A stretch of DNA of 60,932 nucleotides, the filler included, from Hausera hauseri (lineage: Eukaryota): the NCBI GenBank assembly GCA_046269625.1. It is 12 parts of 12 records of this genome, joined end to end, with 100 filler letters (N's around TTAATTAATTAA, not from the genome) between each part and the next. Parts side by side here need not be neighbours in the genome. Positions count along the whole stretch, not along the records: positions 50,992 to 56,499 come from JBJURY010239295.1; 11 more parts are not named here. One strand, written 5' to 3'. Under the pieces are notes generated by a model. The model was not told the origin of the DNA. It did not search any database and was given only the letters and a program-made list of their open reading frames with translations. Position 1 is the first letter of the stretch. Each line of letters begins with the position of its first letter. This document shows positions 1-60,932 of the stretch, one piece after another. The translations under genes were made by a program, and so were the position numbers.

Positions 1-390
1 TCAGAATATCAATCCGATTCGATAGACGTTAATCCGTGAATTTATTGAGACTGTTAACGTGATTGCTTGATCGATATTTCTAGTGGTATTGGTAATAATT
101 TTACTTGTGAAATATATCTTATTGTATTAAATTCTTTATAGTTTTCCTTCGCCCTTTAAGGGTGATTTGACGACACTATGGTCTAAAATCTGTACTTAAT
201 TTATATAGCTAAGAGTGAGCCTTGATAATTATTGGTACAGGACCGCACCCATCTACCCGCATAGAAATTTTAAAATTGTTAAGGTAAAGTCTGTCTATTC
301 GATTACGATAGACCGACCTGCATAAGCATTCAAATTTCCAGTGTACCTATTGTTATATAGTGGGAGTTGAATAGGGGCCACCCCAATATA

Positions 391-415
391 TAACATTTGG
401 CGACCCTAGCAGGAC
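391..415 (+). promoter_or_regulatory. 3' end of a 5' LTR (..TAACA) followed by a primer-binding site, probably for tRNA-Arg
   Basis: TAACA-TT-TGGCGACCCTAGCAGGAC. The 18-mer is the complement of a tRNA-like 3' end (GTCCTGCTAGGGTCGCCA) and lies about 400 nt upstream of a gag ORF. Confidence 0.75.
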
Positions 416-799
416 AGTCTGTACCTCGCTAGACTTACCTTCTCAGAGTTAAATAATCACATACAGGCGAACAGCGCCACTACATCGAATAATTTGATTT
501 AGTTAGAATCGGAATTTAAAATTTGGGTTTATAGGCTATTCTTACGGGGATAAGTAACGCAAAACTTTAATCGAGAGAAAACATTGATAAGTCAGGAATA
601 AACCATATATTAAAAGACAATTCACCTATACGTAAGACCCGTCGAAATATATATAGGGATACAGAAAAAGTAGATAAACGTTCAAATACCCTAGAATAGA
701 GTTAAACTAGACGTTGTCGCGCAAAATAAACAGTTCAAAATTCCACTTAAAAAACTTAAAGTAAATAAAGCAAATTTAGAGCTAAATAACGTAAATAAT

Positions 800-2578
800 A
801 TGGCAGCAGATAACCCACCAGTAGCGCAGAAACTAGACATCTTCACCTTCAATTCTCTAAACTTGCCGGCATATGACGGAGACCCAGACGGGCTTAATAA
901 ATTTTTGAGAACTTACAAATTGCACGCAGGTGCCAGCCTTACTCCTGAAGTAATGATTAAACGCTTGTCGTTATACTTGAAAAATTTAGCCGCTGACGCT
1001 TATAGCGAACTCACTAATGACGAAAAGAAATCTTGGTCCTCCCTAGTAGGAGCATTAAATCGCAAATTATTGCCAACCGTAACGCCGCAGGAGAAACTCA
1101 TGGCATTTCAGAATAGAGTACAACAAAAAGGTGAAGCAGTAACCCAATTCGCATTTGCGTTGAAGAAACTTGCTAATAGTTATATTAGTACACTGAGGAT
1201 AGCTAACGTAGCTAAAGCGAAGACAGATGCAGAACGTGACACCGTAGAGAAGGACTCACCACCAGATTTTGATGTTATAATGACAAAACAGCTAATAAAT
1301 GGTATTTTATCTCGAGATTTGACTAAGCCAGAAAATTTTGAAGGAACATTACAACTAGCTCAAGACTTAGAAATGGCGTTGGATCGATACGCCAGACATA
1401 ACGATAGAAATGATAGAAATAATGATCGGAATAACCGTAACGATAGAAGTCGGAATGATAATCACGGAAGAGATGACATACGATTTATAGCTAATAAAAA
1501 CTATGGGAATAGAAATAGTAATAACAGCTACAGAAATGGCCGAGGTAATAATTATACGAACAGATTAGATTTTAACTGGGATAGGAATACAGGGAATTAT
1601 AAAGGCTCAAACTGCTCAAATCAATACGGCGATAACAGAAATAATGATAATCGACGAAATCCAGATAACGCACAACGTTTTTCAAATCAATATAATAAAA
1701 GTATGAATAGATCTAAGTCACCGGTGAACGAAGACGGTCGACAGAGAGTCGGCAGAAATTGAAATCTAGTTTGTTTTACTTGTGGTAAGGAAGGACATAT
1801 ATCAAGGTCATGTCCAAACCCACGAAGCGTCTCATTTACTGAACTGAATAAGACTAGTATGATTAGAATCAATGAAAATTTAGAAGCCAAGTACGGCATT
1901 CGCGAAGACACAGGCACTATCATCGATATACAAGACTTGAGAAAATTTCTAAATGCTCAGCCTGAGACTACTAAACTACAAATTCTAATGGCCAGAAAAC
2001 AATACGGAAATAAGTTGAGACTACTAGAAGTGTATCACGGTTTATCAGAGCCAGAAACTGAATACGAACGTGCGATAGCACCTAAGCGAATTTATATGAC
2101 ACGGAAAAAGAGTGTTCCGACAAGCAATAAACCATCTGATAAACTAGACACATTGATGACAGTCGACTTAGACTCGCAGCCTGAGTTCACCGTTAAAAAA
2201 GTAGAGAAGTCTACTGAAGGCGATGCAGCGGAAAAAGAATTTATGAAACCGTTAATACTTAAAATTACGAAAAATAGAGGCCGTAGCCCTTCTCTGAAAA
2301 CGAAACTAAAAAGTCGTTTACGCTCCAAAATAACCAGAGAGAAAATTGAAGAAACGGAAAACCCGAACGTCGTTGTAGGAGGCGACACGGATCATAGTTT
2401 AAATACATCAGAAATTGGTTCACACACACCTGTCGGAGCAGCGGAGTCTGTAGAGTCAATTAATGAAATTAACGAAATCAGCCCACTTTTCATTAGTGAG
2501 AAAAAACAGCGAATGCCGACGATTTTGATCCAAGGAAGTGGAAAGTCCGACGTTTATGGAAAAACTCCGACGAACTAA
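800..2578 (+). pseudogene. gag: LTR retrotransposon Gag (capsid, N/R-rich linker, CCHC zinc knuckle) with one internal TGA
   Basis: LPAYDGDPDGLNKFL and RVQQKGEAVTQFA capsid motifs. After the TGA at 1760-1762 the same frame reads CFTCGKEGHISRSC and runs on into ORF 1859..2578. Confidence 0.85.
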
Positions 2579-2599
2579 AGAGAATAAGAATTAGATGTC

Positions 2600-4616
2600 T
2601 AGAGCCCGAAATAGTACAACAAAATTTGGAAAGGCTCAAGCAGATTAGCGAATAAGTAGACATATCCTAGAAAGAACAACAATTCGTTGAGAAGTTATAT
2701 AAAAGTTTGAAACTGCGTAGTAAACAGAAGTTTGCAGAAGCAATCGACTTAGAACAACCCGAAGAGGTATCAACCAAAACGTTGTTAAAATGGAAGCAGG
2801 AATTAGAATCATGGATTAAAAGCGGAGTATAATATTCAGAAGGATGGAATAAAAATGATAATAGAGTCGACGTAAAAGTCATTAAAGCTAAGATGCTATT
2901 GTCTACTTTAGAGGCAAACCAAAAATTGAAGAGAGTAGTCCGTAATTTAGAACGTATTATGAACGAAATTCGGTACGCAATGATTAATCGGCTTAGGGAA
3001 AAACCGGTTAACCAGCGCAGTAATATTGATTTAAAAATATTGGGTATAGAACCGTTAGACATTCCTCCCTTGACGGAGATGATAAAAATCTCATTTGCTA
3101 CGCCCAAACAATACACAAACCTAGAAAATCGACTTAAGATAGAAAACGAAAAGCGAGCACAGATTTATAGCTTGAGGAACCGAATCATGTCCCCAAATCA
3201 CGAGGCGACTCAATATGTAGTAAAGGCTTGTATCGTAGAGTTTGACTAGTTCGGTTATGTCGGCCGGATTATGAATTTCCTAAAAGGGTCAGACTATGAG
3301 TTAGAAGATGCATATAAGATGGTAGATAAGGCTATATTGGCAAAACCGATAATCGCAAATCAACTGTCGGAGTGGTCTGAATTAATAATGCGATTAACCA
3401 AATTAGTAGAAGATCGGAAGAAGGAATTTCCTCAAAGCTAGCCAATGGTAAAGAAGAAACTCGAGGAAAGTGCACAAGATTTAGGCACAATGCGAATAGA
3501 AATAGAAATCCGTACTTAATTCGAAGCGCTAGGACTACTAAAATTTATGGAAAAGGAACGAGAAGCGTTGATGATGAAGGAAATCTACAAACTGATCGAA
3601 GAGACGAACTTTACGGAAAAACGGAATACGATTTACGATGTAAATTCAAAGTTAAGGATTGTCCGACTAGAAGAGGTCCAATACTTAACAGGAAAACCAA
3701 TCGATGAAATTTCTTTACAAGACATTTGCCCAGGACATCGAGAAACGCTAACAGACGTAATAAAATTCTTACATAAACCACAAGAATGGATGGCCGGATC
3801 GGATCAGAATTTCCGTACAACGTTGACAAAAATAGGGGACGACACACATTTTACTTTCCAGGAACACAAGTTCGTAAAGAAATTGTCGGATGCAATGGAT
3901 CTTGATTCAAAGGTTATAATTGAGATGTATGAGTTTTATCATATTTATTGGTGGAGATGGCAGAAATCAGCGATTAGAAGATGAGGCAATTGATGCCGAA
4001 GATACATAAAGTAGAAGAAACATGTATCAAAACGAAAAAACAGCAACAAGGCTAGATAAAATAACAAAAGAGCTTGAAGTCTATCGAATCAAATATGCTT
4101 TTACCGAATTAGAGATTAAGAATAAACGAGAATTTGTACAGAGATGGCAAAGAGATGTAATCGTCGAACTAACAGATTATCATCAAAAGGGACTCATCGA
4201 CTCTAACGAATTCGGTGAATTACTAAAAATGATTCAATATGCCTGTGGAAATGGAGTAGGTTTTCGGACTACGCAGATGAAAGAAATACAACCCAGGTTG
4301 AAAGAAATTGGGAAAAATGTGCAAAGAACGAGTGTAGCCTTAGTAAGCGCTGGACTCCCAGATGTCGGTAATGAGCCAGAATGGGATGCATACTTTGACG
4401 CAATGCTGACCGAAAAGCTTGTGACTCTAATACAATTGAATAAGATAGAAACGTGCCTACAGAACAGAAGATTCGATGTGGAGATGCTACTGGATTCAGC
4501 GCTGACTTAAAAGGATTTGATTGAATTAATTAACGTAAGTATTACTGAAAATAAATTAAGACAACTTATTCCAACTTTAACTAAATTGTCCAGTGAGAAC
4601 ACGATTTATAGCACGG
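2600..4616 (+). pseudogene. Degenerate coiled-coil-rich coding extension downstream of gag, function unknown
   Basis: Chain of same-strand ORFs (2893, 3547, 4022) broken by stops and frameshifts, E/K-rich. No aspartic-protease or RT motif seen. Confidence 0.55.
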
Positions 4617-4716
4617 NNNNNNNNNNNNNNNNNNNNNNNNNNNNNNNNNNNNNNNNNNNNTTAATTAATTAANNNNNNNNNNNNNNNNNNNNNNNNNNNN
4701 NNNNNNNNNNNNNNNN
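4617..4716. other. Artificial contig linker N44-TTAATTAATTAA-N44 (first of 11)
   Basis: Identical 100-nt spacers at 4617, 9566, 15157, 20823, 25550, 30595, 35415, 40896, 45793, 50892 and 56500. The 12-mer puts stops in all six frames. Small 10-N scaffold gaps also occur at 49633-49642 and 51304-51313. Confidence 0.98.
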
Positions 4717-5340
4717 CAAGCTATCCTCGACCACATGTTAGAGATTATTTCAATGGAAAATTTCGAGGATATGCACACAGAATGCAATATTAATGCTAAA
4801 AAAATTATGTACCAATATATTTTCACAATGGCTTTCGATATGATTTTAATCTATTTATAAAAGAATTAGGAACCGAAATTAAAGATCATATAAAAATAAT
4901 CCCATCAATGCAAGAAACATACATTTCTATGAGTTTTAGACGTTTGAGATTTGTTGACAGTTATAGATTATTACAAAATTCATTAGAAACATGCGCAAAA
5001 TCATTAAGTAGGTCTAATTTCAATGGGATGAAAAAATATTTTGGTGACAATAAAGATTTGATGATTACAAAAGGAATTCATCATTATAAATACCTAAAGT
5101 CACTGGAAATTTTTAATGAATATTAATCGCCATCAAAAGAAATATTTTATTGTTAATAAATCAAAAACATATAGAACACTGAATATGAGTATGTCCAGGA
5201 AGTTTGGAGCAGATCGCAATGCAGAAATTTATATGAATATACAAAAATTTATTTAATTCAAAATATTTTAATTCTAACATTTAATTTAGAAGATGAGAAA
5301 ATCTTTTACCGAACTTGATCCAGCACATTTTTTCAGCTTA
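4717..5340 (+). pseudogene. Polinton protein-primed DNA polymerase B remnant
   Basis: ETYISMSFRRLRFVDSYRLLQNSLE and ITKG..HYKYL parallel the pPolB copies at 18236 and 22960 (RLRFVDSFRFMSSSLD). Confidence 0.8.
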
Positions 5341-6769
5341 TTATCGATGATGTTAGAATTGTAGATCTCCTTTCGATCATTTGATAAATATCAACGATCT
5401 CAACAGGATATCAACCGCATATTAGGAATAAGACTTCTTAATAGAGACAGACGCGACGCGGCAATTTTTCACTATAAAATTTGTTACATCGGTAGGCCGA
5501 TATTTATAAAATGGAAACGTGATATTAATATTCAGTGTTGAATTGATCTAAGCGTTGTAAATGTGGACTTATATTCCTGCTAACATTATTATTACTATTA
5601 TTATCATTATTACAAGATTATAGATAACAGTTGTTTTACACAAGGATACGCATGTGATTATTAATAGTGAGAAAACTTATCTGTTGTGCATGTCATCTAT
5701 GTTTCTCGTTTATGAATACTTTTTCATACCTATTAAAACGCGACGAAGCATATGATTTTGGCTAAGAAAGATTCCAAGACAAGATTAAAAAGTAACTGAT
5801 TCTTCAAGAATTTGCTCCAAGCATTTTACGGAACAAGATTTTGAAAATGAAACTTGCGACAGCAACGGCTCTTTAATTCGTAGGAAGCATGGACATTAAC
5901 AAAATTAATTGTTTAAAAGATTTACAACGAGTTTTATTACGCTTAAACGATCATAAGTATAAGTATCCTCTCCTAAGCACTTCCCAAAAAGTGCTCAGAA
6001 GGAGCTTGAAACCATTTTTCTCAACATATCTCGCAATTCTAAGCATTTGATGTCTGATGGTCGGTGACGCCCTCCCCCCAGGGAAAGAAGGTCGGGCTAT
6101 GGACTTTGAACAGACATCAATCGGTCGAGCCGGACAAGGCGAATAAAAGGTAACAGCGCCAAGCCGAAAAATGCAACCCGGCGGAAGAAGAAAAACGGGC
6201 AATGTGCAACTGACAACGCAACACATTGCTGATATACCGAAATATTGTACAGAGGTAAAGTTGATATTGGCAAGTCGAATGGACACAGTTTCGTCGTCGT
6301 CCGACCAAGGTAGCATGTGGAAAACCGGTTGGGGAAATTTCCGTCGCGTAAAATTTCCCCATATTCAAGTCTGCCGGTGATGGAAATGAGTTTCATACAT
6401 TGCCCATAAGTTGGGGAAAATTTCATGTTATAAACGCTTCACGATCAGACCAACGGGTCCGAGTGAAAATTGCAATCGGAAAACGCATTATTAAAAAGTC
6501 ATCGTTGCAAATGCGTTCGTTTTTTGTAAAATCGTGAATTTTATTTTGTACGACGACGAAGACTCACAAATTACCACGAGCTCATAATTGAGTACTACTA
6601 CTCGCAAGGAGGTGGTGACCATCTGCATACAAACTAATGAGTACCACCACCAAATGTGTAACAGAAATATTAAAATGATATAACAGCAACAGCAATATAA
6701 CAAGTTGTATATTTCAAAATCACAAAAACAGTTTGTCTGTCTGTCCATTCAAAAAAGCGGAATACGTTC

Positions 6770-7152
6770 ACAATAATGTCTGTAATGTAAGCCACAATAG
6801 GAAGTAATGTCCACACAATACGGTAAGTGGATGTTGATAATCAAGTCGATTATATTCAACACGATATGATTGTCCTTCAATTTGAGAAATCGAATACCTT
6901 TCATCGAATACCTTGACGACGGTCGGATGTACTTATTCCGCAATCCAATGTTCGCCCGGTAACGATGAACTGTGTGTATTAATGATAAAATCTCCGCCAC
7001 CATTTTGTCGTAAGTCACGCGGCACACGGCCCAGTGAAAACACCGCGGAATTTCACACCGAAGAGCAGTTTTCCATAGTGACTGAGTTCAGTTGAGCTAA
7101 ACGTAAAACGTGATTTAATCACAATAGTAATAATGGTAATAAATTACTCCAT
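6770..7152 (-). pseudogene. Adenain-like cysteine (maturation) protease of Polinton
   Basis: Manual translation (not in the ORF track): DFIINTHSSSLPGEHWIA*..KVFD...YQHPLTVLCGHY, giving the His, Asp, Gln and Cys catalytic motifs, immediately downstream of the capsid gene. Confidence 0.8.
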
Positions 7153-7183
7153 GGTGCTACGACGGTGAGACAGCGGATTTTAT

Positions 7184-7800
7184 TTATACAATGACGGTTC
7201 CGTTTCTCTTTATTTCAACCTCTGCATCAAATACACCGTAAATGTACATCACGGTAGATTGCTCCAAAGCTTTGGCAAAATGAACCTCCAGTCGCAGGTT
7301 TCCCTGCTGAGGTAGTTGAGTCTGTTCAACGTCATAATCCGGAGCCAGGACAAACGTAAAGAATGGATAGGTGGACTTGAACAAATCCACCGATATGCCA
7401 TTGTTGACATTTTTATTCAACAAACCCATGTTGCGCACGATAGATTGAATATATGTGCAAACATAATCATTAGACTCAAAGTCTTGTTTGTACATCTCAA
7501 CGAAATCCGCATTCCGACCCAAACTGATGTAATTCACCTTGCTATGGGTAAACGTTTCCGACTCGGTGGTATAACTGCTCGTTTGTTGAGCAGTCGTTTC
7601 AAATGAAACGAGCACAAATTTCGACAATGACACGTCGCGAAACAGTGCACCTTTGTAAAACGTAGTTGAACCTTTGGGTATGGTGTAAAAGACGAATTCG
7701 CGCGTTGTATCTGGTAAGAGGCATTTTGTGTTTCCAAGCCCAATCGATATCCCATGATCACAGATGGTTCTACCTTTATTTATTGAATCTGTGATGCAAA
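7184..7800 (-). pseudogene. Polinton major capsid protein (double jelly-roll), C-terminal half
   Basis: FYTIPKG..., FTFVLAPD...GNLRLEVHFAKAL...YIYGVFDAEVEIKRNG, the typical Polinton MCP C-terminus. Frameshift near 7700. Confidence 0.85.
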
Positions 7801-7803
7801 AAT

Positions 7804-8796
7804 TCAACTCGGTGCAGTGTATCCGTGCCACTTGACGAGATATTGTTTATTCGAACGTTTGCCACGTGAACGTAAAATCTGAATACGATATAAATCGGGT
7901 TTCCCGGGCTGTACCTGCAGTTCCTGTTTGTAGAATTTACCACGTATTTTCTTACCGTTTTCGTCCTTTAAAGCATACATGACAGGTGTTTGTTTTGCGT
8001 TGATTGTCGAAATGCGGAAAACCTCGTCGCTCCAGTTCTGATTGAAATTCTTAATGATTAGCGTCGTACTTATTTTCGAAATACGTACGTAAGCACCGAT
8101 TTTATATTTTGGGCGTTTATTTGTCTGTCGTTGTGATAGGTTTTGATAAAGCCACATGTCCAAATCATCTATTACGTCAATCGACCGTAATCCATTGATG
8201 CCACGATGTATCGAATAATTGTATAAATGAATAAAATCCAGCAGCACATCTACTCAGCGTTTGTTGTCTTGCTTCGTAAAGAATTTGTTTAGGTGACCAC
8301 GCAATGTTCGATTAAATCGTTCAACGAGTGCAGCCTTGTATTGGGAAAACACCAAGTAGTGGTTGACGCCGAACCGCTTCAAAACCGCTGCAACGTGGGC
8401 GTTGTAGAATTCCTTAACCAAATCCGTTTTTAAATGCTTCGGCTGTTGTTGTATCAGTGTTTGGACAGCGTGGTTGTTATTGTTCAATTGATCTGTGAAC
8501 AGCTATTGCACGTGCAAAACGACTAAACACATCAACACATGTCAGCACGTACCGATACCCAACATTGATGCTGGCGTACGGAATCATTTCCATCAGAACC
8601 ATTTGCCATACGTTATTTACACCGGCAGCACGGTATGCACGAGTTGGAAACCGCCTTCTTATCGGTTAGTTCAGGCTGTATGCTGTTTCCCGAGCCAACG
8701 TTGGGTTTGTTGCCGAGTCTGTTTTATAGTCTTTGCCAGTTTGTCGATGCCAGTATAGCCGACGGGATGACGCGGATCGAACCACACGTCGCCTAT
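7804..8796 (-). pseudogene. Polinton retroviral-like integrase with C-terminal chromodomain
   Basis: KAALVERFNRTL, YKIGAYVRISK, NWSDEVFRI, GKFYKQELQ and QYLVKWHGY; several breaks. Confidence 0.9.
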
Positions 8797-8931
8797 CGTT
8801 GTCGTCGATGGTGTCGGATTTGCTGCATGCATTACAATAATGTGAACGAAACGTAAATGAAAGATTCGGTAAACTGGGACAGAAAGATGAAAACCATGCA
8901 TCCATATCTCTAAATAATCATATACTTACCG

Positions 8932-9310
8932 TCATTGTTTATGGTATGATGCTGCTGTAGAACCAATGAGTCTACGCAGTAATGACGTGACAATCGATAG
9001 AATTGCACCAAGGAATCCGCAGTCTTGCAGGTACATAACCTCTCGTTTCAGTCGTTTGCTACGGGCATTGGCAAGACCAATGAGTCGTTTTCGATACTTT
9101 AGTAAATTTTGCTTTCCACTACCAAGGTTAATGTGACCCACAACGATATTGTATAAAATTTCCATAAATCCTCTACTACAAATTGCGGGGATGATCGCAG
9201 CATGTTTCGCTTATATCTCGTAGGTGCCTTAAGCAAAGCAATAAAATACGACTGACTACGTTTGAATCACATTTTTGTGGACGTATTGATGCTGATGAGA
9301 TGTAGTTGTT
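8932..9310 (-). pseudogene. Polinton small protein with a GG|F plus amphipathic-helix tail (adenovirus pX-like)
   Basis: QDCGFLGAILSIVTSLL; paralog of 13731-14065 and 45143-45529. Confidence 0.65.
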
Positions 9311-9665
9311 TATAACCGTTGTCACTGACGGTAATGTGTTTAGTTGCAGCTGCTGTTGTTCGAAGCACAGAATTGATTAATCGCTTGACTGTAGAGGTTC
9401 GTTTTGATACGTTTCTTGCCGGACGCCCTCTAGGTAGGTTTACGTTTAACAGTTGTTTTTCAGAAATTCTTCATTTTATCACTATGATGTCGATTTTTGA
9501 ATTTGTTTATAGACACACACCTTTCTGATTGAAAATGTCTGTTCGTACACGCATGTCATCGGGACNNNNNNNNNNNNNNNNNNNNNNNNNNNNNNNNNNN
9601 NNNNNNNNNTTAATTAATTAANNNNNNNNNNNNNNNNNNNNNNNNNNNNNNNNNNNNNNNNNNNN

Positions 9666-9739
<74 letters not shown>

Positions 9740-9750
9740 ATGTTGGTGAT
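9666..9750. repeat. (TGA/CAT)n microsatellite
   Basis: About 25 TGA units at the contig start. Confidence 0.95.
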
Positions 9751-9754
9751 GACG

Positions 9755-10727
9755 ACGACGTAAATGTAGCACCAAATTTGTCTTTGCTGGAAACATAAAT
9801 TTAATTGATTTCCAAAATTCCTCTACTATATACTAGGAAATACTGTGCACAACATTGCGGGGCAACGACAAATACATTTACCGGATGATATTTACTTGAG
9901 CACTTTTGCACGGTGTTATGTACGTTTCCAAATCTAATCCAATAGAAGCCGATAATTGTTTACTTCAGCGCCAATATATACGGTTTCGGTTAAACCCATT
10001 AAAATATTGATTCGACGAAATGCTTCATAGAGACGTTGTTTGTGTTTAGCAACACGGGTAGTCCGCCGGTTTGACCGAATTCTCGTTTTATAAACCCAGT
10101 TTTCGTGGCAATAGTTCATCAAAGGCAAAATGTGTAACATTATCATGTATTGTAAACGAAATACGATCATCAGAATTTAATTCAAATGCTTTGAGAGAGA
10201 ATTTAGACACTGCTTTGATGGTTGCACACAATTCTGCTTCCGTTTCCCTAAGAAAACCAGTTCCTGTTGTATGATTGTTAAAGAATGATTCAGTGTTTTG
10301 CCAATTCAGTGTAATATCGGTGGTTTTTATGGTGTTTTTGGAAAAGTTCAATTTTTCACTAATTATACTATATCCACTGGGCTATAGACCTTTCGGGCGC
10401 ACACTGACAGATTGAAAACCCCATGCTCGACCGTTGGTTATTGATTTAAATTGCGATTCAGTTGGATGTTTATGTCTTAGTACCAATCAGTTGTTTAAAT
10501 GAAAAATATAAACCAGGAAATATTGCCGCTTGTAATTGCGAACGTGAAATGTTCCATTAGAGTCTCGGCCTAACTAGAAACGGCTACATGCAGGAAATTT
10601 TCTTACCAAAGTATAGTATATTCCACTTTTCTCACGTATTGTTATTGGTGAAAATATAAATGCGAATTTAACCAGAGCCACTTCCCAGGCTCCCTGGCGT
10701 AAATCGAACGGCTGGCCTAACGCCATG
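9755..10727 (-). pseudogene. Polinton minor capsid (penton-like) copy 3, N-terminally truncated
   Basis: LGQPFDLRQGAWEVAL near the start and VLHLRRR at the end; close nucleotide paralog of 11515-12578. Confidence 0.75.
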
Positions 10728-10729
10728 AT

Positions 10730-11458
10730 TTCTCGCAACCATAATTTCAACCATGTTTTTACTGAAGAAATTTGAATCGAAATATTTTAAGTATAAATTC
10801 GGGCACAAACCTCCAACAAAATTTCAACCACATCCTTATTCAATTCGAATGTGACGTAGGCATTTGTATTTGACGTGAAAGCCTTAAATATATCTTTGTA
10901 CCTATTAAACGAATTGTCGATAGAGATCTAGTACAGATTCACAATAGACATTATCGCCTATTGATACATCTGATGCAGACACCCTTTGTCCAGTAATGGC
11001 AAATTTCACCGATCTGTCGTAAAATATTGGACTGAGTCTTGGGGCAACTTCGTAATTACAAGAAACAACCATGCCTTTGAGCTCTGTATTTTTGAATCAA
11101 AATTTTTGCGCCATTTCATTTGACTCGAAGCTGACAGTAAATTCACGTTTTTAATCAAACACTACTTTCCCCTGCAGAAGATAACACGGATTATACCGTT
11201 ATGTACGTCATTATTTATGTTTCTCGTGCAAATGAAAGAGTTTGCGACAGACAGTATATTATTAGTAAGTGTCAGACGATAGGAATGTGATTTCGTTTCA
11301 GTAACAGTCTTGTTGTACGATATTTTTATACTACCTTTCAATGTCACCATTGCATAGGGAAAGATAAATTCCGTCAGTGTAACCTCCCAATCCACAGCGT
11401 ATTTACTGGCCCAATTGTTTGGAAAAGTAGTCGGAAAACTATAGCTCGGTAACACCAT
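10730..11458 (-). pseudogene. Polinton minor capsid (penton-like) copy 2, divergent and C-terminally truncated
   Basis: MVLPSYSFPTTFPNNWASKY..DWEVTLTEFIFP matches the penton N-terminal pattern LPS...P.N..S.....WEVAL.E..FP. Confidence 0.65.
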
Positions 11459-11514
11459 CTCATTATCTTGATGATGATGCTAATGATGATAGTGATGACA
11501 CAGTTTGTTTATTA

Positions 11515-12578
11515 TAGACGACGGCGACGACGAAAATGTTGCATCAAATGTATCTTGGCTCAAAACAGAAATTTAATGGGTTTCCAGAATTCATCTGCTA
11601 TATACACGGAAATACTGTCCACAACATTATGAGACAACGATAAATACATGTGCCGGATAATATTTACGTGAGCACTTTTGCCCGATGATTTGTACGTGTC
11701 CAAATCCAGTCCAATAAAAGCCAATAGTTGTTTACGGTTTCCGTCAAGATATACGTGTTCGGCTAGATCCATTAAAATATTGATTAGACGAAATGCTTCA
11801 TAGAGACGTTGTGTTTAGCAACAATGGGCCGTCCGCCACCAGGTTTAACAAATTATCGTTTCTTAAAGCCCCGATTCCATAACAATAGTTCATTAAAGAA
11901 AAATATGTAACATTATCATGTAGTGTAACTGAAATACGACCATCAGAGTTTAATTCAAATGCCTTGAGAGAGAATTTAGCTTCTGCCTTGATGGTTGCAC
12001 ACAATTATGTTTCCGTTTCCCTAAGAAAACCAGTTCCTGTTGTATGATGGTAAAAGAATGATTCAGTCTTTTGCCAATTCAGTGTAATATCGGTGGTTTT
12101 CATAATGTTTTCCGAAAAGTTCAATTTTTCACTATTCATACTATGCATACCGAGCTGTAGACCTTTAGAGCGCACATTAACAGATTGAAAACCCCATACC
12201 TCAGCGTCGGTTAGTGATTTAAATTGCAATTCAATTGGATGTTTGTGTTTTAGCATCAATCGATTGTTTAAGTGGAAAATATAAACCGGGAAATATTGCT
12301 TCTTGTAAGTGTGAACGTGAAATGTTACATTAGAGTCTCGGACTAACTGCAAACAACTAAATGAAGGAGATTGTCTTAATATAGTATATTCCACTGTTCT
12401 TACGTGCTGTTATTGGTGAAGCTGTAAATGTAGATTCTGCCAAAGCCACTTTGCGGGCTCGCTGAAGTAAATCGACCAGTTGGTCCAAGTGTATGGTAAA
12501 ATGTTTAGCGTTGTTGTCATTGTCGTTATGTTGTGATAATGACCTGTTACTATCAAGTACCAAATAAATGCTCATCAC
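11515..12578 (-). pseudogene. Polinton minor capsid (penton-like) copy 1
   Basis: IYLVLDSNRS...NNAKHFTIHLDQ...KVALAE at the N-terminus; QLLAFI...MYLSL..VDSISVYIADEF.KPIKF at the C-terminus. Confidence 0.8.
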
Positions 12579-12579
12579 T

Positions 12580-13589
12580 CAATCTGCGATGCAAATATCA
12601 AAGTCGAAGTAATGTATCCATGCCACTTGACGAGGTATTGTTTATTCGAACCTTTGCCGCGTGAACTTAGAATTACCTTGAATACGATACACATAAGGTT
12701 TTTCCAGTAGTACTTTCAGTTCCAGTTCGTAAAATTTGCCAAGGTTTTCGTTACCATTTTTATCGTCTAAAACGTGCATAACAGATGTTTTATGATAATT
12801 GCTGAAATTCGGAAACCTTATCGCTCCAGTTCTAATTGAAATTTTTAATCAATGGTGTCGTACTCAGTTTCGAAATACCTATATGATAACCGATTTTATA
12901 CTTGAAACGTTTAGTCGGCCGTCGTCGTCGTTATATTTGGTTTTTGTAAAGCCACATGTCTATATCATCGGTTAAATCAACCGGCCGTAATCTATTGATG
13001 CCACGATGTGTCAAATGGTTGTATGCATGTATAATATCCAGTTGTACATCTACCCAACGTTTATTGCCCTGCTTGGTAAGGAATTTGGTTAGTCGACCGC
13101 GTAAGGTTCGATTTAATCGTTCAATGAGTACAGCTTTGTTTTGCGAAAACAACGATATGTGGTTTACACCAAACCGCCTCAAAACCAATGCGACATGGGT
13201 GTTGTAAAATTTTTTACCCAAATCCGTTTATACATGTTTCGGTGGTTGTTGTTCTATTAATGTGTAATCAGCATCGGCAATATCTTTACCGGATTCAGAT
13301 TTGACAGCTATTGCACCTGCAAAACGACTAAACACATCAATACTCATCAGCACGTACCAATATAAATCGTTAATACTGGCACACACAATCAATTCCATCA
13401 GATAAATTTGTCCTGCAAAACGGTATGCACGACTTGGAAACCGTTCTTTTATCTGTTTGTTTAAGCTGTATGATAACTGTTTCCCCAGCCAACGTTGGGT
13501 TTGTCGCCGAGTCTGTTTGACAGTCTTTGCCAATTTGTCGACGCATGTATACACGACGGGATGACGCGGTCGAACTACACGTCGCCCAT
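12580..13589 (-). pseudogene. Polinton integrase with chromodomain
   Basis: YVLMSIDVFSRFA, KAVLIERLNRTL, NWSDKVSE and a KWHGY-type chromodomain end. Confidence 0.9.
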
Positions 13590-13730
13590 CGTTGCCGTCG
13601 GTGTTGTCGATAAAATCGTTTTTGTCAGCATTACAGAAATTAGAACGAAACGTTAATGAAAAATTCGGCAAATTGGGACAAAATAATGAAAACCATGCAC
13701 AAATATCGCCAAATCATCATATACTTACCG

Positions 13731-14065
13731 TCATTGTTTATAGTAAACTGTTCCACAAATCAATCCACCCAGTAATGACGTGACAGTCGTAGAATTGCAC
13801 CAAGGAATCCGCCATCTTCATGAGATATGACCTCTCGTTTTAATCGTTTACTACGAGCGCTGGCAAGGCCAGTGAGTCGTTTTTGATACTTTAGTAAATT
13901 CCGCTTTCCACTACCAATGTCAACGTGACCCACAACGATATTGTAAAAAATTTCCATAAAATCGTCTACTACAAATTGCGGGAATGATCGCAGCGTGTTC
14001 CGTTTATGTCTCGACGGTGCTTTAAGAAACGAAATAAAGTACGGTTGACAAAGTTTGAAACGCAT
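13731..14065 (-). pseudogene. pX-like small Polinton protein
   Basis: EDGGFLGAIL followed by a frameshifted hydrophobic tail. Confidence 0.65.
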
Positions 14066-14125
14066 GATTAAATAAATGAGTAAAAGAATGAATCGAATCG
14101 TAGTTGTTTGTAATCGTTGCCACCT

Positions 14126-14295
14126 TTACGGTAACCTGCGTCTCTTTACTGCTGCTGTTGTTGTACAAAGCACTGGATTGATCAATCGTTTAACTTTAGC
14201 GTTGCGTTTTAATGTATTCGACGCACGTTTCTGCTTCTTCTTAGATAGCTGTTTGGTTGGTTCGCATTTAACAACTGTTTTTTGGAAATTCTTCA
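14126..14295 (-). CDS. Small K/R-rich protein, putative genome-condensing core protein
   Basis: MKNFQKTVVKCEPTKQLSKKKQKRASNTLKRNAKVKR...KRRRLP; present at the same position in three Polinton copies. Confidence 0.5.
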
Positions 14296-14306
14296 TTTTA
14301 CTACTA

Positions 14307-14880
14307 CTATCCTGCTGATTTTCGAATTTGCTTATAGACATGTACACCTTTCTGATTGAAAATATCTGTTCGTACACGCATGTCATCTGAACACTGTTGT
14401 ATAAAGTCAATAAACAGATATCCATGCTGTTTGTGCGTAGCATCATGATATGTATCTATCAAGTGGACTCGGTTATAAGGAAATGCTTGTCGTGCAACAT
14501 AATCAATGATGGTATGATCATGGAAATTTTTGAACAACACCAAATAGTCCACGTTTAGATTTCTTGTTCAATGCTGTCCGCCCTGATGGAACATGTTTTA
14601 CGTAGTGAAAATAACCGTCACACCACGGTGCTGTGCAATCTTCGTAAACAAGTTGGTGAAATCCGATTATTTCGAAGCTTCCTGAAATAAATCGTCGATG
14701 ACAATAACGTCACCGTTGCATGGTCTTTCTGACCAGTTCTCATGAAACCCATCAATTACCGTTATCGATTTCAGTTTACAAAATTCCCGTTGCGTCAAAC
14801 CGAACTCACCATCATCACCAACACCATGATGCCAGTATATATGATTATACCTCGGTGAATGGAACATGTCACAGTAGTTG
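14307..14880 (-). pseudogene. Polinton packaging ATPase (A32/FtsK-like), Walker A region missing
   Basis: VIVIDDLFQE (Walker B), YLVLFKN, GYLFID and RVRTDIF. Confidence 0.88.
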
Positions 14881-14918
14881 TAACTATATTGTAACTATAT
14901 AACGTACAATTTTCATAT

Positions 14919-15150
14919 TGTGTGTGTGTGTGTGAGACACTAGATAACAGTATAAGGTACAATTCGTGTGTGTGTGTCACACTAGATTACTGTATAAGAT
15001 ACCATTCGTGTGTGTGTGCGTTTTTTTATGCGATTTTTGGCGTTTTCGGCCGGCGCTTCGCGCTGCGTTTCGAATAGGGGGGCTGGTGATGCACTGCTTA
15101 GGTGATGCGCTTATTAGGTGATGCGCTTATTAGGTGATGCATATATAAGC
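14919..15150. repeat. Short tandem repeats: two ~42-bp (GT)n-containing units, then four 16-bp GGTGATGCGCTTATTA-type units
   Basis: GGTGATGC recurs at 15085, 15101, 15117 and 15133. CACTAGAT..GTATAAG..ATTCGTGTGTG occurs twice in 14938-15018. Confidence 0.85.
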
Positions 15151-16329
15151 GGCGCTNNNNNNNNNNNNNNNNNNNNNNNNNNNNNNNNNNNNNNNNNNNN
15201 TTAATTAATTAANNNNNNNNNNNNNNNNNNNNNNNNNNNNNNNNNNNNNNNNNNNNAATGAATAGCATGACTAAGGGCCGTGTCAACCAATTTGCATTTT
15301 TGTATGATAACACACCGACCAATATAAGTCAATCTTCATGGTGGTATTTTTTCAAAAAGGCTTCAAGACTACCGAATTTTTGAAAAGGAAAATGAGTAAT
15401 GTAAAAATGCTACGTTTTGCCCAGGAATTAATGTACAGCTGTAACCAAAGTACAGTGTTCTGTGTTCCGAATCCTTGTTGCCTAGAACTGTACTTGAAGT
15501 ACTATCTTCGTGTAAGTATTTGGCTAATTGTAGAAAAGTTAAATGTTCAGACGGCCAGCCTATTTGCGAAACAGGTGCAGACAAATTATTCAAGATGACG
15601 AAAGCAAAACAGAAACCAGAAGCTCGCATCGGTTTAACTGATTCTGAGGAAGATGAATTTCCGATTTACACACACGAGACGAAGAAAAATCTGATTCTGT
15701 ATTTCCAAGACCTCAAAGAAACGTGATTAACAGCAAGATATGAAAATTATGTGGTGTATAGATTCAGAGATTTTGACGAATCCGAAGATGTATAATTGAT
15801 TTCGAATAATATTTTTAAAATTATATCTCGTGAAATAAAAATTTGTTTCAAAAATCTGTATTAAACCAATTATATTTAATTTCAAGTGAGTTTCACTCAT
15901 CAGTCTTTGTTACGGAGTGACTGTTGTACCAGTACGACGACACATTTTGTCACCACATATTAGGTAGATCTTTTTAAGCGAAGTGAATTTTTTAATTTAG
16001 GGTCAATTTTCTGATGGATTTCTCTCCGTCTTTCATAATAGTAAATTTATTATTATAATCCTAGTTAAGTAGACAATTAAATCAGTTGCATATTAGATTT
16101 TGTTTCAATTTCGTATGCACGTTTCAATTTGCAAATTATTATTTGTACGTTAATTCTTACGCTACTAATTACCATTGTTGTTTTTAAACATAACATAAGC
16201 GATTAACAATTTTTGTGTTTATACAATTAAAAGTACATTTGACCTTATTGATAGTGACTGGCTGAGACAAAATCTTATTTTGTTTTCATTTTCAAGAATT
16301 GGCTAATGATTGTTACTTGCACTATGAAA

Positions 16330-17110
16330 GGGACTTTCAATGACCATAGGCACCGTTGCTATGCACACTTTTACGCATTTCACAAATCGATCTCTGCACA
16401 TTGCACTACTGATCGAATCGATTAGCACAAAGGGCTAATCGATAGTGCGCATCAAGGCGCATCGACCTTTGCATTGTGCACTGCACCTGTACATGTGCAG
16501 TTGGGTGTAAATCAATAATATCGGATGACCGATAAATCCAATATTGATGATTAGCACATGGCACCGAGTGTAATCTATTGGAAAAACAGTACACTATATG
16601 AATGTGCAATTAGAATTTAAATCCATCGAGTGATTTTCGAATAATACCAACTGGTGGAGAATGCCAATAGGCCATTTCGGTATTAAACAAAAAATCCATA
16701 AAATCGATATTGCGCTTATACTAATCGGTATTGCATCCGATGCATTACCGATCGGGAAATTCTCATGGCGGAGGTGCCCGTAAGCACCATTGCCACGCAC
16801 TTTTGAACTTTTCACATATGTCGCGGTAAGGTCCAACATTGCTCGAATCGATCGGTGTAAAGTGCTAATGGATAGCGCATGTCGATGTGCATCGATCTGT
16901 GCACTGTGCAGTGCACCTGCACATGTTCAAGTGGGTGCAAATCAATAACATCGGTTTTCCAATAATTCCAATATTTATGTTTAGTATATGGCACCGGATG
17001 CAATCGAATGCAAAAACGGTGCACTATACGAATGTGCAATTAGAATTTAAATCGATCGAGTGGTTTTCGAACAACATCGACTCGAAGGTGCAGGTAGTGG
17101 AGAATGCCCA
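16330..17110. repeat. Diverged tandem duplication with ~430-bp period, unknown coding potential
   Basis: GAATGTGCAATTAGAATTTAAATC occurs at ~16600 and ~17030; minus-strand ORFs 16406 and 16812 are paralogous. Confidence 0.8.
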
Positions 17111-18235
17111 AAGGTTTTTTAGGTCCTAAGGAATGAAAATGCGATATTACATTGAGCGTGACAGATAGGAAATCGAGGATTGTGATCTGGAATATCGACT
17201 CAAATATTTTTGGAAAGAATATGAAATTTAAAGTTTTAAAAAATCTGATGAAGTCATTCGATTCCCCCTCTCCGAAAACCTCTAAATCCATTAAAATTAT
17301 TCCATGAAAATGTGCTCGAACTCGAAAATTCGGTCAAGCGTACGTTATTCGAAGAATCTAATGATGTCGTTTGTTTCGCCGTGTACGAAAACCTATAAGC
17401 AAATCGAAATTGGCGCAGTGCAATGCATCTCGGTGTGTTAAAACAAGGTTTTCCAATATGGCAAGATTATGTAAAAAATACGTTGCTTATTTTGATTGTG
17501 CAATTAAAGTGAAATTGAAGGTGAAGCACAATGAAATCAATATATCTTTAAGCGCACACAGATGGTAAATCGTATATGGCGAATCCGAATCCGATGTTAT
17601 ATATTCCAAAACAAGTACAAATCGATAATCTCCATAAACTCGATGCAACCCACGTGTTTCGTAGAATCTAATGGCTGTAATCGATTCCGCATGTGCCAAA
17701 ACCTTGTAAACAAGTAAAATGGGCCCCGTTTTATGATTCGTTACCGAGTAAATTAACAACGAAAACACTAAATTTCACAAGTATGTTTTATAATTAACTT
17801 ATACCGTGACATTCAAGGTATAGGGTGCAAAATATCGATAATTCTTTAAGCGTACGTGGATAGGAAAACATGTATGGCAAGTCAGGTTATAACGTTAGAA
17901 GTTCGGATATTGGTTCACAAGTCGAATATTCGAATAATTTAATACTCGAAAATCGATAAATTCAGGTGTGTACATGTTGTTTCACTGTGAATTTCAAGGT
18001 GATGAAGCAAATTTGGCGGGCATAACAATTTTGTGCAATTAATGCATTAAAACAAATGCAACACGTTGATAAGACATGCAATACGATGACAATACAAGTA
18101 GCATAATGACAGATTCATGTGTGTATGTGAGCAAGTTTTTGTTTAAATCAATCAAATTACGTGGCAAGTTCATGAAATTGATGCATTAAAACAAACGTAC
18201 AAATGCAGTATGTTGGCAATACAAGTGCAACATGT

Positions 18236-20822
18236 TGACAACAATATATCAATCAATATCTTGGGATTGGATGAGGAGGACAAATTCTATTCCCTGCAGA
18301 TATGCGATACTGAATTGGAAGATCATAGGGTTCTGCTCCTACTAGACGATGGAGAAAAAAACATTATGTTTGGATCAAAGACTTTGAGCGGCTAGTCAGA
18401 TCACAAATTACGAAACATAATGGACAAATAAAAATATGTAAACAATGCTTGTCCCATTTCAGCGACGATGTAGCTCTATTGAAGCCGAAAGAGAACAAGA
18501 TGTACTGCAACAACAATTAATGTATCAGGCCAGAATTTCCCAAGGAGGATTACATTGAATACAAGAAGTTCGAGAAGAAGATCAAGGTCCAAATAGTTAT
18601 GTATTGCGACTTTGAGGCTATTCTGCGTCTAGTTCAGAGTTGCAGTCATAATCCCCAACACAGCAGCACAACGGCATACCAATATCATGAACTCTCGTCA
18701 TATTGTATGTATGCCAAAGGACTGGACAGTGAAACATATCTATTCAGAGGTCCAGGCGCAGCAGTTCATTTCATAAAGCGACTTGAAGATATGGCTCATA
18801 GGATTGGAGATATGCAGTAGCGGCATAAGGATGCAATGGGCATGTTAAAGCAGCAAGAAGAATGGCGCAAGGCAACAGCATGTTACTTGTGCTCCAAATC
18901 ATTCACTAGGGAGAATCATAAAGTCATGGATCATTGCCATTTTACAGGAAAATATCGGGGCGCGGCATGCTACAACTGCAAACTACGTTGCAAAACATGT
19001 ACATATGTGCCTGTAGTGTTCCATAATCTCAGGGGCTATGATTCCCACTTCATTGTTCGGGAACTGGGAAACATTGAAGGAAACATTGATGTGATCCCTA
19101 ATAGTGAGGAAAAATACATCACCTTCACGAAGCATGTTGGGAAAATTAGGCTTCGCTTCGTAGACAGTTTCCGTTTCATGTCGTCTTCACTTGACAGTTT
19201 AGTGAAAAACCTCCCTGCAGAAGAACTCAAGGAGACGAAGTGGTTCTTTCCCACTGCATTTGACCTCGTCAATAGGAAATGCGTGTTTCCCTATGAATAC
19301 ATAACTTCAAGAAAAACACTGAATGAGACGTCATTGCCGGCCAAGAAGGACTTTTGCAATATCCTCTCTGATTGCGATATCACTGATTCTGACTACCAGC
19401 ATGCTTAGAACGTCTGGGATGCATTTCAGTGCCGAACATTAGCTGCTGTTGATGGATGTCTTTAGGAGTTTCAGGGATGGTACGATGAACAGCCATGCAC
19501 TGGATCCGGCTCATTCCTTTACAGCTCCAGGGATGAGTTGGGCAGCTATGCTGCGCAATATAAGTATTAGGCCGCAGATCATAAAGGATTACAACATGAT
19601 CCTCATGATTAAGAGACGCATTATAGGCGGAATATGCTAGGCCATTCACCGGTATAGCGAGGCCAACAACAAGTATATGGCCCAGTATGATCCATCCAAG
19701 GAATCCACATATATATACCTGGATTCCAACAACTTTTATGGATAGGTAATGAGCGTCCCATTGCCATATGATAACTTCAAGTGGGTCGAGCATTCTGAAA
19801 ACATCCCTATACTAGACGTGGACCCCACTGGAGATACGGGCTACATACTGCAGGTATATATGGAATACCGGACTTCTGTCCACACAAGGCATTAATAGCT
19901 ACCTTTCCTCCATGAGAGCAAGCCTCCGCCCCATGGAAAGCATAGAAAGTTGCTCTGCCATAGGAGAGGTAGAGGTAGTCCGCTGCATAAATCTCCAGTG
20001 GGCGGTCAGGAATAGACTCCGCATTACTAAGATCCATAGAGCCCTGCAGTTCAGCCAGTCCATGTGGCTGCAACCCTACATAGACCTGAATTCGAAGCTG
20101 CGGACTAATGCCTAGAACGATTTTGAGAAGGATCAATTCAAGCTATACAACAACAGCGTTTTTGGCAAGACAATGGAGAATATCCACAACAGAATCAACA
20201 TCTAACTGGTCTCTGAGTGGAAGCGGGCAAAGAAGCTCATTGCCAAGCCAAACTTCCACAGCAGCATCATATATGGTGAGAACTTGGTCAGCATCTATAT
20301 GCTGAATACAGCATCAGTATTCAACAAGCCCATATATGTGGGTATGACAATCCTCGACATATCAAAGACCCTCATGTATCATTTCCACTACGACATTATG
20401 GTCAACAAGTTCAAGTCCATGCCGCTGATGTATACAGAAACTGATAGTTTCGTCCATCAGATCCATACAGAGGACATTTATGAAGACTTTGCCCAGTTGG
20501 CAGAGCATATGGATACCTCGGACTATCCGAAGGATCATGCCAACTATTAAATTGCCAACAAAAAGATCCTTGGGAAATTCAAAGACGAGATGAATAGGGC
20601 AATAATATCGAGATTTGTGGCTCTCAGATCTAAAATGTATGCCGTAGATGTATGTGGCCAAATAAAGATGCGGGCAAAGGGGGTTCAAAGGTCTACATTG
20701 GCCAAAAAGATCAGTTTCCAAGACTATGTGACAGTTTTGCAGGAACAGACTCACATTATATCGGAAATGAAAAGGATCCAATCTAGGAATCATAACATCC
20801 AAACAGTAACTCTGCATAAGAA
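18236..20822 (+). pseudogene. Polinton pPolB with endonuclease VII/HNH insert
   Basis: YCDFEA (ExoI), DHCHFTGKYRGAACYNC, VFHNLRGYDSH, YLDSNN.YG, KLYNNSVFGKTMEN, YTETDS and RSKMY; many stops and frameshifts. Confidence 0.93.
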
Positions 20823-20949
20823 NNNNNNNNNNNNNNNNNNNNNNNNNNNNNNNNNNNNNNNNNNNNTTAATTAATTAANNNNNNNNNNNNNNNNNNNNNN
20901 NNNNNNNNNNNNNNNNNNNNNNTCAATATAAAAAATTTATACTATCTTA

Positions 20950-22041
20950 CATTGGAACATGAAAAGGAAAGAAAAACATTTATCGAAGTGGCATCTACGT
21001 TTCCTTTCATTCAAGAACATCTGAAAATAGAAAACATGGATTATTTTCGGAGACAAAACATCGAAAGTGAACGAAGAACTATACGGCTGTTGATGCAGCG
21101 CATTGCGAAGATTCATCGAATTATTCCCGAATACAATACGTTCAATATAGACGGGACTTCATTAGTCATGAATATTCTTACATCTGACCGCGCTAATATT
21201 CCAGCGAATATACTTTAACTTAGTCTATCGAAATATTTGATGGGTTGTATGATGACTGAGACAGATACAGCAGAAAAGGTTGAATATAACACCGGATATG
21301 TCGAAATACGAAATTGTGTTCTTCGCGAGTATCTCGATATTTATATCAACATACCCAATGGGTACAAGAATCTCTTAAAAACCGAGAACCCTTGAAGCCA
21401 AATGGCGAACATATAGCGAGTGATGTTGTCAATAATAGGCTTATGAAATTCAGCAAAGTTAGTATCGAAATGTGCGACACCTTGGCCAAATCCATTGTAC
21501 AAATCATTTACAGAAATGATTCGGAAGCTTACTGATGGCTATTCGAAATGTTCTTGGGACATTTCCACGATAACTGTTAACGAAATTGTAACACTTTCTT
21601 CATTGTTCATTATGGTTTCACAATCAGACTCTTTAAATGATCAATTATCAACGAATATTGCTTCTAAAATGTTTTTTGAAATCGATGAAGGTGAATTGGA
21701 CAAATACAAGTCTAAATCTAAATCATGTTTTGAAAATAGATTTGACTGATGAAATTATTAGTCAAATTCGTTGGGCAAAGAAAGTGGTAATTTGTGTTAT
21801 TCGAGTGTCATTGCAAGCGGACACATACGACAACATACATAAGACTCACTGTCAACACAAGTCACTTTGGAATGAACTGTATTACTTCATTAAGGAGTCA
21901 AAACTCGCAGTTACCGGTAAACGAATGAGAACAAGAAGCCAATGTAGTTTATCAGAAAAAAATTGGATATCGTATTGGAGTTTATTGATAAAAGTCAATT
22001 CGTCGGAAAGGATGGTTTTAATGACATTCTCGATAATCTGA
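20950..22041 (+). pseudogene. Degenerate unknown coding sequence
   Basis: Overlapping chain of plus-strand ORFs in shifting frames; no recognisable motif. Confidence 0.35.
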
Positions 22042-22959
22042 TTTCAGGAAGGAAGGTATATCTCATATTGTTTCACATTTTTACTTTCGCCTTTGGGTAA
22101 TAAAATGCCGTTTAAGAGCGGTAATCTCCCTAAACTATTCACGCAAACGTAAAAACTCCCAATCTACAAAAGGATCCGGAAACGTATTTTATTCCGGAAT
22201 TCTATCGAAATTACCGTGGAAATTAAACATGTCATTTTTAAGAAAGTAGCCTCTGTGGTGCCACGGTCGCCGGCTGCTCGATCTCTCGTCCGGATGCTAG
22301 TTGTCAATGTAATGAACTTTTCGGCAATATCCGACAATCGAATCTTCACTGTCTTAGTCTTTCTCGTCAATATCCGACAATCAAAAAGTTGCTAGCATGT
22401 CGAATCTCATGCGAAAACTCAATACCCAAAAAGTCAAATAGATACAAGTTCTCAAGAGATTATGAAAACCATGAAGGACTACGAGAATAAACTTTCAATG
22501 TAATGGACTTTTCGGCAATATCCGACAATCGAATCTTCACTGTACAAAAAATTAATTCAATCTCAAGCAAGATGATTATGATGAAGTTGCGTTGTAATTT
22601 TTGAATCGGTAACGGTCATTCAATGGTTGCTAATTTAGGTTTCGGGTGTTTTCTTATTTGTTCTTTTTCTTTATTGAATTAGATGATATTCTCTTTTGTT
22701 ATTATTTGTTTATTAATGTTTACTCAATGAGATTGTCTTTCATTCGTGTTTTTAGTTTGGTTTGAAGTGTATCATATTCACTGAATTACACACAAATGAA
22801 CATAGACAATTGATTCAGTTTTCTTTTATTTTCTTGTATGAATTTTTTTGTGTAATGTAAATATTGAATTGATAATAGATGTTGGTTTTAAAAATTTAAA
22901 AAAGAAATTTTTGAATAATACACATTTTGGATTTTATATTTGGATTCTATCTTCGTTAT

Positions 22960-25310
22960 ATTAATTGGAACATTGAGCATCTAGTAAGATCTCAAATAAC
23001 AACAAATCATGGAAGAGTTGAAATCTGTAAAAGATGTCTGTCCCATTTCGGTGGCGTTGTACCTATGGAGAAGCTTGCTAAGCACAAGATATACTGCAGC
23101 AACAATTATTGTATCATGGCAGAATTTCCCAAGCAGGACTATATTGAATTCAAAGAGTTTGAAAAGAAGCTCAAGGTCCCAATAATCATCTATTGCGACT
23201 TTGAAGCAATCCCGAGTCCGATTCAGAGTTGTAACCACAATCCGCAACAAAGCAGTACAATGACATACCAATATCACGAACTCTCGTCATATTGTATATA
23301 TGCAAAAGTAATGGACAAGGACTCATTTATTTTCAGGGGTCCAAATTAAGCAGCACATTTTATGAAGAGATTAGAAGATACGTCCCATAGGATAGAAGTT
23401 ATGTTGCAGCAACATAACGATTTGGATCAAATAACTATGTTGAAGATGCAAAAAGAAGAATGGCTCAAGGCAACAACATGCTACTTGTGCTGCAATTCCT
23501 TCACTAAGAAAAATCACAAAGTCATGGATCACTGCCATTTTACGGGCACATATCGAGGTGCAGCCTGCAACAATTGAAATCTACGTTGACATTTGTTCCT
23601 GTAGTATTTAACAATTTCAGTGACTATAATTCCCGTTTCATATTCCAAAAACTGGGAAACATTGAAGGTAACATCGACGTAATTCTTAACAATGAGGTGA
23701 AATATGTCATATTTACGAAACATGTTGAAAAGTCGTACTCCGCTTCGTAGGCAGATTTTGATTCATATCTTTTTCACTTGACAGCTTAGTGAAGAACCGC
23801 CCAGCAGAAGATCTCAAGGAGACGAAGCGGTTCTTTCCAACTACATTTGACTTGGTCAAGAGGAAAAGAGTGTTTCCCTATGATTACATCCCAACATGGG
23901 GAACACTAGACAAAATAGCATTGCCGGCCAAGATAGACTTTTACAGTCAACTCTCAGACAGTGATATCAGCGATACGGATTCTCAACATGCACAAAAGGT
24001 CTGGGAAGCATTCAAATGTAGGACGATAGGAGAATACAGTGACATATACCTCAAGACGGACGTGTTGCTGCTGACAGATATATTTGAAAGCTTCCGGGAT
24101 GTAACACTAGTAATCCACAAGTTGGATCCATCTCATTTCTTCACAGCTCCAGGAATTAGTTGGGTAGATATGCTGCTCTATACCGGTATTAGACTGCAGA
24201 TCTTGAAGTATTATGATATGATCCGCATTATTAAGACAGGCATTAGAAGTGGAATATGCCAGGCCATTTACCGATATAATGAGGCCAATAACAAATATAT
24301 GGCCGAATATGATCCAGCCCAGGCATCCTCATATATTACCTACTTGGATGCCAACAACTTGTATGGATGGGCAATGAGAGCCTCACTGCAGTATGATAAC
24401 TTCCAATGGGTCAAGCATCCCGAAGACTTAGCAATATAAGATGTAAATTCCAATGGAAATACGAGCTGCATACTGGAGGTAAATGTTGAATATCCATATA
24501 ATATTCATACAATGCATAAACAGTTGCCTTTCTCCCTGAGAACAAGCAGCCACCTAATGATAAACATAGAAAACTTCTCTGTCATCTGGAGAACAGGGAA
24601 AGATGTGTAGCCCATTACATCAATCTCCAGCAAGCAATGAAGAATGGACTCCGCATCATGAAGATCCGTCGGGCCCTGAAGTCCAGTCCATGTGGCTGCA
24701 ACCATATATTGCCTTTAGCACTCAGCTGCGGCCAATGCCAAAAACGATTTCGAGAAATATCAGTTCAAGCTGTACAACAACAGCGTTTTTGGCAAACAGG
24801 ATAAACATAGAACTGGTCTCTGATTTTAAAAGTGCTAAAAAGCTGATTGCTAATCCAAACTTTCAAAACAGTACCGTATACACGGCAAACTTGGTCAGTA
24901 TTCATATGCTGAAGACACCTCTCGAGTTCAACAAGCCAATTTATGTGGGCATGTCAATACTGGACATATCAAAATCCTTGATGTATGACTTCCACTACGA
25001 CATCATGGTCCCCACATTCAATGACTCTGTGGCTTATGTATATGAATACCGACAGTTTCATAAATCAGATCCATACAGATGACATCTATGAGGACTTTGC
25101 TCAACTGGCGCAGCATATAGATTCGTCCGACTATCCAAAAGACCATAGGAATTTCTCTGTAAAGAACAAAAAAATCCTTGGGAAATTCAAAAAATGAGGT
25201 AAATGCGGCAATCATCCCAAGATTTGTAGCACTTAGGTCCAAAATGTATTCAATTGATGTATGTGGCCAAGTAAAGAAGAGGACCAAGGTTGATCAAAGA
25301 ACAATCTGTT
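22960..25310 (+). pseudogene. Polinton pPolB, second diverged copy
   Basis: IYCDFEA, DHCHFTGTYRGAACNN, YLKTDVLLLTDIFE, YLDANNLYGWAM, KPIYVGMSILDISK and YMNTDS. Confidence 0.93.
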
Positions 25311-25649
25311 GCTGAATAATCCAATGATAATGACAAGTTTTATTTGAGATCAAATACAAAAAACCATCGATAATTACAAATTAATTTTTTCACAATATTT
25401 CTTTATATATATCTACAATGTCCACGATCAACGACAAATATAACTGTCTATATTCTTGCACTGCCTATTAAGAGAGAACATTATAACAATGTGAAGTGAC
25501 GTAGATTTAGATTTGAGCCGAACTGAACTGTCTGTTAGAAGGAACATTGNNNNNNNNNNNNNNNNNNNNNNNNNNNNNNNNNNNNNNNNNNNNTTAATTA
25601 ATTAANNNNNNNNNNNNNNNNNNNNNNNNNNNNNNNNNNNNNNNNNNNN

Positions 25650-25890
25650 GTGTAGAGTAGCCAGTTCTCAACCTGAAGATCTGTGTTTGGTACTTTCGTT
25701 CAATCCTGTTGATAGCATCTTCAGTGTTGAGGGCTGTAAGATGTCTAGAAAGCCTCCCTCCGGTATTAGCATGTGCCCACTTATTCATCCAATCCTCTCT
25801 ACAATTATTTTTGATCATCTGCTTTGCTGTTGCCAAACTTAATGGATGTGTTATATGGGGCATTTGTACTCCCCCAGTTATTAACTGCTA
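25650..25890 (-). mobile_element. Non-LTR (I-group, RNaseH-type) LINE ORF2 C-terminal fragment
   Basis: W...W....GR......RKYQTQIFRLRTG pattern. Confidence 0.55.
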
Positions 25891-26199
25891 ACAAAAGTCA
25901 CAGTTAAAAAAAGTGGTGATGTAGGATCTCATCACTCTGGAACATCTAAGTGAATGAGAAGGCTGACAGACATGAGCAAGAAGACAAAAAAAAAACTACT
26001 TCAGAATGAAACATATGAAGTGACAAAGAGAATAAATGAAAAATGCCCAGAATATAGGGAGAAAGATCATCCAGTCCACAACAAAGCTCATGAGACAAGC
26101 AGTACAGAGGAGTCGATGGCCTCAAGATGACAGCTGCTTTCTTCCAAAATATTCAAGTTCACATCGTCTGGCTTACGAAGAAGAAGAAAACAATATGTT

Positions 26200-26545
26200 A
26201 CAAATGTCTTACCGGATAAGCTGAGGCAAAAGATGTTAACAGTAAGATGCTAGTCAACGTAATATACAATCTGTAACTTATTAAAACCTGGAGGCAAAGA
26301 TAAAATAGATGAAGACTGGTAAGAGCTGAAGTGAACTGAGATGATATGCCCCCGGACAGAATTAGGTAAAGAAAATGCATTGATGGCTTTTGCTTCAGTG
26401 GGAAATAGGAGATGGAGAGGAGGGAGAACTTATTCAAAGATGATACGGAGAAGAACAGTGGAAGAAGAGTTAGAAGAACTGAACCAACATTGGGGAACCA
26501 CAAGCAGAGAGAGAGAGAGCTGGAGAACCCTGGTCGTTTCCCCAG
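26200..26545 (+). mobile_element. RTE-like LINE 3' end remnant
   Basis: RRTVEEELEELNQHWG...RESWRTLV resembles the RTE ORF2 terminus. Confidence 0.5.
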
Positions 26546-26861
26546 GTGGAAAGGGCAGTAGGTAAGTGGCATGTTATCATCACTAGGTGGAAAGAGCAGT
26601 AGGTAAGTGGCATGTTATCACCAGGTGGAAAGAAGAGTAGGTAAGTGGCATGTTATCACAAGGTGGAAAGGGCAGTAGGTAAGTGGCATGTTATTACAAG
26701 GTGGAAAGGGCAGTAGGTAAGTGGCATGTTATCACCATATGGAAAGGGCAGTAGGTAAGGGGCATGTTATTACAAGGTGGAAAGAGCAGTAGGTAAGTGG
26801 CATGTTATCACCAGGTGGAAAGAGCAGTAGGTAAGTGGCATGTTATCATCAGGTGAAAAGG
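26542..26861 (+). repeat. 38-bp minisatellite, about 8 copies (CCAGGTGGAAAGGGCAGTAGGTAAGTGGCATGTTATCA)
   Basis: Head-to-tail units visible directly, with no spacers. Confidence 0.95.
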
Positions 26862-28165
26862 TGTGATACAATTATTATTGGTTAGACTTATCCTGGTACT
26901 CCATTATTGGTCCGGCTCATGATACGTGGTTATTGAATGCACACGTGTTAGTCAAATGACGGTGGTGAAGCCACATGTTCCCAAAGTTCGCTAATAAACC
27001 GCCCCGCAGCATACAGTAGGCTTAAACCGTTTAATAAACCCCAAAAGCATGAACATCAATATCAAATACCTCAAGACAAACTATCGTGCAACCAACATTG
27101 TCAGCACGAATGCATACAGTGCAGAAGGCTGTTCAACAATTAAACTATTTTATAAACTGTAAAAGCATAACAGAATTAATATGGAAAGTATGGCACACTT
27201 ATAGCTGTGCTTCCGTTGACTGCAACATCGTCAACATTAAACTTCAATAAACATATATAACTGCACAGATAATGGCTCACTAGTACAATTCACAATGATA
27301 AACGTGTCTCCGGAACACAGGTCAGAGACTAAAACAGAGACGCTGACAGCAATGGCGAACCGTCGGGGTTTAGACCGGAATGCTCTGATATGCCATTGCC
27401 GTCCACTACATACAAGTTCACAATTACAGACAAATAGGCCTCAACATTTAAACATAGAAGACAGCTAACTACTCAGTTCATTTTACAACTTTCTTCTGTG
27501 CGCACTGAAAATCCTTCTTCAGAATATTGTCCATTTAATTTATATCTCTAGTGTTCCACACACTTCCGCTAGGAAGCCTATGTCCAAGTTCAATACAATG
27601 CGCATAAAACTCTCTTCTCAATTCACATGGACTGGCCATATATTTCCTTAGTGCTAACAATACAAACAACTTAGCCATACTCACAGTTGTATGAATTCCC
27701 AACTTCACGAAAATCACTATCCTTATCACAGGCCTGGGTTTTCTTCAGTGCGATGATACCACATACACTAGTGGCTCATTTGGGACTTTAACGATGCTCG
27801 ATAAACTGACATTGGTTGTAGTCACGAATCTCTGCAACACGTACCTTGAAATCCGCCACTGGGACAAAGGTAATTCCTTGGCGAACTGAAGCAATTCCAG
27901 CTTCTGCTATCAATACTGAAGATTAATGGCTCTCCATAGCCATGCAGCTGCTTCTAATGAAGATTTCTTGTAGATTACACGACTGACTGTTGCTCACAGC
28001 CACGCCGATATAAAGACGAAACTTCGTTGTAGATACACTGACAAACATGAGCTAAACCTCAGCTCCACAGCATCAGAGCATATCTGCTCTCACTGAAGTC
28101 CTTCAAAAGAATGTCCCCCTTTCTATGTTTCCATTCGTTTTTGTTATCTCCGTCTCCCGCCTACA

Positions 28166-28347
28166 TAATTAACGTTGCTTTTGTCTTGCCGCCTTCCGTC
28201 TCCTTCTTTTTAAGTGTCCGCTCCCTTTACCGTTTTGTGCGGCTGTGTTCGCTGCGTAATTGACGTTGTCTTTGACTTGCCGCCTTCCGATTCCTCCCTT
28301 TTAAGTGCACTCCCTTTTCCGTTTTGTGCGTCTGTGTTCGCTGGCGG
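28166..28347. repeat. Two ~91-bp diverged direct repeats
   Basis: TAATT.ACGTTG..TTTG.CTTGCCGCCTTCCG...CCGTTTTGTGCG.CTGTGTTCGCTG starts at 28166 and 28257. Confidence 0.8.
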
Positions 28348-28589
28348 TGTTTTTGTAGTTTGGAGTCCCGTTTCCTACGACAACACGCCCCTCACCCATT
28401 TGAAAGATGTTTTTTTTCTACTCCTTGTAGACAAAACTTCTTTCTCTGTTCCTCTTCGTCTGGTTCTTCGTTGTCTCGTTTTGTTGCTCTTCGTGTGTTT
28501 CGCCTCTCCATGGTATTTTTAATTTCCTGTCAGCTAATTATAGTTCTTTGAAAAGGTGGTTGCTCATTCTTGGAAATGGAAAATCTGTT

Positions 28590-29440
28590 CTCTTTCCTTG
28601 CCACTCGTGTGTTGTCTCTCAATATCTGCTGTAATTCTGATGGTTTAACTGTGTTGACGTTTAGTCTTCTTAGCGGTATTAGGCTGACTATAATTTCAAT
28701 CTTGCTAGTGAGTATTTCAGCACGACGGACTAACTCTTTACAGCGTTCTTCGGTGGGTACTATCATTCCTAATACGTTGATCTGTGTTTTTAAGTCTTGT
28801 CACGTTCTCAATATTCTATTCCATTTCTTGCATTCCAGTTTCAATTCGTTTTAAGTGGTCTGCATATTCATTTATCATCCTACAGTTTTCTCCTATCTCT
28901 TTGTTAGATATATCGATCGCAGAGATGCTATTTTGTAATGCATGTTTCATCACTTCAGTGTTTCCATTCACTATGTGAAGGCTTTGCTTGATGTTCTGTA
29001 TTTCGTCATCTTTAGCTGTTCCAAATAATATATCTAGCAGATCCCCTATGAATGGTAGGATTGCTCTTTTCTGTCTCCCTTGAATTATCCAATTAAATCG
29101 TGTTTTCATCTCTTAAACTTAGTCTTGTGACATTCGAATTTCTCTTTCGGACTCGAGAAGAATTGTTTGGAAATGTGTTATATCGCCTGTCTTTTGGTTT
29201 CTTCGTCGTGTATCTACGCGCTTGTGTAATAGTAAACTGGCTTTCTTTAGATGTGTTTTAACATCAATTACTTGGGTTTGGAAAACTGCTAGTGAGTGTA
29301 TGATCACAAGTTTCCATTGTGCTCGTACTGCGTGTACCTCTTTGACTTTCGTGAATATCATTCCCTGTGACTGGGAGATATCTTTCTTGGTCTGCGTCGA
29401 CTTGACTGTGACCAAAGACAAGAATGCTGCAATCATCTGA
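28590..29440 (-). pseudogene. env: F-type (baculovirus F / errantivirus env-like) class I fusion protein, N-terminal half
   Basis: Signal-like MIAAFLSLVTV, GMIFTKVKEV..WKLVI, furin site RQKR (29065-29076), fusion peptide AILPFIGDLLDILFGTA, heptad repeats and VKPSELQQIL. Confidence 0.82.
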
Positions 29441-29545
29441 CATAATCACATCGTGAGTTTCTGTGGAAGATGGAAATGTCTTCCATTAGCCTTATGCGAA
29501 AGCTAGTCACATTTGAGTCTTAACTCTTCTCTTATCTGTCATGGC

Positions 29546-30594
29546 TTATGCCAAATCGAGTATGAATTGTGACATGGCATTGAGAAGCTGCTCATTCTTC
29601 CAATTCTCTTCATTTCTATTTCTGTTTTCTCCTTTTCGACTTTCTGTTTGAGTTTCCACGGTTTCTATTGTTTCTCGAATTTTACTACTAGTTTGATTCT
29701 CATGAGGTTGTCTTGGGCTTATCTGATTCGCTTCAGCTGTTGGGTTTTGTCTACTGATTATATATGTCAACTGTCTTCTCCGCTTTGTAATAGTTTCCAT
29801 TTTCTCTTCGTTTGTTTCTTCAAGTTTCGCCGTTTTGTTTTGCATATCTCTAATTATGTTTTCTGTTTCAAATACCCTGTATTGGAGTTCTCTTGCCCGT
29901 TTATCCGATTCTCATTTGGCCTCTGTCAGTTTCTCGATCATGTCTCGAACTTCTTTCATTTCTTTATCTTTTTGGTTAATTACCGAATTTATTTCTGCTA
30001 TCCTGGCTTCTACCTGTCTTTTTGTTATGTCTGGTGTTTTTCAGACTCCCTGTGATTGACTTGCAATCTTTTGTTGTTTGTTTTTCATGGCCGAGCTGAT
30101 GGGAATGTGTGATATGTTTCTATCAGTATTTCCAGTTCTTCTAGTATATTTCATGTGTAGAGCTGCTTGTCTGGTTATTTTATTTCGTGGTTCATCTTTG
30201 GTAGAAGTTCCTGCATGTCTTGTTCGTTTGGTGCATCTTACTGGACGTTCCATTTCAGATGTTGCGGTTTCCGAATCTTCCTTAGTGACTGTATCGGAAG
30301 AGTCTTCTTCAGATGTACTTTCATAGTCAGGCAGAGAAGGATCAATTATGGGATGAGCAACTATATCAGGCTCATGCTTCCTGTCTGGGGAGACAACTTT
30401 CACTGTGTGATGTGAGAGTTGCGAATCGTTCCTATTGAACGGTTCAGAAGAAGATGACGAAAGTGCAGGTGACGAGTGGGAGGACATTGCATAATTTGAA
30501 GAAAGGGAATTCTCGGTTGTACCATGGGACATTACTGAATGCATGGAATGCGGGTCGGATTGTTGCGAGGACAGAGACCAAAATTCAGTTGGAC
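29546..30594 (-). pseudogene. Low-complexity/coiled-coil ORF upstream of the F-type env
   Basis: ORFs 30041..30544 and 29546..29845 share a frame with isolated stops; S/T/E-rich, then coiled-coil. Confidence 0.45.
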
Positions 30595-30694
30595 NNNNNN
30601 NNNNNNNNNNNNNNNNNNNNNNNNNNNNNNNNNNNNNNTTAATTAATTAANNNNNNNNNNNNNNNNNNNNNNNNNNNNNNNNNNNNNNNNNNNN

Positions 30695-33605
30695 TATTAT
30701 TGAAGAAATATTGAGTTATAGAGTGGGAATTGAGGGAAATACTGGCATTGATTCAACATATTATAATGTGAAAATAAGTGGGGAGAAGATTGTCGATGAC
30801 GCACGTTCAGAGCGGCAATATTTAGTGAAATGGAGGGGGTGGAGTCACATTCATGCTTCGTGGGAATCTGAATCCAGTTTATCTCTTTATCAATATCTCG
30901 ATGGAATGAAGAAATTTTACAAATACAAGGAAGTTCAAAAGGTTAGAGAAAATTGGAAAAAGAATTATGCGTCACCAGAGGATCTCGATGCAGCACAGTT
31001 TGAAGAAGAGCGAAACGAAGTTTTATTACAGCAGAAAATGGAATGTGAAAGGATAATCGATGTCCAACGAAACAAGAATTCAGATTCACTGGATTATCTG
31101 ATCAAATGGAAAACCATTGATTATCGGTATTCAACATGGGAATCTGGGGATGACATTGTCAAACCTCTTTTTCCCGATGCCATTAAGATGTTTGAGGAAC
31201 GCAGTCGGTCTGGATTGATTCCGAATAGAAAATCTGAAGTTTGGTCCAAACGACCAAAATTCACACCGATGCGTGAACAGCCCACTTTCCTTAGTCACAA
31301 TTCCGATTTGATTCTGAGGGATTACCAGTTGGATGGAATGAATTGGTTGGCACGAGCGTGGACGAGAGGAAACAGTGTCATTTTAGCTGATGAAATGGGG
31401 CTCGGGAAAACTATTCAAACGATAAGTTTTCTCGTTTATTTATTCAATTAACATCATATGTACGGTCCATCCTTATTGGTCATTCCATTTAGTATTATTG
31501 GAAATTGGCAGACGGAATTTTCATTATGGGCTCCATACATGAATGTAATTGTATATACAGGTGACACTGTATCTCGTCAAGTAATTAGGGAATGCGAGTG
31601 GTATTTTCCGAAGAAAAAAATGCTCAAATTTCATGTTTGTATCACAACATACGAGCTGCTATTGAAAGATAAGGCATGGTTGAATAAGACTAATTGGGCG
31701 TTCTTAGGGGTTAATGAGGCACATCGATTAAAAAATGACGGAAGTCAGTTATATCAGGCGCTGTTTACTTTCGATACAAACACTCGACTATTAATTACAG
31801 GTACTCCAGTTCATAATTCACTAAAAGAGTTATGGGCTTTGTTATATTTTATTATGCCCGATAAGTTTGATATCTGGGAGGACTTCGAAGACAGATACAA
31901 TTTGACCAATGAAAACTGTTCTGTTGGGGAAATAAATCACGAACTATACAAAGTTCCAGAACCGTTTCTATTGCGAAGAACAAAGAAGGACGTCGAGAAA
32001 TCGTTACCATCTAAAAGTGAACAGATTATAAGAGTGCCAATGTGCCGAAAACAAGCGGACTTATATAAATTAATCTTGACCAAAAATTTTGAAGCTTTTT
32101 CGCGTGAAACGAGAGGTCATACGTCAACATTTCTTAATGTTGTTGTCGAATTAAAAAGTGTTGTAATCATGTTCAATTGGTAAATCCATTGGATGAAGAA
32201 ACAGAACAGAAAATGGATCTTGAAAGTAGGTTAAGGTATTTTATAAAATCCAGTGGTAAAATAATGCTGTTGGATAAACTGCTTTTTGAGCTAAAGGATA
32301 AAGGCCATCGTGTACTTATATTCAGTCAGATGGTCAGAATACTGGATATTATTTCAGATTACTTATTGCTACGTGGTTGGGGGTTTCAGAGACTTGATGG
32401 GTCGATTAAAGGTAGTCTTAGGAAACAAGCTATTGATCATTTCAATGCTGAAGGTTCGACTGACTTTTGCTTTTTACTTTCAACTAGAGCCGGTGGTTTG
32501 GGTATTAATCTAGCAACAGCTGATATAGTTATAATTTTTGATTCTGATTGGAATCCACTGAATGATGTGCAAGCCATGGCTAGAGCTCATCGCATAGGAC
32601 AGACTAAACAGGTTTCGGTGTATAGAATTATAATAAAAAATTCAGTTGAAGAAAAGATTATTGAATGCGCAAAGAGGAAAATGGTCCTAGATCATTTAGT
32701 TATTCAAAGAATGGATAGTGCTTTGCACAGAAAGACTGATGCAAACAAAAATCAGCCATTCAATAAAGACGAATTAAACGAAATTTTAAAGTTTGGTGCC
32801 GCAGATTTATTTAATCAGGATGAATCTATGGACGAAGAGCAAGAATTAAATATTCAGGATATTCTTCAACGGGCTGAAACGAGAGATAACGACGAAGTAG
32901 CTAATAATCCAGCCAATGAGTTACTTTCAGCATTTAAAGTGGTTAATATAACCGAAAATGTTGAAGATGAAGATATTGTCTACATTGGTCATAAAGGAAA
33001 ATCAAAATTATGGAGTGAAATAGTTCCTCAAGAATTTCGGGAGGAAATCAAGGATGAAAAACATCAAATACATTGTTATAACTTGAGTTGGGTCCAAGGC
33101 AACGAAAAAAGGTAAAAGCATATCAAGTAGGTCAACCAGATTCTAGTAGTGATGAAAGTTCCGAGAGTAGTATTAAAGAAGTTACAAAAATGACTCAAAA
33201 AGAGACTAGGCCAATTATAAGAGTTATGAAAAAATTTCCTCGGCCTTTGGAAAGGATCCAGGCAATCATGGTAGAAGCTGAAATTCTTGAAAGGAGCGAA
33301 AGAGAAATCTATGAAACTATGAAGCATATAATTGATGGATGTCAACAAGTAATAAACGATTGTGATTCTGAGGAAAAGAAAAATAAGGTTACATTTAATA
33401 TTGGACGGATAAGTATTTCTGCTAAATCATTTCTACAGTGTATAGAATATTTAGATATTTTGCATACAGTTGTGCCATTAAGCAAAGAAGAGTGTCTAGC
33501 ATACAGGTTACCATTTGAATCCAAACTGGCTAATTGGTCCTGCATATGGGAAACAGAAGACGATGCAAAGTTACTAGTCGGTGTTTATGAACGTGGTATG
33601 GAACA
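30695..33605 (+). pseudogene. CHD1: CHD1/2-type chromatin remodeller, intron-free, disrupted and 3'-truncated
   Basis: Tandem chromodomains ([27 protein letters not shown]), [15 protein letters not shown] changed to [46 protein letters not shown] at 31449 and frameshifts near 32155 and 33070. Confidence 0.92.
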
Positions 33606-33828
33606 GATTAGGAGGCCCTTCAATCTCGAAACTGTTTTCCAACAGCTGCTAACATACTTGAGTCAGTTACTCCAGTCCTAAGCCAGTGGCCAGAAGAATA
33701 ATGCTGAAGCCTTTTTGTGGACGATTAGCTGCGTTGTTAAATATATGAATAGCGAATCGGCTGATAATGCTGCCATTCTGGAGGATTCGCTCACGAACAT
33801 CAAGACTGGCGACAATCTGATCGGTAAG

Positions 33829-34000
33829 AACCTTATTGCATTGTTTCGTAAACGAAAGGATGATTTTGTTCTGATCGGTTACTTAATGAGATCCGTGACG
33901 TTATTGCAATATGAAGCCAATGTTGCTCATTTTGAATTGATTGCATAACACCAGGCACCCCATTGGACAACAGCCGTTGAAATTATCGATGATGACATTT
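33829..34000 (+). pseudogene. DDB1: DDB1 C-terminal propeller fragment
   Basis: NLIALFRKRKDDFVLIGYLMRSVTLLQY....FELIA*HQAPHWTTAVEIIDDD matches the DDB1 segment recalled as KGDFILVGDLMRSV...NWMSAVEILDDD. Confidence 0.75.
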
Positions 34001-34040
34001 AGATATTGTGCGGTTCGAGGGGAAACTCGGGCACCCTACA

Positions 34041-34985
34041 TTTTCGTGCCCGCCATGCCGGGGCCGAGGTTCCGACCGCCAATCCTGCGCCGGTCGGTCG
34101 GACGGCACCTTCGGCGTTGGCCCCACATCACGCCCTCAGGCGCACCACTGCTGCTATTTCCATTTTCTTTTTTATAACAATATACACATCTACACCTTCA
34201 ATACAACACATTCACACATTTCCACCTTACAGACCTGCCTTTCTTACTTAATTCTCCCGACTTTTACCTTACACAAAACGGCGCTATCATACACCTCAAC
34301 GAAACTTTACCTTTTTCAAATCACACTTGCCTCCACATACATCTTCGTATCCGTGGTGGCATGAACTCCCCAGCAACTATTGACACCACGGATACAACCA
34401 ACACAAAAAAGCCAATGCCCATTCTTTACTACTCCAAACCAAACCATCCACCTACTTCAATCGATGCAAATCCTAACAAAAATCCTACCAATACTTTACA
34501 CTGCACTGAATTCTTCACAGATAATGAAAAGTCCAGTAAAACGTGGCTCCACTTCCATCAAATCTGGTTACAGTCCAACGGTATCACAGACACCTTATCC
34601 AAAGCCCATAGTTTATTTTATCTCCTCCAAAACTCCATAAAAGCCTCAATCCATAACTTACTAGACATCTTTCAACACTCTGACCCTTATACCCAATTAT
34701 TCGACGCGGTATTAAAACAGACAGAACCTTCAATTGACTCCATAATGCAAAGTTTCTTTAATGAAAATGCAATGGGAACACAAAAACCCAGTGACTTCCT
34801 ACGCACCTCGTTGGCACACTTGCATACTCTTGGTGTAACTAAGGAGCACAACTCAGATCTACGCCACTATTTTCTTAATGCGCTACCTATCCAAATACGG
34901 ACCCTGCTTACCGTGGTGGGAGACTGCACATTGCTTAAAAAATTGGCCGAATTGACCGATAGGACACAGGATGTTCTATCTCCAA
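34041..34985 (+). mobile_element. gag: Ty3/Gypsy element 5' internal region with short gag (34361-34985), truncated
   Basis: TWL..HQIWLQSNGIT..., MGTQKPSDFLR, FLNALPIQIR..L; paralog of 36712-37873. Confidence 0.8.
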
Positions 34986-35514
34986 GACAAATTTTGCATT
35001 TGATCTATCCGGCATTTTTATTACGATTTAATTGAAATGTACGAAATTCAACATGATATCCACCATACTTTAGATTAAATTGCGAATTGGAAAGTAATTC
35101 TTTGTAACGTAATGTTGTTGAGATATGTTTTACATCAGATCGATAATTGGTGATGAGCATTAAGATATTGTGGTAATGAAATCGTGATAATGACACATGT
35201 CAATCTCTTTCCGTAAAAATCCAGAAATTTCACGGAACTTAATTTGGCTTCCGTATTTTTTTGCAGGACTATGCAAAACCGATGAATTCAGTGGGTTTTT
35301 TTATGTGCTGTACTTGCTTTAGTTCGGCTTGTATTGTCATTCGTTACTTCCAAGTTCAATCCAATCTATTCCACGACAATTATGAAAAAAAAGGTCAAAA
35401 TTAAAAGATAGAATNNNNNNNNNNNNNNNNNNNNNNNNNNNNNNNNNNNNNNNNNNNNTTAATTAATTAANNNNNNNNNNNNNNNNNNNNNNNNNNNNNN
35501 NNNNNNNNNNNNNN

Positions 35515-37873
35515 TGGTCTAAAGGTACCGTCCTTTTTTGTACGACGTGTAACGGTGAAGACCAAGGAGATTTGGAACGGCGTACTATGCCGGAACGTTC
35601 GAGCTCAAGAAATTCGGCTTCTACGGCCTGTCTACAACGAGGTGACAGAAGCCGTACATTTTGGCGTATCGGACTTTGGTGCTGTGTGACTGTGGTGAAA
35701 GTGCTGTTTGCTGGAGTAAAGGTACGGTCTTTTTTAAGTAGGCGTGGACATGATATGTTGACGAAATGTTGTAAAGTAGTAGGTAACTGAGAGATTCGGT
35801 GAATGTGGTGAAACGGCTTGAGTAGTAGCAGATGCAATGTGTGAGTTGTTAGGTGATGTTCAGTCAAGTGGTATCTGGTGTAAGATGGTTGAATTGAAAA
35901 TGGTGTTGGATGAAGTGACTTAGCCGAATGAACCAACGTTGGTGGCAATACCACAAATATCGACATCGAACCTCAATCGAATATCCGTATTATAATTAAA
36001 AAATTTACGAATTGAGTTATTATTATGGAAAATCAAATTATTCATTGATTCTTTTAAGATTGACCTCGGCGTTCCGGTCGACTGCGCGGTAGTCGAAATG
36101 ATATTGGTGTGCCCAGAAATGTCGCCAACGGTGCAGTTCCTCAAACATCGTTGACTGCAGTCAACCAGCAAATTATAGTGTGATAGAAAGTCGGATCTTA
36201 CAATTGCCGTCTGGACGTTAGCGACTGTGAACGTCCAGTGGAAAGATAAGGAGAAATTTGGTAAAGTGAAAGGTAATTTAGTCATGCCAGAAATGTGCAG
36301 CGGTTGGCCTGAAGCGGTGTATAAGGGCTTAATTTGCGGTAATAAAGAAATTGCTGCACCTGTATCGATGAGGTAGTCAACAGATTGCATTGTAGGAGCA
36401 GCGATTGCAGCCTTTAGAGTAAAGACAGCAAAAGAGACGTGTTGGGGTTCAGAAAGTGAAGTAATGCCTTTTCCAGAGTTTGCCGTGACCTCTGGCGGCG
36501 AACTTAGTTTTTCTAAAAGGGTGAATTAGGACGACTATTAGAAGGAAAGGTAGTACGTACGTCATTAGTATTTGATTTGAAAGTGCAGCCTGGAATGCAT
36601 CTACGAGCCTGATTTTTGAACCTTGAATGGTAGATGCAAACGACGGTGTCCTAGGAAAAATTCGTTAAAAAATTTGTACCCTAGTGAGCACTTCTGAGTA
36701 TTAATTTTAAATCAGCTGTGGTAATAGCAGATCGACGAACGCGCAGGCGATGGTAAGCGGTTTCTAGATGTAGAACGAACGCGGTCAGCGACAAAACCCC
36801 TTAGGCGGGACAGAGTCAATTCTTTTAATTTATTATTGATATTGTTGATTGTTGCGTAGAGTGCAATATTTTCAGAACGTTGCTGATTAAGCTGTTGTTC
36901 TATGGATGTATTATCCTTAGCGGCAACTGCTGCTAGAACAACTGATGGAGAATTTACGTGTAGGACATCGTGTGTCCTATCGGCTAATTCGGATAATTTC
37001 TCAAGAGGTGTGGAGTCTCCCACCACAGTAAGTAGGGCCCGGATTTGTATAGGTAACGCATTAAGGAAATAGTTGCGCAGTAGATCTGGGTTATGTTCCT
37101 TAGTGACGCCGAGGATATGTAAATGTGCTAAGGAAGTACGTAAGAATTCTGATGGCCGTTGGGTGCCTATAACGTTGTCGTGGAAGAAACGTTGTATGAT
37201 CGTGTCCATGGAAGGTTCTGTGATCTTAAGGACTGCGTTGGAAAGTTGAGAATATGGGTCAGGGAATTCAAAGATTTCGATGATGTTGTGAATTCGGGTT
37301 TTGATATTATTAGGGAGAAAAAAGAGATTATGTGCTTTTGTTAAAGAGTCAGTGATGTTATTTGCCTGTAGCCATAGCTGATAGAATTGCAATCAAGTTT
37401 TGCTGGAGCCTTGGTTGTCAATGAAAAGCTTGGTGCAGTTAGGGAAAGGCGCGGAAGAGGTAATGGATGTGAGGTTGCTAGCAGAGTTAAGAGTGGGTTT
37501 TTGAACAAATATAACAGGTGTTGGTTTTGTGGTAGTTTTATCCGTAGTGTCTATGGTTGGCGAAGAGTTCATGCCACCACGGATACGGGGATGTATGTGG
37601 AGGCAAGTGTGGCTTGAGATATTATAGCGCCGTTATGGGTGAGGTAAAATTCTGAAGATTTAAGTATGAAAGAAATGAAGGTACGAAGAGTTGCAATATG
37701 TAAATGTGGTGTTGTGATTGTGTGAATGTAAGTATTATTAAGAAAAAGGAAAATACAGTGGAAAGAAGTGGTGCGTCTGGGGGCGTGGTGTGGGCTGAAG
37801 CGAAAGGCGCCTTCCGACCGACCGGCGAAGGGTTGACAATCGGGACCCCCGTCCCGGCCCGGCGGGCCGAAAA
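35515..37873 (-). mobile_element. Ty3/Gypsy element: gag, zinc-knuckle remnants, protease, RT start
   Basis: gag ORF 36712..37392 ending SICYYH; DYLIDTGAAISLLP (protease); IVRRSKSPWSSPLHVVQK (RT N-terminus). Confidence 0.88.
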
Positions 37874-37879
37874 TTACAG

Positions 37880-38175
37880 GATGACCGAATTGCGCCTCAA
37901 GAGTGCGGCCATGTCTTCAGCGTCTTTAAATCGACCGGACTCAGTCGCGTATTTGGTGCAGAGCCAATTAATGTATCGATCCACTGTGTCCAATGGTTGG
38001 GCCGGGTCCAAATGCTTACCGGCCAAATGCCGATTCCCGGCATTGTGATAAAGACGAGCTTTCAGTGCATAGAAGTCAACGAGCTCTAAGGCATCCAAAA
38101 CTCGATCCATATGACTATAGTCTTGTGCCAGCAGATAATTAACAAATACTTCGGTCGTCGACCGTTCGATTTCAC
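37880..38175 (-). pseudogene. NAA15: NatA auxiliary subunit (NAA15/NAA16) internal fragment
   Basis: NYLLAQDY, KARLYHNAGN...AQPLDTVDRYINWLCTKY versus the NAA15 motif KAKIYKHAGN...AQALDTADRFINSKCAKY. Confidence 0.78.
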
Positions 38176-38329
38176 CTATTTCTTTGATTTCGACTTTTTT
38201 ACGTCTTTTTTCTTGTCAAATTTAAAAAAATCTGAAATCGAGAACAGCGTTTCGTGAACAATTTGAAAAACTTCATAAACTGCAACAGTTTTTTGGCCGA
38301 TGAATCAATACAATTTGTATTTATTGAAT

Positions 38330-38700
38330 CTAAACCAATAAACAGCAACACCAAAATGAGGTTTAACGCCAGTAATTTTCAGCGGTGTCTTTAAGTGCTT
38401 TTCAATTACTTGAACAGCATGGCATCTCATTTCCGTGATTAGTTTGTTGAAATGAGCATGACCAAGACAAAAATTTCCAATTTCCACTCCAAGGGCCTTC
38501 AACATCGACAGCCAACTAAAAAAGTCCGTTGTGCTACATCGTTTTTTAACAGAAGTCAACGCAACAGCCAATATGTTTTCAGCAGCCGAATATTGGATTT
38601 TCAAATTTGAGCTTGTAAATGAGTCTTCAACGTATCCTTCATCTTATACCAATCCCTTGATCGACCATTCTCTAAATTAATAGCCTTTTCGCCGACATAG
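38330..38700 (-). pseudogene. Possible hAT-like transposase fragment
   Basis: LGVEIGNFCLGH...LKTPLKITGVKPHFGVAV resembles the region before the first catalytic Asp of hAT/ZNF862-like transposases. Confidence 0.4.
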
Positions 38701-38819
38701 TTTATTCCTCTGGCTAACTGAGATCGATTATTATTTTTACCTTGTTTTCGACAAACACTACAATATAATTGAAATCCGTTTTAATTCGAACTTTAACAGG
38801 CATACTGCTTGGACCTCCG

Positions 38820-40574
38820 GGTAAAGCAACATTCAATGCCTGAAGCCAATCATAAACGTTCAATTTGTTTCGTTGAAATTTGAGATGCAATTTGAATACA
38901 ATAGCAGTGTCGTGTAAATCTTTCGTAATACTCGTCTTGGAATCCAAATGGAGTTTTGTTCGTGACGTAATGAAAAGGATTTATCAATGCATTTTCAATG
39001 GTGTGTTTCACAGAGGGATTAACACTGAGTTTCAACAGTTCGATTTTACCGATATAAAGAAGACCGTAGTTGTCCATAACGGTATGGTGTTTAAATGGTC
39101 GATAATGCAATCTAACAACCACTCGGTAAATTGAGTTTGGATAGACTTCGACTTTATCTGAGCACTTTTTATCAATGATTCTTTTAATTCACTGCGTGAC
39201 ATTTTTGTAAAATTTGGAGTAGAATTGCTGGACGTAACATTGGTGTTCGTTAATCCAACTAACTTTTGTTCAGCATTATGCATCAAATTGCATATGTCGG
39301 GATTATTTCCTTTACAATACAACAGTTTGGCATTAGCTCGTTATACACTTTCAACAATATCCTCCGGTGATTGTGATCGGATAACCTGAATAATGTGTAA
39401 CATTTTCTCCGATCGTGCAAGTCCACAATCCAAATGCATTTTCAAAATCCAATAGAATTTATTGACTATCCGGCTATCAGAAATGTGCGAGATCAACTCA
39501 AACAAACATTCCGAAAAATGGTAAAGAAGTCGAATTTGACTGGTATGGTTCTTTATCGGGAGCCAATTTGATATTTGACTATATGATAATTCGCTAATGG
39601 TAAATGTCTGTTCAGAGAACCCTTCTGAATTCACAAAATGTTCAACTAAACAATATTTATAATGAGCGATAACGTTTGTCATCGAAAAACTCGAACAAAA
39701 GAACAAATCCGTAACGACGTATTTGTAAACTGGCCCACCCAATTGGAATGTAAACGAGTTCAAAACCAACGACGTTATGAAAGAATTAACCAAATCCGAT
39801 GGATTTGTGGTTGGAAATAGTTCGGTAAATATTTGAGGTAAACAGCGAATCGTTAGTAAGGATGCGAGTTTCTCCATAGTCGTTGATAATCCCATGAGAA
39901 TAGCGACCGAAGTGCTGTCGGAATGTTTCCCTAGCATTTCAATCAAACTCTGCAAAACCGAACAATTAAATTGTTCAATATCCTCAAGAACCAACACAAT
40001 TTGTTTGTTATTGTGAAGCTCACCAGCAGGAACGTAATTGGTCAAGGCCTCAACAGAATATTTCAACAAACTGACGATATTCATTTGAGTCAAATAATCG
40101 GCCGGAATAATAGATTTCACAATAATTTCTATAGCTTTTCTTGTTGTTTTACAACCAGCTGAATTCAACCGAATGATTTACCGATTACTGGAAAATGCGG
40201 TCGACAAAGAACTGAATGTTTTCTCATGGTCTGTAGTATTTGAACCAAGCACCAGAACACCAACGGGAATCGCGTCGGATTGTTTGTTAATCCATTTTTC
40301 GTAATTTGTTTCGAGAAAATTTTCAATTGATTGAAAAGGAAGACGGTTTATTTGTGAATATAACGACTAAATTTTCAGTATTTGATAAACAAGACAATAT
40401 ATGTACTTCTGTTATTCTGTCGAACTCCTCAATACAAACATCATATAGCTTTCTGCGCCACCCATACCCATTGACTAAACCAGTATTGACACTAGTTTCT
40501 TTACCCTTTGTCTTTTTATAACAGTGAAATTCCTATAAACAAAATATAAAAAGTTGATTCACACATAAAGACAT
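38820..40574 (-). pseudogene. ORC3: Origin recognition complex subunit 3, disrupted and 3'-truncated
   Basis: IPVGVLVLGSNTTDH, IVLVLEDIEQF..VLQSLI, MGLSTT, YKYCLVEHF, ALINPFHY, DTAIVFKLH...NVYDWLQA; several stops and frameshifts. Confidence 0.85.
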
Positions 40575-41279
40575 GAGAACTAAATAATTAAATTTACAGT
40601 ACATATTATAAATGCATGTATTGACATGCTTCAAAAACAAAAAAAATAAAATTAGAAATAAAAAAGTATGAGCCTTAAAACTGGCATCTTTTCATCGTGA
40701 ATATTTAAACAAAAATAAAAGTTTCGCATTCTGGTACTCGTACAATATTTCCAATCTAACTGACCATTTCGAGATACTTAAAAGTTGATGTTATTTTTGA
40801 AACTAACCCGAATTATCATGATGCTTTGAGCACTCTCTACCCAAGAGTGTTTAATTGCATCAGCACAATCCTACAGCATGACAAAACTCCAACTCNNNNN
40901 NNNNNNNNNNNNNNNNNNNNNNNNNNNNNNNNNNNNNNNTTAATTAATTAANNNNNNNNNNNNNNNNNNNNNNNNNNNNNNNNNNNNNNNNNNNNATACA
41001 ACCGGGAATTTCTGAGCGAATATTCGCTGTACTGTGGCTTTTTGAGAGACTCGCGAAGTGTCACCTGCTGAATTGTTTTCCAAAGATATTTTGTAAATAA
41101 GACAAACGTGAAAAGAAACTGCATCCATACTTATATCAAATTTGTTTATACCGGTTTGTTTTCATTGTAAACAATAGACATTTACATTGTGAGTATTGTC
41201 TTGTATCACATTGATACAAATTACTTCCACGTCATTGAAGCCCCTGACACTGTTTCGTTCCGTTATTGACGAAGTCATT

Positions 41280-41745
41280 TATAATAAATGTGTATAATTT
41301 CCATTATAACACATTTACATTCTGCACATTGGTGGGTTAATTTGGTGGAACACATTTAACAAACAACGAGATGGCCGCATATTAAGAATTCTGTATCCAC
41401 TTTTCTTTGCTTACATAGTACACGCATAAACGGACAGTCTCATACTTTGTCCATTATTTTTTCTTTCAAGTTCGTTAATTCACCGCGTATTTTTTCAACA
41501 GTATTAAAGTAATTTGTGTCGTACAATCGGTGAATGTACATTTGATTTAACATAATAATTAGATTATCTATACAGCTACAATCTGTTGCTGTCATCAATG
41601 CAATTGACGCTAAACCTTTAAATCCCAAATCACCTTTTGGTCTCGCAACCATTTCACTATCAAGCACTTTCCACCATCGTATCAAATATAGAATTGGTAA
41701 TCCATCAAAATTTTTCAATTACTTCAGTTGATTAACTATTTCCAT
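41280..41745 (-). pseudogene. C-terminal RING finger (IAP/MDM2-like) E3 ligase
   Basis: In frame after ORF 41440..41718: M(R)VLCKQRKVDTEFLICGHLVVC*MCSTKLTHQCAECK. TATAAATA at 41770-41777 upstream. Confidence 0.7.
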
Positions 41746-41855
41746 GATGATTATTATTATTACTACCTGTATTTATAGTTTTTGAATTATTCAACTGACC
41801 AATACGGCGGACCTTATTTACGGAAACAAAAAACGAAACAGAGAAATACATTTAT

Positions 41856-42330
41856 TTATTTGCATGAAATATAGTCAATACAAAGCCGTATACATTTTTT
41901 GTAAGCACAATTCGGTCCATGATCACGATACGGACATTTAATTTTGTGACGTATTATCGCCAGCGATCTGTTCGATGTTGAATACGTCGTCATTCGCAAC
42001 TCGGAAAACTGTGAATGTAGTTGTGTAAACTTTTGTCCGTCAACTTGATCTCTAATGTAAAATATTGCATTTTCAACATCAAAACGATAACAAATGTCTC
42101 GCATGATACATGATACGCAAAATGTTCCAATAAAGTCCATGACAACATCGTATGTGATATCCATTGTTATATTTCGCTTTTTCTGTAAACCGATTCCACA
42201 TTACAGCGGGCTTGAATACATACACAAGCGGTTTGAAAATGTTACTGACGTTCATAATTCATAATTCCTTTATTATGTACTGGGCATTATCATGTTGGAA
42301 AGCTTTAATATCTATAAATCCTGCCGCCAT
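41856..42330 (-). pseudogene. DnaQ-fold nuclease-like protein with an E..C..H..C motif
   Basis: Manual translation MAAGFIDIKAF...IIKEL*I...YVFKP...HGLYWN, then a frameshift into ...CPYRDHGPNCAYKKC. Confidence 0.55.
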
Positions 42331-42386
42331 TTTTTTTATAACACAAACAAAACAACTAACTATTATTATTATTATTATCACAATCA

Positions 42387-42857
42387 TTAAACATAGGTGG
42401 TTTTATCCATATCACCAAAGCCAAATTCTTTGAGTTTATTTTGCATCGATTGATTGATACAAAACAGTCTCCATTGTTCCAGTGACATAACACTGAATTC
42501 CGCTTCTTCACAGTGAAGAAAAACGATTTGTGCGATTGCACTGCATTTCGAAAAAGCATACGGTTCGCTGGATTGGTTCTCCAGCAACACCTTAATTTCA
42601 CCACGAAAATCTGAATCAATGACGCCTCCCATAACCGTCAGTCCCAGCTTCGCCAGTCCACTTTTCGATAAAAGTTGGCCGTAGTAACCGGGTGGAATCG
42701 CCAATCGAATCTCAGTCGTTATGCATTTGATTGTACTGTCCGGAATTGTCGTATTGACATTGGAAAACACATCGTAGCATGCACTGTTTGCTGTAACACG
42801 TCTTGGTACAAAAATATTTTCATCTGTTAAGATAATCTTTACATTATTCATTACCAT
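42387..42857 (-). CDS. dut: dUTPase (trimeric type)
   Basis: ACYDV, KSGLA, GVIDSDFRGEI, AIAQ and a C-terminal GFG (motifs 1-5); frame open. Confidence 0.9.
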   Translation of the reverse strand: MVMNNVKIILTDENIFVPRRVTANSACYDVFSNVNTTIPDSTIKCITTEIRLAIPPGYYGQLLSKSGLAKLGLTVMGGVIDSDFRGEIKVLLENQSSEPYAFSKCSAIAQIVFLHCEEAEFSVMSLEQWRLFCINQSMQNKLKEFGFGDMDKTTYV

Positions 42858-42999
42858 TATTCTTATTCCTATACCAATATTAAAATTAAAAATATATTTA
42901 TACTCGTTAATTGGGTTGATGAAAGAAGAACAAAGATAAAACAAAACAAAACAACACTCAATAATACTTATGGTAATTAAAATGTACTTCAGCTACACA

Positions 43000-43610
43000 C
43001 TAAATCGGGCTTCTTATACCGGCTTTTTCCTTGTATCCTTGCAATTCAGTGTTCAGTCGACACTTAAAATCATCATCGGCTGCATTAAAAATTTTGTGGC
43101 CAATAAAATCAAACAATTTCGTTTTCTGAGCCGGTAAAACGGCAGAGTGCTGTTGCACGATCGTTTCGTTCAACATTAAATCCATGTGTAATTGATGTAG
43201 AGCATCAGAGAGTTTATTCAAATATTCACCCGAAAGCCATTGTCCACGATATCTGTACTTGGGTGCGCATAGAGACACGGAATCACTCAGTGAAATCAGT
43301 ACGGACGTTTGAGGAAAATGCATTTCATACTTGCGAAAAATTCGTTTCGGTAAAAATGTTTGTGTTTGGCGCGACGGTTTTGATTTTCGTTTATGTATGC
43401 CAATCATTGATTTTGCCTTTTTAACGTCGATTTTGCTGTTGCTGATGATTTTTGAGCAAGTTCCTGTTTCGTTTCCAGACAATCGACATCATAATTGCCC
43501 TGCAGACTATCGCCATTAGAATTATTATACGGTTTTTCTAATTGTGGGACAGGTTTTGCTTTCGGTTCTAGAAATTTGACATTAGATTTGTCCTTTTTGT
43601 AGCCAAACAA
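43000..43610 (-). pseudogene. Unknown Polinton accessory protein
   Basis: Frameshift-linked ORFs 43404..43610 and 43000..43482 between the TBP-like gene and dUTPase. Confidence 0.4.
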
Positions 43611-43769
43611 TCACGACCAATCTGAACTTTCATCATTCTCACAACCACAATCATCATGATCATCATTGAGCAGAATCGTTTTGTCGTCGTTTTCCATGGC
43701 AGTAATGTCTGAATGAGCATGGTATTGATATTTATAGTTTGTCTTTGTTGTGTAGAGTACATTATTTTG

Positions 43770-44227
43770 ATTCACTAAAACATTTATGTGGTTTTTAATT
43801 TGATTAATAATCGGTTCATAGTCCACTGTTCGAATACCGAGTACAACAATTTTTCCACTGTTAAACATATTGACAAAAGTGGGCAAAACAATGTGAGTCT
43901 TAGTGCAGGAAACAGTTCGAGTTCATATGTACATTCAGTGGCCATTGATAATTTGTACATATTAATTGATGGACAGTCAAACTGAGTCGTTATCGTTATT
44001 GATTGAATTTGGTCAATGATAATTCGGAATAGCAGTAGTTTATTGTTACTGTCATCTGTGATTTGTTTGCGACAACCTATAATACGACACTTTTCTGATT
44101 GAAATATGATGCATGTAAAATCCGGTGGACACTTGTGTACATACTGCCTCGGCTTCCATTGATTAAAAGGTAGTGTGTTAATATCACACTCGGTAACATG
44201 TCCGCGATAGTTGATATTAGCTAACAT
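43770..44227 (-). pseudogene. Divergent TATA-box-binding protein (TBP)-like gene, one frameshift
   Basis: Two TBP repeats: NINYRG..TCIIFQSEKCRIIG and IQSITIT..INMYKL..YELELFPAL..VNMFNSGKIVVLG, compared with canonical TALIFSSGKMVCTG, YEPELFPGL and LIFVSGKVVLTG. Confidence 0.8.
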
Positions 44228-44329
44228 TATGGAACCAGCGTTTTACTGTAGCTATTTATATGCGTGTAACACGATTACAAACAAATCATGTAATGAGGAA
44301 AGGTTGTATTATTATTATTACTTTTATTA

Positions 44330-44970
44330 GATGAAGCCATTTTCAAGATTGTAGGCCCCAGTGGAAGTGGAAGAACACTTTCTGTGTAAATTATTGCAGA
44401 ACTACCGTGACATGTTCCATTCACCGCGGTACAATCACATATACTGACATCAGGATGTTGGTGATGATGGTGAGTCCGGTTTGACACAAGGGGAATTTTG
44501 TAAACTGAAATCGATAACGGTAATTGATGGGTTTGATCAGTACTGGTCAGAGATTACGCGACGATAACATTATTGTCATTGACGATTTATTTCAAAAAAC
44601 AACGAAACAATCGGACTTCAACAACCTGTTCACGAAGATTGCACGGCACCGTGGTGTGACAGCTATTTTCATTACACAAAACATGTTCCATTAGGGCGGA
44701 CAACATCGAACAAGAAATCTAAACGTACACTATTTGGTGTTTTTCATAAATCTCCGTGATCAGACTATCATTTATTATGTTGCACGACAAGCATTTCCTC
44801 ACAATCGAGCCTACTTGATAGATGCATATCATGATGCTACGACCGAGCCACACGGATACTTGTTTATCAACTTTACACAACAGTGTCCCGATGACATGCG
44901 TGTACGAACAGACATTTTCAATCAGGTTGGTGTATGTGTCTATAAACAAATTCGAAAATCGACGACATGA
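44330..44970 (+). pseudogene. Polinton packaging ATPase
   Basis: IVGPSGSGRT (Walker A), IVIDDLF (Walker B), ARHRGVTAIFITQN and GYLFIN. Confidence 0.9.
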
Positions 44971-45142
44971 TTATGATGAAAATGAAGAATTTCCGAAAAA
45001 CGATTGTTAAACGTAAACCTACAAAGCGGATGTCCGGCAAGAAACGTGTATCAAGACGAACCACTACAGTCAAACGAATAATTAATTTTTTGCTTCGAAC
45101 AACAGATGCTAGACGCAAATTACCGTCACAGTGGCAACGGTT

Positions 45143-45529
45143 ATGAACAACTACAACTCATCAGCAGCATCAATACGTTCACAAAAAAGCATGCGATTCA
45201 AGCGTAGTCAGCCGTACTTTATTGCCTTGCTCAAAGCACCTACGAGGCATAAACGAAACATGCTGCGGTCATTCCCGCAATTTGTAGTAGGCGATTTGAT
45301 GGAAATTTTATACAATATCGTTGTGGGTCACGTTGACATTTGTAGTGGAAACCTGAATTTACTAAAGTATCGAAAACGATTCATTGGCCTTGCCAACGCC
45401 CGTAGTAAACGACTGAAACGGGAGGTCATGTACCTGCAAGACGGCGGATTCCTTGGTGCAATTCTACCGCTTGTCACGTCATTATTGGGTGGTCTCATCG
45501 GTACTGCAGCAGCACAGTATAAACAATAA
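45143..45529 (+). CDS. pX-like Polinton protein (open copy)
   Basis: Ends LQDGGFLGAILPLVTSLLGGLIG; preceded by a K/R-rich small ORF at 44967-45130. Confidence 0.7.
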   Translation: MNNYNSSAASIRSQKSMRFKRSQPYFIALLKAPTRHKRNMLRSFPQFVVGDLMEILYNIVVGHVDICSGNLNLLKYRKRFIGLANARSKRLKREVMYLQDGGFLGAILPLVTSLLGGLIGTAAAQYKQ

Positions 45530-45642
45530 CGGTAAGTATATGGTAATTTAGCAATATGGGTGCATGGTTTTCATCTTTCTGTCCCAGTTTACCGAATCTT
45601 TCATTTACGTTTCGTTCTAAACCGACAGCATTTACGGTAACG

Positions 45643-45792
45643 ATGGGCGACGTGTGGTTTGACCCACGTCATCCCGTCGGGTATACTGTCGTCCACAAAC
45701 TGGCAGACTGTCAAACATACTCGGCAACAGACCAAACTTTGGATCGGGAAACAGTTAGCATACAGCCTAAACAAACCGATAAGAATGCGGTT
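45643..45792 (+). pseudogene. Polinton integrase N-terminus
   Basis: MGDVWFDPRHPVGYT, as in contigs 2 and 3. Confidence 0.8.
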
Positions 45793-46182
45793 NNNNNNNN
45801 NNNNNNNNNNNNNNNNNNNNNNNNNNNNNNNNNNNNTTAATTAATTAANNNNNNNNNNNNNNNNNNNNNNNNNNNNNNNNNNNNNNNNNNNNATACTGGT
45901 CTGTGTTAATTGACCCTCATGTGTCGGGTTTTATTCGCCAAACAAATGATCCAGTGTTGTGTTCTTCTTTTCCATTGTTTGATTGTCAATTGTTGGATTG
46001 CAATTTTGCCAATGTAAAAAGTGACAAACAAATGACAGACACTGCGTTATATATTAAATCAATACGCACATGTCTTAACTTCATTGATACACACATCTTA
46101 ATTTCTATTGGTCTGAATTCCTATTGGCTAGACATTAGTATATCAATAACAATAAAGACTTACAATTTCTTTCGCACAAAAA

Positions 46183-46500
46183 ATGATCTGCTCAATATGT
46201 TTCGATCAATGTTCAACATACAATGTCAAAATGGTTGGGTGCATCCATCATCACTGCCTCAACTGTTTTGTAGACTGGTCTAAACATAAACCGACCTGTC
46301 CTTTGTGTCGAAACGAAAGTCAATAGTTGAATTATTCAATGGAACAGGAATGCTAATTTCGACATCTTTAATAAACAAATTAAAGAAACACAAAAACAAT
46401 GAATGTCCCATTTGCCTAGGAAATTCAGTTGGGTTTTCCGTTTAAGTACGTGGTTGTTATGAACCTAACCAACTACAATGTATCAATTGCTTCATCAATT
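46183..46500 (+). pseudogene. RING finger(s): one complete C3HC4 mini-ORF (46183-46326) plus a degenerate second RING
   Basis: MICSICFDQ..GCIHHHCLNCFVDWSKHKPTCPLCRN*, then ECPICLG...CINCF. Confidence 0.7.
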
Positions 46501-46599
46501 TTGGAAAAATCATTGTTCTTTTTGTAAAAAGAAAAGGAGGTAGTACAATTATCTCCCATTCCAGTACAACACCAGTGGGTACGAGGGGTTAATTGACGA

Positions 46600-49500
46600 C
46601 GAAGGCCACTCCGAGGACAATATTGCAATGCACCTAACTCAAGACAATTAACACAGAGAATAATTAATCAAGAACTATACTGCCAAACACGTTAAAAAGT
46701 ACATCAAGTAAACGTAAATGATTTAAGTATAAGACACAACCAGACAGATTATAGTATCCGACAGCTAATTAGAGAAATACAGGATATACCTCGACAAAGA
46801 GGAGACGATAAAACAGAGGCAAGTGTTATAAATACTAATTCAAGACTAGACAGAATCGAGGATAGAACTACACAAATAGAACAGAAAGTGAACGATAGTA
46901 ATATAAATTTAAACGAATTGGAGGAGAAAAATGCTCAACTATAACAAAATATAAATACCCATTCCAGACACATATATAATTTACGAAAACAGACTATTGA
47001 TCATATAGAAGCAATACATAGAAATAGAGAACAGATTGATAATAACGAGAAGCAAGCGAGACAAAGATTAAATGGAATATGAAACCAAGTAGCAATTATA
47101 GTATGTGAGCAAGAACAAATACAAGGGGAAAACAATTACACCAGAAATCAAATAGGAACGTTAACCCGAGGGATACACCAACTAAATGAACGTCTCGAAC
47201 TAGTAAGGACAGGGGAAATGATAACTCGACGGCAGGAAAAAGTACAATCACCAGAGATTTCTGCGGAACTAAGTTCCATATCTTGTGAAATCTCTGACAC
47301 CGACAGCAACAACATGGAGCCGCTAAGAAATAACAGAGATCCGTTGGCTCACCAAGATGAGCGCAACTGTGCTCCAAATAATAATGCCGGTTATGGCCTA
47401 TTAAACTGTAATGAAAGAGAAGAGAAGAAAAATACCAAATGCTTCCTCGCCTTCAACCATATGAAGGGCGAGTATCAGGTTTGAGGATTTTTCAGACAAA
47501 TATGAATCATTAGCAACAGCCATTCATTGGGATGACGCAAAGGAAATATCCCTCTTACCAGTACATGTGAGTAATGATCTGAGAATGGCAATAACCCGCC
47601 TACCTAGACGAAATGATGAAACTTGGACACAACATCGCGAAAGTATTCTACAAAATCAACAGGTTAATATACAAGAAAATCGATATCTAAAATTCTAAAA
47701 CTGTAGACATAAACCAAATGAGGAAGTTTTGACATACATTAACAGACTTAAAGCAGCAATGAATAAATATTTTGGCCCAAATGCACACGCTTTTAGTGCC
47801 ATGATCATGAAACAATTTGTACTTGGACTCTTACCACCCTTACAAGAAGGAGTTAAATTCCACACAGCCAATAATTTTAACAAGCTGATAGAGTATACCC
47901 GACGAATGGCAACCCGCATAGATGAAACACCCTCATGGACTAATCTAACGCAGATCGCATTAGTAGCCACGACACCATTACTAGTAAGGCCAGACGTACC
48001 AAATCGTAGCACTTCATCTTGGAGAGACTCTTCCAGAAGCCAAAGCCCTAGTCGACAAGGCAATAATACACCGCAGAGAAGCAGTACTCCAGTAAGAGGA
48101 AACTACAACCAATCATCTAGAGACTATAACAATAATGAAAAGAACATACAATATCAAAGAAATAGAGAAAACTGTGATGATCGACAGCGAAATGACACAA
48201 GACACGGTAGACCACGAGATTACTCAAGAGATAGCAATGATAACAGAAATCGATTCCCTAGCATAGAAAGGTACAACAATGCTCAAAATTCCGGTCGCCA
48301 TGAGAATAAAAACAGTCAAATGAACTCATTTTATAAACGAGATGATAGCATAACACGATATCCAAATAATCGTTCGGAAAGATCAAGGCCTAACTATTTT
48401 AATGATAGACGAAACAAAAGTCGCGAAAGGTTTAGAAGAGATGGTAGTCGCGAAAGATATGGTAACTTCAATAGAAACGATAGCGAAGAAAGAGATGACC
48501 GACGAGGTGATAGCAGCGACAGGTATAACCCTAAAAACAATAACAGAAATAGGTATAATGATTCAAGATTTAGAAACTACGAGAGAAGACGCGACTATAC
48601 ACCGCCTCGATGAGATTAGGATGGGTACAATAGGAATCCCAGTCCATATCCCCAAAGAGACCGAAATAGGACCTCTTCTCCCAGAGCAAATAACAATGAT
48701 TCTAGGATATACCCGACCATCGGACTATAGTTTCAGACGAAATGACTCACCGATAAACAGAAATACTTTTTCATTCATTCATGATAGGAATTTGACACTG
48801 GAATATCCTAAGTACTCAAATGAAATAAAGTTAGTTTCAACAATACCATCTAATAATAGTTCCATAAAGGAGAAAGGGAACTCTCCAGATAATAGAAAAG
48901 GCAATAGCAACGAAAGGATCGTCTCACCCCGTCGTTCAGTAACCTTCAATGAACAAACTAAATCAGCCTTCACGGGTTTATTAATGGCAAGACCAATAGT
49001 AAAACACCATCAAGTTGTATCGAAACTATTATCCAATATTTCCATTTTGGAAAAACCGTTCATAACAAGAAATTACTTGGAACAAGCAGAGCGAAAAGTA
49101 CCAGATATATAAAATAATACACTTCCAAATATGCTATGGTTAGAAACTAAAGAAATTAAGAACTTACTTTTAACTTTTATAGAAGTAGAAAAAACTATCA
49201 AAGATGAGCAGGGATCGGAAATTAATCGAATAAGAATGGAGAACATCTAAGGTAATTTAATAATTCAGTTAGAAAACGTACACCTAGAAAAAGAAAAATG
49301 TTCCGAGAACTTTAGACAGTTACTCTGTGGAAAACTTATCTTTGGAATAGATTTACCTTGGTTATTTAAACGAATACAGTTAAAAGAAATAAATGTCTTT
49401 CGTACATTTAGTATAGACCAGAATTTTAACCTACCAAACGAACAATGGAAAAGAGAAGGTACATTATCGCAGCGATTAATCAACTTACGACAAGAATACA

Positions 49501-50891
49501 TGATCAAGCTTAACCATCAGGGATCTCCGTATTATATTTTTTAAGCAGACTCTTGTTTAAAGATGACAGACATTTTTAACAAGAAATAACATGTAACACC
49601 ACTCTGATTCCGGAAGCAAAATTACAACGTATNNNNNNNNNNAACCATCAGGGATCTCCGTATTATATTTTCCCAAGAAGGCCCTTTTTTAATTGTGACA
49701 AACATTCTCAACAATAAATGACACGTAATACTACTTTGATACCAGAAGTAACATTACAACGTATGGGTGTAAACATATTACAGGATTGGGATAAAATATT
49801 CGCTGGCAAGAAATCTAGTCGAATAGAGTATGCAAATAGTACCGAACAAGGATCAATTTGTATGGAAGGTATTGATAAAGTCTATCTAAAAAAGACTGAC
49901 ATTCAGGTTAAAAGAAGCGATCCACCATGTACTATAAATACTAATCAGGGAGAAGCCCGGTTACAAATCAACAATAAAACGGTAATAGTTTCCAAAGAAA
50001 CTATGATATTTCCTAATTATCCCTACGAAGGAGATTGTCAAATTCAACCTTTAGATAATTGTCCGATATACTTAATACAATTGCTCAAGGAAACACCCGT
50101 GTTAACTGTGGACGAATCCGTAACACAAGGCAGAGAAATAATTCTTACAGAAAGATGTATAATCAAAGGAGACCAGAAAGGACTTACTCAAGTTACTACC
50201 AAAAATCTAGAAGGAAAAACAATTCTCAATATTCATGTGTATTCAAACATACCAGATACTACAAAATACACAGAATATAGTAGACGGTCTAACCCTCAAC
50301 GACAAGAGTCGGTAAGCGAATTTATGAATAAATATTTATCGGGAAAAGCAATCATCGGACGCCAGTTACCAGAACTATTAAATACGTTGAAAATAAATCC
50401 AGTACATCTAAGTGCCATTTACGACCTGGAACAGACCAACAGAACGTACAAATGTTTGGACTTATATCATGGTCATAACTCAGAAATTATGGCACAGTGA
50501 TGTCTAGACGAATACTTAAAGATGATACGAGTAGAATACAATATACCATGGATAATAGAAAACCAGAAAACATTACGAATAGCTTTTCCATTAATACGAA
50601 AACTCGTGAAAACTGAGGAATCAAGAGCAATTCCAGTAATCGAACCAATTGCTCAAAGACATCCTGATATAGACTCTGATGAATATTCACATGAGCTTGT
50701 CAGAACAAGACCAACCGGAGACTGGACAGAACCTTATAACAATGGACTAGTTGCACCACTTTCACAACCAAAGGTCCCACCCCAACAACCAACCTTATTC
50801 GAGAATGTTTGGGATTCAATACGGCCAAGTACATCCAAAAAGAAACAAGTAGTCGATGATGATGAAATATTTGAAATCTTAGAAGATGATG
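46600..50891 (+). pseudogene. gag: LTR retrotransposon gag-like region: coiled-coil, capsid, R/D/N/S-rich tail and long unknown extension
   Basis: PYEG...DKYESLATAIHWDD, KPNEEVLTYINRL and QFVLGL capsid motifs; no protease motif before the contig end. Confidence 0.65.
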
Positions 50892-51189
50892 NNNNNNNNN
50901 NNNNNNNNNNNNNNNNNNNNNNNNNNNNNNNNNNNTTAATTAATTAANNNNNNNNNNNNNNNNNNNNNNNNNNNNNNNNNNNNNNNNNNNNTCTCTGCAA
51001 ACGTTTTCAGGTGAACATGAAGGTCAGTATTCTTTGGTATAGTTTTCTTTTGCAGAAACTCTTTGATTTGCTTATCGTCTCATCATCGTGTTGTTTTTGT
51101 AACATCAATTTTTCTTGTTTGGTTATACTCCAGATGGCTGCTATTACACCTGGTTTATACGTTATTTCTTCTTTTTGATCCATTTATTC

Positions 51190-53503
51190 AGGTATTCTTG
51201 ACAAAATCAGCATTTGCGTTGGCCTTACCAGCTTTTTACTCAAACTTTAAGTCGTAGGGCTGAAGTATCATTGCCCATTTCATTAAACGGATATTTGGGT
51301 TCTNNNNNNNNNNTATGATTTTTCAACCACTGTAGCAATTTGTGGTCAGTGTAGAGGACGATTGGTTTAGTTTCCGACAAGTACTATCAGTACTGTTCCA
51401 ACGCATATACTATTGCGAGTAATTCCCTTTCGATCGTGGAAGTTTTTCTCGTGTTTTCTTAACTATCTGCCACCAAACGATATTGGGTGTTCCTGTCATT
51501 GATCGTTTTTTTGTGATAGGACAACTACAATTCCAACTTTACTCGCATCTGTAGCTAAGAAATATGACTTCGACATATTTGGATAAGCCAATATTGGTGG
51601 AGCTAATAATTTATCCTTTAACTGTTGGAACGCTTTTTGACATTCTTGGGTCCAAACGAGTTTAAAGTTTTCTTGTAATAAGGAATGGAACAGAAAGGAT
51701 ATCTGTTGGTAGCCTTTAAAGAATTTTCGATATCCTGTAAGACCGAGGAACTTTCGAACTCGCTTAACTGTTTTCGGGACTGGAAAATCTTGTATTTTAT
51801 TTATTTTTCAAATCTGAGGACTAATGTCTTCGCTGCTTACAGTATGTCCTAAAAATCAACTTTGGTTCTGGCAAAACAACATTTCTTTAAAGTTATTTTT
51901 ATGCCAAGAAGGGCACACCTCTCTAACATATCTTTGAGGTGTTCTTTATGTTGTTCATAGTCACTGGAAGCGATTGACATCATCCACCTAAAACATTATA
52001 CGTGGAACGTCCATCGTTATTATATCCATGGCTGTTTGAAATGTTGCCGGAGAATTTTTCATTCCGAATGCCATTCGGTTAAATTTGTAATGCCCATCTG
52101 CGGTCACGAAAGATGTTTTCTGTTTATCTTCTTCTTGTACTTCTATCGGCCAGAAACGTTTTTATAAATCTAACGTGGTAAATAACATTTTATCTTTCAA
52201 TTTATCCAATAATTCGTCAATTCAAGGTAGTGGATAGATATTGTCTATTGTTACCTCCTTAAGGGCACGGTAAACCATATACATTCTGATAGATCCATCC
52301 TTCTTCCGTACCATTACAATTAGAGCTGCGCATGGAGAATTACTGGGTGTAATTATATCGTGTTTTCTCATTTCAGCTATTATTTCTTTTGATTTTTCTC
52401 TTATCATAATTGAGCCGATATGGCCTCTTTTTAGTAGGGGTTTCTATCCCGGCCTTTAAGTTAATCTCATGTTTAATAACGGGTATTATACCCATGTCAT
52501 ATTCGTCAATAGCTAAGGTATCTTTGTATTGTAATATTTTAATTATGCCTTCTTTTTCAGCATCTGTCAATGTGCTATCCTTACCGAACAAGTCATAATC
52601 GTTCCAGTTAATATGAACGATTAAGAAATTTTATTTTATTATTTTATTAAGATGACTTTTCAACTTATTCATTTGTTTATCTTATAATCCTATTCCTCCT
52701 TCTGTTCTCGGTTTATGTCGTTGCCTTTCCATGAATTCAGACAATTTTTCTACAGTAGAGATAGTAGCTTCCGTTGCGTTATTGCATGTATCTTTTATAT
52801 TATATACATAGGCGATTCTTGTTCCTTTTCTAAGCAACTTAAATTTATTAGAAGCATTAACTATTCGAACAATCACTTGTTGTTCTCGAATGTTATCAAT
52901 TGTATGAGCTAACCATAGCTCATTCTTGTACATGAAGGTTATGTTTGGTTCAATATAAACATCTCCTTTATCTTGACCTTCTACCAAAGCTTTGAGCACA
53001 ATCTCCGTTCTAGCTGGTATTAGCACGTCTTCCTTAATGGCCACTGTGTCCTTTTTCTCATTCTTTGTTTTTCGATATGGCTGGATTTGTTCAGTCTCCA
53101 AGTGTATACACATATCTTTTAATTTTTCTAACGCGTCACATCCGAGTATAGCTGCAGCCACCAATTCGTCGACTATTCTGAATTCCTGTTCCAATTTTTG
53201 GTTAAAAACTTTTGTCTCGCATTTGATTAGATCCTTTACTTGTACTCTAGTTCCAAAATCTCCAACATTTGTAATGTCTTCCGTGGGTTTTTGTAACTTT
53301 TTCTTCAGTTGTTCTGACAGTTGTTTACGTGGGATCATTGAGGCAGATGCACCGGTGTCGATTATAGCTGTAATAGGATATCCATCTATCCAAATTACCG
53401 TTCTCGGAATTACCTTACCTCCTTCTATACTAATTATTAGAGCGTCTTTTGGAGCTGATGGATAAAACATCAGCTTTACATGTTTTGTATCATAATTATC
53501 CAT
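51190..53503 (-). pseudogene. pol: Ty3/Gypsy pol: aspartic protease, RT, RNase H
   Basis: AIIDTGASAS, SNSPCAALIVMVRKKDGSIR, YPLP, RMAFGMKNSPATFQ, *VDD (YxDD), ATDASKVG, ERELLAIV and YTDHK. Confidence 0.93.
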
Positions 53504-53759
53504 ATCGCGTGAGCAATGTATATCTATATATTCATTGCGAGGTATAAAATGTCATTGTTCTATTGGGTATTTACTCCACTTCCTCATTAGTAGGATATCT
53601 GATAACAATGTTCTCCTCTTTTTACTTCGGGCGGTAATCAGACTCCATGTCTTTTTATTATTTTCTACTGGTTTAAGTCTTCTATCGTTTATCTTCTTTA
53701 CTGGAGGTTTATCCTCATCATTATTTCCGTCTTCCTCATTCTTATTGTTATTTTCTGTT

Positions 53760-55610
53760 CCCATTCTGCATCCTTTTTATCAAAAAGCAACTGGCTGTGG
53801 ATGGAATCAGTGCATAAGTAATTTTCCATGTACAACCAGCGGCTTGTTTAATAACACATATCCCTTAGTTATCATGGTAAGAATTGCTTTAATAAAGGCA
53901 AAGATGTAGTAAAATCCTAGCCATCCAGCATTAAACTGACCGAACCACATGTACCATCCCCATGCGGTTGCAAATATATTTTTAGCTATTTTCTTTGAGT
54001 AGTCAGGTCCCATCAAATTTTCCCAGTTAGCTTTCCCGGTGTGATCAGATAACACTTTCATTGCCATCTCCGTTAGAATTTTCTGTCTCTGTTGAGGGAA
54101 CATCATCCTTCTGTGATTTTCCATATCTTTCTCAGAGTACACGCCCGTCTTTACTAGATGTGTTAATGGCTTATACGTTTGTTCAGTTTTTAAATTAATC
54201 AAACTAATTCTCCGAGGTGGAGTAATCTGCTCCTTTTTCGGCATCCTTATCTACAAGTTGTCACTTAGTCAAAATGCTGGCGACATAGTATATGTACAAT
54301 TTTGATGAACATATGGTTTTTCTGCCGGATCCAGTAGTATCCGTGTGATTGGTTGTAAGAAACGCGGCTTTTCCTTGTACCAATCAGGTAACTCCATAGT
54401 ACAGTCAATAGTTGGTCTTAATTTGACAGCTATTTTCGTACACTCGAAAGTTATGAAAGTTTCACCCATCGTTCGAGCGAACTTTCCTTCTGCATCGAGT
54501 GATTGAGATGGACCTTTTATTATTTTATCCGTTATTGCTGACAAATATATCCGATTTCTAATTATTTCCTTATTCAATTTATATTCGTTTAATATTATCT
54601 CTCGACACAGCATAGATATTTTCTTGCTGGAAGTGATAAATAAAATCAATCTTGTTATCGAAATAGAGTCGAGGTTTCACTTCTGATTTATCAATCTTCC
54701 TCTTAGCTTTTATTATTTCTGTTGTGGATAGAAATACCCTTTACAATTTGTTCGAAATACTGTGTGATCACATATCCTGGTATCGCTTTCCAGTTTAAAT
54801 CTCATTCCATCTTGGGGATTTGCTGAATATATTATGGTCGGAGTCTCCATCATATCCGATACTCGGTCTAGTCTGCTCTTAAATATTTCTTCTTTATACA
54901 TTCGTCCTTTTGTTTCATTAAACTTTCCCATTTTTAATAAAGCTAACCGACGCTGATCCCTATCGACTTCGTATGACATAATTGATTCGCTCGTGTCACA
55001 TTCTTTATTATAATAATCACATTCAGGGAATGTCATCATTTTCCCTGAGGATAATTCGAAGAGGGCATAGTATTCTCTCAGCTCAACTTGATAATCTTCA
55101 ATGGCCACTATATTGTCTAAAATTTCGCCATTAATATTGTAGGACTCGACCTTACAATATCCTGTTTTATCAACTGTCTCAGCCGCAAAAATTCTTTTAT
55201 TAATAATTTTTCCTTTCTGAGCCTTGAACCGAATATTCCCAATATTAATATGTTTTGTTACAAAAGCCACTATACACATTCACGTACTTATAGGGAGTGG
55301 CTCGAACGGAGTAATCGGTTCAACTATTTCTGAATTTCGGTACCAATATCCGCAAATAAGGTGAAAGTGATTTTTTTGAACGAAACATTCTTTCACTTTA
55401 GTTTTCACAAATTCCAACTCTTGATAAACGTAGTATTCCTTTTCCGATATTGTAGTTAGTGACGCCGGATTGGTAAATGGACATTTTGCTAAGTTTAGTA
55501 AGGAATATATTGGACCTTCCTTAACTTGACGACAATCGTAAGCAATGATTGAAAGTGCTTTTGATATCAGACTAAGCAGGAGGAGTATAGGTATAACTTT
55601 AGTTAGCCAT
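53760..55610 (-). pseudogene. env: Chuvirus-like class III envelope glycoprotein
   Basis: Signal VIPILLLLSLISKALS then IIAYDC..YSLLNLAKC; MGE...ECTK..V.LRPT.DCTMELP..FLQPITRIL; TGVYSEKDM..HRRMMFP; TM FGQFNAGWLGFYYIFAFIKAILTMITKGY. Cys-rich, about 600 codons. Confidence 0.8.
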
Positions 55611-55619
55611 GATAAATCG

Positions 55620-56499
55620 AGATCTGGTTTTGGGTTTCGCTGGCTTTCTGCTTGTTGGGGTGGATGATATTCTATTCGTTGTTGTGCAATTGGAGCCGAT
55701 TCATGTATTGCTGTATGAACCAAACTGGTAATCCATCCACCTCTGCATTTTACCCATCTTTCGACACTGGATTTTAAGGCTCTTGTAGCGATTTCTATAT
55801 TTCTCTCTATCTCTTTCTAGTTCGGATTTACACCATTTATCACCATTATCTAATATAAGGGATCGGATATTGCTGTCACGATTTTATTTCGGGATATACC
55901 GGTTCCCATCATTCTAGATAATATATCTCTTTCCTGTACCTCATTTATCCTCTCATCCGTAGGGATATCTGCAAATTGTTCACTAATCTTCGCGATCTCA
56001 TTCTTTATAGCTTGCATTAACGAATCCAGTATTTGTAGATTAGTATTGAACTCAACGAATGCAGTATGCGTTCTTGCTAGCAAGGTTTGTAGTAATGTTG
56101 TCAATGATACATTATCTACGTCATATTCATCTTCCGTTGTTAGCAGTCTTAGAACAACTTCGTTGTCTCTGGCTTTCCTGCCTTTCAACTAATAAAGTTT
56201 CGTTGTTCCTTTTGGTCTACCACGGTTTCTTTTATCGGTTTGTATTTGTTCTGATATAGGCATATTCATCCCAACTTTCACTTGTTGAGCCTGATATCGA
56301 TGTTCAGATTCTTGTATTTCTTTTTGCATAACATCAATAATAATTTCGTCAATTACTTCTTGTTCAGTCTGTCTATAAGTAATACACACAGGATTGTATC
56401 GGTTTTCCTAGATACCTGCTTCATATAGAGGTTCATAATCCATCAACGTTCGTCCATAAAAGCGTAACTCTAATTCTCCTTGAGATTGATTTATTTCAT
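55620..56499 (-). pseudogene. Unknown in-frame region upstream of env, with AT-hook-like KRNRGRPKG
   Basis: ORFs 56189..56389, 55850..56188 and 55280..55723 share one frame, separated only by stops; RGRP at 56213-56224. Confidence 0.55.
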
Positions 56500-56599
56500 N
56501 NNNNNNNNNNNNNNNNNNNNNNNNNNNNNNNNNNNNNNNNNNNTTAATTAATTAANNNNNNNNNNNNNNNNNNNNNNNNNNNNNNNNNNNNNNNNNNNN

Positions 56600-56935
56600 C
56601 TCTTAGAAGCACGGTCCTTTTAGCAGTGTGGTCTTTTAGCAGTGTGGTTCTGTTAGCAGCATGGTTCTGTTAGCAGTGTGGTCTTGTTTGCAGCATGATA
56701 CTGCTAGCAGTGTGGTCCTTTTAGCAGTGTGGTCCTTTTAGCAGCACGGTTTGCTTAGCGGTAAGTTCCTGTTAGCTGCATGGTTCTGTTAGCAGTGTGG
56801 TCCTGTTAGCGTCATGGTTCTGTTAGCAGTGAGGTTCTCTTAGAAGCACGGTCCTTTTAGCAGTGTGGTCTTTTAGCAGTGTGGTTCTGTTAGCAGCATG
56901 GTTCTGTTAGCAGCGTGGCCTGTTAGCAGCATATT
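56600..56935. repeat. Minisatellite, ~19-bp unit TGTTAGCAGTGTGGTTC-like
   Basis: Tandem units visible; the same family recurs at 60115-60443. Confidence 0.9.
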
Positions 56936-58108
56936 GTGTTAGGGTTGGGTGCTGTGACAAAGGGAGTCAGGTCAGCAAGGTAGGGGCACCATAGGACCAT
57001 GGGCGAAGAAATTGTCAGCAATGCTGGACCCCTGGCGCACCACATGTGTGGCATAACGGGCGTCGAGGTGCACGTGAAGGGGGTAAAGTGCACAATAGCA
57101 CGTACGGTTATGACATGACTTGATAAGACGGTCATGCACTATTGCGCAAATGTGGGCGCTAATTAACGACGCCATCCCCAACATTTTTCAAATCGCCATG
57201 AAGCATTTCTGCTACCAGGAGGAAAATAAATATTTTTTAATTTAAATATTTTTTCAATAAATACTTTATAGGTACTTTTCTTTTTAATGCCATATAAGTT
57301 TTATCAATTGATGCCAGGTAATTTCTTTAAAATGCCAGATAAGTTTTATTAATTGATAAATAAATGTCAGGTATTTTAAAAAAAATCCAGATATGTTTTA
57401 ATAATTGATAAATAAATGCCTGGTAATTTTTTTTTGTTTGTTATTCAGTTTTGATCAACATCACAAACGTGTCTGCCAGGTATAGTGTTGAAGTATAAAG
57501 AAGAACAAAGATTATATACATAAATTCACATTGAAGTTTTTCAGGAGGTCTTTGCTAACGTCCCATTTGTTTGCATTGAAGTGCAGCCCTGAGGCTTTGA
57601 AAACAAGTGTATTTCCTTTAAAGCCAGCGGCATTTGCCTTTTGTTTTTGACATCATCCGTAAATGGGCTTCTGATGATTTATTTGAATCCGAAGCATTAG
57701 TAAAAGTAACATTAAGAACGTTATGGCGTCTACATTTGACATATGCATCATATACTTAAAAGCACCTGCGTGGTCTGCTGTTTCTGCCTGGTTGGCTCAC
57801 TGGAAGCGCGTAGGGTTACCATACCAGAGGCTCTCTCGACTTGGGTTCGAGACCCATATCCGCTCGATTCGTCGACGCATTCAAGTGAAATATCATTTCA
57901 CATATTTTACATTTGGCTTTTACCTAATATTGCTTTCATGTGTCTTTGCTCTTTTTACTCTCAAACACAGACCAGATAACAGGAGAGCTTACGCTGAGCC
58001 CTTTTTGCTTAGTTACACATGTTTTCTTTTAATGCTCATTGTCAAGCACTTTGGAATCTTTACATCTTCAAATCCACGGGCGTCACAAGCATCTGTAACG
58101 TGGGGGAC

Positions 58109-58112
<4 letters not shown>

Positions 58113-58148
<36 letters not shown>

Positions 58149-58160
58149 GTGTGTGTGTGT
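58113..58160. repeat. (GT)n microsatellite
   Basis: Visible directly. Confidence 0.95.
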
Positions 58161-59325
58161 TTGCGTCGCGTGCACGTGCACCAGTGTGAAAAACATTGTA
58201 CACTTTACAAAAAAAGCAACATTTCATCTAGATTTCCTTACTTTAATTCCATTTAATGCATGTTTCTCACCAAGTTTGTGTAAATTCAGTTGTTTTAAAG
58301 ACATTTGAACTTTGATACACTTCAGATCAGCACTATTTGTGTTTATAGTGGAATAGGGGTAGAGTAGGAGTATATTTCTGTCCCCTGAGGCACATTTCTG
58401 ACCCCCTGAGGTACAACCTGGACTTTTGTACCCCATAAAGGACTAATATCAAACCTTGTGGCACATCACTGTACTTCTTGAGGGCTTAAAAGGTACATTT
58501 TTGTTCCCAAGGAGTTAATGGTACATATATGTACCCTTTATTGATAATTGTAGGGTACAATTTCAGAAGATGAACATCAAGGAAAGAAAAAAATATTAAA
58601 ACAGTGTAATTTGAAGGTAATAAATTCAAAATTTTATTAAATGGTTGAGTGGCTATAGTTAAGTAGACTTGAGCAAAAATTAAATAAAAATACTTAGAAG
58701 TGGATTTGGACATTTAGTGTTTTTAATATCAAAAATTGTTACATTTTATTTTCATGTTATACTTTAATTTGGATCAAATATTTTTTCACATTGCCAAAGG
58801 GCTAGATTTTGTTGCTAACTTTATTTATCAAAACATGTACAAGCAAGTACGGCAATTCACAATTGTGCAAATCTATAGATGGCATAACACAGTAAAAAAT
58901 GAGACCATGAAAGGCAAAACTGATATATATATATATATATATAAAACATTGTGTGCAAGCTCACACACTTTTGTGAGGTTTCAAGGGTCTATTTTCTTGG
59001 AGAATTTGTACGAATTTGTCTAGTGGTTCATTAAATATTTTGCTAACAGACAAATAGTTGATGCCGAAGTTTAAACCAAACCTCTGGCACAATGTGAAGT
59101 GCTTGAAGGACGTGCTGGGGATAACTTTTGGAGACCATCACATTAAATGTTCTCTCCAACATGTGAAATTCCTCAGAGCTACAGTCATCTAAGAGTTTTC
59201 AACAATCAGTTGTGGCAGCCATTTTGAATTACTCTTTTTTAGATGTATATGTAGCTTTTTTTCTAAAACTGAAAGGTATTGACAGAGTTGTACCCATTTC
59301 TGTGTTTGCCCAAGTTGATCAGATG

Positions 59326-59906
59326 TTATTTCTTACATGGCTGTCTGAGGGACTCCATGAGTAGCTGACCCAACTTGACAACATCACATTTAGTCAGAAC
59401 AAACACGCTGTGGCTCTTCTTCAGCTCGTTTGTGCAATCAAGCACCATCATGCCACGAGCGATGGAGCCCTGCAGCTCCACGCGGACCGGACACTCGATG
59501 CTCTCCAGCACCGCGCTGCCATCAATGCAGGCCGCCATCGCATAGGCGTCGTAAGAGACGAAGCCCGGCCCAAAGTATACAACTCTTTGGCTCTTCATCG
59601 CCTCTTTGGAGTAGGCCCAGCACTTAGACGTTATCTTCCTCATGAAGCGAGCCGCCGGAGCATCCTGACTGACCAGCTCTTTGAAGAACTCCTGCACAAA
59701 TTAATCAGCGTGATGTAGGAGAGGCACCACTCAGGCTGGTGTGGTGTGGTGTCGTCCTTCACAGCTGATCCATGGCAGAGCGTTTCTGCACCAGTATTCC
59801 CACGATGCAATGTATGTGGGACAGAGGAATTCTTCCAGAACGATGTAGGCCGACTCTGGATCCATGAAAAAGTTGAACTCTGCACCAAGTGTCACGTTTC
59901 CTTTTC
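59326..59906 (-). CDS. Inosine-uridine-preferring nucleoside hydrolase, last two exons (59770-59906 and 59326-59691)
   Basis: GNVTLGAEFNFFMDPESAYIVL, YDAYAMAACID and VELQGSIARGMMVLD. AG acceptors at both exons; the donor of the 78-nt intron reads AT rather than GT. Confidence 0.85.
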
Positions 59907-60114
59907 CTGCAAAAACAGATTTGTTCAAGCTTCAGTTTGAAGTTTCAATGTTCTGGATTTTTTGTGATAGACCAACACAATAGTAGTGTCTACATGGTAA
60001 ATGGACTGTACTTCTAGAACACCATTCAATCTAATCAAGGTACTCAAATGTCATTACAACACAATCTGTGCCTCATTTACCTCCAACACACACAATCATA
60101 CAACATTAAAAAAA

Positions 60115-60443
60115 GCAGCACGGCCCTTTTAGCAATGTGGTCTGTTAGCAGTGTGGTTCTGTTAGCAGTGTGGTTCTGTTAGCAGCATGGTACTGTTAAC
60201 AGTGTTGTCCTTTAAGCAGCATGGCCCTCTTACCAGTGAGGTTCTCTTTGCAGCATGGTCCTTTTAGCAGTGTGGAACTGTTAGCAGTGTGGTTCTGTTA
60301 GCGGTGTGGTTCTGTTAGCGGAGTGGTACTTTTAGCACTGCGGTTCTGTTAGCGGTGTTGTTCTGTTAGCAGTGTGGTCCTGTTAGAGGTGTGGTTCTGT
60401 TAGCATTCTGTTAGCATTATAGCAATGTGGTTCTGTTAGCAGG
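60115..60443. repeat. Minisatellite, same family as 56600-56935
   Basis: GTTAGCAGTGTGGTTCT units. Confidence 0.9.
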
Positions 60444-60444
60444 T

Positions 60445-60765
60445 CGCCGGTGCCCATGTCCAGCAATCACAGTGCGAGGGGCGGGGTACACCCTGGACGG
60501 GTCACAAGTCCATCACAGGGCCACATAGAGACAAACGAGACAAACAACCATTCACTCTCTCACTCTCACCTAGGGACAAGTCACCAATCAGCCTAACATG
60601 CATGTTTATGGTCTGTGGGAAGAAACCGGAGTACCCGGAGGAAACCCACGCATGCATGGAGAGAACATGCAAACTCCACCCAGAAAGGCCCCCGGACCGG
60701 GATTTGAACCGGCAACCTTCTCGCTGAGAGGCAGCAGCTCTACCAGTTGCGCCACCGTGCTGCCC
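60445..60765 (-). mobile_element. tRNA-derived fish SINE (V-SINE type)
   Basis: Minus-strand head GGGCAGCACGGTGGCGCAACTGG (A box) and GGTTCAAATCC (B box); core GGAGTTTGCATGTTCTC..GGGTACTCCGGTTTC. Confidence 0.8.
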
Positions 60766-60932
60766 GCTTTCAAGATATCTGCAGTTTAATTTGCACTAGT
60801 CAAAACCTTATTTGTGATATCTAAAAATACATTTAAGATATCTTAAATAATGAGTAATTTAAGATATCTTTAATTGTAATTATGACTAGTCAGAACTAAG
60901 ATCGAGATATCTTGAAAGCAAATTATGACTAG

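Follow-up and report, generated by a model that had tools for sequence, protein, structure and literature searches.

Polintons encode a reduced TATA-binding protein and carry a candidate private promoter word

Polintons related to a decayed element in Hausera hauseri encode a small protein with a TATA-binding protein (TBP) fold, termed mini-TBP here, together with an enriched promoter word, TATAAACA, ahead of their virion genes. Taking gene content, residue pattern and promoter words together, we consider it fairly probable that mini-TBP serves as the Polinton's own promoter factor, such that host TBP would read the early boxes and mini-TBP would then read TATAAACA via host TFIIB. The window analysed, a stretch of 60,932 nucleotides from assembly GCA_046269625.1, contains one copy of the gene, which is a pseudogene; the pattern described below comes mostly from its intact relatives.

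A decayed copy in a repeated Polinton family

The window is made up of 12 joined contigs of ~5 kb with artificial N44-TTAATTAATTAA-N44 linkers between them, so that only positions 40996-45792 form one continuous piece around the TBP-like gene and adjacency across the linkers need not reflect the genome. All 30 bins of this contig are covered by contigs of two public runs (35,538 and 1,801 pieces), which marks the contig as one member of a repeated family in which the TBP gene is a regular part. Judging by its gene content, an animal host is likely. Neither end of the element, where terminal inverted repeats and a 6-bp target duplication would be expected, lies inside the contig. Reading from the left, the minus-strand genes are a RING gene in broken form, an accessory ORF disrupted by a frameshift, a dUTPase, short acidic ORFs and, last, the TBP-like gene; the plus-strand genes that follow are an A32-like ATPase, likewise broken, a pair of small ORFs and an rve integrase of which only the start is present (Table 1). 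The ATPase and the integrase start are Polinton marks, and the 4.8 kb hold no PolB, capsid or protease gene; homologues of these genes are found on other contigs of the window, as are fuller copies of the rve integrase (7801-8790 and 12596-13575).

Table 1. Features of the contig at 40996-45792, in window coordinates; L004 is an outside Polinton locus used for comparison.
Feature	Position	Strand	Evidence
TATAAACA box, then short ORF at contig end	41143..41150	-	motif scan
RING-finger gene with internal stops	41280..41745 (end approximate)	-	zf-C3HC4_3, E 3.6e-4, under cut-off; translation
TATAAATA upstream of RING gene	41770-41777	-	motif scan
Accessory ORF, frameshifted, homologue of L004:9591-10052; presumably DEDD-exonuclease-like (by eye)	41871..42330	-	tblastn E 2e-15, two frames; no Pfam match
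dUTPase, frame intact	42390..42857	-	PF00692, E 1.2e-22
TATAAATA upstream of dUTPase	42895-42902	-	motif scan
TATAAATA upstream of short acidic ORF (at 43700)	43729..43736	-	motif scan
Mini-TBP pseudogene, piece 2: last strands and helix H2'	43770..43876	-	Pfam, family profile, tblastn, translation
Mini-TBP pseudogene, piece 1: N-lobe without helices, plus first half of C-lobe including stirrup	43877..44227	-	Pfam, profile
TATAAATA, canonical TATA box 33 nt upstream of TBP ATG	44253..44260	-	motif scan
TATAAACA box with one mismatch, upstream of ATPase	44276..44283	+	read directly; excluded from exact counts
A32-like packaging ATPase, three frames, no recognisable start codon	44330..44961	+	match to L004 ATPase by tblastn, E 1.9e-65, in frames 2/3/1; weak Pox_A32 match
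TATAAACA box upstream of small basic ORF (~44970)	44941..44948	+	motif scan
TATAAACA box with one mismatch, upstream of conserved small membrane-active-type ORF	45142..45149	+	motif scan
Conserved virion-module ORF, homologue of L004:4167-4505; which we take to be 'cupiennin-like'	45191..45526	+	tblastn 36%, E 9e-20; no Pfam match
TATAAACA box, 38 nt upstream of ORF leading into integrase	45518..45525	+	motif scan
rve integrase start, cut off by contig end	45725..45790	+	tblastn E 5e-4

The TBP-like gene occupies 43770-44227 on the minus strand, starting at 44227, and is interrupted by one frameshift near 43876. The earlier note had described an intronless gene without N-terminal extension, in which both TBP repeats can be recognised across a frameshift near 43880, and each of these points holds: the two repeats are recovered as two Pfam and profile pieces, no intron is present, and residue 1 of the structural model described below aligns to yeast residue 66. 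Piece 1 comprises 117 residues (44227-43877), and piece 2 runs from about 43883 down to 43770 in a frame that stays open without a stop to 43614. They score 21.4 and 14.5 bits against the Pfam TBP model, both under the curated cut-off of 22.9, and match a profile of intact family members with E-values of 2.8e-35 and 2.2e-09, respectively. Piece 1 shares 74% identity with the intact relatives P0002 and P0003 (4 matches among 5 candidates), and a phmmer search of this piece alone against the PDB gave no match (best E 0.89). Near-invariant positions were taken as those that at least 90% of the family share and that align to the window copy; four of these 31 are altered, one of them within the stirrup. 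The frameshift and these four changes identify the window copy as a decayed pseudogene inside a decayed element, from which the protein cannot be made.

The head-to-head arrangement with the ATPase, also pointed out before, exists at this locus, where the ATPase start lies ~90-105 nt off on the other strand, although the ATPase itself is broken over three frames. Elsewhere the arrangement is not kept: the two genes are divergent with three genes between them in locus L001, in tandem with one gene between them in L004, and 4.7 kb apart in L027. A conserved head-to-head TBP-ATPase pair, found in none of these three outside lineages, was rejected.

The same Polinton family has left two further decayed copies in the window, with 79-83% DNA identity, at 4717-9565 and 9666-15156. 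In the second of these, the 5' end of the ATPase is cut, and short repeats stand where the TBP gene would be; this may be a rearranged end. Separate contigs carry a pair of decayed genes for protein-primed PolB with ~30% identity to the PolB of L004 (18400-20800 and 23000-25200). In addition, the window contains an apparently intronless gene with a chromodomain and an SNF2 helicase, CHD1-like by eye and split over several ORFs (30695-33681), and a Gypsy-type element on the minus strand with an envelope-like ORF set, again by eye (50992-56499). The Polintons also bear ubiquitin tools, namely an E2 conjugating enzyme at L004:225-719 and the RING gene of the window (41280-41745).

Family, predicted fold and residue pattern

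The loci with enough flank, L001, L002-L004 and L027, are all Polintons and represent three independent outside lineages, L002 and L003 sharing that of L004, so that the Polinton link extends beyond the window locus; the remaining eight close loci are too short for element assignment. L004 carries TBP, ATPase, integrase, two penton-like ORFs, a pX-like and a hexon-like ORF and PolB, L027 carries PolB, ATPase, integrase, capsid-type ORFs, protease and TBP, and L001 carries TBP and ATPase. Pfam recognises Pox_A32 and rve in both L004 and L027, DNA_pol_B_2 in L004 and Peptidase_C5 in L027; the capsid genes of the two loci, which lack Pfam matches, are labelled presumptively from synteny and recall. 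L027, a contig comprising a nearly complete Polinton, was filed under a bacterial metagenome-assembled genome and is probably mis-binned eukaryotic viral DNA.

Profile search yielded 464 proteins at E<=1e-5 among 3,150 candidates, and the best 120 of the 464 matches are mostly 144-160 residues long and all contain PF00352. The Polinton/adintovirus-specific TBP family comprises over 100 clusters; a representative library gave 283 proteins at E<=1e-10, canonical TBPs among them. Family members are encoded by 12 close loci among 21 metagenome loci and by one of 36 genome-collection loci, whereas scans of IMG/VR gave no mini-TBP locus, their 77 pattern matches including five giant-virus-type TBPs. 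Intact relatives reach 59-67 Pfam bits against the cut-off of 22.9, which P0002 and P0003 also pass, and show two Pfam stretches.

Phylogenetic placement was assessed with a quick 106-row tree, for which 11 fragments or fusions were dropped, 30 random and 10 fixed mini-TBP rows were used, and 18 archaeal rows were kept. The family and its longer relatives form one side of a branch with SH-aLRT support of 99, separate from the sampled eukaryotic, archaeal and giant-virus-type TBPs, and the window piece clusters with P0002 and P0003 (support 98). The TBP-like gene thus falls outside the cellular TBPs sampled, in a tree that has long branches and in which no row was recognised as the TBP or TRF of the host or as a named animal TBP. 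Four rows pattern-labelled 'other' sit within the family clade and are mislabelled members, and the giant-virus-like rows L022, L023 and L026 lie outside it. Values of dN/dS from 0.13 to 0.25 in all six pairs among L007-L010 show that the family is under purifying selection. Other comparisons are uninformative or saturated: L005 and L006 are near-identical (no synonymous and two non-synonymous changes), the value of 0.35 for L005/L006 against L011 comes from only nine changes, and L001-L004 is saturated.

Longer relatives of 160-190 residues (P0245, P0250, P0254, P0262, P0266, P0267, P0276 and others) share the rewired DNA-face signature described below but have longer N-lobe spacers (42-49 and 28-29 residues) and branch outside the mini clade; these helix-retaining proteins are likely intermediates. 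Separately, L020:674-1204 and L021:193-726 encode divergent full-length TBPs of 177-178 residues with canonical spacers, possibly a second, independent capture of TBP by a mobile element; the neighbour of the L020 gene resembles by eye the Polinton exonuclease-like accessory ORF.

AlphaFold2 predicted the intact P0003 as a saddle over residues 1-149, with a pLDDT of 96.4 from a 119-row alignment; from 14 near-identical rows the pLDDT was 39. Structural similarity search revealed that the model resembles solved TBPs, with a Z-score of 13.9 and an RMSD of 2.5 Å over 146 residues, compared to a best non-TBP Z-score of 6.5. The top matches by Foldseek and VIA-align are TBP throughout, and the matches listed in the PDB at E<=0.001, at least 44, are all TBP. 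The model begins at strand 1 and has a complete C-lobe, whereas its N-lobe consists of strands without any helix before residue 61. The N-lobe spacers are correspondingly short, with 36 residues where canonical TBP has 47 for H1, and 20 where it has 33 for H2 (11 and 13 shorter; medians from 110 and 112 of the 119 family rows against four canonical rows). As modelled, helices H1 and H2 of the N-lobe are absent from the mini-TBP family.

The two stirrup glutamates of the C-lobe are kept in 115 and 118 of the 119 family rows. Of the four intercalating phenylalanines, whose conservation had been in question, three are kept, at the positions of F116 (118/119), F190 (118/119) and F207 (119/119), but the first, F99, is replaced family-wide by proline (118/119). 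The DNA face is further rewired by seven near-invariant swaps to polar or otherwise changed residues, V71 to Asn (115), V122 to Arg (118), T124 to Met (119), N159 to Ser (116), I194 to Arg (117), V203 to Cys (119) and L205 to Asn (119 of 119 rows); yeast numbers other than I194, V203 and L205 are our own mapping onto the family columns. These last three positions are the ones altered in yeast TBPm3, which reads TGTA (PMC1636458). According to PMC7221094, TFIIA, TAF1, Brf1/2, Mot1/BTAF1 and NC2 dock on the N-lobe, where the basic patch is formed mostly by H2, and TFIIB binds two glutamates of the C-lobe. Judged from the model, the family drops the regulator-docking surface of the N-lobe and keeps the glutamates that bind TFIIB.

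Altogether, mini-TBP shares with cellular TBP (PF00352; 1ytb, 1cdw, 1mp9/2z8u) the two-repeat saddle, both stirrup glutamates, three phenylalanines and the asparagine of strand 1. It differs in its length of ~149 residues, the modelled absence of H1 and H2, the proline in place of the first phenylalanine, the seven DNA-face swaps, an identity of only 20-28% and its separate clade.

Promoter words and the proposed switch

The word TATAAATA, to which the earlier note had drawn attention, is indeed present on the minus strand at 44253-44260 and 41770-41777, 24-25 nt from the respective ATGs, and in the contig it precedes the TBP, acidic, dUTPase and RING genes. As a private motif of the element it was rejected, being an ordinary TATA box found before only one of 20 virion-module genes. 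It is the canonical U6-type TATA box selected by wild-type TBP (PMC1636458), and the copy at 44253..44260 is likely an early promoter read by host TBP.

The enriched word is instead TATAAACA, the top 8-mer in a de novo search. L004 has 10 copies of it where 1.85 are expected, a count reached in none of 200 shuffles. Counted on the sense strand within 120 nt upstream of starts, it precedes 15 of 20 virion-module genes in four elements (L004 6/8, L027 6/7, L001 1/1, window 2/4), against a random-window background of 0.029-0.052; the binomial p of 4e-16 overstates independence because the counted elements share ancestry. The two misses in the window carry one-mismatch versions: that at 44276..44283 appears to be a decayed TATAAACA box, and that at 45142..45149 is matched by an exact box at 9307-9314 in a sister copy. 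TBP-bearing loci contain 28 sites; downstream of 26 of these an ORF follows within 130 nt, and 14 are placed 32-40 nt before the ATG.

Nine sites lie within genes. Three to four of them retain the word despite codon-usage odds of 0.018-0.045 each; the other five read Tyr-Lys-Gln, where codon usage alone keeps the word at ~0.58. The box before the hexon gene falls in one reading frame in L004 and in another in L027, a sign that the DNA sequence itself is constrained. We regard TATAAACA as a candidate private promoter signal of TBP-bearing Polintons. It is not purely 'late', since it also precedes seven of 23 accessory starts. No TBP start is preceded by it (0/7); in L004, an acidic ORF with the box ends 1 nt before the TBP gene, which may thus be transcribed from that box.

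These patterns would fit a switch operated by one protein and one word. Host TBP would first read the ordinary boxes (TATAAATA, TATATA) ahead of the genes for mini-TBP and accessory proteins. Mini-TBP would then bind TATAAACA through its rewired, more polar DNA face. The N-lobe of TBP sits over the 3' half of the TATA box, and the polar N-lobe face of mini-TBP may accept the C at position 7; the model leaves unexplained that the box keeps A at base pair 2, which is faced by the swaps at the TBPm3 positions. The stirrup glutamates would recruit host TFIIB and Pol II, and the protein, with no helices in its N-lobe, would evade or be indifferent to TFIIA, TAF1, Brf and Mot1/BTAF1, the last of which evicts TBP. 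In this way, the ATPase, integrase, penton, pX, hexon and protease genes would be switched on. As no TFIIB gene is found among the scanned ORFs of L004 and L027 and the glutamates are kept, host TFIIB is the likely partner. DNA binding, TFIIB use and timing, and with them the redirection of Pol II, are presumptive functions of mini-TBP. The earlier idea of a private TBP for late genes survives in this form: a late-gene role is the best reading of the family, but the window copy cannot make the protein.

It is also possible, though we judge it unlikely, that TATAAACA is a real promoter word read by the host, either weakly by its TBP or by a forkhead-type factor, and that mini-TBP bends or coats viral DNA during replication or packaging. 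Forkhead sites follow the consensus RYAAAYA, which TATAAACA fits; however, the other form, GTAAACA, is not enriched, with zero to three copies per TBP-bearing element. Host TBP can bind TATAAAC, given that crystals of wild-type TBP on a box variant with C(-25) exist (PDB 1qn3, by its title). TATAAAC further precedes two of eight virion genes in the TBP-less L063, and TATAAACA itself is shared by accessory genes. Against a host-read box speak its strict sense orientation and 32-40 nt spacing, and its presence before only one of 15 virion-module genes in contigs without a detectable TBP (L063 0/8; L064 1/7, 7 nt from the ATG), a comparison in which lineage and TBP presence are confounded because these two controls, obtained from IMG/VR scans, are the only ones and both distant (ATPase 37%), possibly incomplete. 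Moreover, a purely architectural protein would have no need of a near-invariant TFIIB stirrup.

A decoy role appears more doubtful still. Here mini-TBP would tie up host TFIIB (or Brf1/Brf2) or host TATA boxes and thereby dampen host transcription, the box being independent of it. A protein that keeps the stirrup glutamates, loses the coactivator-binding helices and lacks one intercalating phenylalanine could act in this manner, but its DNA face is near-invariant with new residues rather than degenerate, and a matching non-canonical box tracks its gene.

There is little likelihood that mini-TBP reads all TATAAAYA boxes without an early/late split, or that it feeds Pol III via Brf factors. All seven TATAAAYA sites of the window contig are in gene-sense orientation, yet the words partition among genes, TATAAACA preceding 15/20 virion and 0/7 TBP genes and TATAAATA 1/20 virion genes. 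For Pol III, the stirrup also serves Brf1/Brf2 (PMC7221094) and TATAAATA corresponds to the U6 box (PMC1636458), whereas the N-lobe surface gripped by Brf factors is deleted in mini-TBP, and long AT-rich protein genes with T runs would suit Pol II. Finally, a chance retrocopy of host TBP decaying at the window locus, as its frameshift and broken neighbours might suggest, is scarcely credible in view of over 100 clusters of intact relatives in their own clade, their residence in other Polintons under purifying selection, and the fact that both public runs cover the gene's bins as they do the other parts of the element.

Comparison with known systems and implications

The preferred reading, a Polinton promoter factor with its own word, has its closest functional parallel in the herpesvirus vTBPs (KSHV ORF24, EBV BcRF1, HCMV UL87) and their TATT promoters. 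Both are TBP-fold factors of nuclear DNA viruses with a polar-rich DNA face, as described for vTBP in PMC12529657, and in both a variant TATA word precedes late genes, TATT in herpesviruses and, by analogy only, TATAAACA in Polintons. However, ORF24 is a large multidomain protein that is part of a six-member viral complex and binds Pol II directly, whereas mini-TBP is a bare saddle of 149 residues. A section title of PMC12529657 states that ORF24 is incompatible with TFIIB binding; mini-TBP, unlike ORF24, keeps the TFIIB stirrup. The structural match to herpesvirus vTBP is weak (BcRF1, E 3.5e-3). By analogy, the Polinton system most likely works like vTBP/TATT without being a member of the vTBP family.

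The TBP-like proteins found in giant viruses (Nucleocytoviricota) and in mirusviruses are likewise viral TBP folds that have lost the eukaryotic N-lobe signature, and the best viral structural match of the model is the TBP of Heterosigma akashiwo virus (E 4.2e-8, 15% identity). According to PMC7221094, giant-virus TBPs have lost that signature and diverged at the adapter-binding positions, and usually come with their own TFIIB. By contrast, the glutamates of mini-TBP are near-invariant, and the scanned ORFs of L004 and L027 include no TFIIB.

MELD viruses whose PolB is adintovirus-like have carried a 'TBP' gene label before (Starrett et al. 2021, PMC8502044, Fig. 5; preprint 10.1101/697771, Figs 5-6). 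It stands as a legend abbreviation in a section on non-animal datasets and marks a TBP-similar gene on at least one Polinton-related element; the accessible parts of the paper describe no family, structure or promoter, and one supplement gave no match. This gene may belong to the mini-TBP family. In the mostly open-access literature searched, we found no description of the family, the missing helices or the box.

We give about even chances to the fuller picture, in which a large, probably animal-infecting Polinton lineage has an orthogonal early-to-late switch built on the smallest TBP-fold factor seen here, one that would be immune to host TBP regulators, read TATAAACA, borrow host TFIIB and have an origin separate from that of herpesvirus vTBP, with helix-retaining intermediates surviving today. 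Its value lies in the family, as the window's own copy is dead. The mini-TBP can be assayed alone, and represents a natural deletion experiment on TBP, in which a minimal initiator keeps the DNA face and the TFIIB stirrup but drops both N-lobe helices. Mini-TBP and its box also suggest an orthogonal TBP-promoter pair for synthetic biology. Two open questions are touched, namely how Polinton capsid genes are timed and whether animal Polintons are true viruses. If the switch of one protein and one word is true, both would become testable, and the box would mark the late regulon in any genome.

Follow-up and report, generated by a model that had tools for sequence, protein, structure and literature searches.

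The closest described systems are Ty3/gypsy-type retroelements in which env lies between gag and pol. The planarian element Burro/GYPSM1 encodes Gag, a BCL2-like domain, an env that is in frame between gag and pol, a protease (PR), a dUTPase-like domain and reverse transcriptase-RNase H-integrase (RT-RH-IN), as described by Arkhipova and Yushenova (2019, PMC6431247), whose sources include Jurka 2007 and Grohme et al. 2018; its env matches mononegavirus fusion glycoproteins (PMC6431247). GAG-ENV-POL errantiviruses with an HSV/gB-type Env have since been reported from Nematoda, Bryozoa and Platyhelminthes (Chary and Hayashi, eLife 2026, PMC13524379). The layout discussed below is real but already published, in Burro in 2019 (PMC6431247) and as a gene order across phyla in 2026 (PMC13524379). 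The first-pass annotation of this DNA took env to follow pol normally and the present layout to be unusual; that env after pol is the only known gypsy state, and the present layout unreported, is not supported in view of these two descriptions. Nor is a Bcl-2 domain new to retroelements, as Burro carries a BCL2-like one (PMC6431247).

The window analysed here is a 60,932-nucleotide stretch of joined Hausera hauseri records, of which positions 50992-56499 are one 5,508-base contig that is flanked by artificial N44-TTAATTAATTAA-N44 spacers and contains a gap of 10 N at 51304-51313. The whole contig (50992..56499, minus strand, as are all features below) is an internal fragment of a decayed, Burro-like Ty3/gypsy element, as judged by the spacer bounds, colinear tblastn alignment with single-ORF relatives and coverage by contigs of run X1. 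Both contig ends are internal to the element; Gag, integrase and LTRs lie beyond the contig, and 20-mer comparison found no repeat family above chance 20-mers within the contig. From 52373 to 56497, stops take up 17 of the 1,375 codons of one minus-strand frame, while over the same span the other two minus frames have 123 and 130 stops and the plus frames 53-92, so this is a decayed coding frame rather than a chance one. All nine ORF starts named in the first-pass annotation fall in this frame (55723 being a TTG), and both of the frame excursions it had noticed are real: residues 1079-1128 of the predicted protein P0002 match the shifted frame at 54737-54588 (the excursion at ~54600-54740), and for the one near 53770-53850 the relatives P0006 and P0010 align in the shifted frame over 53852-53763. 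Copies of the element are abundant, with 20,169 contigs of run X1 covering all 30 bins, and the contig is a dead copy of this many-copy Ty3/gypsy element.

Pfam matches give the minus-strand order that had been read from the sequence, namely PF24664 at residues 302-883, retropepsin at 1031-1127 and then pieces of RVT_1 and RT_RNaseH_2. The "unknown ORF" ahead of the glycoprotein was correctly placed, and can now be said to contain a likely Bcl-2-fold domain. Of the Pol domains said to share the frame the protease does so, but in the window copy RT-RNase H does not, being displaced by one frame change near 52440 and by another beyond it.

The Env ectodomain (53918..55549, interrupted by stops and the frame excursion at ~54600-54740) has a class III fusion-protein fold of the chuvirus G/herpesvirus gB type. 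It matches PF24664 (E 9.5e-58), its AF2 monomer model has a pLDDT of 85.7, and the best Foldseek matches of that model are herpesvirus gB (E 7.8e-10) and a chu-like virus G (E 2.7e-31), which bears out the proposed class III fusogen homology. The ectodomain fold, conserved cysteines (12 positions kept at 90% or more), signal and transmembrane (TM) helix of such fusogens are all present, fusion activity itself being a prediction. An internal hydrophobic signal (55541..55597, hydropathy 2.4) lies directly ahead of the conserved Env start, and a similar segment precedes the [AG][YF]DC Env start in 14/14 polyproteins listed; as the first-pass annotation had it, mapping of Met positions finds none between the stop before 55816 and this signal. 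The TM helix is at 53855..53905 (hydropathy 1.8; 1.8-2.5 in 15 relatives). A second, weaker hydrophobic segment follows at 53750..53854, in a shifted frame in the window copy, and matches P0006 969-993 and P0010 1938-1958; its best 19-mer scores 1.1 in the window copy and 0.4-1.7 in relatives. In some relatives it reaches 1.5-1.7, and if it crossed the membrane it would place Pol in the lumen, against the threading model considered below. The Env tree places the window sequence among polyprotein-type Envs, in a clade of 16 rows that is separate from 16 stand-alone glycoproteins (SH-aLRT 98).

The domain just ahead of Env (55700..56113, with BH1- and BH2-like motifs and two stops in the window copy) is likely a copy of the cell-death regulator Bcl-2; the scores are weak, and four comparisons agree. 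PF00452 is matched by 5/5 picked members, which were chosen for testing by their GGW motif, at a best E of 2.3e-5 that is below the Pfam cutoff. All 60 matches shown for a profile of the domain against PDB are Bcl-xL/Bcl-2, and the top 22 rows of the VIA comparison all belong to the Bcl-2 family (Z 6.1-8.9 over 99-123 residues); the structural model of the domain is of low confidence (pLDDT 43), with a best Foldseek E of 0.11. No such domain was detected in P0003, P0004, P0006, P0008, P0012, P0017, P0018, P0027 or P0152, and a search for further carriers gave only the 4 already known. In the ESM Atlas the region ahead of Env (region X) has no usable match, and its Bcl-2-like part has only sub-0.9 leads. 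Weak Pfam matches of region X to SIR2_2, MAGSP, ATG17 and others were taken as helical noise. At 56408..56497 lies the end of a possible, weakly matched ubiquitin/SUMO-like domain, which aligns to P0002 494-523; P0002 473-522 matches PF00240 at E 0.031, below the cutoff, and the window piece alone has no match to it.

The protease (53117..53407) is a retroviral-type aspartic protease with an intact DTG motif (PF00077, E 1.4e-9). Between it and RT is a spacer (52685..53095), conserved in 5 aligned sequences, that may be dUTPase-like: the top 3 of its 5 PDB matches are dUTPases at weak E values of 0.17-0.92, and against Pfam 1/5 members matches PF00692 (E 0.14), the window piece having no match. 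RT and RNase H (51200..52443; PF00078, E 4.5e-8, and PF17919, E 2.8e-16) are spread over several frames, and the RT catalytic motif is interrupted by a stop in the window copy. This region is 36-41% identical to its relatives and its best PDB match is Ty3 RT (E 5e-14); integrase follows RNase H in P0003, P0006, P0018, P0027 and P0152. The close relative P0002 has a Gag of Ty3/gypsy type (dArc2 capsid, E 0.0068; zf-CCHC, E 2.5e-4), and the gypsy identity given in the first-pass annotation thus stands on the PR-RT-RH order, the Ty3 match and this dArc2-type capsid. A BEL/Pao element with a captured glycoprotein, of the Anakin or Atlas kind, was rejected because Env precedes PR and the best RT/RH match is Ty3. 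A metagenome scan with the protease ORF gave a single locus (L001), discarded as a chance 7-residue match in bacterial DNA, and a viral-contig scan with P0002 gave no match. A word-index search for proteins longer than 2,408 amino acids was also empty, but carries no weight because proteins of that size do exist.

The relatives, which were taken from ENA, are predicted proteins, some of them possibly spliced predictions. The nearest, P0002 (1,130 amino acids), is 75% identical to the window copy over 589 amino acids with 2 gaps, and is open at 5/5 of the window stops that it spans. Its predicted ORF runs unbroken from Gag to Env (dArc-like capsid, CCHC zinc knuckle, X, signal, PF24664), and in more distant relatives Env and Pol are likewise predicted as one ORF. 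PF24664 is followed by protease in 11/20 relatives scanned, these 20 being top and long matches from 150 listed and 523 found, and 5 of the 11 also have RT; Env precedes protease in 2/3 further cluster members as well. In P0006 and P0027 a CCHC motif, Env and integrase follow one another within one protein, and P0152 and P0008 align to the window copy from the Env start through protease in one HSP and one frame. The X1 contigs over all 30 bins and the 11/20 relatives support the placing of Env upstream of Pol in other copies and in relatives. The proposal of a single ancestral Gag-X-Env-PR-RT-RH-IN polyprotein with an internal signal is largely borne out, with P0002, P0006 and P0027 in support, but in the window's own family the Env-tail frame gives conflicting signals.

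That tail (53552..53776) is charged and of low complexity, and ends in the single TGA (53552-53554) that, as first described, is all that stands between this post-TM stretch and the protease ORF. In run X1, 34 contigs (69% of summed depth) differ inside this codon and read no stop, so the TGA is absent from most X1 copies covering it and is not a conserved stop between env and PR. The distance from TM to protease is 182 in the window copy and 126-205 in 11/12 relatives. Four X1 records bridge parts of the tail, and their length offsets conflict. No close copy with Env to PR in one ORF is among the relatives recovered, the single-ORF relatives being only 24-34% identical in Env; for this reason, and because of the conflicting offsets, a programmed shift or separate expression of pol is possible in the window family.

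We consider it very probable that the contig is a dead copy of a Burro-type Ty3/gypsy element whose ancestor encoded one Gag-Bcl-2-signal-Env-TM-PR-RT-RH-IN polyprotein, likely threaded through the ER membrane with only Env in the lumen; domain order, class III fold and decay are shown for the window copy. Gag synthesis would be cytosolic, translocation would begin at the internal hydrophobic segment, with signal peptidase cleaving just ahead of the conserved Env start, and the Bcl-2-like domain would then stay on the cytosolic face, held by the same helix. The Env TM helix would stop transfer, the second, weaker segment would lie along the cytosolic leaflet, and PR, RT-RH and IN would afterwards be released by the protease. 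With Env, particles would be able to move between cells, while the likely role of the Bcl-2-like domain would be to influence the death of the cell that produces them. In the available literature on such elements, threading, cleavage and Bcl-2 function are proposals.

A quite unlikely alternative for the junction is that Gag-Bcl-2-Env forms one ORF and ribosomes get to Pol through a programmed frameshift or through readthrough in the Env tail, in which case less Pol than Gag and Env would be made. In the window copy the true Env continuation stops near 53750 and the PR frame opens at 53776, so that the two frames overlap; no majority indel is listed for 53470-53850, and 2/4 bridging X1 records keep the window's frame offset. 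Against this, one bridging record has the single-frame offset, X1 cover falls tenfold there and tail length varies between copies, the indel table fails to list further breaks that are bound to be there, 11/20 relatives are continuous, and the TGA is not family-wide. The frame might instead be continuous with a spliced RNA as an additional or the main source of Env, or with Pol translated from a transcript that has lost Env by splicing; the full polyprotein then need not thread. Drosophila gypsy env is made from spliced RNA, and a 1:1:1 Gag:Env:Pol ratio would seem wasteful; the window copy, however, has no Met near the signal, and threading needs no more than the internal signal that 14/14 polyproteins have in register with their Env start. 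We regard splicing as unlikely.

It is also conceivable, but very unlikely, that the family multiplied in its host with Env already broken, spreading within cells as an ordinary retrotransposon with Env as a relic. P0002 seems to leave the Env frame about where the window copy does, and P0013 begins just past this mid-Env break and itself shifts frame later; from the apparent common break of P0002 and the window copy, the abundant subfamily may have had a broken Env. The break sits in a short repeat, however, where independent slips are plausible, and an ORF that stops within Env also loses Pol, so such copies would not be autonomous. The 12 highly kept cysteine positions of Env, and the intact multicopy gB-type elements of flatworms (PMC13524379), also speak against a relic. 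The possibility that env came in as a nested viral insertion, or reflects misassembly, is largely refuted and can be given hardly any weight: the record does join short contigs of more than one organism, but one frame extends over 1,375 codons, X1 contigs fall in all 30 bins with overlapping records crossing TM, tail and PR, and the same order is found in 11 independent proteins.

The layout is odd in that a membrane protein, preceded by a Bcl-2-like domain, sits inside a Gag-Pol polyprotein. A stronger form of the single-polyprotein reading, which we think rather unlikely, is that this is a compact Burro-type lineage in a non-planarian host in which one helix would serve as the ER signal of Env and, once cleaved, would tail-anchor a functional Bcl-2-family protein that protects the cell making the particles from death; if so, no infectious retrotransposon with an apoptosis regulator of its own would be smaller or easier to test.

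Among known systems, the nematode endogenous retroviruses are alike in being metaviruses with a captured RNA-virus glycoprotein and env ahead of pol. Sacco et al. in 2022 (J Gen Virol) reportedly found a continuous gag-env-pro-pol ORF in them; these elements are not known from outside nematodes, nor to have a Bcl-2 domain, and are set beside the window copy by description. Anakin (BEL/Pao; Dezordi et al. 2020, PMC7642597) is alike in its captured RNA-virus glycoprotein and unlike in belonging to the Belpaoviridae and having a C-terminal Env. Atlas virus (PMC9094657) also has a captured RNA-virus glycoprotein in one polyprotein, but in Gag-Pol-Env order, and differs in being a belpaovirus with Env at the C-terminus and of class II. 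The available text of PMC12440569 (Troyka), PMC10084718, PMC13238120 and PMC8532177 adds nothing on element architecture. The errantiviruses of Chary and Hayashi share a Ty3/gypsy Pol, a gB/chuvirus-type Env between gag and pol, and an ectodomain with a signal or TM on one side and a TM on the other (PMC13524379); they are treated there as three ORFs, and "polyprotein" and "Bcl-2" occur 0 times in the portion of the text available.

The likeness to Burro, judged from its published description, includes a CCHC Gag, a BCL2-like domain directly ahead of env, PR, RT-RH-IN and very many copies, decayed ones among them (PMC6431247). Burro also has a ubiquitin/SUMO-like motif ahead of BCL2 and a dUTPase-like PR-RT spacer (PMC6431247), for which the matches here are weak. 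Burro ORF1 is described as 4,873-5,140 amino acids long with 2-3 CCHC motifs and MATH/BIR/ankyrin/midasin-like parts, in elements of >30 kb (PMC6431247); P0002, unlike Burro, has one CCHC and ~810 residues ahead of Env, with no MATH/BIR/ankyrin/midasin-like Pfam matches at E up to 1. Since the giant N-terminal region with 2-3 CCHC motifs and MATH/midasin-type extras is not found in P0002, we file the element as Burro-like rather than as Burro. Relative to the described systems, what is new here is this compact N-terminal part and the structural support for a class III Env and a Bcl-2 fold, and the open natural relatives offer material for work on threading, cleavage and Bcl-2 function.

The element lies on the minus strand of one contig (50992–56499) of a window made of contigs of about 5 kb strung together by artificial spacers. 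Its coding frame carries 17 stops over 1,375 codons, where the remaining minus frames carry 123 and 130, and a Pfam scan of it, with stops written as X, matches the Monjiviricetes fusion glycoprotein PF24664 at frame residues 302–883 (E = 9.5e-58) and a retropepsin at frame residues 1031–1127; pieces of reverse transcriptase (RT) and RNase H (RH) follow in other frames, the nearest solved structure to the RNase H piece being the Ty3 RT (E = 5e-14). The observed layout, with the glycoprotein (Env) ahead of Pol, is real and was correctly read in the first-pass annotation; the nine ORF starts, the TTG start, the absence of Met ahead of the signal and the one TGA (53552–53554) that it named are all present in the sequence, and both of its local frame excursions are borne out by the sequence and by comparison with relatives. 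It had also placed RT-RH in the frame of Env and the protease (PR), which is not so in the window copy. A stop interrupts the RT catalytic motif, and this copy is no longer functional.

Homology and a predicted structure mark the glycoprotein as a class III fusogen. An AlphaFold2 model of Env from an 85-row alignment (mean pLDDT 85.7) finds herpesvirus gB as its best Foldseek match among solved structures (E = 7.8e-10, TM-score 0.3–0.4), with baculovirus GP64 lower in the list, and glycoproteins of chu-like and related negative-strand viruses as its best among predicted viral structures (E = 2.7e-31); with the PF24664 match, these agree with the fusogen homology suggested earlier. In a quick, midpoint-rooted Env tree, whose 32 rows comprise, besides the window, 15 relatives chosen from the top matches and 16 stand-alone glycoproteins, hand-picked, the window falls within a 16-row clade separate from the stand-alone glycoproteins (SH-aLRT 98).

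The first-pass annotation proposed that the ancestor encoded one polyprotein, (Gag-)X-Env-PR-RT-RH, region X being the ORF ahead of the Env signal. The close relative P0002 (75% identical to the window over 589 residues) is open at all five window stops that it spans and carries, in a single ORF, a capsid (dArc2-like, E = 0.0068), a zinc knuckle, region X, the signal and Env, so at the sequence level the proposal stands from Gag to Env in the close family. It also stands for the wider clade of relatives. A search of cluster representatives found 523 proteins; we scanned 20 of the 150 listed, taking top matches and long proteins, and Env is followed by protease within one protein in 11 of these (RT as well in five of the 11) and in two of three additional cluster members; P0006 and P0027 extend from a CCHC motif to integrase (IN), and P0152 and P0008 each give a single HSP, in one window frame, that begins at the Env start and takes in the protease. 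Continuity from Env to Pol in the close family we only infer, because several points count against it: Env of the single-ORF relatives is 24–34% identical to that of the window, offsets in the Env tail conflict (see below), P0002 seemingly goes out of frame within Env close to where the window copy does (~54600), and the ENA proteins are gene-caller predictions, some of which may be spliced. This apparent break of the window copy and P0002, directly after which another relative, P0013, begins, may have been inherited from a common ancestor, come from slippage on separate occasions or be programmed.

In each of the 14 polyproteins listed a hydrophobic segment directly precedes the conserved start of Env, and the ectodomain is followed by one strong transmembrane segment (hydropathy 1.8–2.5) and then a weaker one (0.4–1.7); the protease lies 182 residues beyond the strong transmembrane segment in the window, and 126–205 residues beyond it in 11 of 12 relatives. 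The simplest reading would be a threaded polyprotein, in which Gag and a Bcl-2-like domain would stay cytosolic, an internal signal would translocate Env, signal peptidase would free it, and Pol would return to the cytosol to be released by the element's own protease; after signal cleavage the signal helix would anchor the Bcl-2-like domain.

There are three rival readings. Pol could arise by a programmed shift within the Env tail, and here four records from sequencing run X1 that bridge parts of the tail disagree in offset, one fitting a single frame, two the discontinuity of the window copy and one neither; on the side of a single ORF, at the TGA ahead of PR, 34 X1 contigs (69% of summed depth, which is not copy number) differ within the codon and read no stop. 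Spliced messages could replace the full polyprotein. Env might already have been dead in the subfamily that spread. We favor the threaded polyprotein. In run X1, 20,169 contigs at 80% identity or more cover all 30 bins of the element, most of them less than 95% identical; the element is a family of many diverged copies, env and pol alike, although X1 may not be independent of the window's source.

Region X probably contains a Bcl-2-fold domain, on weak scores and searches that agree. Weak Pfam matches pointed to a BH2-like W-x4-GGW motif, which lies 56–71 residues ahead of where Env starts in the window, P0002, P0005 and P0010, with a variant in P0007. All five motif-bearing sequences match PF00452 (best E = 2.3e-5, under the Pfam cutoff), and with a profile of the five the 60 PDB matches shown, which align over the BH1-to-BH2 stretch, are without exception Bcl-xL or Bcl-2. 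Because these members were selected by the motif, the domain was folded from element sequences alone, giving a poor model (pLDDT 43); every Foldseek row shown for it is Bcl-2 family (best E = 0.11), as are the top 22 of 48,161 VIA rows, which cover 99–123 residues at Z 6.1–8.9, unrelated rows covering about 60–75. For helical models a VIA Z below 13 is a weak score, so it is the agreement between searches that counts. Nine other long relatives gave no match to the domain. A ubiquitin-like motif ahead of it (E = 0.031) and a dUTPase-like PR-RT spacer (E = 0.17) are weak matches.

The adjoining contig (45893–50891, plus strand) is 52–55% identical, in three frames, to the N-terminal 870 residues of P0010, which has a long Gag-side region, the Bcl-2-like domain and Env, and likely represents the 5' portion of a second family with this architecture; its long Gag-side region has no explanatory Pfam match. 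In the first contig (695–4510, plus strand), a Gag with a zinc knuckle precedes long unexplained ORFs; this Gag resembles those of P0002 (E = 3e-14) and P0012, possibly marking a third related family. A CHD1-like chromatin remodeller with few introns (chromo, SNF2 and helicase C), broken by a stop and frame changes, lies at 30695–33681 (plus strand) and may be a retrocopy. ORFs for protein-primed DNA polymerase B, dUTPase, integrase-like and chromodomain proteins (7184–8253, 13228–13713, 18821–24439 and 42387–42992) are presumably Polinton/Maverick-like. The contig at 56600–60932 holds a nucleoside hydrolase exon (PF01156), a CA microsatellite and repeats that we take, as an impression, to be fish-like; the record likely mixes organisms. 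P0006 (HBK71150.1), a full Env-PR-RT-RH-IN polyprotein, is filed among the hypothetical proteins of a Flavobacteriaceae MAG and likely comes from animal DNA that strayed into the bacterial bin.

Sacco et al. (2022) reportedly described a continuous gag-env-pro-pol ORF in nematodes. The order GAG-ENV-POL with a gB-type Env occurs in nematodes, bryozoans and flatworms, according to PMC13524379. Several relatives (P0152, P0003, P0004, P0008, P0009, P0017 and P0005) have two to six retropepsin-like domains per polyprotein, most of which keep both protease motifs; P0152 (4,844 amino acids) has six, two of them beyond integrase, with ankyrin and C2H2 matches. The section of PMC6431247 on the planarian element Burro makes no mention of such multiple proteases, and the window's element has one. 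Compared with Burro, the N-terminal part is short in P0002 (about 810 residues and one knuckle), so the element is classed as Burro-like: it is a compact Burro-like element of already known layout.
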